Positions 1 through 64,000 of a DNA stretch of 64,000 bases are shown here, in pieces. The stretch's first letter is position 1, and every line of letters starts with the position of its first letter. Location: NCBI GenBank assembly GCA_050084515.1, contig CM114271.1, positions 21,886,001-21,950,000 on the forward strand, written 5' to 3'. The position numbers and the translations under genes are program-made. The DNA comes from Blasia pusilla (Eukaryota). Under the pieces are notes generated by a model. That model did no database searches and was not told where the DNA came from. It saw only the letters and a program-made list of their open reading frames with translations.

Positions 1-1497
1 CTCTCGACGGCCGCTAATCATAGGCTGGCTCTTCCGGCGGCAATCTCTCGACGGGCGGCTAATCACGGATATTTGCCGCGGCTAATCTCTGGATGGCGGA
101 TATTGTTGGGACGGCGGCTATTTTCTAGGCGGCTGCTATACACACGCCGACGGCTATGTTCTAGGCGGCCGGTTTTTCTTCGACGGGCCGATAATCTTTG
201 GGGGGCGGCTATTTTCCGGCTATGTTCTAGCTCTAATCACAGGCCGGGCAGATATTGTTGGCACGGCGGCTATTTTAGGCGGTCGCTATACACAAAGCCG
301 GCGGCGGCTATGTTGTAGGCGGTCTTTGAGGCAGCGGCTATTTTCTCGACGACTATACACACGCCGCTAATCTAGAGGTCGGCGGCGGCTATTAATCGAC
401 GGCGGATATTGCTGGACGGGGCTAATCTGCGACGGCAGCTAATCAGTCGGGCGGATATTGTTGGCACGGGCTTAGGTTGGAGGTTACTTTCTTTAGGCGC
501 TATGGTGTTTATACACAAAGCCGGGAGTGGGTTTATGTTGTAGGCGATTCCGTCTTTTTCTTCTTCGACGGCCGCTAATCACGGTCCGCGGCTAATCACA
601 GCCGTGGGCTAATACTCTCGACGGGCGGATATTGCCGGACGGGCGGTTATTTTCTAGGCGATCGCTATACACACGCCGGTTTCCTCCATTCCCTCCTTTA
701 TTTGTTCTAGGCGGCCTTCCTTATTTTTCCTTCTTCTTCGACATGGGCGGCTATTCACTTATTTTCCCCCTCTTCTTCAATTTTCTTCCTCTCCTCCCTT
801 ATTGTTGACGGGCTGCTTTATTCCCATCCTTATTTTTCCTCCCTCTTCTTGAATAGCTTCATGTTTCAGAAATTTTCTTATGACGGCTCGCTCCCTTCAT
901 AATCACTTTCTTTTCCCTCCCCTTCCTTTTTGCTCCCTCGGCTTCAATTATTCTCTTCCACGGAGGCTAATCACAGCCGGAGGCTAAGTCTTTCGACGGC
1001 GGATATTAGGATTGAGAGGGGCGGCTCCACCCCTATATTTTCTAGGGTCGATTATTCTATACACACGCCATTGGGCGGCTATGTTCTAGGCTAAACTCCT
1101 CTATGACAAACCACGCCGTCACACTCTGAAATTCTTTCTTCTCTCGACGGGCGGTTATGATGAACCCAAAGCTCATTTTGAGGATCCACGACTGAAATAG
1201 AGATTATCTTATCTTGTGCCACTATTCATTTTGACACAAGTAGATTTCCTCTTATCTCTTCCAAAATATCCTCTTTTACCCACATGATATTTTCCAAATT
1301 GCCCTAACTAACCTGCCACCAACCAAGACTACTTTTGCTTTTCATTAAAGACTACTTTACTTTTAAGTCGTCTTTATTTATTACCTCCTTTTCCTAAAGT
1401 TGGCTACAAAGGGCGGAATAGCCGCAGAAATTTTCAGAGCCGCTAATCACATCCTCCCTCTCCTTCCATTTTATTTTATTCTACACCTCCTCTCCTC

Positions 1498-1940
1498 TGT
1501 CATGAACATACGGATTATGTCGTAGAGTATAGTGTGCTAGTAGAGGCCATTCCTTATGTAGGACCGTAGTGGCTTGGTAGAGATGCGGACTTTTTATACA
1601 TAGGGTTGGGGTTACATTTAGGTGGGGTGACTTTCCCCAAAAGAGGGCCCGCTCTTAGGTTGGAGGATATATAGGTGGAGTGCACTCAATCTTTGGAAAG
1701 TTCTTTGAGTTGAGCCTTGGCTATGGTGTTTCCCGCAAGCTTCGACCTAGATTCTCCCATCGTGGAGTGGGTTTGGCGCGATTGTATGTGATTCTATACG
1801 TGTTTTATGATAGTAGGTCTTTCATGGATTTCAAGTTGTGGTACACTGGTGTTTGTGGATACTCTCGTCTATGTTATGTAGGTATGTGAGTATGGTATGT
1901 CAGCCATGTATGCTGTATGGCGATGTGGATTCGCACGACA
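1498..1940. mobile_element. Solo LTR, 443 bp, with 4-bp TSD CCTC
   Basis: Termini TGTCATG...CACGACA (TG...CA, imperfect inverted ends). CCTC at 1494-1497 and 1941-1944. Removing the insert and one TSD restores the host repeat TCTCCTCCCTTCATG. TATA-like GATATATAG at ~1666. Confidence 0.7.
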
Positions 1941-2467
1941 CCTCCCTTCATGTTTCCTCCATTCCCTCCTTTATTTTTCCCTCCCCTTCATTTATTTTTC
2001 CCTCCCCTTCCTTATTTTTCCTCCCTCTTCTTCAATTTTTTTCCTCTCCTCCCTTCATGTTTCATGCATTCCATGCTTTATTTTTCCCTCCCCTTCCTTA
2101 TTTTTCCCCCCTCTTCTTCAATTTTCTTCCTCTCCTCCCTTCATGTTTCATGCATTCCCTGCTTTATTTTTCCCTCCCCATCCTTATTTTTCCTCCCTCT
2201 TCTTCAATTTTCTTCCTCTCCTCCCTTCATGTTTCATGCATTCCTTGCTTTATTTTTCCCTCCCCTTCCTTATTTTTCCTCCCTCTTCTTCAATTTTCTT
2301 CCTCTCCTCCCTTCATGTTTCATGCATTCCCTACTTTCTTTTTCCCTCCCCTTCCTTTTTTTTGCTCCCTCTTCTTCAACTTTTTTCCTCTCCTCCCTTC
2401 ATTTCTCTTCCATTCCTAGTATTTCCTCCCTCTTCTTAACCCCTTCATGTATTCTCCACCCCCCCGT
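1941..2467. repeat. Pyrimidine-rich 86-bp tandem repeat, about 5-6 copies; degenerate continuation 3326-3660
   Basis: TTCCTCTCCTCCCTTCAT recurs at 2041, 2127, 2213, 2299 and 2385 (exact 86-bp period). Confidence 0.95.
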
Positions 2468-3325
2468 TGTCGTGTCGAGAGTCTTTCTTCGAGCAAGGGC
2501 GGGCCTTCTAACTTGACATGGTAAGGATTGAGGAAAGGAAAGTCGGGCACAGCTCGTGCTCCACCCCTATCCATGCTTGACACACATTCTCTACTCTCCT
2601 CAAGAATGGGTTTTGGCGGAGTTATTCTCCCAAGAGGGGTAATCCACTCTCATTGGGGAAGTAACAAGCCAAAACTTCCGCTATTTTAGTATGACTAAAC
2701 TCCTCTACGGTGACAAACCTCGCATCCCCACACACACACATCACACTCTAGAAATCTCTCAAAGAATAGACCATGGTCAAGTTACTCTCCCAAGAGGGGT
2801 GATCCACTCTCATTGGAAGAGCAAGCAATCCCAAAGCCATACACTCAAGAGAGACACGAGAGACTCAAGATGTGGAATAGAAGGTGATGAACCCTTGAAG
2901 GTCCCTCCTCTTTATATACTCACAAGGGATCCACAAGAGTACGAAATAGAGATTATCTTATCTTGTGCCACATGGCTTCCTCCCAAGGCTTAGCCAATCA
3001 CATTTTGACACAAGTAGATTTCCTCTTATCTCTTCCAAAATATCCTCTTTTACCCACATGATATTTTCCAAATTACCCCAACTAACCTAGCCACCAACCA
3101 AGACTACTTTTGCTTTTCATTAAAGCAACTACTTTACTTTTATAAAGTCATCTTTTATTTATTACCTCCTTTTCCTAAAGTTGGGCCCGCATAAAAGAGG
3201 CACCATAAAGAGGTTTAAACATAAGAATCTCCTTTTTCTAAGCCAATTTACTTAATACTAATGAAACTCTATCTAACACTTAATGACGAAGGAGTTTACA
3301 TACTGGTTGATTTTACTATACGACA
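2468..3325. mobile_element. Solo LTR, 858 bp, with 4-bp TSD CCGT
   Basis: Termini TGTCGT...ACGACA (perfect 6-bp inverted repeat, TG...CA). CCGT at 2464-2467 and 3326-3329. Internal ~35-bp duplication at ~2621 and ~2782. It interrupts the TC-rich repeat. Confidence 0.85.
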
Positions 3326-4419
3326 CCGTCTCCTTCATTTCTTTCCCTCTCCTTCCTCAATTTTCTCCTCCCTCCCCACCTTAGTTTTTCCACCCTCTTT
3401 TATTCAAATTTTTTTCCTCTCCTCCATTCCTTCACTAATGTAAACCCCTTCAATCTCCAATTTGCTCCTTCTTCATTTCTCCTCCCCCGCACTAATTTCC
3501 TCCCTCTCCATCAATTTTTTTCCCTCCCCCCTCTCCTTCATTTCTTTCCCTCTTCTTCCTCAATTTTCTCCTCCCTCCCCATCCTAGTTTTTCCACCCTC
3601 TTCTCCCTTTTTTTTCCTCTCTTTTCCTCAATTTTCAGATTCCTTCATCCCTTCCTCTCAAAATATAGCCTTAGACATGGTGAAGTATGCTGGCTAAGGG
3701 AGAGTCGCCGCCTGGGCTACGGTCAGAATGGCGCAGAAGGGAGTCAAGCCCTCTCTGCGGCTATTCTCTGTTGTGAAGGGAGTGGCTCGTCATGCTGAAG
3801 TGCAGAGAAGGCGATCAAGCCGGCATGCGGCTATAGTGTGCGTACTAGGGGACGGGCTAGCGGGTATGTAAATCGACCTTGGATATTGAATAGAAACCTG
3901 GAATGCATGCGTGCGAGTGGTGGACGGGCAGGCAAGGCTAGGACGTGAGGCCAATTTTCAGATTCAACGTTGAGATTTCAATTATTAGGTCAATTTTCAG
4001 ATTTCACATTTCAGATTTGAGGGTGATGAAGGTCGAATGTGCTCTTGGGCAATTTTTCCCTCCCCCTCTCCTTCATTTCTTGCGATCTTGCAGAGCGGAA
4101 GTTTTTCCACCCTCTTCTCTTTTTTTGCGGATTGGGGACGAGCCGGCTGATTGCGAACGCAGAGGGACGGCTATCCTCTTGGGCGGATTGCGATTGTGGA
4201 GCTTTGGCGGCTAATGTGTGGATTTCGGACATTAGAGTCTCAAGTGCAGCCCGCGGCAGGTTTTAGGTCCAATTTTATGCCATTTGAAGTGAAATGCCGA
4301 GCTTGGGGTTTCAGTGATTTCTCCTTTAGGTCAATTTGAAGCAATATGGTGTGGCAGATTTACCTTGGTGTTGCGGGTTTGGACGCAGACGGGTAGATGC
4401 CTTGTTAGTAACACGCAAA

Positions 4420-5070
4420 GATGGTAGAAATTAGCGTGGATATGGCTAATTTCAAGATGGAGGTATGAGCCGCTCGTGAGATTAAGCTAATTTCAAGGCG
4501 GTAGATGCCTTGTTAGTAACATAAGCTTCTTGAAATTAGCTGTGACGGCGGCTAATATCGAGATAGAAGAAATATATACCTTGGTAGTAATTTCAATATG
4601 GCAAAATTAGCTCGCTTTGGCAATAGAAATAATATGGTAGTAATTTACTTGCAAGATGCTAGAAAACAGCCCAGAACGCGGATAATTTGAGATGGTAGAA
4701 ATTAGCCTCAGCCGTGGCTAATTTCAAGATGCTAAAACTAGCCCCCCAGGCGGCTAATTTCAAGATGGAGGTATGATACCGCCGCAAGACTAATTTCAAT
4801 ATGGCAAAAATTAGTGCAGCGGTGGCGCCTACTTGCAAGATGCTAGAAAACGACCGCAGAACGCGGATAATTTGAGATGGTAGAAATTAGCCCCAAACGG
4901 CGGCTAATTTCAAGGTGGAGGTATGACCAGTGCCCGGCTAATTTCAATATGGCAGAAATTAGCGCAATGCGCCGCCTAATTGCAAGATGCTAGAAACAAC
5001 CGCAGAACGCGGCTAATTTCGAGATGGTAGAAATTAGCCGCAACCGCGCTAATTTCAAGATGGTAGACTT
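4420..5070. repeat. Array of palindromic ~36-bp units CGGCTAATTTC-N9-GAAATTAGCCG
   Basis: Best unit 5009-5041: GCGGCTAATTTC GAGATGGTA GAAATTAGCCGC (12-bp inverted arms). A higher-order repeat TTGCAAGATGCTAGAAA occurs at ~4649, ~4833 and ~4980. Confidence 0.85.
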
Positions 5071-6191
5071 TCCTCCTCCTTCGGAATTTTCATGGCGCCG
5101 GCGTGTTAATTGATCTGTTCGGTTCATGGTGAGATTATCCTAGATGCAAGGCCTACGGGGACGTCAACTCTTCAATTTTGTGGCGATCAATGAGATCTCC
5201 TGCGAGTGGTTTTGTGGCTCTTGGCTTATATTTCGGAGATTGATTCGCAGGAAAAATATCTCCAAATATTCTCGGACAGATGACTCAAAAGCGTTGTTCA
5301 GCCGCTGCGCTTTCACCGATACTTTCCGTCTTTGGTTCCTAACGCCACGCGGAAATACTCTTCTGCCGTGGAGAATGCTGCACTAACAGGTCTTTTCCGC
5401 TCACTACTATCTCTCAAGCGGAACGGTGAGGCTGGGAAGGATAGGCAGTTGAGAGAAGGCATGGCATCTTGTTTGTAATGTACATGCATCACTCACTACA
5501 TATGATTGATATGAATAAGACCAACGAATGAAGAAATTTTCTGCACGGTTTAAATCCATTCTCGTTAACTTTGGTGTGGACTCTGGAGCGTCACGCTTCT
5601 TGGACGAGCTTAAATATACCTCTGAACATTTGGTTAGAATGCATTCAGAATTTGGAGATACGCTTCACGGCTAGAGTTCTGCTACTTCAAAGCTACATTG
5701 ACCTCTGCAAAGGCTTCATTTGGGTAACTCCACTACTTTTGCTTGCCTAGCCAATGCCACTTGTCCTGAGCCTCCAAGAGATGCAATGTTTTCTTGGATT
5801 GCTCACAATCACCAGAAGTTATGACCATCACTTAAGTATTTCTTATGTGTTTGGATGCAAAAATCTGAATTTACACTTAATTTCATTATCAGTGGTTTAT
5901 GTAAATACACAGATAGATTTTTGGCATGGTCCAAGCTCTTGTAATGATTTTTCATCCAACTTTCCAACCACTTCTTAGAAAGCAAGAACTTATTTCTGTA
6001 CTGACATTATGTGTATGCAGATGCTTGCAGCATTTAGTGTTGATCACAAAATTGTGTATCATGAAACAATTTTCATTCGAAATGGAGGTATGAGGGCTTT
6101 GCCTCTTCTTCCTTGTATTTTATACATACGAGAGAAAACTGGTAATTTCCTTTATTCTTGCTTTCTAACTAGGCGGGTGGGACAAAGTGTC

Positions 6192-6800
6192 TCCTTATGA
6201 ACAGGATGCCTCGTCATGTCAGATGGGGACTCCATAAGTGCCTCACATATCCTCTTGTGTGGGACTTCTATCTTTTTTCTCCTGCAGAGATTCACTCAAA
6301 GATTTGAGGCTTCCAAAACATCACTGACAGTTGATTCCTCAGCAATTGAAAGTGGACTATCGACCATAGGACCTGAACTTCCCTCCGGTAAAGCCTCAGG
6401 TACAGAGTCCTTGGGTAATTTGACTGGGGCAGAATTTGTTTTTTCATATGCTCTTCTGATCTCTGGTACTGGCTAATATCAAGAGGGTAGTAATTAGCCG
6501 CAGCCGGCGGCTATTTTCCTTATGAACTGGGATGACTGCTCAGTCATGTAAGATGGGGACTCCATAAGTGCCTGACATATCCTCCTGTGTGGGACTTGGA
6601 TCTTTTTTCTCCTGCAGAGATTCAATCAAAGATTTCAAATTTCAAAACATCACTGACAGCTGATTCCTCAACAATTGAAGCTGGACTTTCGACCATAGGA
6701 CCTGAACTTCCCTCTGGTAAAGCCTCAGGTACAGAGTCCTTGGGTAATTTAATTGGGGCAGATTTTGGTTTTGCATCTGTACTTCTGATCTCTGATATCT
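6192..6800. repeat. Tandem duplication of a ~325-bp segment
   Basis: CCTTATGAAC...GATGGGGACTCCATAAGTGCC...GGTAAAGCCTCAGGTACAGAGTCCTTGGGTAATTT is present at ~6192-6470 and ~6518-6800. Confidence 0.9.
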
Positions 6801-7220
6801 GAGAACGTAAACTACGGAACAGATTCAGAACTGTCTTTGGATGAAACTTCCTTTGCTACTTCTATGCAAATGGCATTTTTTTTTGTATCTCATTCTTCAT
6901 GCTGACAGATGTCTTTTTGGCAGGCGAATCGACGGATCTACCTAAAGGATCGGACTTCCCACAGGTGCATACTCCTCTACTAGTATCAGATGAGACTACA
7001 TGCTTAATTCTAGCGTCTGAACCTGGGTTAGCTGTCGTCACATCTGGATGATTTATTCGCTCTCACAGAACTCCATTGGAAGTACTTCACATTCTATGTT
7101 TGTATTCACCAAGGGCTATACCCTCCCATTGATAGAAAGTCCTATCGGGGTTGTCACTAATGTGCTTAGTTGGGTTTGGTGCATTTACCATACAATCTCC
7201 CTCTTCTTAATTTCTTGCAG

Positions 7221-10200
7221 GGACAACATCTAAGTCAAGCTATGGAAGCAGGGTTCCCATTAAAAGATGTCGTTTATCGGACAAACTTTGCTAGGTTGGA
7301 TGAGAATGTAGATAAGGACATGGCTGTTACCATGGGAGTCGCTGGAGTGTGGGAGGTGGATTGGACCGTCTGTGATAAGGATATGGTCATAAACTTCTTG
7401 ACCACGTTCAACCTCGACACTTCAGAGGGGATGCTTTGACGAATCTACGGGCATACAATGTCAGAGTATGCTTTATGCATCTCTCCAGAACTCATAGCAA
7501 ATGCTTTCCAATTCAACCACCTTGGCTCATTCTTATCTATGGAGCGCCAACACACTGATCAAGAGGAGCCAAGAATTTATTCCAAGTACCTCACCAAGCT
7601 GGACAAGAATAGCCACGGATACAAGCTAGGGTGTGTTGTGCCAGAGAACTTTCGGGCACTACTATTACAACTGAATCGTTGCTTTCATATGAAAGCAAAC
7701 CCCGAGTGTGTCCCTGCAAGCATGTTATCAATGGCATGTCGGGCTTGGGAAGGCATTCCGGTGGATTGGGCAAGCTATGTGTACAGGAAACTCATGCTTG
7801 ATATCAGGCAAGTCCTCCGACCAAGAGCCAAGAGAGAGAAAGTGAGAGAAAGCGGAGTTGGAGTTATTTTGACCATTCTCTTCAACCATGGCGATGATCC
7901 GACCTCACATGAGGTGACTGTAGCAGAGGCCACCCTAGTATCAGATCCAAAATTGAAAGGGAAGGCAAAGCTGAGTGGGACTCCACCGACCGAGCCCAAG
8001 AATCCTCGGAAGAGGAAAATTGCAGGAAAGGAGGAGAGTGAGCCCAAAGACAAATCAGACCGATTGCGCATAAAATTGAAGCTACCTACCAAAGACACTA
8101 CTACAGGGAAGGCACAAACTTTAGATGATAGCGATGATTTCATTGCAAAAAAGAAAATGCCGAGAAATAAGAGTTCCTCACATGGAGCCGGGAAGGAGCT
8201 TCCACAATCGCAGATGAAGAATCCGAAGTCTCGGCCAAAAACCCAAGGAAAGAAGAAAGTGAGGGTTCTAACCATTTCTATTCATTTTGTTTTACTTTCT
8301 TGGCTATATGCATGAACGGCGGCTATTCACAGCCCAGGGCACTTGCAAGCATTAACCTGCGGCTAAATTGTAGACTAATAGCAGCCGGCGGCGGCTATTC
8401 ACAGCCTTTGCACAAAGATGCCAGAATGAACCGGCGTCTATTATAGCGTAAGTTCGGGCGGCTATTTTAATTCTCCGGATGGCGACTAAGAGCAGCCGCC
8501 GGTGACTATTAAGCCCGCTTTTGGACAAGGCTACCAGAAAGAGTCGGCGTCTATTCTAGCACAGGGGGGCGACTATGCACTCTCTTTGGACTAAACAAAA
8601 TAGCAAATGAAGGGGGCTATTCACGACCACCATTGTACAAGGTTGGCGGCTATCCACATCGTTTGGGGAAGGCTACTAGCTTACACAAGGATGCCTACAC
8701 TTTTTTAGTTTTCTTTATATGTAAATATAACTTTTGGGGTTCATTGGTGTGTACTAGAGACGTCTACACTTCCAAAGAAAAGTTAAGAAGGAAGATGATT
8801 CGCAACTCGCCGATTGCTACAAATTCGAATCCAAGTGTAAGTAGAGTAAGATTTCATCATAGCTTGGTATTCTTTCATGTAGACAAGATAAACGTTTTCT
8901 CAAAACCAGATTCCCCTAAGGACTCCTCCTTCCATAGAATCCAAAGCGGGTGTATAAAGACTTGCTATCCTTTCCTTTTGCAGATGAGGATGTCAATTGT
9001 GAAGTTCGTAGTCTTATAAATTTATTTTTTGGGTGGTACAGAATACTACTACGTCTAGTCGACCTCGCCGTGCAAGAATGGAGATTTCAAGGTTGGGTAT
9101 TGCGAAAGAATAGGCCTGCACATGAGAGCAATGTCATTGTAGAGGAGCATATTTCAGGCCCGCCACGGCTTCAGGGGAAAGTGAAGGTCTAAAGGAACCC
9201 CATGTCGAGGAGGAGCAGGGTGAACCCGTCTGTGAGGTGGGTGTCATTGATACTCAGAAGGTGATAGATGAGGTGATCAAAGGCATCACAGAGGAATTGA
9301 ATACTGCTGAGGACAAGGCAGCGGAGGATTCAAAAGATCATGTCATTCATTTGGAGGATAGTGAAGCAAAGGAGCCTGAGAAGAAGGATGCGGCTAGCCC
9401 TAAGTCCAATCCAAATGACACTCACACCAACAGACATGATTCACCTTCACCTGTACATGGAGTGAAGAGTGGAGAAAGCAAAGGGAATGAGCAACGGAAG
9501 GATGGTATCGATGGCTTGGATTGGCAAGAATTTGGGAACTTGCCTGAATGGAACACTCAGAAGGTAGGAGGTTGGGAAGTTCCCAATGTTTCTCAGTTCG
9601 GGCCTTCACAACACCGTAGGGAGTCTCTAGGCACAACAAGGAAAGACACGGCAGATGCACCTATGAAGATCACTACAGAGGGCCCTCATGGGAACATGGC
9701 AAGCGGCACACCACGTGCTCACCCTACAACAACGACAAGGGCCCAGCTTTTCGTGGAGCCTATGGTGATTACCCGAGGCTCTCAAACCATGGACAAGTTT
9801 CTTGTGAACAGAATGAGTCAAACTGACCATATGTTCACATTGGATCAACAATTGCAAACAGATAGTATCCCTGAGGTGCACATGGTTAACCGATTATGCC
9901 AGATTGAGAGCGTGTACCATGTGAACAACTATGTGCAAACTGAGGACTCCACATGGTGGATGAATCACATGCGGTCCAAAGCGCTAGCAATGGTTCCAAC
10001 ACGCGGTGCTCCACAACCCACACCATCAAGTGAAGATGGTATACTCCCTAATGCTGGGGGAGCTGAAGGTTTGGACGGAAAAGAAGATGGGCTCAAATCA
10101 CAGAAGGTATTCTGCCAATCTTCAATTGCCCATCTTCCTTTATGTGGCCTCTATTCTCCAATCGTTCTTCACAAATTGCACTAAGTTCTTATGGATTTTT

Positions 10201-11007
10201 GGCATTCTCAGTGGAGGACTCAACCTATAGGTGAAGGTTTACTCTATATTTGTTGGATTGTCCCAAAACCCTATCCAAAAATCCTTAGTGATCACAATCG
10301 GCGCCTATTCACTGTGGGCGGCTATTCACACAGCCTTAGTGATCACAACCGGCGGGTAAACATAGCCGACGCCTATTCGTAGTGGGCGGCTATGCACACC
10401 CAATGCCAATTTCTAGGCGGCGGCTAATCACAATCAAAGGCTTTGTGCTAAGCACAAAGTGGGGCTAATCACACACGGCGGATTTTTTCCATTGTAGGTT
10501 ATTTCATGTACACATTCCGTTTGTCTTTGGATGTAGGGACCAACGGAAGAAGTACCAGAGGAAGACCCGAGTGTGCCACAAGGAGGGTTTCTGATTGATG
10601 AGAGAATCATACAATTGTGGATTAACCATTTGGGGATGCCCGCGGAAGATGTGGTGCATTTGGAGTGTTGGGAGGACAAAATTCATCTCACTGAACGAAC
10701 CACAGCTAGAGTAGACAAGTATGTTGAAGTCCTGGAGCTAAGGCACGCAGCTTTTCTCGCTGACAGAGGATATCTCATTACAAAGTTAGGAGTGACCGGC
10801 TATGACAACAAAGGTGGGTGGGAAGAAGCCTTGCGTAGAGTGACAACCTTGCAAGATTCGGCAGCAAGGAATTCACAGTTTATTCGTGATCTCTTGAGTA
10901 GGCTAGGTGTGTCATCAGACGGCTTGGACGAGGCATCCTGTTTCTCCAGGGCTCTAGTGGCTATTGTTGACTTGCAGCGGTTGGATTCTTTAGGTCCAAG
11001 CATGTAA
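7221..11007 (+). pseudogene. Multi-exon transposon accessory gene, disrupted (plant-transposon-protein-like N domain, K/E-rich middle, helical C-terminus)
   Basis: Acceptor TTTCTTGCAG at 7220 opens exon 7221-8258. ORFs 7170 and 7458 share one frame, broken only by TGA at 7437-7439. Donor GTGAGG at 8259. An exon of ~9160-10106 joins in frame via intron 10107-10536 to 10537-11007 (TAA). The motif AWEGIPVDWASYVYRKLMLDI resembles TE-associated plant proteins (family assignment from memory). The 8700-9160 exon structure and the start codon are unresolved. Confidence 0.6.
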
Positions 11008-11109
11008 TAAATCTTTGTAAAGTTCCTTTTTGTTTTATGGTGAAACGATGATCACATCCATGTTGTATAATGTATGTCAAGCGTTGGAATTTGTGCACTT
11101 CCACCCCAA

Positions 11110-11540
11110 ACCCCACAACCTGCGGCTAAAACGGTCATCAGCCCTGGGGCTGCGGCTACAACCTGCGGCTAACTCCAAACCCTAAACCCTAAACCTGCGG
11201 CTAAAGCATGCGGCTAAAACCTGCAGCTAAAGCATGCGGCTAAAACCTGCGGTTAAATTGGTCCATCCTCTCCCCCTTGGCTGAAACTTCATCAGCTCAC
11301 TGCAATGCCATGACACACTGGAGATGCGGCTAAAACCTGCGGCTAAATCCAAGCTTCCACCTTAAACCTGCGGCTAAAACCTATTGTTAAATTCGTCCAT
11401 CCTCTCCCCCTTGTCTGAAACTTCATCAGCTCACTGCAATGCCATGACACACTAGAGCTGCGGCTAAATCCAAACTTCCACCCTATACCTGCGGCTAAAA
11501 CCTGCGGCTAAATTGGTCCCTCCTTGGCTGAAACTTCAGA
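11110..11540. repeat. Subterminal ACCTGCGGCTAAA array with a ~130-bp higher-order duplication and an embedded (AAACCCT)2 telo-box
   Basis: More than ten (C/A)TGCGGCTAA copies. GTCCATCCTCTCCCCCTTG...CCATGACACACT is duplicated at ~11261 and ~11395. AAACCCTAAACCCTAAACC at 11177-11195. Confidence 0.85.
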
Positions 11541-12144
11541 ACTTCTACGGTTAAGTGCAAAGGTCTACTACTATAGAAATGGTACTAGAGCAATTACCGG
11601 ACTTCCCGGTAGCTCATATCCCAACCGGTGGGAACTCTGACGTGGCAGTTCATAGGGGCCACTCAAGCAAGAGATTTCGTAGGGGGACCACTTAAGCAAC
11701 ATAAGTAGGGCAGGGGGCCACTTAAGCAAATACCTAACGGAAATGAGAACCTCGGAGGTTGATCACCCGTGTATAGGACCACCTAATTTGGGTTTATGAG
11801 GGAATCACTAGCTTGATAGAAAAGAAAACTACAAGGCATGCATGCCTCTTCCATGGTTTATTATACATTTTCTTATCGGTTATACATTTAGATTTATGAG
11901 GGAATCGCTAGCTTATATCTAAAAGCTACTGGACATGCATGCCTCTTCCATGGTTTATCAAAAAAATATTTTCTATTTTATATTTCTTTTATGAGTCATT
12001 AGTAGTTCTTTATTTTGTTCAATTTTGATTAGAAAGTAGATAAAATAACATTGAAGAAAAGAAGTTGTGAAAAAAATTACTTTTTTCTCCCCGACCCCCA
12101 ATAAAAAGTAAGTTTTTGGGAGGTTTATCATTTCCTACTGCGAT

Positions 12145-12372
12145 ATGAATCAGTCCTACTCTTGATGAAGCCACATGTAGTTGTAAATGAGGAAGTGCAC
12201 GAGTATTGATGTAGATATGTAAATTTTCTCTAAAGTTTTAACCCTAAGACTTATGAATAGTCATACTCTTGATAAAGCCACATGTAGTTGTAAATGAGGA
12301 AGTGCACGAGTATTGAAGTATATATGTAAATTTTCTCTAAAGTTTTAACCATAAGACTTATTAATAGTCATA
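12145..12372. repeat. 107-bp tandem duplication
   Basis: CCACATGTAGTTGTAAATGAGGAAGTGCACGAGTATTGA at 12171 and 12278. Confidence 0.9.
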
Positions 12373-14899
12373 CAGAAAGCAAAGACAAAAAGGAAATTGA
12401 TATCTAAGCGAATAAAAAGATGACTCTAATCTCCATATAGTGAATGGAATTAATAGAATGAAAATTCAATCTCCAATATTTTTCCCTATAATAATCTTGA
12501 CATATAATCTATTACACGTCGTATGAATCCATGAATCACTAATCATGTCATGCACCTGCTCCATTCAAAATCAATCATTTGTGTCGCAAAAGCTTACGTT
12601 TAGTTGATAACACTCTCCTCACTAACTTGTACCCAAACACACTCATATTAACCATAGTTTGGGCCAATCAGCCTTACATCTTGTGAGTTTGGATCTCAAG
12701 TTACCCCTCGAATTCAAAACATCTAAACGTTGTCAAATATCAACCTAACCCCACCCCCAACACACGTAGGTCATTCATGATTTGAGATAAACTTCCTTGA
12801 TAATCTAGGGACATGAAACAACACTAGCACGGTCCTAACTTCCCAACGGACCTCAAACAAGTCTACTATTGGAACTCCATATCAAAGGCCCAATGTTGAT
12901 GTCCATAATTGGACTACCTCGACTTGGCTTGCTGTCAAAATCCCAACGTCAACCTCTCAATCTATCCACAACCCTTTGTTGAACCCATGTGGTTCACAAA
13001 GTAGGGTGCAAGTTATGAACTTCATTAGAGACTCCCCCCCCTTATATATACGTTCTGAGAAATCCACCCCTCCCTTCATCCAAGGATTTCCTTCTAAACT
13101 ACTCCTTGTGAGTCTTTGGTCCTCAACCTAAACTATCATTCCAATAGTTGCAGGCATGTTTTAAGACTTTCTAGTGTTTTTGTTCAGACCTTTGGCACGG
13201 TGGAACCAACTTTTCATAAGCATTCTAATGTTGTATGCGTATAGGCCAATAGCTTGTGCTAAGTTAAATAGACACTCACATCCTAAGTACTGCAAACTTG
13301 GAATTTTTTTGTTGACATAAACTCCAACCAAGCTCCTTCCATAGATGAAAAGACTAGGAAATAGACTGATAAAAGGCTCGTGGAATAGCATGAGAATGTG
13401 GGTCACGACCATTCTCTTTAATTACCTGTTTGGAGAGCCCACATAAATATCAAAAGGGTGACCATTTGACTCACCAATGTTGATTTGTGCTTCTATCTTC
13501 TCAATTATACGCCCAAGTGTGAGCTTTAAAGTTCTCTTGATATTCATACCACATCTATAAGGGGTCTTGGACTATAAAGACTTCACAAAATCCCTACCAA
13601 GTTTGATTTTTGGTACAATTACAAACAAAAAATTTTGAGTATAATATCATCTTTACAAATTCTCGCTATCAATCATAAGGAGTTATATACATTGATCTCA
13701 AGAGAGGGGATCATGTTAAGGCAACCCTAAACCCTCTCTTAGGTTCATCCCCTTTTGAGACCCCTATTAGAGCGGCTTCATAAACTCCTCATGTCAATGG
13801 TCCTACTCCCATAGTCATATAAATATAAATCAAATATCTAAAAAATACCTCGTGCCTATTCATCCTCGGGTAAAGCTAAACTGAGGTTGAGGCGGGGCTG
13901 CTCGAGCTGCCCTAGACTCCGTACAGAGTCCTGGGTTGGAGAGGAGGCTACAAGCGGGATCTTGTTTGAAAAGTTAGGCTGGTGGCGGGAAATCTTGTAG
14001 AGGTCGTCGGGCAGGGTAGAGGGTGAGCTCAATCGCGCTTGAGTGCTGCGGCGGGAGGGGGGAGAGGGGAGGGCCAACATTCTACTATCATAGTTTTCAT
14101 GCACATACACATCACTACACAATCTACACCGTTGGTCACATCTACACACCACACAACACAAATCTTCCCAACACACGAGAAGATCCACACATAAACAAAC
14201 TACACTCATGCATGTAACTTGAGACCACACAACCATCCCCCTAGTTGCTAGTTGGATCCCCCTAACTCTAGATAGCATAATCACATCTACCTGACGCGAT
14301 CTATTACTCTATACACATCTAGCACCGGCAGTGTTGTTATATCCGCCACATCTCCCAATAAATGCTTGTCCGCGAATCCATCTCATCTGTCTCTACCTAG
14401 GGAAATCGATGTATCCGTTAGTCATCCTACAATATTGTAGCTAATCGCCGTGTTGATCCCTTTGAAGAGACCTAACACTCTTGCACCCTCCTCTAGAAGC
14501 TGCAACACAACCTTTGTGGTGTCCAAAGATGTCAAGTCTCTAGTCGTAGACCAGGTCTTTCACCACACTCTATCTGATCCAAGATACAAGCACCGCTCCA
14601 CACTTGCCTCGCGAGCTCATCTGCACTCCTATGCAAATCAACACTCGTACCCAAAATATTAAAGAGGTCTTCGCACCATAGGGAGAGACACCCATCTCGA
14701 TATGTCTCTCCGTGGGATTATCCACTCCGAGAATATCCTCGGCATGTGTGTCCCTTCCAAAAACTCTCCTAGTCACCTAACACCAAAATGTAAATGCTAC
14801 CAACGTGGTCGCCATATCGTCATGTGGTCGACCATGCCACCACTACGCCTTGCAAACTACACCGGTAAATGGCTCATCCGTCCATCACCTGATTGTCAT

Positions 14900-15330
14900 C
14901 TTGACCAAGAAGAAATTGTGTCGTCTAAAAATTAAGGATGAAACCAAAGGGGTACAACATCATAATCCCTACCAACATATCATACAACTCTTATGGTGTC
15001 ATAATCTTTCGAGGGCCCACCATCGAATTATCTGAATCATACTCTTGCTAGAGTCTAACAACTAACTCATATTGAGTCATGTACTACGTGGGGACATACC
15101 CCCAATAGAGGTTTGTATCTGAAAGGAACAAGGCTAAATGTCACCAATGCCAAACACATTGCCTCCCTAACATCAAGGGTTGCACGCCCAAATCAAGTAC
15201 AATACGTTGCGGGTAGTACACACTACTTATGGGAATAACCAAGTGAAACACTCCAACTCGATTATCCAACAACATCACACCGGGTGTGACCATGGCTGGT
15301 CGAGCTGGCATATCCACCAATGTCATAACC
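14900..15330 (-). pseudogene. Decayed retroelement aspartic-protease-like coding remnant
   Basis: One stop-riddled minus frame reads RIVLDLGVQPLMLGRQ (degenerate D-S-G-A-type motif, ~15206-15159) and then ELYDMLVGIMMLYPFGF (degenerate D-x-L-x-G motif, ~14990-14940), spaced as in retropepsins. Confidence 0.45.
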
Positions 15331-17221
15331 TACCATGACTGAGTGGGGGTCATCCAAAGCACATGCTCTAAGGGTAGGTCCACCATGGCCACCTCCTCAC
15401 CAACCACCTCCAAACAAGAGGCAATTACCTCTCCACTCTCACACATCGTGCATCACAAAAGTTAGAGGGTGCTAACTTTGATATACTTTCAACACGAGAT
15501 ATAATAGTGCCAACTCTCATATGGATTTCATATCAAGTAAAAAAAAATTTCATATTAAGTTTTTAAATCAATAAACTTCTAACGCACGCCAATTTTATGC
15601 ACAAAATTTTCTACCAAAAATGATTCAATACATAAACTACATCATAAATACATCAAATACATATTACCTTCTGATTGATATCAAAATGATGTAGCTCCAA
15701 GTGTTGTGATGTGGTGGCCAACCAGAACACCTACGCTGGCCCACCTCCCATCGCTGCCAAGTCCATAGCGGAAAACAACAGAACCTAGCCCTAGTGGCCA
15801 CCTCCAACAACATGGTCAACATGGGCTCCATCCGAGCTAGCGTAGGAGTCATCTCTCCAACTCTTCGTGACGTCAACGCACCTGCCCCACCTATGAGCAC
15901 TATTGGTTTTCTAGGCACCGTCGATGGTGTATGTAGCACCTCAAAAAAGGTTAACGACTTGAGAACCCTAGCTTGTCACCCATGGGTCCCCTCCTTTGGT
16001 TAATTTCAACCCCATCTCTTGGTGGCTTGGTCACTCTCGTAGCACTCCGAGTCACCACCACAACAGCCTCTACTTTAGCCACACTACACATAAACCTCAA
16101 GCCCACATAATCCTCCCTCGTATCTTGATATGACGTCATGGTTGAAGTCACACTATCTACTCACATTGGCCCACTCCTATAGTAAAGGTGCATGCCTACA
16201 AGGCTACTACTACTTGAGGACCCGTTGACTCCCGTGAAAATTTTGTGAAAATCGTGTGAAGCAACATCGCATCTCAAACTCTACTCCATAACTCCTAGTT
16301 CAAAACCTCAATGGTTGCACGGAATCGGACATGCCCCACGGGTCCCCCGCCCAGGTTTCTTCGGTATCCTTGTGGCCCGCGCAGGCTTGGGACGTGGGAA
16401 CAGGTGCAGGCTCGGAATCTGCCCGCACATAGCTCGTACCGGGCCACGTAGGGCGGATTGTAGCCCACTCACGTTTGACTTGAAAGTCAAATATGAGTAG
16501 AGTTTCATACACTTTTTGGACAAGGAAAATACTATGCCCACACCCTTGGAGAGAGTCCATGGTGCTAATTGGAGTTTGCAGTGAAGAAAGGACCTTATGG
16601 AGAATCTGATGGTTGGTTGGAAAAGGGAAGAAACCTGCCATACCAATTCACAGAGTCATCATCGTATTCATACCCATCCTCCAATGAAGATGCACATTGC
16701 TTCCAAGGAAAGATTCATCACTTTGAACCAAGAGTTGGATTTGAAAATGGAGGAGGAAGTGGATTTGCATTGGGTGAAATTTGTTAAAATAGTACTTAAA
16801 AATTAGAGCCAAGTGAAGAAAAAATTGGAAGCTATTCAAAATAAACAACCATTGGATCGCCTCGCTACTGATCAATACAAAAGAGTGTTAGACACACTTA
16901 AACCTCAAGAGACTCGAGCAAGTTTGTGTGCGGAGGCCATATTGCGGGAACATAATGCAAGGAAATAAGCACTCAACTCTAGTAGAACTAGCATCGACAT
17001 TGACCTTGGAAGTAATGGATAAGATCCAACCCAAATAGTGTGGATTCAAATGATGGGAAGTGATGTCAAAACTATAAAAAGTATGCAAATTTCTCTCCAA
17101 AAACTAAAAAACTTATATTGTATGTGTTGTTCAATAGTGACCAAATTGATGTAAATAGAATTATTAACACAATATTTTTGAAGTGGATGAAGAATTGTAC
17201 TGCACATTGAAAGAATTGTGA

Positions 17222-17620
17222 GTATGAGAAGTTATTGTTCATTGAAGAAGCCTCACACCTTACCAAGGGGGGCAACATACTATTGTAGAATTGGGCAAAT
17301 AATTTTGGCAAACAAGGAACAAAATTTTCTAGATATGGGAATTTACTATTCGATCAAGAAGCCCCACACCCGACTAGGGGGACAACGGACTATTGTAGAA
17401 TTGGACAAACAATTATGGCGAACATTGAACTAAGTGTTCTAAGTATGGGAAGTTGCTATTCAGTTAAGAAGCCTCACACCCGATTTGGGGGGGAGAGGCA
17501 ACCAACTATTGTAGAATTGGACAAATAGTTGAAGAATTGGGCAAACAGTGACCTAAGAACATTGAAGTATAGGAAATTACTATTCGCTAAAGAAGGCTCC
17601 CACCCAATTAAGGAGGGTTG
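17222..17620. repeat. ~110-bp diverged tandem repeat, about 4 copies
   Basis: AAGAAGCC(T/C)CACACC...ACTATTGTAGAATTGG recurs at ~17245, ~17356 and ~17466, with a partial copy at ~17590. Confidence 0.85.
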
Positions 17621-20600
17621 GTAGAAGACTTGGATTGTGGAGCAAACAAACGTTTATATGAACCTGGGGAACTATTTTTCTAAGTATATTGAAACATAAT
17701 TGCATTCATCAGAAGTAATTGTCAAACATTAGGGGTCCAACTTCATATTTCTCATATAATGGAAGTTAACAAATGTGCTTTTTCCATGGAGAGTAGCAGA
17801 GGAAAAAAAATACTACTCCTACACTCTTTTGCTTATTGATTTGAGAAAAAAATTAGTACTCCTACACTCCTACATTCCTAGGCTACTGATCCAAGATGAA
17901 CTCCACTACAAAATGGCCCTACACAAAATCACTCCAGCTTGGTCTCAAACTCTGAGCTACCAGTACAAAGACAACCAAGCTCACAAATGTCATCAAAGGA
18001 AAGTTACCAACCCTAGCAAGAAGTCCTATTCACGTTAATAGATACCTAGGCACATAGGATTGCGGAGATACATATTTACACTTTGAAATATGGTGTGGGT
18101 GGCTTGATTGCTCCTTGTTACAAAAGTTCTCATCAATAGGATCATGCCCGCAAGAACAGAACATGGAAGAGCTATGTTCAGGTTAGATTGAAAAAGTTGT
18201 TAATTCAGGTCATACTTTCATTTGGCATTTGACATAGAGAAGAGATTGCAACATTGAAGAAAACGCTTGTTTCTCACCTTTTTAGTTGCCTTGCTCTTCG
18301 CCCTACTACGATTCATGGTCCTTTGCTTTTGGAACAACCACAAGCTCCTCACTCTTAACTACAATTTTCTCATAAATTGTGGGCTCAGGAATTATATCAT
18401 CCGCCACTATTAAAGACTTCATGGTTGCTTCCATGGATGGCTGCTCGGTTGTCACATCCTCCATCATGATTGCATTCTACTTAAGTTTCAGAGTTCTTCT
18501 TACAAGGCGCCCTTGTGTGCTCTCATCTCCTCCAGCGCCTTCTCCATAGCAATATTTCCTCTGCTGCCCGGCTCTCACGTGCCTTCTTCTCCATATCTTC
18601 CTTCATGGTTGCCCTCCTTTGCCTCTTTGTTGATTCAGATTCCATAACCTATTCATCTACAAATAGCTAATGAGTAGTGTTGTAAGTTCTCCTATCCTAC
18701 ACAATTGAGAAAAATGAATAGGTTGAAGAATTAAGTGGAAGGTACAAACATGGTCCAATAATTTGGGATTACTTGATGAATGTGTTATCGTGCGCCTACT
18801 CCTCTTAAACGTCAATCTCAGATGTTGCGGAAACATACGTTCAATAGATCATGCTCACTATGTTGATCTGCACCCAAACACACTTTAATTAGTCTTGGTT
18901 TGAATCAACCAACCTTCCTACTCCATGAGTTCTCAACTCGGGCGATTCATCAAGCTCACTAGGTCCTCACTCCTCACTTCCCAATAAGGACGAGTCTTCC
19001 TAGACTAGGGTCAGACTTTCTAGATAGTCTAAGCACCTAAAATGGCGCTTGTACGCCTAGCTGTTCCAACCGTCCATGGACCTCACATAAGCCCTTAATC
19101 AAGATCCAAGAAATGAGTCACGGGTTGGAATCCAAGGATGACCTCCGAAATTCACTCCCTTGGATTGGCTTGGTGTTCACACCCCAATGTTAACCTCTCA
19201 AACCATTTCATGCCCTTGGTTTGCCCTGTGGCTCCCCAAAGTAGAGTTCAGGTTCCAAGCGTCGTTGGAGATCCTCCCCATACTTTTGGGGTTCTGTAAC
19301 CTTCCCCTAGCTTTGGGAAAGTCTTCTTGGGCCACTTCTTTTAGCACTCAACCCAACTGTCCTTCTCACATTTTTGGGAAACTTTCTGAATATCTACTTA
19401 TACATTTTTCTAAAGCTTTTCATAAGCTTTCCAACGCCATCTTACTTGTCCCAAACGCACCTTGAGTTAGGATGTTATGACCTAAAACATATTGAAACCC
19501 CAAACGCTAGTCAAGTTCCAATTCTGATTCTCATCCTCTTTGGCAACCCACTCATATTAGACTCGAATCTTCTCAAGTCTTGGTTCACGTTTGGTCTAGG
19601 TTTCTTGAACCGTGATCATTAACACATAAAATGCTCATTCTTGCTAGTGTTTCACATATCATGTCTCCTTCAAGAGACTTCTCTAACGCGCATCCATCCT
19701 CGTGTGAGCTTACTAGAGTCTTGGTGTTTCGCATCAACGCACGTTTGTTTATGAGGGTCTCGTCGACACATATATTCTTTACATCTGCATGTGTGTTCTT
19801 TTGCATGTGTGTTCTTCTTCATGTGGGCCTAGACTACCGCCTTACAAAACATGGCCAAGATCTTCTCCTTGTGGCTCTTCTTCCATGCATTGTAATCTAT
19901 AGTGGCAAGTGGATACCAATACTCCTTGGTATGCATGTGCTTATAGGTGGTTAGGCGTGCTTGACTCTTGATGTGGTCCATAGTCATGTTCACCTATGCC
20001 TCCCTTTCAAGGCGGAGGGTCTTTAGGTCCTTCTCTCTATAGAGAAAGGAGGAAGAGAAACAAGGCCGAGTAAAACATTCTCAACCTAAACCAAACGCGA
20101 AGGGTTGGTACAATTCAACCCTCGAATATAATACCAACTCCTACTAAATTAAGATCCATCATCAAGTTGTTGCTCAACAAGAATAGAAGCTAGAATAGAA
20201 GTCTGAACTTTGTCACACCACTTGCACACGTGTTCATCAACAAGGCAGAACTGAATGATCTTCAACATGTCATGCTCAAGAGAAAAATCAGACAAAGCAT
20301 TCTAAGAGCTTATACCAAACTATTGGAAGTACTGCTCTATCAACTCAACTAATAAATATGAATTTGAGAGAGTGGGGACCTTCCCTGTGCTACAAAACAT
20401 TTGTTGCACCCTATCAAGCATAGTCGTCTTTGCCCGTCGAGCATACTCTTTCTTCTTATCTACCTTTTGTCACTTCCATCAAGCAGGCATATTCCCCCTA
20501 AGGCGGTCATAGTGCTCCATGCTAGTGGCTGCAAAATATAAACCAAAGTTAGTAAAACACTTTTCATGTTTGTTGCAGTAGTGAATTACGTATACATAAG

Positions 20601-22507
20601 AATTGAAAAATGTGCATTTATCACATAAGGATTTACCTCCCCATTGGCCACGAAGTGCTTAGGAGATCTTCTCTGCCATTGATGAAGCAAACTTCTTGGG
20701 CTCGTCCCTCCACCCCCCTTTGTTCTTCAGGCCTTATCTCAAAGGGGGCCCATCTACCATGGGATGAAGTCGATGCCAAGTGCGTAAGTACTTTTCCATG
20801 GTCGTTCGATCTTGCTACAAGTGCCCACAATGTGGGAGCAAACAATGGAAGGACTGAGAGGAGTCTTGAAACTCCCAATGTTCATCCTCATCAACACATA
20901 CCTCATTGGAAACTTTGAGTGATGGCATCTTCACTCTCAAAGATCTCCGAGGTCTAGTGGACACCTACACAATAAAAGCAAATACGGATCATGAATGAAT
21001 GAACAATGCAAATATTGTCACCAACCACTCTTCTTTTTATATCTTACATTCTCAACATGCCGAACACTACTCCGAACATATAGGTTTCATCAGTTCACTT
21101 GGTTTTGAATAGTATTTCCATTGTTCAAGATAAACGGGTTGCTCAAATATCACTGTTCGTAGTAGTGCTAAAATTTCAAGAGATGAAAATAGTGGTACAA
21201 TGCACTTATTGGTTGAATCCTAATCTACATGTGCAAACACAGCAAGAGGAAAATTTCTCACACCAAACAAGAGAATATTTCATGACGTAGAAGACAATAA
21301 GCCAGATTCATAACCCGTAGAGCAAGAGCAAATGTTGATTGTGATGGGACAAAATCAAAAGCCCTCTCTTAATTTTTGAACACAATCAAGAGAGTACAAG
21401 TAATCTCGAATCTCACAAAATCCGTATGACATATTTTATATAAAACATTATTTATATGACATACAATTTGAGTTTCGCCCACAATAAACCCTAACCACAC
21501 AATTCCTTACATTCTACCCTAAAGCTTTTAGTACTCTAATTTATGAAGGACTTCATGGCCACATGTATATTCAATCAACAAAGGCACATTGGTCAGCCTT
21601 ACTTTGGAAAAATTTCTTTAGATTGCACTTGAATCTTTCCTGCCAAGTCTCAATCTCCTCAACCACCCTCACATTCTCCTCCTTGCCGCCCGCTTGTTTC
21701 TCCTTTTCACTACCTCTAACAGAAGAAATCAGGCCGATTTTGGGTCTCAACTCTAAAGCTCTCGTCGTCTCCCTCCCTCCGCTCGCTCTTGATTGCTTGC
21801 CACCTAAAGCTTGGGATGCACTATCTCACCTCAATCCTCAACTCTCCTCGAGCTACTTGGAGTGCAGATGTCGCCTCTTGCCTGGCCTCAATCTTCACCG
21901 AGCTCGAGCTCTCGAGCTCTCTTCCAAGCTCTCCCATCTCCTCGAGCTCTCATCCTCCCGCCTCCTCCTTGAGCTCTCCCCTCTCCTCCGAGCTCTCCTC
22001 CTGCTGCCTTTGGCCTCCCACCTCCTCCTCCAGCTTGATATGAGCTCTCCTCCTTGCAAGAAGTCCCATACACACTCGCCTCGACATCTCTTCCCACCTC
22101 CCATCTCCTCTCGAGCTCTTCCTCAAGCTCGATCTGAGCTCCGAGCTGATCGAGCTCACTAAAACGCGATCTCCTCTACACACTCTTGCCTCACCGCCCT
22201 CTCCGCCTCCGAGGCCTCCTCCCTCCTCCGCACAGTCCGACACAAACTTGAGCTTGAACGCTTGATCCTCCCCTCACATCTTCGACCTCCTCCTCGAGCT
22301 GGATCCAAGCTCTCCTCCTCGTGCACACACTCAGCTCGCCGTGCACACTTGTTTCACCAACCTCGCTGCCTCCGAACCCTCCTCGAGCTCAATCCTCCCT
22401 TCCTCTCTTCAAATTCCGGCCTCCTCTCGCCTCCGACGGGCAACTCGAGCAGCCCCGCCTAACCCTCGGTTTAAGATAACCCGAGGATGAATAGGCACGA
22501 GAGAAAA

Positions 22508-23095
22508 TCTATATTATTATGGGAGAGTGCTTTCTTGATTTGCAAACACCTCTCTATTTGACATATGGCAATTGGGCAGCAAGAAAATATTTCACATGCT
22601 ATAGGCAGCAAGAATTTTTTTTTAATTATGTGCACCATCATTAATCTCTTCCCTTCATGGGCTATACGCTAGCTCTTCAAATACTTTTTTATTTCACGTG
22701 CATCACACGAGCGCGTTATCTATACTATTATGGAAGAGTGTCTTCTTGATTTGCAAATACCTCTATGCTTGACACATGGCAATTGGGCAGCAAGAAAATG
22801 TTTCACATGCTACGGGCAGCAAGAAAAACTTTGAATTTAGGTGCAACGTTATTAATCTCTTCCATTCACGGGCTATACACTAGCTCTTCAACGACTTTCG
22901 CGTACATCGCACGAACACCTTATCTATATTATTGTTGGAGAGTGCCTTTTTTATTTGTAAACACTTCTATGGTTGACACGTGACAACGGAAAAAAAAAAA
23001 TGTTTCACGTATTACGAGAAAACAATTATATTGAATTTATATGAAACATCATTAATCTTTTCCCTTAACGGATTATATCCCAACTCTTCATACAA
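22508..23095 (+). mobile_element. Head-to-tail array of three ~205-210-bp non-autonomous Helitron-like units
   Basis: Units start A|TCTATA(T/C)TATT at 22508, 22719 and 22923 (Helitron-type 5' TC end). Units 1 and 2 end with hairpin consensus CGTGCATCGCACG (22697-22709, 22901-22913) about 10 nt before CTA. Confidence 0.65.
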
Positions 23096-24614
23096 TTTTA
23101 AAAAATTGTATGAAGAATTACTAATTAAAATGACATTTTATTCTAACAAGATATCCATAGATAACTTATGAACTTACTCCCTAGGGTTTACGTCCGTCAC
23201 TTGGAATTGAAACCCCTACGGAAATTTGTGTGATGCAGCATTTCGGTAGCAATCGGCCTGACCGTGGATCTGACGGATTCCGATTTCCGCAACGGACTTC
23301 CCGCCACTTCCCCTCCTTTACGGAAGCACCCGTTTTTCACCGTCACAGTTTTTGCGCATGTCATAGTCTAGGGAAGTCTAGAATATGTGACAGACTGCAG
23401 CAGTTCGGAGAACTTTGGGACGGGCTTCGCTGCGCCTTGACTTTTCAATTGTCGGCGGACCTACGGCCGGGGAGAATCGGGCAGTGGGGCGCTCAACCGG
23501 TGGAAATCTCGAATCCCAGTTTCCATTTTTGAAACACCGGCCAAAAATCGACCGCGAATATGGGATCCTTAGTACTTTGTTTCAACAAATAGCCAACCGG
23601 AAGTAAGAAAACTTGGAGATTTTCCGCATTGGAATTTCCGTACAGGCGTCTTTTGATATTCCCCCGTTTCGCTTTATTGCGTATGCTTCCAAAATCAAAT
23701 TTTCGCGCATGAGGCCCTGGGAATGTTTCGGGGAAGGCTTAGGTTTCCGCCCTTAGTGTAGTGAGGTTGAGGTTGTGTTAGGGGTGCATTTCTTTGTTGG
23801 ATGTCGGTGACGAGAATTTGGAAGTTTGGACTCGATCGCCTTGCTTTGATCCCTTGTTGCCTCCCCTTTAAATGGGTGGTCATGTTGCCAGCCCTTTAAA
23901 CTTGAAAGTGGTTTGACCGTCGCTCTATGAGTGCATGAGACCTAACCGTCCGAGGACCGAGAAAAAGGTCTGCTTTTAGTGTCGCCCTGCCGCTCGGGTT
24001 GGTTGTTTCGGTGACGGTGGTTACATTCGTGATGAAGAGGTCGATTTGCGACATGTTCTTGGAATCGCAGATAATCTCTTTCCTGATGAAACTAGTCTTA
24101 ATACAGTGGCCGTCGGCTTTTTCGATGTTTTCTCCATTTCACCCTTTCATGCATTAGTAAGCTAGGCACTCATGTGACGATTCGATCTTGGAGCGATCAT
24201 GGTTTCGCCTCCAGATGTTAAGGCATGAATCGCGAGTTGAAATGTTCGCCCACTTTATCTTTATCATGGATCCGGTCTTTGCTCTCACTTTTGACTTTAG
24301 GTTTCTCGCTCTGGAGCTGGGGTCCTGGGTGCCCATAGATTCCGAGCTCGTCAGCTTTTTACACTCAGTAGGGTCTGATCAGGCCCGGTTTTTTTCATTT
24401 TCTTAATGTTCAAAAAATTTGTATTTTCCTGGACTTTTTTCCCGAACTTTTGCTGGTCGGATCGAAAATTTTACCAGCTGGCATTACAAAGATTACCGGT
24501 TCTGGGTGCCCTTAGCTTGGGTCGACCCCTCTTCCCTCATAGCTCAAGAGGTTGCCCATGGACCGATTGAAGGTTCGAATCATCAGGATTGCAAAATCTT
24601 TAGATAGCTGCTAC

Positions 24615-24845
24615 TGGACTAGTTACTCATGTCACCCAAATGCATCCATTGAACTGGAGCCTCCACAACTGATGGACTAGCGACTCCACATCAGCCAATT
24701 GCATCAATTAAACTGGACCCTCCACACAACCTGACGTTCTAGTGACTTACATCTCCCAAATGCATCCATTAAACTGGAACCTCCACAAGTGATGGGGTAG
24801 TGACTCGCATCTCCCAAATGCATCCACTAGACTGGAACCTTCGCA
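24615..24845. repeat. ~59-bp diverged tandem repeat, 4 copies
   Basis: CCAA(A/T)TGCATC..T..ACTGGA recurs at ~24636, ~24695, ~24756 and ~24814. Confidence 0.85.
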
Positions 24846-25916
24846 GACGTACCGACCGGCCTCCAAAACGATCATTTCATTTCCTATTACACGAGTGCAC
24901 TTCTTTATTCCAATCTCCGAGCTCTGAAGGTGCTCACTCACCGACACCGACTCACCTTCTCGCATTTCTCATCATCCATTAGAGTACGGAGGGTGCGCAA
25001 GGGCTTCAAGATTATTGCTGGGCAAACTTAGATGCGTCCGGACTTCCGAAGCAAATGCCTCGACTGTAATCCGGTGGGGCTTCATAAGAGGTGAGTGATT
25101 GTGAGGATTCTCGCCTGACGTAGCCTCTCATGCTTGAGCAGGTAATCAATGGACAGCATGGTGAAAATGCTGGCACACGAAGAGGAGAACCAAAGGACGC
25201 ATATGAGGACAGTCGATGTGCGTGGTGCGACAGTAATCGCCTCAGAAGTGCGAAGTTCCATCGGCGGTCCACTGCAAGGATTGGGCCGACTCGAATGCAA
25301 GAAGTCTAATAGAGCCAGTTCCTCTGTCATGTATTTAATCACGTGGCCAGTGTTTCGTGCTTTCGATTGCCGTCCTCCGATCTTTAATTCAGTTGCTGAG
25401 GTTACAAAAAGTCCTTTTGGACTATAATGAAGCTTTTGCCAACTGTCCATGATGTTACCTGGCCAGATCTCTTGGAGACTAAGACGGCATATACACTGAC
25501 AGTATCGTTACAAATATTCCAACCTTTCGGCCATTGTTATTCTCTGCTCTATGGAGAAAATAGGCAATGTATGTGAGAAATGTTCACATGGGATTAAATT
25601 AATTGGAAGTCAAAACTGGCCATGATGCGATCCTGGATAGACTTGGGCTTTCACAATTTCACCTGGATTTCCAGTTTAGTAACACCAGCTAGACATGTAT
25701 TTACTTCCTTTCTTGGAAAAGGGCTCCTGGGCAAGCATCAAGATGATTAAATTTGGGAGATATCTTACAAGAAAGGGCGGATGGATGAATGCAAAAATGT
25801 GCCATCCACTCGAAGGAAAAAATGGTTCTTTTTAAGGTGGACCGAGCACATGAGTACCACTGGTTTTGGATGTGACGGGCTGAAACTGGAGAAATGAGTT
25901 TTTCCTCCAATGTCGA

Positions 25917-28900
25917 TCATACCAAATTACTTTGGTGGGGTACGAGAGACTGTAACTCAATGTTACCCCCTTTGGATGATCGTCGTAGCTCCTCCCCTGG
26001 TGAGAGCAAAGAATAGGTTTTGAAACCTTGTACATCTAAAACTACATCCTTGACGGAAAATGTTACACTGTCGTCAGCTTCTTTTGATGATTTCAAATCT
26101 GCTGTGGCAGGGGGGGGATTCTGGCAAGTATTATTCGGTAGAGAGGTCCTATCATTCGAACTTATAACACCGACTACAAGTGGGTTCGGCGAATGGTCTC
26201 TACACTTATTTGAGGGGGTTTGTGAATTTGAATTACTGTTTCTCCCGAGTTCAAGTGAAAATGAGAGAGGCTTTGAGGATACTGAACATGAGAGTGATCC
26301 TGCCGAAGAATAATGATCCACCAGAATTGTCTTCTGCGAAGTGACGATCGCTTTTGATGACGTTGTAATTGGATCTTCCACACAGGACATTCCAGGATTT
26401 TGAACAATAACCAGCATTGGCCTTTGCATATTTCCACTCTTGGATACCGAAGTCGGCTGCATTTTGTCAAAGACAGTTCAATCAATCAGCTCGATGGAAC
26501 AGAGAATAATAACGTCACCATGAAAGATCCCACCTCCATTAGTCGTAAAGTGATACTGCCTAAAATGCCTTGTGGCGATAGTCCTCGTTCATGCTGCTAC
26601 TAATTGGCTTCAGTGCACAAGGAAGAGAGAGATTGAAGAAATCATTACGCTTGAGAGGAGGGAGACTCTCTTATAGATAAAAGTGTGAGAACGTACTGGA
26701 GGAATTACTAGGGGAAACCTTCCAGGGAATGAACAGGGAAGCCAGAAGAGTAAACATGGAACAGACTAAAAAGATCATCAGCTCACACGTATATCTGTAC
26801 TGGAGTTTGGAAACAAAAACTAAATTTTTTGACATCATTTAACAGTCACGATAGCCATTGGTGACACAAATCAATGGGATTCACAGTGTCCTATAACCAA
26901 AGTCCAGAAAAATTTGAGTCAAGAATGAGTCCCTACCACTCCGATGTGCCATTCTTTGAAATCCAAGCTATTGAATTCTTTCTCGTTCATCTCCTGTGCA
27001 AGGCATGCCATGCAGCACGTAGAGTGAATAATTGAGTTCAAGAGAACAGTTGTCAAGATTACTCAAAACCATAGCAACTTGATACACGCAGCTGGCAGCA
27101 TTGAGACTCGAAATGATTGTCTTTAACACTTTCATAGGACCTGAAAGACCGTGACATGATCCAATAGCACAGTTCAACCAAAGTCATGTTACTCCTAGCA
27201 GCGATTCTTGCCCAAAGAAAGGTGCTCACTAGCTAGAACCTTTCTCTGATATTCACAATCTCTTCTGGGTCACTCCCAAGAAGACGGGAAATTTGTTTCA
27301 TTCTATTTCTGCAATTGCAGGTTAAAGCACTTACAACACTGTAGATAGGGGGTAACATTCGTTGGCCTGAAGACTGTAAGGTGGGAATCACTGTGAAAAA
27401 TGGTGTCAGCTCCCTGGATCGGAAAGTCCACCTATCAATTTGCAAGGCAAAGTCAATGTTAAGAAATGAACAACTACACCTATGCCTCAGTGGATATGCT
27501 CTAATCCTGATAACCAGTCGAAGTTTCAAGTGCAGCACAGTCTCATCCTACTAAGCTCCTATGAGTTCCTCACTTGACATTCAGAGAAGATGGTGCACAA
27601 AGATTGGAGTTAATCCTGGAGGTATTAAAATCATTATGTATGTTCCTGCTTATCACTGGCTATCCATTAAATTTGGAACTCACACTGTAGCTGTAAACAG
27701 AGAATTCAACCTGAAAACCGAAAATAAGTTCATCTATTCTCCAGATACCTTGGGATATGTGTGACCCATTAACCAACCTAATTCCTGCACAACTAATCAG
27801 CTTGACATCCAAAATATAGTACGTAAAGGCATACCCAATGTAGAAAAAAATTCCTATCTCAGTCCACTCTCGCACAAGCAGGCGCATCCAATACTCATTT
27901 GCCACTCCTTCAGCCCTGGCATGCATCTGAAATATACGTGTGTTTTTTTGTTAGTCTCTTTGACAATTGCCCAACTCAGCTTAATTGAAAGTGCGCAGAA
28001 ACAGTCGCCCAATAGTATTTACATACCAGAACTTCAGCCACCACCATCATGAGCATGGCACCTTGAAATTTTCTGCAAAATTTGGCAATCAACCAGATCC
28101 GATTAACAATCCTACAACCTCAAATCGCGCAGGAACATTACACAGGTTAGGTTTACTGACGTTCCACTAGTCTACAGATTGAAGGTAAATTGGGAAAATT
28201 AAATTTCTCACATTAAAATTCGTACGATGTCACAACCAGAAAGAGAGGTCTCAATTGCACCCTGTTTCACACCTAAAATGGGGGCTTCCGGAATTCTTCA
28301 TAAGTGGCTACATTTTTTTTGGGTGGGGGGGAAGAATAAAGGACACAATTAATTTCAACGTCCACGGAGATCAGGGTTCAAGGCATACACTAAAGAGCCA
28401 CGACGACCAAGCAGAGCTAGCCCTCAGAGTCCTTCAGCTGTCTGATCGGAAGGTTCCCCTAGTCATGTTCTCGAGTAGCCTAGAGACCTTCACTATAGAC
28501 CTGCTGAGACACTTTTTGCTGCCGAAGGCGTGAAATTTTTTGCACCGCTGAATCTATGTTTGAAAGGATAATGACGGAGAAATGTTTCTCAGCCCAAGTG
28601 TTTGTTTCCATCACGATCTCTTTAGACACTCCACCAATTCTAACCGGGGGGGACAAAGGTATTACTCTACCATCTTTTAGGTGTTGCAGAAATGTTTGAT
28701 GGGAATAACCCTGAACTAGAGCAAACCCAGAATCTACTCAAAATTGAAGATCTTATCTCCTCACCATTCTTGAGCGTAAAAGGCAAATCCTCCCAGAATA
28801 TGGAAGGTCACGTGGTTTCCACAAATCATCTCTATGTCTAATTTTTTTAATTATGTCAAACAGACCACGACATATTGCCACTTGTCAGTGGCGAAAAGAC

Positions 28901-30694
28901 ACTCTTGGACTCTTTGATTTGACCAACCCCCGTAAGATACATAGGCCCGTCCCAGGATTTCAATGGCTTCTTTTTGTGTTCTCATGAACATAGATATCCA
29001 GTATTTCTTCATGTACATGACATAGATAGCCTGGCATCAAATTCACCCCAGACTATCTATATAGCCACTATGTAAGGATAAGCGAGGTCATAAAGTCCAG
29101 AACCTCTACCCGTTTCTTACAATCCACGAGTAGCTAGGGTAGATAAGTACTTGAACATGGTGTACTTGGTGTAGACAGCAGTGTGCATCATATGGACGCC
29201 CTCGTCTTGAATATGTTGCAGTTGCTCTCTGAGAATACTCAGATTTCGAGATACATGTAAAAATATGACATACAGCATTACCAAATAAATTAGCACCACC
29301 AGTACCTGCGAGAGATAAGATAAACACAGGTGCTCAACGGTCAGGTATCGCATTTTCTAAAAGCAAATGCAGTGGCGCCAACCCACCCTAAGCCCAAGCC
29401 CCACTCTTAGCTTTCTTGAAGAACCAAATGCAATGATCAATTGAAAGACACCTAAACTCCAATAGCTTCTTGAATATCCCACATCAAACAGCGCAAGTCT
29501 TGGGCCCACTAAAGTTAGTAAACGTATAACATGAAGGAGAGAGACAAGAGTACCGCAAATTGAGGTACTGCAGCCTTGTATCCAGTGAGAGTCAAGTACA
29601 AGAGAGATGCAAGTCCTGCTATGGAGCGACGCTCTGCAATGGACAGTTGCTCATGCATTGTACAGTAACCATGTGATATAAGTAGAAACGCGATGAAGCA
29701 TGCTGTTTCGAAGAATATCCGAGACACGAAGACACCAAAGGCCACCCAGAATGAACACGAGCTGAGATTTAGACATGAGTACCTGCGCTTGCAACACGAA
29801 TACATCCACATTCCTTTCACCATTAGTTACTGTACATCGTCGAAGCTTAGCTTTAAATTCAAAACTTTGCACAGGTTACATGCCCTGGAACTCTCGAGTC
29901 CCTAAATGTAGGACACGACACGCACGGCATTTCAGAGCTTGTCATCATCCGCAATGTCCCAGACCTACTTGCAGCCTCGATCACCAACAACTGAAGTACA
30001 CCTTGACATTCCTTTGTAAAGTTCACAAGGAATCGAGTGAGAGGATGGCATACCAGAAAACAAACGAAAGTCCCAGTACGAGGGCTTTCAGTACAGGTAC
30101 TGCCGTGAGAATCCATTGCAAGTTGCTCGACTGCCACCGGGACACACAAAATTTTCAGAAACTCCACACTCAAAACTCTACATGCCAGATCTGCACACAT
30201 ATTTCCTACATGCTTCCCATTGCGTCATCAGTGTGTGGTGGTTGGGGTGGGCATCTGGAACAAACAGCCACTTAGGACAACCCTGCCTTCTTTACTGGAC
30301 TTCTGTGTAGCTTGATCTGGCATGCCTTGCGAACGCAAACATTATACTTTCAAGTCCCATGAACCTTCCCATGAACCTCTACGGTCCCGGAGGTCAATAT
30401 AACTCAGTCCATACATTCGTTCACCACGCTAACATTGGCATATCATTCACCAAGCTAACGTTGGCATATCCTCCGACACGGGTCGTTGGCAAAAAGTCGA
30501 CAGACGGACAAAGAAGCAACGGGACTCACCTGCCATCTTCGTTTACTCCATGTGTTGACGGCCCACACGCCCACAAGAACCACCCAAACCACCAGGAGGC
30601 CGAAGAACAAGAACGGCAAAGGCCTGTAGCTTTCTTCCCATTCGGTTGGGTTCGTCAGCATAGACTTTTTGGCGGGATCTACAGCCGTATCCAT
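25917..30694 (-). CDS. Conserved plant seven-transmembrane protein (GPR107/GOST-like TM region), 485 aa, 9 coding exons
   Basis: Exons (minus): 30694-30530, 30130-30054, 29782-29554, 29305-29151, 28072-28027, 27926-27835, 27431-27335, 26993-26937, 26456-25917. All introns GT-AG, phases match, total 1458 nt. Reads MDTAVDP...ESYRPLPFLFF...NLQWILTAVPVLKAL...FLLISHGYC...REQLQHIQDE...YWMRLLVREW...WTFRS...LPPIYSVEM...EWHIGVPTS...LVIVQNP, matching an uncharacterised plant TM family. Confidence 0.9.
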
Positions 30695-33600
30695 ATCTCC
30701 TCGCCTCCTCTCGACTCCACGACAATGATTTCTGACCAATTTATTGCCTTGAAGTTCAAGCGTACCAAGTCTGGCATTGATAACTGACGAGGTTCCACTG
30801 TCACTTTCTACTCGCGACGACACGTTTTCCGCGACAAAAAGTTGAACGGAGACGCCATCCCAAATAGCACTCCTGTGGTCGGTTCGACACGGACGTTGAG
30901 GTTGCCAGCACCTTGATATCTTGGAAGGCTGCATTACACAGAGCAGAAAGCACGAGATACAGATTCAGCTTCTCGTCACAAGAGACACTGCTGTAAGCGT
31001 TGCTACAACCCCTTGACTAGAGATGGGGGAAAGGTTCTACCAAATCCACGTTAACGTGCAGGTATCATTCGAGGCGAGCAGCTAACGCGGGTACCGTACA
31101 CAGATTTTAAATGTGATGGGTAATTTCTTGAGTGTAGGGCATCGCTTGGAGCGGATCGTTAAGCGGCTGTCTGGTGGACATCAAGAGTGCCATCCGCAGC
31201 GATAATTTCACCTCTCCAATTCGCTTTGTTCCAGCCTGGCAATTCTTCACTAGAACAATCATCCTTCGAACCTCCGGACCTGCTGGGTGCGAATCAAAAC
31301 CATTGACGCGACGGTTCTTAAGTATCGACGCTATAACTGCGAGAGAATTCCACGGTCCACTCAGACATGGCGAAATTCCCGTGTATCCAATGGATTCTAC
31401 TTACTCTTTATCATGTATTAGTCTTCGTAACCGTCGTGAGTCCCGCCTACTCTCAAGTAAACTAAATCCTTTTCTCCTATTTCCGCTAGAGAGCATTTGG
31501 TGTTGCGTATCCCTGTCACGAGCGAAAGCAACTATGGAATTCATTATCCTCGGACCCTCAACGTCACCTTCCGAATTTAAAATGTCTCCTTTTAACAACC
31601 GTCACAAGGCACCGCCGCACCGACTCTAAATTCCCCCAGCCTTCTCCAGTGCAACTGAACAACCTGCGCTCTAATAGTCTTCCACCGTCAAGATATATTG
31701 ACAAGATATCAAGTTATACCAAGTTCCTCGTTCAGGCTAGGAGTCGGTTTCAGTCCCGCTCCAACGCTCTGTTCCATATCTCCAGGAAAACCAGTAAAAC
31801 CGGGGATGCCTTCCGACGTTACCTTCCCGCTACACGAACCATTTCAAGCATTTCTCCTAGATACAGGCATCACGGATGGCTAAACGTTACCATGTTTTCT
31901 GCGCTAAATCGAATAAGTCTCCCAGACTGGTTACTAGCTATCCCGGACGAGGAGACTACTTCGACACCAATGGAGGAGACTACTTCGACACCAATGGCGC
32001 CCCGCAGAGGAACAAAATGGGAACGGAGGAACGAAGGAAAATCCCACTAATATTCCTGAAAAATTCTCTTCCGCTGGAGAAAGGTCAAACTCAATGGATA
32101 CCTTGTAATAACAGGTAATTGTGCACTTGAATTTAAAGGGAGTCAAGTCGAAATTGCAGAGAGGCTCCGGCCTTCGAACGAATTTCTGTCGGTGAGCACG
32201 CATTCAGACAACATGACCGTTAGGATGCGATCCACCACATCACGTACGAAGCGGGCTTGTGTCAGGTCGACGATTCCGATGACATTTGCGTGGTGAATGC
32301 AGAACAAAGGACAACAAGATAACACTTGCGCTTATATCGGCGTATGAATTGGTCCTCAGTCGCGTAAGCGATCATGCCTAAAGCGCACCCACTGCAAGGG
32401 CCGTTGCAGTTTGCCGAACCGAACTCGCAACGGCGCGGGAATTTCACATTATTCCACCATCCCCCTCGCACTGAAGTCACATGGACACTGCTGGCGCCAA
32501 CGAAAAGTTCTACCGAACCACCTCTCGCGGGCGACCGACAATTCATCCACAAGACAAACAGACGAAACGAAAAGGAGTAAACGCACCTCACACGCAAACA
32601 GCGCACACCTCCACGGCTTTAATATCTCCTCTTCCAAGTCCTTGCACTTCCATCCCTTCGCGTCTCTCCCATTCCCCGCCCCAATCGCTCGATCAATTAC
32701 CGATTACCATTTACAATACCCCCCTGTGAAACACCCGTTGTACAAATCGAAGGAATGGATTCCCAATGCCATCACACACGAAACACCATCGTCCCACCAA
32801 CCAAACACCCGCTCCGCGAGCACAACTGAGGTCCTCATGACACCTCAAACTGTACTTCTCCTCCCTCCCCTCACCTCCGCTCCGCTCCTCTCCTAGGATT
32901 CCTTGTCTCTGTCAGCCCCGCCCCCACACTCATCCCCACTCAACCGACCAACCAATTCAGGTCCTCGCAATCTGGTGGGAGGGCAGTACTACGAGTTTCC
33001 CCCACGGCCCTTCTCTGCGATTCAAACAAGAGCATCAACAACAACGAAATCTTATGACGAGTGATCTCGGACGCTTCCTTCCATCCATTCAGACAGACAG
33101 AAAGACGGACGGACAGACGGACAAGCTCCCCGGAAGACGACAGACGGAGCCGACCTTGTGCGAAGCAGAAGGGGAGCTAACCGTTTGGGGCTGGCTCCCA
33201 AACGGAGACGTTCGGGGGAGGGTCCACCATCCTCTCTAACCTGCGGATGGAAACACCTTCAGACCGGTCCGAAACATCCCCGGGGCGGGTCCCGTGGCCC
33301 TGAGGTCAGTCGCCGGCAGAAGACCGGTAGATTATTTTTGTTTTGCAGTGGACGGCTTTCCTACAGGGACCGCAGTTTCTAGTTCTTCCCGGCAGTTACT
33401 TGACGCCGGTTACTGCGCGGCTCCCGTAAGGGTTACTCCCGATAAGGGACGCTTTTCCTCTAACTGTTACCCATGATAAATAATCGCAGCACTCACTGAT
33501 GAACTCGGGTCGGGTTTGTTCTTCCTCTTTGAGGGTCAAACTGACTCGAGTATAGAGTCTTTTGTCCTTTCCCGGTGTCAAACCTCCTCCTTGGGACCAC

Positions 33601-34699
33601 TGTGGGGTTGGTGACGAGTTAGTCCGTTCATTCTCGACCACCCTGTCACATGGAATGTCACGAATCGTTCTCCCCCAGCTAAGCTATCCTACGTGGGCTA
33701 GGTTTATTTATTATTTCGCTGGCATCGGGTCTAGGAGAGGGATGTTGTGCTCACATCTGGTGTCAAAACATGAATGAATCATGGAAAGAAGAAAAGAAAA
33801 GGGTGAGGAGGGGGTATTCAAAAAGTCCAGAACGCCAAGGCCACAACCTGCCCAGGTGAAAGAAAAGTCATGGAGACGGAAATTCGTAAATTTGGACTTA
33901 TATAACTGTTGTAACCATTCATTGAGGACTTTTAAAGGGCCGGGAAAAGGGGGAATTTTCCCTAGAGGAGGGGGATGGAGGCTCATGGTATGGGAGCTTT
34001 AAATAAGGAGGAACGGGCGAGGACTTTTCTAAAATGATGGGGGAAAATAAATTTGTATCCCCCAAGCAGGCATTCTAGTGTACGATTAACTGAATTTCAT
34101 TCTAGTAATTACGTTTGAAAATGCTAGAACAAAACCGTTTTACATATGGCGTTCCTCATCACATTTAAAAAATTGGAAACTATTAACATAGCATAACCCT
34201 CTCTCTTCCAACTAAACTATTTGAGTCCCCCCTACCTTCCTTTCCTTTACCCTTCTTCTTCCCGCTTACTCCTCCATCCATTTGGCTTTCTTCCTTTAAT
34301 TCATCAACACATCAAATTTTTTTCTTCACTTATTCATCCCTAATTCCTCTCCCATCCATCGACCCCTCCTCTCCTTTAGTCCTTCATTTCCTCCCCGTCC
34401 ATCCCTTTCAACTCATCTTGAGATTTCAAGAAGATAAGAACAGATAATAATAGTAGCAATTTCGTATGGCTCAATCAAATTTTTGAAAGTAGCCTCATGT
34501 ATGAAGGCATTTAATTGGGATCATTAAGAGCTCCATAAATACATTGGACGACAAAACGATATCAATGAACTAACCTCAGAAAACTCAAAGTTTGACAAAA
34601 ACTAGAGCCATGACTTCATTTCGACAAACTAAAAAGGCAGAAGATGCACTTCGATAAAAACGAGTGATGGAAAACCCATCGGAAGTACAAAAGAGGGGG

Positions 34700-34850
34700 A
34701 CTCAAAGAGTCAAAACCTGAAGGCCACAACAAGACCAGAAAAGGAAGAAGGGGGCATTCCCCCCCTAACGACGAAACTCACCAACAGCAGAGACAATATC
34801 AGCAACAACAAGAGAGCTATGACTACTACTAAATGGGCCTACTACAAACT
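34700..34850 (-). mobile_element. 3'-end remnant of the same RLE-type non-LTR family
   Basis: Minus strand CTGATATTGTCTCTGCTGTTGGTGAGTTTCGTCGTTAG...GCCCCCTT...GTTGTGGCCTTC aligns with the minus strand at ~35965-36050. Confidence 0.55.
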
Positions 34851-35959
34851 AAGAGCAAATGGATGCTTTGGCGGCGATTTTCCAATTATGTATTCATCAA
34901 ATTGCATTTGAACCATACCTTACAACGAAAATACTTTATGTCTGGTAACCTAAACAAATCGAGTAGATCTTGTACAAATTATATACAACAACAATAGGAC
35001 CAACACTTGTGATATCGTATCTTCGCGCATGAGATGTGAGAATGCGAAAAGAAAAACAACGACTAAGCAGATGAGGAAGAATATATATTTTTGTGTTTCC
35101 CAAGGTGATAAAAGAAGAACGAAAAGTGAGAATTATTCGTGATGATTTGCCAAAGATTCTAAGCTTATGACATTTTTTTAAAGGTTTCCTACGCATCATC
35201 AATGATTTCTCAAACATACCGCATGAATCATTTTTCAAATCCATCAGAGTAGTAAACAGCCAGATTTTAGGATGATATAAAGTTCCCAACTTTCAGTAGC
35301 CAATGCTAAATAGTAAGTATTTTGACATGATTTTCGGTTGTAATATTCGTGAAAAATATGGTAAGAAGTCTTATAGGCCATTTATAACCCAGTCTTTTCT
35401 TGATTGGTTTCTCCCGACGTTTGAACTCCTGGGGTACTAGAGTATATACTTTGTAATACACAACACAGCATCTTCCATACGTGAAGGAAGTTGTCTTCTA
35501 CCGATTTATGAAGAAATAAACAAGTAAATCCGCTTTTAGTTTGGTGGGGGAAATTCCCATGCAAAGAGAGGCGTCACTGCCTTTAGGAGAAACATTCCGG
35601 GGCGGGGTATGTGATGTACAGCTCGGAAAGTTCGGGGGCAGCGCAAAGGGCACCGGAGCAGCGAATCTTCCAGGAAGGGAGCCTCGAAAGAATGCATCCA
35701 GTCCTTCTGGGGAAACATTCGTTCCGGGCATGTCGGCTTTGGAGCGAGGCGGGGGGATGTGGGTGGGCATCGCACGCACGAGAATCTGCCACGAGGCAGG
35801 ACTTGAAAGACGAGTAAAGATGCGGCGGTCAAGGAGAGTTTTGTTATTTCTCGTGCGGACACGCGTCTCTTATGACTTTACGGAATCATTCCTCCAAAAC
35901 TTATATATACACGATGGAAAATTCATCCGCAATTTTAAGAATAACACGTTAAAGAGTAG

Positions 35960-37800
35960 AGAATACGAAGCCCACAACATGCCCATAAACAGCCAAGGGG
36001 GCCATCCCTTACCGTCTGAATTCACTAATAGCATAGATAATATCAGATGTGATTACCACTAAGCGGACCTCTAGTGTTGGAGTCTCCGCAGCTAGAGCGC
36101 GTTGCAAAGCTATGGAGACCCGTTGTGTACAATAGAGCATGGTAGTAATTAATGAAAATCCATTTCTCCATTGGAGATGATGGGCGCAATCAATAAAGAA
36201 GAGTCACACCTCTCCCCCATAGCGCCATACATCTCTATGGTTAGGGGACGAATCGATGTCCATCGTGAAGTCGACAATAGAGATGGGCCTTCTTCGCCGC
36301 CACCGCTGCTCTTTATAGCAATCTCCCTTGTGCTACCACTGGGGCTCGCATAGCCTCCTGCATAGGGTCCATCACTACAACGTCCGCCACCATCGCCTCA
36401 ACTTCTCATGTCATACAAAGATCAACACATATAAGGAAATCCCGCATGGAGAAGTGTTTCTCTCTCTCCACATGGAAGCGACTCTTGCGAGCAATATTAA
36501 ACATGTTATCCCGCGTTGCATCGTGAGTGGCAATTCTCTCACCCCTGATTGGAAAACGTGCTAAATGCACACCAAATGGATCCAAACTCCGGAGTGTGTC
36601 GTACCAACCACTGATGGTTAGGGGAGGCCTAGTCAAAACCGCATTGCTATGGTATGGGTAAGTGGTGCGATACCCTCAAGTCGCCTACGACGTTCTCTCC
36701 GGAGAGAATGTCGTAGGCGACTTGAGGGTTACCAATCCTTGTGAGATCATCAACGTGGAGCAAATCCTCAGTAACGAACGCCGCCACGAAAGTCCAAATA
36801 AAGTTTTGGCTCCCGAGCGGGACTACCAAGACGAATAACCCTCTGACATGTGCCATGAATCCATCAGATAAATGAAGATCATCAAGTAGGTTTCATGGAG
36901 ACCAAGCCTTGCACTTCCCCACTTTCATCGCAAGGCCGACCCATGCCTTGTGGTGTTAAAAAGTGCTAAAATGCAGGGACGACTACATCTCCACGGCCCA
37001 CAATATGAGTATCATTTGCCAACAAGGGGAAAATGCAACCTGGAAAAGCCTCCATTATAGAGAGAATGTGCCGCCCAAAGGGTTATCTTACTGAGTCCTA
37101 GTGGCGGACTCCAAAACCGTCACCTCCTCCTCAAACTGACCATGGTGGAAATAGAGGGCCAAAGGAGCCCCATAGAAAGCCTACACAAAGGGAATGCTGC
37201 TCACAATGGGGCCACCCGTGTCCCTCAACTTTGTGAAGATAGTTTCCCATGATGCCGAGTTGAAGGCATTTTCCACATCCTCTTGGAGGACAATCCACTC
37301 ATGATGTACATCAAGACAAGCCCTCAAACCTAAGGCTATCGTCTCACAATCGGCCGATGTAACAACTCCAAATTGATGCGGACTCAGATGTGACTGGAAA
37401 GCCTCAAAAAATTCCAAAGCAATAGTGCAACTCACCAACCTCAAGGCCATCTCCAGATCTATCAAAGTCAGGATGTTTTTGCCGCTAAGTGGTTTCGAAT
37501 TCCTGAACAAGTGAAGAAATCGGGAGAACAAGGGCATTTCATATCCCAACTAGTCCCCACACGGGGGGTTGGTGTGGGTCGAGGTATGGATACAACTCAC
37601 CAATAGGATACCCTCACCCCCTCTATCCATCTGGAGAGACAAATCCCACCAAACACTGCCTAAACTCCCCTCATTTGAGCTAGCAATCATGGTATTTGAC
37701 TCTCTTCCCATCTGTGGTAACGCTCTTCAAAGAAGAACACTCAACTTCAATCACCATCTAGGACTTCTAGACCCAAACCTCCTCCCCAAACATAACTAGA
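35960..37800 (-). mobile_element. Decayed non-LTR retrotransposon with RT and restriction-like endonuclease (CRE-like)
   Basis: RT motifs HLSPHQFGV and WIVLQEDVENAFNS (ORF 37181-37549), TQ*DNPLGG (~37090) and FPLLANDTHIVG (YADD equivalent, ~36996-37031). C-terminal region HLARFPIRGERIATHDATRD...FHVERE...VDLCMT (ORF 36406-36636), IEMYGAMG and RVSIALQRALAA (~36090-36122), stop at ~36009. Many stops and frameshifts. Confidence 0.8.
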
Positions 37801-40800
37801 GGCTTCATGGTGATACTAAGGATATGGGAAGAGGAGGGGTAAATGCATATATAAACGGATGGAAAAAGGATATACCTAAGGGTGCAATGATGGGGACAAC
37901 CATGAATTGAGCATAAGTAAGAAATAAGGATGACATCTGGAGATAAACGATGGAAGGGAGTGTATCATGAAAAGAAGTTACTTGGGGATTGTTTGCTACA
38001 TTACAACATATGAAACCCTAATGCTTACATGCGAAACCCTAATAAGAACATGAACATATAAAACAAAATAAAAATACTTCACAATAAGAGCCATGATGTG
38101 GATCAAAACAAAGACAACGTCAAGCTCGTCCTTTTGACATATAATATCCTCTCTCCTAGACCCTCCTCACCGCCCTGCCCTTCCCACTACCTGCACCCAC
38201 TCTAGCCACCCGTTTACGACCGCTCCAAGTGCTCGATGATGCCCAAAAACCATTATCACTTTCCCCATGCATTCTGCCGCATGCGGAAAAATCCAAAACA
38301 TTTGGGCTATAAGGTCTCCCGTACAACGCAAATTGCTCCAATATCGCAAACCAAGACCTCACAGATGGGAGTTAATGTGGGTGGTCTTAGGAGAACCGTA
38401 GTAACTCGTCTAAAAGCCATAGTGAAGCGGAGGTGCTAGAACCCCACGACCATGGGGGTGTTCTAATGTTGCATTGATGTAGTGTCGTATTTAGAAGAAC
38501 TAAACCCACTACTAAAATGTGCAAATGTTTCATTTTGGAAAAAATACTAATCTAAAACCTGAAACCCTTTCCTAAACCCGCTTTCATTTAGAGGCTTTCC
38601 ACCTTCAAATTTCGGCAAAATGAATCAGAAACCTCCAATCTACATTTTTAAAATCATCTTCAATTATTCAAGAAGAATTTTTCATCCTCCCTAATCCTAT
38701 AGTCTTCTCATTTTTCTCTTTAAACTCCCTTTTTTTCTTAACCATGCTTCTCTTAACTACTAAAGCATAAAATCATTGTAACTATGGAGGGCCCCTTCCC
38801 ATGACATTGTCACTTGCCATGAGATCATAATTCTATTCACATGATGGTTCCAAATGAGGAACCTATAATGGATTCATCTTCATTATTTGAATCTAGAAAC
38901 TCATGCCATGTCATTGGTATATACCTAGTATGCCATGCATTTTTTTAGATGGGCATGTACCTCTCTTGTAGCTACACATGACTCAACGCAAGCATAGGAG
39001 ATGCACATGACACACACACACTCCGGTCTACGACATGCAAATCTAAAAACTTAATCTCAAAGGCCAATTTAAGTTTTGTCCAAAAAATGCACACAAACAA
39101 TTGGTAATCTTTTTTCCAAAGAAACACCAGCAATGGTAATCACTATTTTGTGTGATTTTTTTAAGGAGTGGGAAAATCATTGTTGGTAGTGAGAGTATTG
39201 TATAATCTTGTTTATTCAATCCTTTTTTTAACAAAGATCTTATCCCCTTGGCTTCACTGGCTGGATTGTCATCCCGGTCTATGTCACATCTTCGAATTAA
39301 GAAACATAAAAATAAATCTTATTTGAAGGACTTGGGATAAATTGTCAACAATGCAAGAAAAAATTGTCCAAGCATAGGAGATGATGTCCTAAGAGAAAGA
39401 CTAATTGAAATGACAGATATTGAAGGGTAATTCACATTGGTAAAAGGGAGAAAGTCTATGAAAAATACTCTCAAGGAGATTCTTTGTCAATATACTTCCC
39501 CCCCCTTGAACCCGTGTCCATCCCCTTAGGAAAGGAAAAATACTAATAAAACTAAAAAATTAATCATGCTCAATCCACAAAAATTAGAGCATGATTAAGG
39601 CAATTTCACATGCATCAGTAGGGACAAAAGGGGAAATAAAATTGGACAAGATCATCAGGCATCCCATCAAACACAAAAAGATAATGACTTGAACTAGGTT
39701 GGGTTATTTCCCTACTTTTTCGAATGTAGTAGGTAGATTGGGCACATGGTGTGCATGCTTTGGATTTGATAAAGTTGGGGAGGGATGGTTGGTTGTTTTA
39801 CCTTCAAACCCACGTCATGAGAAAATGCTCGACACATAAAAATATGGAGTAAAATGCTCAACACATAAAAATATGGAGTAAAATGGGAGATATGTATCAA
39901 GATAGGAAATACGCCAACCAAATAGAACTTAAGGAATACCCTATTGAAATGTCCAATACCAAGGATAAGATAACGTCATCTTAGTGATCAAATAGAGGTT
40001 TTCAATATTGGTTTCCTCAAACCCATTGGAGCCTTTGTGCTTGAAAATCCGTATTTATTAAAAGAAATACAAAAGTAAGAAAAGATTCTAGAAATCCATG
40101 TTTACTCCAAATACAAATGTATGTATTAGTGTTTCACTTGCTTTTTATTGCATTCTTTTACTCACTCCACTACCCTACTTTTGACTCTAGAGTCTAGTTC
40201 CATAGGAAGTAAATGTCACATGTTCATACATTTATTTACATATCTATATTTCTAATTTTGTTGATTATTTGAATTTCAAACGTGAAAATTTTAAATTTTT
40301 TAATGGGAAGACTTAAAAGAAATACATGAATTTAGAGGATCAAAAATCTTTATGCAATATAGATCTAGGCATGTTTTTGGACTTGAGGAGAATTACACAA
40401 GATGTGTGTTGTGAAGTTTTTATGAATATTCCAAAATCGCCTATACCATGATGACCTTTGGCAAATACAACTTTAACTGAAGTTTGGAGAAAATTTATGA
40501 ATTTTTGAGGCATACATCTCCAGATTTATGAGTTTTGGATCCATACTAACATGACTATAAATAGATAATGTTTGCAAGTCTAGAGATCTAGGAAGTACTC
40601 ATAGATTATCCGAAAGACATTCACGCATTTGTGAACGTATTTGCAAATAATGTTTAGCACTTGTAATTTGTGAGTGGAAAGACCATTTCGTTACCGTCTT
40701 AGAAGAATCCAAAAAATATATAGTAAAACTACTCGCTATATGTGCACCAAATTGTGAGTCCAAAACAATACTTTGCTAGTGTGTTATGAGTCGCACACTC

Positions 40801-41013
40801 AATAAATTTTGAGTGCATTCAAAGTATGTGGTAGGTAATTTGCAACTCCAAGTACTTAAAAAGTCTAGTAAGAAGCGAGTGCACCTTTGCGAGGCACTCT
40901 AAAAGTACTCACAAATATATTATATAGTTGAAATCCAAAAAATTTTAGAGCACAAATAATTTGATGACAACAACATTCCATCACAAAACATGAGGTTAAG
41001 ACTTGGAGAATAT

Positions 41014-41018
<5 letters not shown>

Positions 41019-41050
<32 letters not shown>
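41019..41050. repeat. (TA)16 microsatellite
   Basis: Read directly from the sequence. Confidence 0.98.
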
Positions 41051-41054
<4 letters not shown>

Positions 41055-43929
41055 TATATCCAATATGATGGTATTAAAAAAATTGAGTTTGTAGAACTAG
41101 AAACTCAGGCCATATCATTGGTATATACCTAGCATGTCGTGCAATTTTTTAGATGGGCATGTACCTCTCTCGTAGCTTTTGTTGAGGTGGGGAAAATACA
41201 AATCCTTTCTTAAAATTAGTTTTAGAACTTCTTCATATAGGTTGTGAATAAATCTTCAACGCAAAAATTGAAACCCAAATAAAACTAGGATTACAAAATT
41301 AAGGGGAATCCAAATTTTTTTAAAAGAACTCAACACATGTAAGAGGGAGAAAGAAGATTGGTTTCGGAGGTAAAATTAACAATGTTAGTAAGTTTAGCCC
41401 ATACGAAAAGGTTTCACCTAAGAAGTCTTAGGATAGTTTAAAAGTTTTAAAGGTAGTTTCTAAATTTCTACCTCTTACTTTTGTTTGGTTCATTTGTGTA
41501 AGGGATTTTAAAGCCACATACATAGTATGCCCCACCTCATTCTTAAGTTTAAATGGAGCTCATCGTAAGAAAGTTAGATAACATGGCACAAATCTAAGAG
41601 TCTCTATCTAGGAATCTAATAAATGAGAGGTGTGTGAAAATTATGCTATATATTGCAATAAGTTCCATCACATAATCACAAAGAATACTAAGAAGAAAAG
41701 GTCTAACGTCAAGTGCTAGTATTCCAACCATCAAAGTACACGTCAAAATGAACAAAAGCTTCTATGTCTAATACCATCACTAACTTGCGGTTGGGAATCC
41801 CTTAACATATTTGTGGAGGATAATTTTTCAATCTAAACTAGTTGCATGTTCGGAACTCCTCCATCTTTTTTAACATGTGTTTCGAGGCTTATACTGTTAA
41901 ATCCCTAATGAGTATCAGTTAAAAATCTGCTCTAAAGATCCTTTAGTTTAGCGTATGATCGTATTTTACTCAACGTCACTTGATCTTCATAATATCATGC
42001 TATCTATCCTTGTGAAGGTCAACCCCTCCATGCATTATAAGTTCAAAATTGGATTGCATTGTAAATCTAACACAAATTAAAACAAGATTAGCTATCTATC
42101 CAACATATGAGAAAAGACCTACTTCCCTATTTAGTTTCAAGGACTTTTAAGAATCCCACCTAAGTTATTGTTTATTTTACTCCCCGGTCCCCCCCCCCCC
42201 CCTTTCATTTGAAAAAAATGAGGAGAAAGAAAAAGAAAGAGAAAACAAAATAGTTTTTCTAGTGGGCCCCCATTCTTTTCCCTCAATACATCTTCCACTT
42301 GAATCCCAATCGCAATGAAATTGATCCTAGTGGATTAAACTTGATCATATATGCTATCTCTCTGCCAAGCCCTATGAGAGATAAAACATGTTTTGGATTC
42401 GTGCATCATATACCAATTATCCATCAATCTTGATGATGAGCCGTGTTTAGTTGCATGCAACTCATGACGCATCCACTACTTTTGACAACCACATATCTCG
42501 CAAATGGTTCCGACATGGTGATCAAAACACTATCTAGTCCTACATCTAGTGTGGTCAAGGCTTGGGCTGTTTCCTTTCATTTCTTAGGACTTCATAATAT
42601 ACTCTTAAAGATAGAAAAAAAAACTCTTATGAGGACAAGGACAGGTGAAAAAACCACGAGTGGAAAATGAGGCAAGAATTGCACAAAAGAAGACAAAAAA
42701 AAATGGCAACAACACAAATTGAAAACAAGGAGAAGTAAATAAATTCAAAAAACTAGAGTATGAATATTTTGAAACTTCCAACAATCTATAATTCCTAATC
42801 TTCACAAAAAAGTGCACTTAGAGTTTACTTTCTCAACTGACCACTATTTTCCATCATCGTTGGAAACTTAATGTTATTGGTAAGTGGGTATAAGAAATTG
42901 TTTTTCATAAATATGAGTATGGAAATTAAGGGGAGAGGTATGTTGGTAGATCCAAAATGCGATAATGGATTAAGCATAGGTAAATGGAAAATCATGATGG
43001 ATTCTCGAATTGTGCTCATAAAATTCTTCTTGGAATCAACAATCCTTTCATATAAAGACAAAACAAATACTATGATATAGGAAAGAAAAAGTCCTCAAGG
43101 ATAGAGATGAACCAACAACTTTCGAGCACTTTAACCAATTTGAAAGCCCATAAACTTTAGTAAGAAGTCACATTCTTGAAGGTGAGGTATGTACTCTTAA
43201 AAGACGGAATAAGAAGGAGGTTCACTTTAAAGTATTCCAAGATTTTGAAATTTTGGCTTCTATGTCATTTCTCTTGGAAAGAAGGGCAAGGGAGATTTAC
43301 TATCTCATCAAGTTGTAAATTTTCAATATGAACATATTAAATATAGAGTTTGAGAAAATTAAAAATATCAGAAAATTACCAAAATTGGAAAAAATTGGAA
43401 AAATAATTATTCTTAAAAGTCATTTTGATTATATGATCAAGTAGATAAGGTTCTAAAATCTTGGATAAAAATTCCGAGATCATGAATCATATAGGCACCA
43501 TATCATATTCAATTTGCATCAAATATCTCCATAGGATATCCCATATTTTTTCTTCTAAGTAATATTATTATAGTAAGTATCATTGTTTGAATATTTGGAA
43601 ATAAAATATAATGATACTACATACTTTATGAACATAAGAGGAGAATTAGATGTATTAATGTCATGTAATGATGTCATGAAGGATTTAAAATTTTCCACTA
43701 ATAATGGAATCTAATGTCATTCTTGAAGGTTTTGGATGGAATAGTAGTATAGATTTTATGTCCTTTCGTATGACAATGGAAAATGAAACGTTTCTACAAA
43801 ACAATTCCCACTAGGAAATGGAACACATGAACAAATCAAAAATAAAACATGAAGAAAAATGAGAAGTCCATGTATTCAATGTACCAACTAGGATGTATGA
43901 TGAAGAAAATTAGTTCTAGATATATGAAA

Positions 43930-44520
43930 TCTTGGGATTGAAAGTCTAGGATCTCTCACCGCCACTCACGATATTGAGCAGATTATCATGTTTTGTATTG
44001 TTCAAGAGAGCAGATTCCATGTGCTCGAGCATGTGATGCACCACACCATGCGGGATTCCCTCATTTATTGTGATCTTTGTATGATGTGGGAGGCTAAGGT
44101 GGCGGTGGACGATGTCATAGTTATTGATTATATTTAAATCTTTTTTTGGGCATACGTGTCCCATGGTGGCATAAGGGAGATTGCTACAAGGAGCGGTGAT
44201 GATAGTGGCAAAGAAGGAGACACAACTTTATAATCACTTTCAAGAAGGACATCAATTAGCCCCACTAGCCATAGAGATTCATGAAGCTTTAAGGGAGAGG
44301 TTTAACACTTTTATTTCCAACGGTGATTATCTTCTCTATTTGAGATAGAGATTGTCTTTAACAACTGCGTTCTTATATTGTAGATAATGGGTCTCCATTG
44401 CTTTGCATCATGCCAAAGCCAATGGGGTTGTGAGATGGGATCCAGTTGTGGGAGACACTACTACTCAATCGAGGCCCTCTTGATGGTAGTTATCTATATT
44501 ATTTTTAGAGATAGGCCTCT
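43930..44520 (+). mobile_element. Second, oppositely oriented 3' fragment of the RLE-type non-LTR family
   Basis: Plus strand translates ATHDIEQIIMFCIVQESRFHVLEHVMHHTMRDSLIYCDLCM...DDVIV. GGGTCTCCATTGCTTTGCA (~44389) matches the reverse complement of ~36103-36121. Confidence 0.7.
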
Positions 44521-45879
44521 TGGCAACAAACACCTTGCAAGGCCACACATGTCCTATCTTATTAGTAAGTCATATCTAACTAACTTAGAGCAACATGTAC
44601 AACTCTTTATTGGTCCACAAATGGCTCGAGCATCAAATAGTGCTCATTTATGTGTAGTTGATATTTTTTGATCTTGTTGAGTTTACCTTGTCGGGGATCC
44701 CCTTTTTTCTTTGCCCCTCGCCACATGTAGCCTTGGTGTTACTAAATTTTGGAGTTTTCCTCTTTACACTTCCTATGGGTTTCCCATCTCCTTTTATCAA
44801 TTTCTTTATTTTTTAATAAAAGAAAACCTTCATTATCTTCAACATTCTAATGTTTTCGTTGATGTCTTCTACATAGCCATGTCTTCATTTTGAACAAACC
44901 TTATGATGTAGATGGGCTACATTTGGCTTTGCCTACACGATCATGACTATCTTTTGTACCAACTTAATGATAGAGATGGGATGCCACTCAACACTCATGG
45001 CCACACGTATCTCTGCAAAACCTTTCAAGTCTACACAATAGCAAGCAATTACTTGATAAAAGGAGTAGCGGACTTGTACTTGATAAAGGGAGTCATAATT
45101 TAGTCAAATTTCCCTCCAATTATAAAATAAAGAAAACTTATTTTCATCTATGAAAGAATATTTTTCAACACTTTATAAGAAGAGAACTTGTTGCATGTGT
45201 GAAAGAGATACTTATTGATTGGCATTTTATGACTAGATAACATGGAGGTACAAAGTATGAGTTTTTACCTATGTACAAAAGTCATAGATCTATATTATTC
45301 ACAAAAATTAAGTTTAGGAGATGTAAAATATTGTATTGCCACCACATCTATCTTTGAAGTTGATTTTCTATTGTTGACATAATTTGTTCTTCTAAGGTTA
45401 TTTTATTTTCTTGCCAAAATGATTTTACCTTTTTTCATTTCAAGAAGATTTTTTGTTCCTTTTTCGTCATAAAAATTTCCCATCCACTTTTTTGTTGTTT
45501 TTTCTGAAAATTTTCTTTATGTGTCACAAAAGAACTAAAATGATCTTTATCCCAATCATTACCAATGCTTGGGAGGTAGAACGCTTTGTGCAAGTGCGAG
45601 GTGTATTTTTTGCATTGTCACTTTTTTTTCCTACTATTTTGGATTGTAAAATAAGTTTTGGCCAAAAGTTTCCTCTCCATTTCCCATCACCCACGCCAAT
45701 TGACCACCCTCACGGAGATTTTGGGAGGTACCTTAAAATGAAAGATACCTTGAAAAATAATCTCTTTATTTAGAGTGTTTTGTGTTAGGAAAATATGATT
45801 TTATTTTATTTTCCATTTTGAGTTTCCATAAAAAATAATGTTATATAATAACTTTTTTTTTTCTGAAAGTCTCCTTCCG

Positions 45880-47180
45880 TTCCACAACTCATGAGAGCTG
45901 AGTCCCACGGAGTTGTGGAATACCGGCTGAAACCGTCGGCCAGCCGGTTTCAGGGCAGGGAGGGCCGTTTCCAGGGTAGGGATGGCGCAAAGACGAAAGC
46001 CTCAAGAGGTCGGACTTCTTGCGCCCAAAATTTTTGGACGCAAGAAATCTGAGGACCTCGTCAAATTTCTGCGATTCCAGCGGACAAACACATCATCTTA
46101 GCCGTAGAATCGGTATAATCTGGACCAACTGCCACCTTCGATGAGCAACGCTGGCCCATGGGATAAGGCTCCAAGAGGCTGATCCCATGGAGGGATGCAT
46201 AGGCAAAACTGAGGCATGACCTCATTTTTGCACCCAAAATAATTTTCCGTTGGAGAATGAAACAAAACCCATCGGTCGTATGTAACTACTTTTGGTTATG
46301 AGCAGATGGAGGTCGCTTTATGGCCAAAAAATGGTGGGCGCATAAAAACTCGAGACGCCTCCATGCATAAGATCACGCCCTAAGGGCCGGGTCCCATGGG
46401 CCAACGTCGGTGCCCGACGCTGGTCCTTGTTAAAGCAGATCTCCATCGGACGGTCCAGAATTTTTGTCCTGGCCGGAGTCGGTGATTTGCAAAGAGAGTC
46501 TTTGGTTTTATCCGGCAGTCCTTGGTTTTCTTGCACCCAAAAAAATTGGGCGCAAGAAATGATTTGCGTCCTCGCGACCTCCACAACCCGTTGGGGACGG
46601 TAGAAATTTGAAAAAACTGGTTCAAGTTCTAGCCGTTTTTGTCGTTTTTGTCGCTTTCTTTTGTCGTATTCTACCAACCGGTTGGAAGGAACCGGCTGGA
46701 AAGCCGCCGCCGGCGAGCAGTTCCAGCCGGGCGGGTGAGCTTTTGGGGTCGCAGCGACCTTAAGAAGTCGCCATCGACCGCCCTAAGGGCCGGATCCCAT
46801 GGGCCAGCGTCGGGCACCGACGGTGGTCCTTGTTAAAGCAGATCTCCATCGAACGGTCCAGAATCTTTTGTCCTGGCCGGAGTTGGTGATTTGCAAGCAG
46901 AGTCTTTGGTTTTGTCCGGCAGTCCTTGGTTTTCTTGCGCCCAAAAAAATTGGGCGCAAGAAATGATGTGCGTCCTCGCGACCTCCACAACCCGGTAGAA
47001 ATTTGAAAAAACTCGTTCCACTTCTAACCGTTTTTGTCATTTTTTTGTCATAATCTCCCAACCGGTTGGAAGGAACCGGCTGGAAAGCCGCCGCCGGCGA
47101 GCAGTTCCAGCCGGCGGCGGGAACTGCTTCTTGGGGTCGCAAGCGAACCCAAGAAGTCGCCCATGCGACCCGGCCCTAAG
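45880..47180. repeat. GC-rich, palindrome-dense element: two ~403-bp tandem copies plus an inverted partial copy
   Basis: CGCCCTAAGGGCCGG at 46376 and 46779, with a third partial start at ~47172. 46000-46190 matches the unit in reverse complement. Multiple perfect internal inverted repeats. Confidence 0.85.
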
Positions 47181-49473
47181 TGACTCCCAGAACTTCTAAA
47201 TGACCACGGACCGAACGGAACGTTGTTGTTGCGAGCTCATCTCCGTTCCCTTAGACTCCCGCTCCGGCGTACGCCTTACGGGGGTAATCTTCACAAAGCA
47301 ATCCAATACATGCGCAATTTGCGTGGAGGATGATGGAGGAGAGGTCGCGAGTAATAACTGAGAGGTTGGGTCGGCACTCGGAATGACGAGGTGGTGGGTA
47401 GCGTGCGTGCGCGAGAACGGCGTGGGAGTCGAACAAACGACGCTGAGTGTGGAGGGCCATGGGCCCTAGGAAAAGGCGAAAAAGAGGAGGGGAGCGTTCG
47501 CGCAGTGAACTAGGTACAGTAGGACTTTACGCAGGAACAGTGGCGGAGTTCCCGTGCACACGGCACAAAGAAAGACGCGGCGAGGCGCTGCTTCCGTGAT
47601 CTCATCTGTTCGCCCGAGGATGCGGAATGCTCATGAGGGAGCCCGGCGACTGCCCAGGACGGTTGTATTCGTTCGTTCGTGTCCCTGGCGGATGTGCCAT
47701 CCAGCGGGCGCCGGAAGAGTGACAGGTTTCAGATGCATGCTCTGATGTAAGGACTGTTGTCCGTGGATCACGGCGCTGCTATTCTTCCCATTCGTCTCGT
47801 TCGGCTGCGAGCAGGACTCGCAGCGCATCTCGGGGTTCGGATGTCTCTCTTCTCTGCTGGATCTATCGCATGCGTCACTCCGACGGGTAGCGGATAGCCT
47901 CTCTGTGAAGGATTCGCTGAACCACTTTCAAGCCGGAACGGTCCTTACGAGACCGGCAGACTTTAGAGTGCTGCTTGGAGAAACCGGCATTCTTTGTAAA
48001 AGGTGCCGGTTCCCAATAGTGTCGTACTGAATTGAAATCCACGGGCCACAAAAGTCGGACACTCGGAAATCATCCGACCCCACTTATAGTGCCAGTGGTT
48101 GTGAATAAATTAATCAGAAATTTTAGAGAATTTAAAGGATAAGGAGGGATTTTAGCGGGGATTAGTAAGGGTTTCAGGTTTATTTTGTAAGTCAACGGAG
48201 GGAAAACTAACCAATTAGCAAAATATAGTAATAATTCTACAGGAGAGACCTATTATCCGATGGACAAATAGTTTGTGCACAGGAGACACACTGGACGCGA
48301 CGGAAACCGATTACACTGGAGGAGGCTGTTATGCGCTGGAGATAAATTTTGTCCACAGGAAGAAAGCTGGGCGCGACGGAACCCTCTAGGATACGACTGG
48401 ATCACATTTTTAAAAACTGAAAAGCCATGCGTATCTCGAAAAGAACAGGCGGACTAAAAAGAAGTGTCCTCACATGTTAGGACTAAGAGAGTGACTTTTC
48501 TTCCACGATTTCCGCGAATTGCTTTCACAAAGAGTGCGATATGGGAGATTCTTTTCCTCGATTCCTTCCCAAGGGTTTCCATGATCCCTTCGAAAAGAGG
48601 TCACACTGGACTGATGACAGAGTTGCTGTCTACCTCCGAGATCTAGTGCCCGAGGGAGTTTGGCCACGGCGGGAACCGCAGGCAGTTGCAGACCGTGGCA
48701 GTCCTACCGGGAGTGGTTGCTCGGCGGTGCCTTGACTGTGACCGGTCGCCGGAGACGACTATCTACGATCCCCATTGTAAGGGGAGATGAAGTAGGGCTT
48801 AGTTTGACATTTGCGTATCACTTAGAAAGTCAAGGACATTCATCGACTCGGGTTTCGCAAACTCAAAGATTGGTACAGACTCGAATCGCTTCAAGAATTC
48901 CACAAGTTACTTTTTGCATACATTTTACTGCACGAAGATGCTTCCAACCATGCTCTGCCACGCGCAAAGTTTGTCAATACGCACTCGTAACTTAGTCCCG
49001 CAACACATCCATGCATGAAGACTTTGCGCTACTAAAACAGAATCTCGGGCATACAAGAATCTAAGGGTGTATACCTTTACGGTCCAGCATGTCAAAGTCC
49101 CACCTCAAAAGAGTAACTGCCTCAAGATGGGTAGGAAAAGTGACCAGATGTTTGGAAGTCAACACAGGTTTTCACCCACTCATTGACCAGATTGCGATTC
49201 GATAGTCCAAAGTATACATGGTGACTCACAGTGCCGCCAAACTGCTGTAGACTGCTCGGTTCAACAGTCCCATACTTCTAGCGACGAAATTGCCCTGCCT
49301 TCCTAAATTCGCTCCTTCCAGAGTGTTACTACATCGCAGTGAGTCAGCAAAACTTCCACCTCATCCTCTAACAAATTGACTCTCCAATTTGTTGAAATCG
49401 ATGAGCCCCAGCGTCACCTAGACTGAGTTCCATGGGTTTGAAGTCACGCCTCTCCCTCTGCTTTTGAGGCAAT

Positions 49474-52400
49474 CTACTTTTGATTTGAGTAAACAGCATC
49501 CACGTCGTCGAGGTCCAACAGTTTTTCCATAAGTGCTTTGTTCAGGTCCATCGCTTCGTCATCAGGCTGGTACCTCAATCCACACATTTCGAAAATATAC
49601 ATCTCAATGCCGTGCACTCTTCAGTATTTGAACAAGTAACGACAAGAAAACTCGTATATTCCGTCTCTCATCATTCAATTGTCACTTTGTGCGAACGACC
49701 TCTCTGGTGTGAGGTAAACTACTCTAGGGCACAGAATTGAAGCTGCGTAGAGGCTCTCTGGGAAGCATTTGACTGGGCTCAATCCGTTTCGTTGGATTAG
49801 GTGACACATTGTGCACGATTGGCTGAGAGGAATCCAATTATTTGGAAGAAATGTAAAACTTGCAAGTTTGTCCACCCGTGACTGTATTACTTCATATTTT
49901 AGATCGATGAAATCGATTTTAGATAAAGACCACAATCACACAAAAGAATCGGAAGGAAGAAAGGAGGAGCGACTTACCTCGATTGCTGCCACGGGAAAAA
50001 GTTCAAGACCAGAGTGATCGGAGTCCACCGGCATTCCGGCTTCCTTCAAGCTCTGGCTGACTGCGGAAAATTGGTCCGCTGGTGTGAGAACCCTGTAGAA
50101 CCTGAACACCAAACCACCGGAGAAACATTTGAGAAGCTTTGCCACGTCCCCTAAAGTCGCTTTTAGCTGTTCTAATACCAGGGTCCAAACATCGAAGTTT
50201 TGTCTACTGCAGTTGCACTACATGATATCTAAATTTGCTGGAACAGAAGAGTAGAATAACTATCTTCGTCACAGTTATTTTTGAGCGGGGAGAAGGATAC
50301 TTTGCTTCTCCATCGTCCTCGTCCTCATCTTCATATACAGGAGGTTCTAGAACATCCTCTGCTCCGGCGTCCATAGCTGCCATTAAAAGTTCATCCCCCG
50401 AGACTCTGGCAATCTCGACGTAAACCACTCCTGTACGCTTGAAATTAAAGAGGACTGACCCCGGATCTGCCATCTTGCCACCTCCCTTCTTCACCACATC
50501 ACGAATGTTAGCAGCGGCACGGTTGTTGTTATCCGTCAAAACTTCCAAAACAAGTCCTACGCCTCCGAGTCCATAAACCTGCCACATCAGTACGCTTGTC
50601 CGTGTCAGACCTATGCCAGTACATGAAAACTTTCCTGGCATAGTGGAATGAATGGCATCCGCCACCTTCGCGAGATATACGGTTATCTTCTGATAAAGGT
50701 ATACCTGTCTCCGTCGATTGAAATTCAATAAGCACAGTAGCTTACACCACGCCCAAAGTTCCATTGCTAGGACGGCTCTCTCTCCTTATGACAGGAGGAT
50801 GATTAGCACACCAAGGTAGATAAGTCACCAAGCCTGTCTGGTACACTTTGGCCGGAATTCAGATACACCAACGGCATCTCAACTAATCTGTTGCCATTAG
50901 GATCGACTTGAATCCCATCCTCGTTATCACGAGAAATTACAAGGGAGATGTTTCCAGCTGTTTTATGATGCATCTGTCATCTAGAGGGCAAGACCTGGAG
51001 GCAAAAGTTGCACAATTCTGAACTAATGTCTGAGAGACTTACATGTCTGCAATTACAGGAGCTGATTCACAAGAGGAGACGTGAGAAGGCAACTCGTTCT
51101 CAACATTAATGAGGACCACTTTAAAAAAAATCCTTAAAACAGCGAGTTTATTAAAGAACTGATTTATTCCCCTCAGGACTTCAAGTAATAATATTTGCAA
51201 TTCGTGAGTGGAAAGTGAAAACTAGATCTTGTAAGAATCTTGCAGTAAGGGCCTGACCCGGGCACAACCTTCCACAAAGAAACTGATGAAAAAATCATCA
51301 GTTTTGGCGAGGGCCTAAATTAGTCTGCAAGCTTAACCTTTCAAGTATTTGTGGTTGCCAGGAAAACTCAATTGTCGAACAGATTCTGTAATTGATATGC
51401 TCGAATGAAGGCTCGGCTTGGGTGATGTGAGATGTGATATCATGATCAAATGGAAAGGAAGAAGTTAAATGAGTGACTCGGTCAGACTTGTCACAAATAT
51501 ATTTGATTCTAGGAGAATGGACTCCTGATTTTTCAAATCCTGAAATGTTGACAACTGTATTTGTGGGCAGATCGGGAAGGCAGTTTTGAAAGTTTGAAGT
51601 AGGTACTTAGGAACATTTAGGGCCAGTGCAAAGCACAGGCGCTCATTACTAGTACTCTTTAACTAACCTGTGTCTTTTTGTTCATCTTAGTATCTTGACC
51701 AGTACTAACGGAAGCTTCATTTTCATCTGCGAGAACATATGGACCAACCGCCAGACTCCTTAAGTGTCTGGGTCAGGGTATACAGTTCATACCAGTCAGT
51801 TTCAATACTCCTCACAGTCAGATCCTTTGAAATATGAAGTTAGAAACGGCAGAGTTTTTTACTGTGTTTACATAGTTGTCCACTTGCAACCTAACCCTCC
51901 ATATCTGAGGGCCGCTCTAGGTGTTGATAATTCAACACGCTATTGTAACTGATCCTAGGATAATAGACTCTAGACCTGATCCACGATGTGGAGCAGTTTT
52001 TTTCGCATCCATGTGTAAAATTTTCCATATCAGGATACACTTCAAATGCCTGGAAACAATAACCAGGAAACTAGCTTTAAGCAGAGGGAGGAGCAAGGCA
52101 TGAAATGTAGAGGGTTCATCAATGAAGAGCGCTGTACAAGGAACTCTTTACACTTAACAAACAGCTCTGTCTTCAAAACCATGTACATCATAGGAAATGG
52201 GCCTAAGGGCTCTGACAACTTCGAAACCATAACAGGAAATGCATGAAATTGGATGGAGCAACAGTAAAACACCACATGTATTGGAGCTCTGATCCAGAAA
52301 ACTGGATCAGAGCTCCAAAACATGTGGTGATTGTCGACTCAGTGAGTCATTACAGACACCACTTTCTTTTCGGCTTAAATGCACATATACTTTCACTGAG

Positions 52401-54373
52401 TGAACCGAAACATAAGAAGTTATGTTGAGTAAGATCAAGCTCTGAATTAAAAGGCTTACCTCGAAAGTTGTCTCCACAAAGTCTGCCTGGGACTTGTCAC
52501 TGGCTTTCTTCATGTTCCGATCAATAATTTCCTTTGGCACATCGTACTGCTTAGCTAGCGTTAGGAGATTTGCTAGCACTGCATTTGCTGTTGGACTTGG
52601 ACCACCTTCTTTGACTCTGCACACACAGCAAATTCTTGGTACTTGGACATTGGAGGTATGATACGCACCAACTGGTCCGACCCTAACTAAGGGGAGGAAG
52701 GCAGTTCAGAAGAGATCTTCATTCAAACTGGGAAAAACAAAATAATTGACAGAGAAAATTCACATGTGCATCGGTGGGGAGTTGATCTTCGACTGAGAAG
52801 AAGGGAGTCCGAGTCAATTCAAGAGGACTTGCTTGAATGAAACCTTTACTCCAAGAATCTCAAATGATCATGATGTTGATGCGAGACAAACACATGAATG
52901 AAGTTTCAAATCGACCAGGACCAAGAAAGACCATGGGACAAGGAAAGTAACCCACGCTGAAACTATCTGCTTCCCAATCTTGCCGTACAACTTTGCCTTC
53001 TTCCTGTCTTGTGCTCCCTGCAGCAACACTTTCCTCTTCAGACTGTCGGATTTCATAACCTAAGCTACTAAGAGTCTCGGAATGGACCTTCGTTCACCTA
53101 ATCAGATGGAGAAAGCTGAGTGATTGGAACTGCTACTATGCAGGAAACCGTCAAAATTATTCAGGTAGCCTACTATACACTTTTTGGAAAGAGACACACA
53201 GCATGAAGGGTGGGATAGCCAGAGTAACTCGGGAAAAACCGTTGGCAGAGTGTAAGATATACCAAACTCACCAGATATTACCTTTCTTGTGGCAATCTTG
53301 GACGAACGCCTCCCCATTTGTAGGGGCGAAGTAGTCCACAGCTTACGTGGACCTTGAATGCTTCGGTGTTGCCAGATCCCTCTAGTACCTTGTTCCATCT
53401 CTCTTCCTGAACGGTGACCATTACCTCCCCAAATCCCGGCGTTGCTGTTTGAGTCAGCAATCTCTGCTTCAGGGCCACAATTTATTCTCCTAGAACCAGA
53501 TACTTTAGAGGTCGGACTCGAACTTTCTGCTCCATGTGATCAACCAAAAATTATCAGACTTGATGGGAAGGGAATTCCATTTTAAGAGTGCCGCTCTCGC
53601 ACCTTTGGGGGAAAGAGAAATATGAGCTTTTCCGGAATCTTTCCGAAACAACTTGTGACAGATAATAGGGAGGAGGATTGCAAAATAGGTGTTCTCTTGA
53701 AAAATTTCAGTAAGCTCGACGCTTTAATAGCAACTTTTCGCTCATTATGTTTAACCGGGTGAGAATCAAAAGCTGCTACTTCCGGTTTTTGACAGGTGAG
53801 TTACTGTGACAATGAAGTTCTGTTCTTGAATTCGTCAGAGATAATCGATTAGTCACACACCCCATGGGCAAAGCTCATTCATAAGGCGCGGACACCGCGG
53901 GGAAAATTTCAGCTACCAGAATATCAAATGTCCAATTCTCTTTCAAACACTGTCGGTGATGTCCTTACTTCCAAAAACTCTTAGATGGTGACAAAGGTAA
54001 TCTAATACAACCAATTCTCATGTGCTGGTGCATAAGTTGAGGCCTTGCGTGTGGATGGCAGTCCAATATTACGATCAGAATTTCTTGGGTAGAAAAATTC
54101 GGGTGAACTCAATCATCACATTCAACATTTGCGAAATTTGCTCGTCTACCGCCCTCAGTTCGAAAGTGCATTCACATCAAGAACCTCTAGCTCACCTAGT
54201 TTCTGCACGGAGCTCAAGGCGCGACAGAATCCCAGTCTCCTCAGCCCCTGTGAACGACGCCTGCCTGTGGCTCCTCCTGCATGGGGATGGCACAGATAAC
54301 CATTCTTAGCTCCAGGGTATCGAGCAAAAGAGGAAGGACAGAGTATTGCTCTCAGCGCCGTGGAGGCCCTCAT
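49474..54373 (-). CDS. YebC/PmpR/TACO1-family protein (At2g25830-like) with N-terminal organelle transit peptide, about 378 aa, 7 exons
   Basis: Exons (minus): 54373-54196, 53526-53282 (acceptor inferred from phase), 53017-52956, 52616-52460, 50578-50301, 50101-49978, 49566-49474; total 1137 nt. Reads MGRRSSKIATRKGAQDRKKAKLYGKIGKQIVSAVKEGGPSP...EVYGLGGVGLVLEVLTDNNNRA...GSVLFNFKR...AGAEDV...LLDLDDVDAVYSNQK*. Confidence 0.92.
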
Positions 54374-55198
54374 TGCTGCAGTCTGTCTCCTCTTCTAGAT
54401 CTCTTTCTCTCCCTCGCTGGATCATGTAGGCAAGCAAGCAAGCGACTTCGCCGGCCTCTCAAACTTTGACGCTCATCTTTGAACGGTGCCACATTTGTTT
54501 CCTGTGGCATCCAGATAACGCTGCAGCATTAATGCTCTCAATTCATTGCCCAGGCTCGCTCTACAGCCTCAAGGTTTACTTAGGGGTTTGGGATGAGTAA
54601 GCGAATCGATAAACGATATCATTGCAGGGAAAAAGGCCACGCACGCGCGGCTCTTCTATGCCACCGCCTGCTGCCCGCTGCCTGTCAGATCCCGGGGTCA
54701 TGATCTACCAGCGTACCGAGCGGTCGGTCCGTCAACTCGGTTCACACCGGCGCGGCGGGTCGACAACAGCCGCCGGCGTCCGCGTCGCCCTGCTAACCCG
54801 CCTGCGGTTCCGTAAAAGGAGCCGTCCCGTGGGCCCCTCTCGCCAAGCAAAACAAGGCGAAAAAGCCCCGCTGCTGAGTGCTGCCTTGGCAAAACCTGCC
54901 TCACATTACAAACCTGCGGAGTCCGAGAGAGGGAGAGAGGACGAGGGAGAAGGAGAGAGAGAGATTGAAATTGAGCGGAGACCGAAGAACGCTGCAAAAC
55001 TAGGCGGTGTTCCATACAGCCGAACCCGGCGCTCGGAGCGGTGGGGTCAGGTCGGAGAATCGCGCGCGCGAGGGAGTTTCAGGGCCAGATTTTGGCTCCA
55101 GCTTTTGAGAAGAGTTTGTATCGGCGCGTGTTCGAAAGGACAGTCCGTGGAGGAGAGCATTGCTGTACTCTGCAGTGTGCTTTTGAGGAGAGCCGAAA
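54374..55198. promoter_or_regulatory. Shared divergent promoter and 5' UTR region between the YebC-like and CSU4-like genes
   Basis: Start codons are 825 bp apart head-to-head. The interval is GC/CpG-rich with a GA-rich tract at ~54925-54965. Confidence 0.6.
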
Positions 55199-57312
<2,114 letters not shown>

Positions 57313-60048
57313 GTGTGAGAGATTTTACAGCGGAAATGTGTGATAAAAAATTCATAAAAGTGGTTGTTATACCTTCTCGGCTTTCTTTTGGTCAATTATT
57401 GTTCATCTTGCTGATGTCTACAAATGCCATTGATTATTGTGTACTTATAAAACCCGATATCAGCCTTATTGGTCGCAGGGGGGGTGCTTGCGGATGATTG
57501 ATACTCTCTCTCTACCCTCTTCTTTTTTAATCATACTACTCAGAGACCCTCTCGAGATGGTAACGACTACAGTTCTGCTAACTGTCTGTATAGATGTGTA
57601 CGGGAGTATGGTTTTGGTATTCAGCAAAAGCAATTGAATGCAGTAAAGATAAACCCAACAGTGATTCTGACCTGTGAGCTAGGAAGCGTCGAGTCTCTAG
57701 CTCTAGAACTTTCAATGACTTTGAGCATACCGCAGCCATGCGAAGAAAGAAAATTGATTCAGCAAACTGGCAAACGTATAGAAGAGCTATGTATCTGTAG
57801 AACTATATGCCTTTCTTGGTGCCAACAGTAGTTGGCAAAGGGAGAAGAGAACGTAGTCTCTCGGAGTGTTGAATGTCACAGTCCATGGGATCAATATGTC
57901 AACATAAACAAACATTTCTTCTCTGTACACCGAAGTCTTCACGACAATCCAGCTTAGTGAAGGCATTTAATCTGTTGCTATTTACTAGCTACGCCTGGAA
58001 CCTCCGACTTCCTGGTGTAGCTTAAAATCAGATCCCCGGCATTCTAAGCCACACACGCGAGAGGTTGTGGGTCTCAGAATCTTAAGGCCTTTTAATCCAC
58101 GCCATCTGGATTTGGTGCCAAGCTCCCTTGGGTCTGACCAGTCCACCCAAGAAACCAGACCAGACTTTAGAATTCCTATATTTACCCCGTCTTATAAGAT
58201 TTGCTTCCCAAGTTCTCACAGGGACTTGGAACAGCCTTAAATTTGTTTTTCAACGGCTGCTGGGATCAAGTCAAGGGCCCAACTTTGAAGTGAAGTTGAC
58301 AGCGCGGTCTCCATCGTCTATGCTTGGCACTTGCCAGAATCCTCAAGTTAGATAGGCGAATTGGTTACTGGTGTAGGTCATTCACTTTCCACGTTTGGCA
58401 TGAGTCATCATGGATCTTGTCATAAATCACACAGGTGGGTGAAATGTGAGGAGGAAGTGGATACTCCACTCTACAGTATACGTGAGCAAGATACAAATCC
58501 CGAATCCTGATTCACTCAGTCTCGACAAGAACCCAATTTCTCTGTGAACTCAGCCAAGCAAATTTAAAGATCTCCGACATAGTCCTGATATTGTCGGGGG
58601 TGAAAAATTTTCGGAGTCTCTAAAATCCCATCCGGCAAGACCAATGCCTATCCACAACCGCTCTCCCAACCCCTCACCTGATTGAAATCCTCGTTTGTCT
58701 TGGATCATCGTCAGTTAGGTACCCCCACCATGTAGCATGCGAAAGCACCATGGTGAGAGAAGCCCGGCACTTCACCCTAAGACACAGGATGTGTCGTGTT
58801 CTCGTAATCTTCCTAAGACACCAATGAAGTAACGCCTCGTGCAGCCAATAGCTTCGATTTCCTTAGCTTAGATGCAAGTAGAGAATCTGAGCAGAGGCAG
58901 AAGCAACACCCGTCACTCGTTGCAGGACTGGCCAAGTCACAGTCGCCGACGCGCTTCCGGCAAAGTAAGGAGCCAGGATTCTCGTGCACGTCCATGGCGG
59001 CTGAAACAGCCGCCCACACCGTGGCGGCTCCACTGAGCGACTGAGCTGTCGGGCTCTGGGCACTCACGCACTGGCCCGATGACTTACTTCCCCAAAAGGT
59101 TTCGACTAGCGCCGAACTTCCTTCTGCTTAAACACCGGCTGTATCCTGCCCATAACCCCTCTACATAAATGAGTGATTCCTGTCTTGTCACAAACGCCAA
59201 GACATGGTTACTCGGATGGAAAAGTATGTGAACATCTCAATAGTTAATGATTCTCAAAGGAACCCTACATTGTCCGACCTATACATCACACTTCATTGAG
59301 CATGCAACCGTTGCGGACGTGGAGCCTCCATTGTATTGCGATATGACTAAGCGAATTGCTTTTGACCCGAGTCGAGTTGTGAAAGATTTTCATTGGTAGA
59401 AGTCAAATTTTCCCAACAACCATGGCTCTCTAGCCACACAAGTACAAGGCTGGCTTTTTGAGTCCGTGTATCATCTTCTTTATGAATTCCCCAATACTCA
59501 ACAGACTTGGTTGGACCTTTAATCCCGACGAGTATTTTTCTATGGATTGATTATTCGACACTCTTCTATTCAGGTAGGATTTCTTTTGTTTATACATGGT
59601 ATGAGACCTCCACAAATTTCAGTTCATTACCACTCTTGTTATGGCCCTTTCAAGCTCTAGTCTTTTTTTTTCTCCCCTCTCGAAGGACCGCACTGGTTTT
59701 TTTTTTCCTCTTCGTATAAGCCATACACGTCTACACCCCATAAACGATTCACCACACGAATTTCTTCGCCGCACACTCATTCGTTTAAAAGGTCCGTGTC
59801 ATGAAGTACACCTCATTGAGAATTCCTAGCCAGGCCCCGTTACTCTAGCTCTGGACAAGGCTCAAGTGTGGCAGCGAGACATGTCCTAAATCCCATGCAC
59901 ACTCAACCGGTAGCCCTCGGGGGCCGGGACGAGGCAGCCTCGAGTAGCTGCCCAGACACGTACTCAGATCTCGCCGCGCCATTTGTCACTGCCAAGCTAG
60001 CATAGGCACATGTGGCACCTTTCCATTGACGACTCTCCACCGGCTCGG

Positions 60049-60085
60049 GACACGTGTCGGGATATCGCGCGCAGTGGACGCGTGG
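60049..60085 (+). promoter_or_regulatory. ABRE/G-box plus CE3-like element upstream of PMP3/RCI2
   Basis: Palindromic GACACGTGTC at 60049-60058 and ACGCGTGG at 60078-60085, just upstream of a weak TATA-like CTTATAG (~60105). Confidence 0.5.
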
Positions 60086-60481
60086 ACCCTGTGGACGTCC
60101 AGCCCTTATAGCTCATGACACTCTGTAAGTTCCTACACTTCTCCAAGGACTCTCCCATCGGTATACAACTTCGAGATTGTCGTGACCCCAAGTATCACAG
60201 CACTTTTGAATTCTTCCGGTAGGTAATGTTAAATGCACTCCCGCTTGTACTCGGTGGATGCATAGCAGAGCATTTGTAGGCGGTTGGGATTGGAGTTTGA
60301 AGCTTAAAACCTGCGGCGATCTATGCGGATTTCGACTTTTGAGCGGAATTTTTGTATTTTTAGGCTGGAGAACTGGAGTTTAGATGCAAAGAGTTGGTCG
60401 TAAACCAATTCGTTTGGTATTTTCACGTACGTGGTGAATGAATGACATGAGATTCGACCTATTGCAACAGGAAGCGCAAAG

Positions 60482-60808
60482 ATGGCAAGAGTCAGGAGCT
60501 CGAACGGCTCGTTCATTGATGTGCTCCTAGCTATCCTCCTGCCCCCTTTGGGAGTGTTCCTTGCTTTCGGTTGTGCGGTGCGTTCTTCTTTCATCCTGTC
60601 ATCGCATTCTTTACGTCTTATTGTCCATCAAGCTCCTGCTACGGTATGTTATATCCTAAGGCTAATTTGAACATTCGCTTGCAAGCAATCCGCTCTGGTA
60701 CTAATCCTCGGTTGTGGCTTGCAGTCAGAGTTCTGGATATGTCTTTTGCTGACTATCTTGGGATATATTCCCGGGATCATCTATGCTCTATACGTTCTCG
60801 TAGGCTGA
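60482..60808 (+). CDS. RCI2: PMP3/RCI2/LTI6 (UPF0057) plasma-membrane proteolipid, 59 aa
   Basis: Exons 60482-60577 and 60725-60808 give MARVRSSNGSFIDVLLAILLPPLGVFLAFGCASEFWICLLLTILGYIPGIIYALYVLVG*. Probable 5' UTR intron at ~60223-60470. Confidence 0.95.
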
Positions 60809-61650
60809 ACACAAATCAGCGGAAGATAACGGCAGTTCTAATGAGTGGGCATGAGAGGATATTGGAGCTCAAGGGCCGCAGCTTGCATTAGTCTAGCTTA
60901 CCCGAGCGTTGGCCCTCCATTTGTATAGGGCAGTATAGTTGCGCTGGCTTACTTGAAAGCTTAGCTCTCCATTTGTATAGCGCACCAAAGTTTGTGTGCC
61001 GATCTTACCTCATCATCTCAGATTGAACAGTACCTGATGCATGCTGGTGCAGCTGTGCGACTAGAAGACCGTTTGTAGACATATTTCGATTTACTCTGCG
61101 TAACCATATGTGGAGATGCAGCTGAATAAAATGGACCATTCCATTGGTCCATGTGACTTTTGAGATTATTTGAAATTATACATCTTTGCCTCCCATCCCG
61201 TCCACGCAATACTTAAAATTTCTATCGATGATCAAATTGTTTTACAAACAACTAACATGCGTAAGATTATATCGTTGATAAAATAACGCCAAAGCATGTC
61301 ACTGTACTGAACATGTCCAAATAATCGACGATTTTAATTATTGAACAAATTCAGTAGACTCGAGCCCAACGCCGTATCAAATTCAAAATTTCTCACATAT
61401 GTAATAGACATTCTAGTTCGGATCTATTAGTCAGTCAACATCGGCTGTACCAAGGCCTTGCGAAGGGAGTGCCTTTCTGATAACATAACATGTCCCTTGA
61501 TCCATAAAACAGGCCACAAGGCACAAGCGGCTCAACCATAAAGTCATCAACAAGATCGTGTAACAAACATAATGTCCGAAAATCTCAACTAGCGTGATGT
61601 TGGATAACGTTTATGTTCTCATTAGGGTACCTAAGAGAAAGAACTTCAGG

Positions 61651-64000
61651 TGTTAGAAGACATTTTTCATAGGGATTATACTCTCACTCAATGGTGATTT
61701 CTTAGTAGATTTATTGTAAAATGTGACAGAAAAATTAGTGGTATATTCGAATTGAGATAGGTCTTATACATGTTTGAGTTCCTAAGCTACTTTGCTAGTG
61801 CTATGGCAAGGTTATGTACTCTTGGTAATGCTCCTCCCAAAGGGTTTGTCCTCAACATCCTCCCTAAACTTTGGAATTCTAGACTCCTAATAGTACTCTT
61901 AACTTTTCAAATCCATAGGGCAGTAGACCTTTTGTGAGAATGCGGGCAACATAAAATGTTTACCGTCTCGATTTGTAGTCTCTCTCACACAAAAGTGGTG
62001 TTGCACTTCCATATGTTTGGTGCATGAATGAAATATTGGGTTTCTAGTCAGATAATGTGGAGCTTACGTTGTCTCCACAGATCATGATAGGTTCTTTAAG
62101 GGCAAATCCTAATTCATAAAGGGGACCCTTTAGCCACATAGCTTTACAAGTGGCATGAGATAAACCTATGCACTCGGCATTTGTGTATGTCAAGGAGACA
62201 ATGGTATGTTTCTTTGATGAGAAACTCACCGTTTCAATTCCAATGAGAAGTAACCTAATGTTGACCTACATGTACTACAACATTTGCTTAGTAAGCATCT
62301 GAATATCCATATAATATCACATCATAGTGATTTATGTGGTAGTATGCTAGCCCGTAGGTCCTAGTCTGTTTAAGATTCTCACGATAGGTAAACTTTGATC
62401 TCAAATTCATAATGAATATAATCGAACCCACTAATTGTTGGTATAATTGAACTCTACCTTCTCATCGTTATCATCGTGATAACGATGGTTCGGTTTGCAA
62501 TTTCCTATGCCACATTTTTGTAGTAGATCGGAGATATGGCACACGTGAACTAGGTAGATAATCACGCTCCTCCTATGGATCTCCAAGCGTAAGCAAAACC
62601 ACATGGCACTTAGATCTTTCATGCATTATCGATGCGATAATCCATGTTTGAATTAAGAAATCCCTTCTGCACCATCTCCTACAATGATAATGTCGTTGAC
62701 GTAGAAAACGACTAGCACCACACCATGGGAGGATCTCTTGATGTATATATTTCCATCATTCTCACTCTTTTTGAAGTTGTGGCCTTATCATTGATCATCA
62801 CACTTTGAAAGATTTAGTTCTACTCATAGTTTGCTTGCATCAACCCATAGAGGATCTTCTTGAGTTTACATACTAGATGCTTGTGATCCTAATCCCTCAA
62901 TTGTATGAGGAATACTTCCTCTTGTATTGTAGCATTTAAAAATAAATTATGGACATCCATTTGAAGTAAGGGCTAGTCATGCATAGCAACCAAATATAGA
63001 ATCAAGTAGATGGTATTAGCCTTAGCTATGGATGCATAAGTTTCCTCACAATCAATTCAATGTCTTTGTTTGAAGCCCTTTGCTACCAATTCTGCCTTTC
63101 ACCACAATAATTTTTCATATACATAGTAATTTCATTTATAAAACCATTTTTTAGGAATGGAATTCCTATTGATGGGAAGTTTTACGAGCTCCCATGTCTC
63201 ATTTTCAATGATTGCTTCGTATTCTTTGAGCATGGCTTGGACTCATCTTGGATCATTTGCTACTTTTATGGAATTTCTCGGTTCATTTTCAACCAAAGAG
63301 ATTTGATCAATTGTGGTAAGTGCAAGAACCAGGCACAGTTTTCATAAAGGAAAGGTGGCGGTCCTTTTTCTCTAAAGGGTCGAGTTCTCAATGGTAGTGG
63401 TACTTGACACACATGTATGTTTGTAACCACTATAGGTGTAACCTTTGTCATAGAGAGATTTTTTTGGCCTCACAACTCGGTATTGGAGAACTTGAGTTAT
63501 TAGGATCTTCATAGTCCCATGGAGCTACAATTGGTGTACAACACTTGTCTCTTCATAATCATCCTCTTTTCTTATTGAATGTTGGGTCATAGAGTTTGTA
63601 CGTCCATGTAGTATCTCTGTATCCAATCAAAATACACCGCCGTGATTTATCATCAAGCTTGCATCTCCGAGCATCGAGTATGTGCACATAAGCAATGTTG
63701 CCAAAGATTCGCATATGTTGAACATTTGGTCTTTGCCTTGTGAGTGCCTCCTCTAGGGTCATTAATGACATCATTGAAAAAGATTATGTTGGGAATTTGT
63801 TCAACACATAAACAACAATGTTTATGGCTTCCATCCGGATTCCAAAAAGAGTTAGAAACATTCCTTCCCTTGACCATACATCTTGCCATCTCAACTACTG
63901 GCATATTTCTTCTCCCCTCCACTCCATTTGATTGAGGGCAATAAGTTGTTGTTAGTTGATGATTGATACCATTTCCAATGCAGATTGATTGGAATTCTTT
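61651..64000 (-). mobile_element. Decayed Ty1/copia LTR retrotransposon (integrase-RT-RNaseH and 3' LTR), running off the window
   Basis: Integrase ...VEMARCMV...FW and post-integrase FGNIAYVHILDARRCKLDDKSRRCILIGY; RT FYVNDII (YVDD equivalent, ~62700) and MKDL; RNaseH ICGDNVS and KHMEVQHHF. PPT TTTAGGGAGGA (61868-61858) followed by TGTTGAG at 61857. The LTR far end is at 61651 or 61598. Confidence 0.9.

Follow-up and report, generated by a model that had tools for sequence, protein, structure and literature searches.

Sequence-specific proteins by which transposons oppose their own silencing are described, in the available text of the literature cited here, only from Arabidopsis, namely VANC of VANDAL, TnpA of Spm, and the AtMu1 transposase. 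The targets of VANC21 are reported to lie in the same orientation and at high density in tandem repeats, including the introns of the accessory gene, and to be rare elsewhere (PMC5735166). VANC is called dicot-specific in the accessible part of another account (PMC13547354). TnpA of Spm1 is reported to require high-density clusters of the motif CCVTCGCAAA and to render cognate copies CG-hypomethylated and active, the effect on methylation being confined to the termini (preprint 10.64898/2026.08.24.746577). MuDR-encoded PMD-C and MAIN, MAIL1, and MAIL2, which are carried by transposons or derived from them, are presented as proteins that oppose silencing on specific short motifs, beside teloboxes and GA repeats (preprint 10.1101/2024.09.27.615353).

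A 64,000-nucleotide stretch of plant DNA (the window) was analyzed. Positions 1-11735 contain an orphan gene and five arrays of a short CpG-containing motif, designated A1, A2, I1 and I3 (within introns 1 and 3 of the orphan gene), and A3 (subterminal). The layout of VANC-type targets, that is, one orientation, high density, and location in non-coding DNA including introns, was found at this locus. The best explanation, given a probability of about 0.4, is a TIR transposon with an orphan gene whose GCGGCTAWNNNC arrays are docking sites for a regulator that opposes methylation. The DNA side closely matches the published target pattern of VANC and TnpA, and by this analogy the whole appears plausible. 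If, in addition, the regulator had evolved independently of the DUF1985/PMD lineage, the combination of a protein plus a motif array would be a convergent solution to counter-defense rather than a peculiarity of VANDAL and Spm. The same DNA-side signature with an unrelated protein, in another and much larger plant genome, would test the repeated evolution of counter-defense, and would also test CpG-containing motif arrays as a marker of such systems that is readable from raw sequence.

The Element, Its End, and Its Family

Positions 1-11735 are best explained as a single decayed TIR DNA transposon, of which the right-hand part lies in the window. Its family comprises ~20-35 copies, as estimated from reads, in a plant genome of ~1-2 Gb; with a family this small and a site that is short and well-defined, the idea is directly testable. 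The element end predicted at 11734/11735 was borne out by the reads, which break off sharply at 11735 into differing flanks. The terminal block (11622-11735, + strand, ~113 bp) is a probable TIR in which CCACTYAAGCAA is directly repeated three times, at 11659, 11688, and 11718. Reads also break at 11621/11622, where 17 DNA reads continue into a single consensus (agreement of 0.96); this fits reads of left ends that align in reverse, and it also fits a short family of derivatives.

The segment 5071-7241 (+ strand) is a mosaic that is present in only some one in four family copies, with a DNA read depth of ~7-13 versus ~24-37 over the exons. It contains an internal duplication (6192-6468 and 6517-6797, 88% identity). 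RNAs of other loci match both strands of the mosaic, with a GT..AG joint at 5722>6020 among these matches. Each of its pieces is related to a different part of the genome, and some are expressed and spliced elsewhere. The mosaic probably consists of captured or foreign segments, and it resembles the capture of gene fragments by Pack-MULEs.

MULEs possess a MuDR/MULE transposase (PF10551 with a SWIM finger), long terminal inverted repeats of about 100 bp or more, and a target-site duplication of 9-11 bp. VANC is encoded next to the MuDR-type transposase VANA, and VANDALs are TIR-poor; unlike VANDALs, the element in the window has a terminal block of ~113 bp. The original prediction of a MULE-like element agrees with this inferred TIR and with the mosaic of foreign segments, but no transposase ORF was found by ORF inspection and Pfam in the visible 1-11734, the element continuing past the window start. 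The superfamily is called MULE-like only by the long terminal block and the mosaic, and the assignment is unproven.

The arrays could be bound instead by the family transposase, encoded outside the window, as the original prediction itself allowed, either for assembly of the transposition complex or in the role of an intrinsic regulator, with the orphan gene serving another role. A3 sits 225-610 bp from the element end, like classical subterminal repeats, and Pfam recognizes no DNA-binding domain in the orphan protein. The AtMu1c transposase alone is reported to bind cognate copies, with hypomethylation and activation as the result, and the same source, in its available text, places binding by AtMu1 and Spm1 at TIRs or termini (preprint 10.64898/2026.08.24.746577). 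In the window, most copies of the motif are internal to the element by 1-11 kb, and some of them fall in two introns. GCGGCTA is missing from the terminal 113 bp, where a different sequence is repeated three times, so that the motif does not amount simply to a terminal transposase site. We consider this alternative unlikely.

TnpA of En/Spm (CACTA), as described in the accessible text, recognizes clusters of a CpG-containing motif of 10-12 bp, and A3 is likewise a subterminal cluster. Unlike En/Spm, the end of the element reads ...AAATACCT rather than CACTA, and arrays are also located deep inside and in introns. Membership in En/Spm (CACTA) was rejected from the end, which reads ...GCAAATACCT, together with the absence of a Pfam match to En/Spm proteins.

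Distribution and Extent of the Motif

CGGCTA occurs 53 times in the 64-kb window, where 12.8 ± 4.2 matches are expected; none of 100 shuffles reached 53, and the largest count was 24. Of these, 50 fall inside 56-11510, where the + strand carries 46; the three outside are all on the – strand. GCGGCTA ranked first in an unsupervised k-mer count and is the sole 7-mer with at least two copies in all five arrays. The + strand of 1-11530 holds 40 copies of GCGGCTA: 11 in A1 (1-1150), 7 in A2 (3700-5070), 5 in I1 (8259-8760), 3 in I3 (10109-10536), 12 in A3 (11008-11530), and one each in 5071-7241 and in an exon. Three copies are found on the – strand within the element, and the orientation bias in the arrays is 38:1. 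The 52 kb of flank scanned (11735-64000) contain no GCGGCTA on either strand, in agreement with the original prediction, in which no arrays were seen past the element end. The density of CGGCTA is 10.6/kb in the arrays (42 in 3973 bp), with 2 matches (sites 9391 and 10797) in the three large stretches of exon, which total 2471 bp, and 3 in 52,266 bp of flank, both strands counted. The near absence of the motif from exons was thereby confirmed, and within the window the enrichment is confined to the element arrays.

A BLASTN search of 1-11734 against the window (E ≤ 1e-5) returned 90 non-self rows, none of which lies outside 1-11734 and none of which links two different arrays. The claim that the core motif is kept while the repeat units differ between arrays therefore stands, with GCGGCTA common to all five. 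At the 42 sites, the motif widens to the 12-bp GCGGCTAWNNNC using flanking positions that were not employed to pick the sites. G(-1) is conserved in 38 of 42, A/T(+6) in 41 of 42, and C(+10) in 32 of 42, the last being the majority base in all five arrays; there is little information at the positions between and around these. Judged from the sequence, the conserved positions would form the sharp-edged footprint that is expected of a candidate binding site, and not of shared descent. The arrays contain 36 one-mismatch variants of GCGGCTA, three being products of CpG deamination, and 38 intact sites. The GCGGCTAWNNNC arrays run in the same direction as the orphan gene.

A1 (1-1150) is cut by the window start and consists of complex degenerate units with 13 CGGCTA sites, all on the + strand. 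The motif-free stretch that follows (1151-3699, CpG o/e of 0.39) contains CT-rich tandem arrays, with an 86-bp unit repeated five times at 1991-2416 and relatives at 3326-3645, and a direct duplication of 1227-1403 at 3001-3184 (94.6%). A2 (3700-5070) has nine CGGCTA sites on the + strand and one on the – strand. From ~4430, its 36-37-bp units carry alternating inverted arms, GCTAATTTC and GAAATTAGC, spaced by 9 nt; the shorter core GCTAATTTC is thus present on both strands in A2, which counts against the best explanation. Intron 1 (8259-8782) carries I1, with its five GCGGCTA at 8320-8647 and degenerate copies in a 113-bp unit. Intron 3 (10107-10536) carries I3, with CGGCTA three times on the + strand and once on the – strand at 10319-10421. 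The subterminal A3 (11008-11530) contains 12 CTGCGGCTAA sites with periods of 13, 26, and 134 bp, and 12 of its 17 CpGs fall within the motif. Two telomere-type AAACCCTAA units are located at 11177-11192 in A3.

At a minimum identity of 90%, the DNA depth is ~8-18 over the intron arrays versus ~24-37 over the exons; among family copies, change is faster in the arrays than in the exons.

CpG Retention

The CpG o/e is 1.21 in A1, which is CpG-island-like with a GC content of 0.516, 0.97 in A2, 0.83 in I1, 0.70 in I3, and 0.59 in A3; the exons have values of 0.45-0.55, and the flank has 0.70. The o/e for TpG+CpA is 0.61 in A1 versus 1.20-1.42 in the exons. The claim that CpGs largely persist in the arrays is upheld relative to the exons, but retention is uneven, since I3 equals the flank and A3 falls below it, and this counts against the best explanation. 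The contrast between arrays and exons fits, and may reflect, a lower germline methylation of the arrays.

Alternatively, the arrays could be non-functional satellite-like DNA, in which the core is the remnant of an ancestral unit homogenized by unequal crossing-over or gene conversion and the CpG richness results from young expansions. All of the arrays are tandem repeats, the number of units differs among family copies (in A3, reads skip or add repeat units), A3 and I3 have no CpG excess, and a protein partner can be named for the arrays only as a candidate. This origin is nevertheless improbable, given that the five arrays, between which BLAST finds no other similarity, have in common a single 7-mer together with G(-1), W(+6), and C(+10), that the units of A1 are only 60-83% alike to one another yet the CpG o/e of A1 stays at 1.21, and that the strong orientation bias and nearly motif-free exons are observed.

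Host transcription factor sites gathered by the element as an enhancer are quite improbable. Half of the sites do read TAGCCGCC on the opposite strand, containing AGCCGCC, the GCC box of AP2/ERF factors, and GGCGGCT occurs 21 times in the arrays (A1 10, A2 4, I1 4, I3 3, A3 0), versus 3 times per strand on average in the flank. Conservation is offset from this box, however, in that TA and C(+10) are retained and the completing G of GCCGCC is replaced by T in 12 of 12 A3 sites. The 52 kb of host DNA, with gene-like and CpG-rich stretches among them, contain no GCGGCTA. A GCC-box cluster was rejected likewise, as the GCCGCC core is not kept in A3 and the conserved block is GCGGCTA with W(+6) and C(+10).

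The Orphan Gene

The orphan gene is encoded on the + strand and has a length of ~865 codons. Exon 1 (7242-8258) comprises 339 codons from the ATG at 7242, is free of CGGCTA, and is followed by a donor GT at 8259. The 3' boundary of intron 1 is uncertain, at either 8782 or 8794. A candidate small exon 2 (8783-8836, alternative start at 8795) is in phase and has a strong GTAAGT donor at 8837; the only splice joint detected within the gene, 8257>8809, is weak, being found in 3 reads of one run with non-canonical ends as aligned. Exon 3 (9042-10106) contains 355 codons between an acceptor AG at 9040-9041 and a donor GT at 10107. Exon 4 (10537-11007) has 156 codons and ends with a TAA stop at 11005-11007.

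The copy in the window is broken twice. The predicted in-frame TGA is present at 7437-7439 in exon 1, and a second break disrupts the frame within 9103-9160, where an in-frame TAG stands at 9111. Four single-base indels at the second break are found in 9 of 15, 10 of 12, 9 of 12, and 15 of 28 DNA reads, and by a reading of the frames they would remove the stop in most other copies. Among 40 of 635 entries for which synonymous and non-synonymous changes were counted, all four listed exon-4 differences that appear in RNA reads and one contig, and in 0-2 of 26-36 DNA reads, are synonymous, and of the seven listed changes that only the window copy carries, six alter a residue. The accessory gene of the original prediction is real and multi-exon and belongs to the family, other copies appear open where the window copy is broken, and the gene looks maintained in them.

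The hmmscan of all exon pieces against Pfam at E ≤ 1 and E ≤ 10 gave no family match, including DUF1985, PMD, and En/Spm proteins. Three word-based searches with the orphan protein gave no match, and a HMMER search of 1.84 billion representative proteins gave one, a spurious bacterial repeat protein. VANC21 (9LNK, which should be in the PDB) was not among the phmmer matches to PDB sequences at E ≤ 10. A DUF1985/PMD-like domain was rejected at the sequence level from the Pfam and PDB searches at E ≤ 10. A language-model search provided weak leads (0.77-0.84), including PMD, Transposase_32, and DUF1985 clusters at 0.77-0.78; unlike PMD-C, the orphan protein has no PMD match by HMMER. Nothing in these searches indicates a DNA-binding domain. 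Two AlphaFold models of the protein were unusable, with pLDDT values of 36 and 46.

The element shares with the VANC21/VANC6 system of Arabidopsis VANDAL, as far as the available sources describe it, a short motif in one orientation within non-coding tandem repeats, including accessory-gene introns, the rarity of this motif in exons and elsewhere, and arrays whose units and number vary from copy to copy. VANC, the accessory protein, is described in the accessible text as long, with a globular N-terminal part, a low-complexity middle, and a helical C-terminal part (PMC13547354), and the low-confidence models suggest a similar organization for the orphan protein. Unlike VANC, the orphan protein has no DUF1985/PMD by sequence and no match to 9LNK, and GCGGCTAWNNNC is unrelated to YAGTATTAY or AGTTGTMC and contains a CpG. 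Of the predicted VANC-like system, the DNA side (arrays, direction, introns, CpG contrast) is supported and agrees with the account of Hosaka et al., but the protein has no sequence link to VANC, DUF1985, or PMD. In common with the PMD-C/MAIN modules, as portrayed in the available text, long CT/GA-rich arrays and two telobox units lie beside the motif arrays.

In the preferred reading, the arrays would serve as clustered docking sites for an element-encoded, sequence-specific DNA-binding regulator, and the orphan protein from intact copies would be the most likely binder. Binding would keep the arrays poorly methylated and the element genes transcribable, as VANC does on VANDAL and TnpA on Spm. 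We infer protein binding to the motif, the identity of the binder, and the effect of binding against methylation. It is doubtful that the TIR family evolved its own anti-silencing factor independent of DUF1985/PMD, in the form of an ~865-residue protein that would bind GCGGCTAWNNNC in promoters, introns, and the subterminal region and keep unmethylated CpG-island-like patches within an otherwise CpG-depleted element.

The RNA strand was calibrated on the GT..AG joint of the mosaic. RNA over exon 1 is of low depth and mixed strand. Sense RNA was absent from the intron-3 bin 10129-10409 in both RNA runs, and the flanking exon bins have some. Over exons 3 and 4, sense RNA was detected at 90-99% identity with a depth of ~2-7; this low-level RNA comes from other family copies.

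Motif Arrays of the Element

The window contains 53 copies of the hexamer CGGCTA, compared with an expected 12.8 ± 4.2, and this count was attained in 0 of 100 shuffled sequences. All but three of these copies are found within 56-11510, in the element (1-11735, the right-hand part of a plant DNA transposon copy with a probable TIR), and 46 of these 50 are on the + strand. The extended form GCGGCTA appears 40 times on the + strand and three times on the – strand inside 1-11530, with zero copies on either strand across the other 52,266 bases of the window. The copies are concentrated in five arrays, denoted A1 (1-1150), A2 (3700-5070), I1 (inside 8259-8757), I3 (inside 10107-10536), and A3 (11008-11530). 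I1 and I3 are contained within introns 1 and 3, respectively, of the accessory gene of the element (the orphan gene). The motif is absent from 1151-3699, and the three large exon stretches of the orphan gene contain two copies of CGGCTA in 2471 bp, at 9391 and 10797, the latter without the leading G. The original prediction that the motif is nearly absent from the exons and is not arrayed past the TIR-like end is borne out by these counts.

An unsupervised k-mer count over 3973 array bases provided GCGGCTA as the top 7-mer (38 copies on the + strand and one on the – strand); no other 7-mer is present two or more times in every array. When 1-11734 was compared with the whole window using BLASTN, 90 non-self rows were obtained at E ≤ 1e-5, none of which falls outside the element, lies on the minus strand, or links two different arrays. 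The arrays, with unit periods of 13/26/134, 36-37/147, 113, and ~17-18 bp, are therefore made of unrelated units that have only a short core in common, as had been proposed from the sequence.

Forty-two array sites were aligned on CGGCTA. A G is found at position –1 in 38 of the 42 sites, the base at +6 is A or T in 41, and a C is found at +10 in 32, where it is the majority base in all five arrays; these three positions had no role in the choice of sites. Little information is contained in the positions between and around them and the core, and the site is thus ~12 bp in length, GCGGCTAWNNNC. Within A2, the short core is also present at 4427-5056 as alternating inverted arms (GCTAATTTC / GAAATTAGC) with a spacing of exactly 9 nt, and one perfect 12-nt inverted pair (GCGGCTAATTTC / GAAATTAGCCGC) is located at 5009-5041. 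These inverted arms could be dimer sites or hairpins.

CpG Content

The observed/expected ratios for CpG are 1.21, 0.97, 0.83, 0.70, and 0.59 for A1, A2, I1, I3, and A3, respectively, compared with 0.55, 0.45, and 0.54 for the three exons and 0.70 for the 52-kb flank. The deamination products TpG and CpA follow the opposite trend (0.61 for A1 versus 1.20-1.42 for the exons). The predicted persistence of CpG thus holds for three arrays (A1, A2, I1) and, within A3, for the motif, which itself supplies 12 of the 17 CpGs of that array; it does not hold for I3 or for A3 overall. The arrays contain 38 intact GCGGCTA sites and 36 variants with one mismatch, only three of which are CpG transitions.

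Copies, Right End, and Superfamily of the Element

Reads from one genomic run and two RNA runs, together with one contig set, all from the same organism, were mapped on 5071-13500 at an identity of at least 90%. The genomic depth is ~24-37 over the exons and ~1 past 11815 (bins of 1.66, 1.28, 1.59, 0.91, 0.69, and 0), which indicates that the family has roughly 20-35 copies and that the genome is ~1-2 Gb in size. Among the 937 mapped genomic reads, 55 have an identity of at least 99%, 491 of 95-99%, and 391 of 90-95%. The copies therefore differ by some percent, and the copy in the window is without a near-identical twin.

After 11735 the reads diverge into mutually discordant flanks (agreement 0.43-0.69). 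This break marks the right-hand limit of the element and confirms the end predicted at 11734. A second break is found at 11621/11622, where 17 genomic reads enter a single consensus (agreement 0.96). If the last ~113 bp is a terminal inverted repeat, reads from left ends may account for this break, and the pattern fits; a family of short derivatives would give the same pattern. Three direct CCACTYAAGCAA repeats, at 11659, 11688, and 11718, lie in the terminal block, which has zero copies of GCGGCTA and is a natural candidate for the terminal binding sites of the transposase.

The window shows neither a transposase ORF nor a left end or target-site duplication, so the earlier description of the element as MULE-like is not a finding; it is a reasonable guess, given how long the terminal block is, the size of the element (>11.7 kb), and the presence of foreign segments. 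The terminal letters of the element do not match a CACTA or a Helitron end, and a PIF-type TAA target was rejected since the flanks of other copies, in reads past 11735, begin differently. A metagenome scan with a 17-base terminal-repeat pattern provided nine loci, none with BLAST similarity to the element. Minus-strand RNA is detected over 10972-11814 at a depth of 5-14 in both RNA runs; it spans A3 and the terminal block into differing flanks and is read-in or read-out transcription at the family termini.

Structure and Expression of the Orphan Gene

The orphan gene was modeled on the + strand from reading frames and splice signals, with exon 1 at 7242-8258, a small and possible exon 2 at 8783/8795-8836, exon 3 at 9042-10106, and exon 4 at 10537-11007, for a total of ~865 codons. 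A first exon model (8758-8826 plus 8984 onward) was rejected because indels in the reads put the frame entry into exon 3 at 9042. The copy in the window is broken twice. The predicted stop at 7437 is confirmed as an in-frame TGA at 7437-7439, and the frame is disturbed at 9103-9160, with a TAG at 9111. Four single-base indels are present at 9103-9160 in most genomic reads (9/15, 10/12, 9/12, and 15/28), and a hand reading of the three frames suggests that, with these indels, the frame stays open from 9042 and runs into the long ORF.

Differences between the reads and the window copy were taken from 40 of 635 rows. Among the rows listed, seven exon differences are private to the window copy, with nearly all or all other genomic reads differing from it, and the residue is changed by six of them. 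In exon 4, four differences among the rows listed are found in the RNA reads and one contig and in 0-2 of 26-36 genomic reads, and every one of these is synonymous. The differences, from a small and pre-selected sample, are consistent with a dead copy alongside another that is constrained and expressed.

The strand of the RNA reads was calibrated on the joint 5722>6020, for which a first mate on the – strand corresponds to RNA from the + strand. Sense RNA is detected over exons 3 and 4 at a depth of ~2-7 in both RNA runs, with zero in the intron-3 bin in either run. RNA over exon 1 is low and on both strands. The only joint within the gene, 8257>8809, appears in three reads of one run, and its ends are non-canonical as aligned.

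Searches for Relatives of the Orphan Protein

Word-based searches of 5.8 billion clusters with exons 1, 3, and 4 provided no relative. HMMER with exon 1 against 1.84 billion representatives gave no acceptable relative; the sole match (E 3.7e-4), a bacterial repeat protein, was rejected as spurious. No Pfam family was detected at E ≤ 1 or E ≤ 10, and the PDB sequences, in a copy dated 2026, gave only chance matches at E ≤ 10, superoxide dismutase and Src kinase among them. VANC21, one of the anti-silencing VANC proteins of Arabidopsis VANDAL elements, is reported to be deposited as 9LNK (PMC13547354). A metagenome protein scan returned 67 pattern matches and zero relatives.

With exon 1, the ESM Atlas provided only leads, all below 0.85: unnamed Streptophyta clusters (0.82-0.84), a PMD cluster (0.78), a Transposase_32 cluster (0.78), and a DUF1985 cluster (0.77). 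There was no usable match for exon 4. AlphaFold without an alignment gave unusable models: pLDDT was 36.1 over the 226 N-terminal residues and 45.7 over exon 4.

Proposed Function of the Arrays

The reading adopted here, to which we assign a probability of roughly 0.4, is that the arrays are clustered binding sites for a regulator encoded by the element, more likely the orphan protein, and that binding would keep the arrays hypomethylated and the element transcribable. It was adopted because the 12-bp footprint is sharp, the motif favors one direction and is excluded from exons and flank, the arrays turn over faster than the exons, and CpG content contrasts within the one element.

The binder may instead be the transposase, but this is less probable because the terminal block has different repeats of its own and the arrays are mostly deep within the element. 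The same two features, together with the residence of the orphan gene for long enough to have arrays in its own introns, favor the orphan protein over the transposase. The arrays could also be satellite-like DNA without a function, a reading given the same lower probability, since the footprint is sharp, the motif has a preferred direction, and it is nearly absent from the exons. Binding by a host factor, suggested by a GCC box on the opposite strand in half of the sites, is still less probable given that the conserved block is offset relative to this box, which is found in zero A3 sites.

Comparison with Known Anti-Silencing Systems

The VANC21 motif is reported mainly from the noncoding regions of its element, within tandem repeats whose units are gained and lost between copies; it occurs in the introns of the accessory genes and upstream of the transposase and is rare elsewhere in the genome (Hosaka et al. 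2017, PMC5735166). The DNA side of the window element matches this pattern, as reported there, point for point. TnpA, the En/Spm protein, is described for Spm1 as needing high-density clusters of a CpG-containing motif, and the AtMu1c transposase alone as binding its own TIRs and activating cognate copies (Sasaki et al. 2026, preprint 10.64898/2026.08.24.746577). On the DNA evidence, the element would work like VANC or TnpA and is not assigned to either family. Unlike VANC, the orphan protein has no DUF1985/PMD domain detectable by sequence, and unlike En/Spm, the window element does not have CACTA ends.

VANC is reported to resemble structurally the PMD protein MAIN and is called dicot-specific (PMC13547354), and MuDR-encoded PMD-C proteins are described from monocots and eudicots (Pelissier et al., preprint 10.1101/2024.09.27.615353). 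The latter preprint also describes modules of PMD motifs that adjoin teloboxes and GA repeats and names GA repeats as Polycomb response elements. CT/GA-rich arrays and two telobox units likewise adjoin the motif arrays of the window element, which is worth noting as a possible parallel to these modules and nothing more. Should the orphan protein be unrelated to PMD/DUF1985, the anti-silencing system would have arisen by convergence; should it instead be a strongly diverged PMD, it would be an outlying member in a TIR-bearing host element. The literature on such systems was found for Arabidopsis and its relatives, in a search not aimed at other plants.

Other Segments of the Element and Window

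The segment 5071-7241 is common to only about one-quarter of the family copies (depth ~7-13). RNAs from other loci, which have fixed differences from the window copy, match both of its strands, among them spliced + strand RNA with a GT..AG joint at 5722>6020, several loose ends in perfect agreement, and – strand RNA over 6195-7112. The segment contains an internal duplication (6192-6468 and 6517-6797, 88%) and is read as a putative mosaic of pieces, captured or foreign, that each have relatives of their own at other places in the genome.

CT-rich tandem arrays (GA-rich on the other strand) are located at 1941-2417 and 3326-3645, and also at 679-958 and 4060-4120. They are strongly strand-asymmetric, with a GC skew of –0.37 over 2001-4000, and are interleaved with the motif arrays; one consists of five copies of an 86-bp unit at 94% identity. 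A direct duplication of ~180-225 bp, at 1182-1403 and 2927-3184 (94.6% over 184 bp), flanks a 1.7-kb segment that is mostly CT-rich array, and could represent a nested insertion or a segmental duplication. A3 contains, at 11177-11192, two telomere-type AAACCCTAA units that overlap; across the whole window there are five such units versus 0.9 expected.

Two of the three CGGCTA copies outside the element are in or beside the first of two adjacent ORFs at 46318-47175 on the – strand. These ORFs have a repeated peptide stretch in common, and the GC content of the block is 0.54 over 46001-48000. Exons of a TACO1/YebC-family gene were detected with Pfam at ~50200-52700 on the – strand (PF01709, E 2.4e-25; PF20772, E 3.6e-9).
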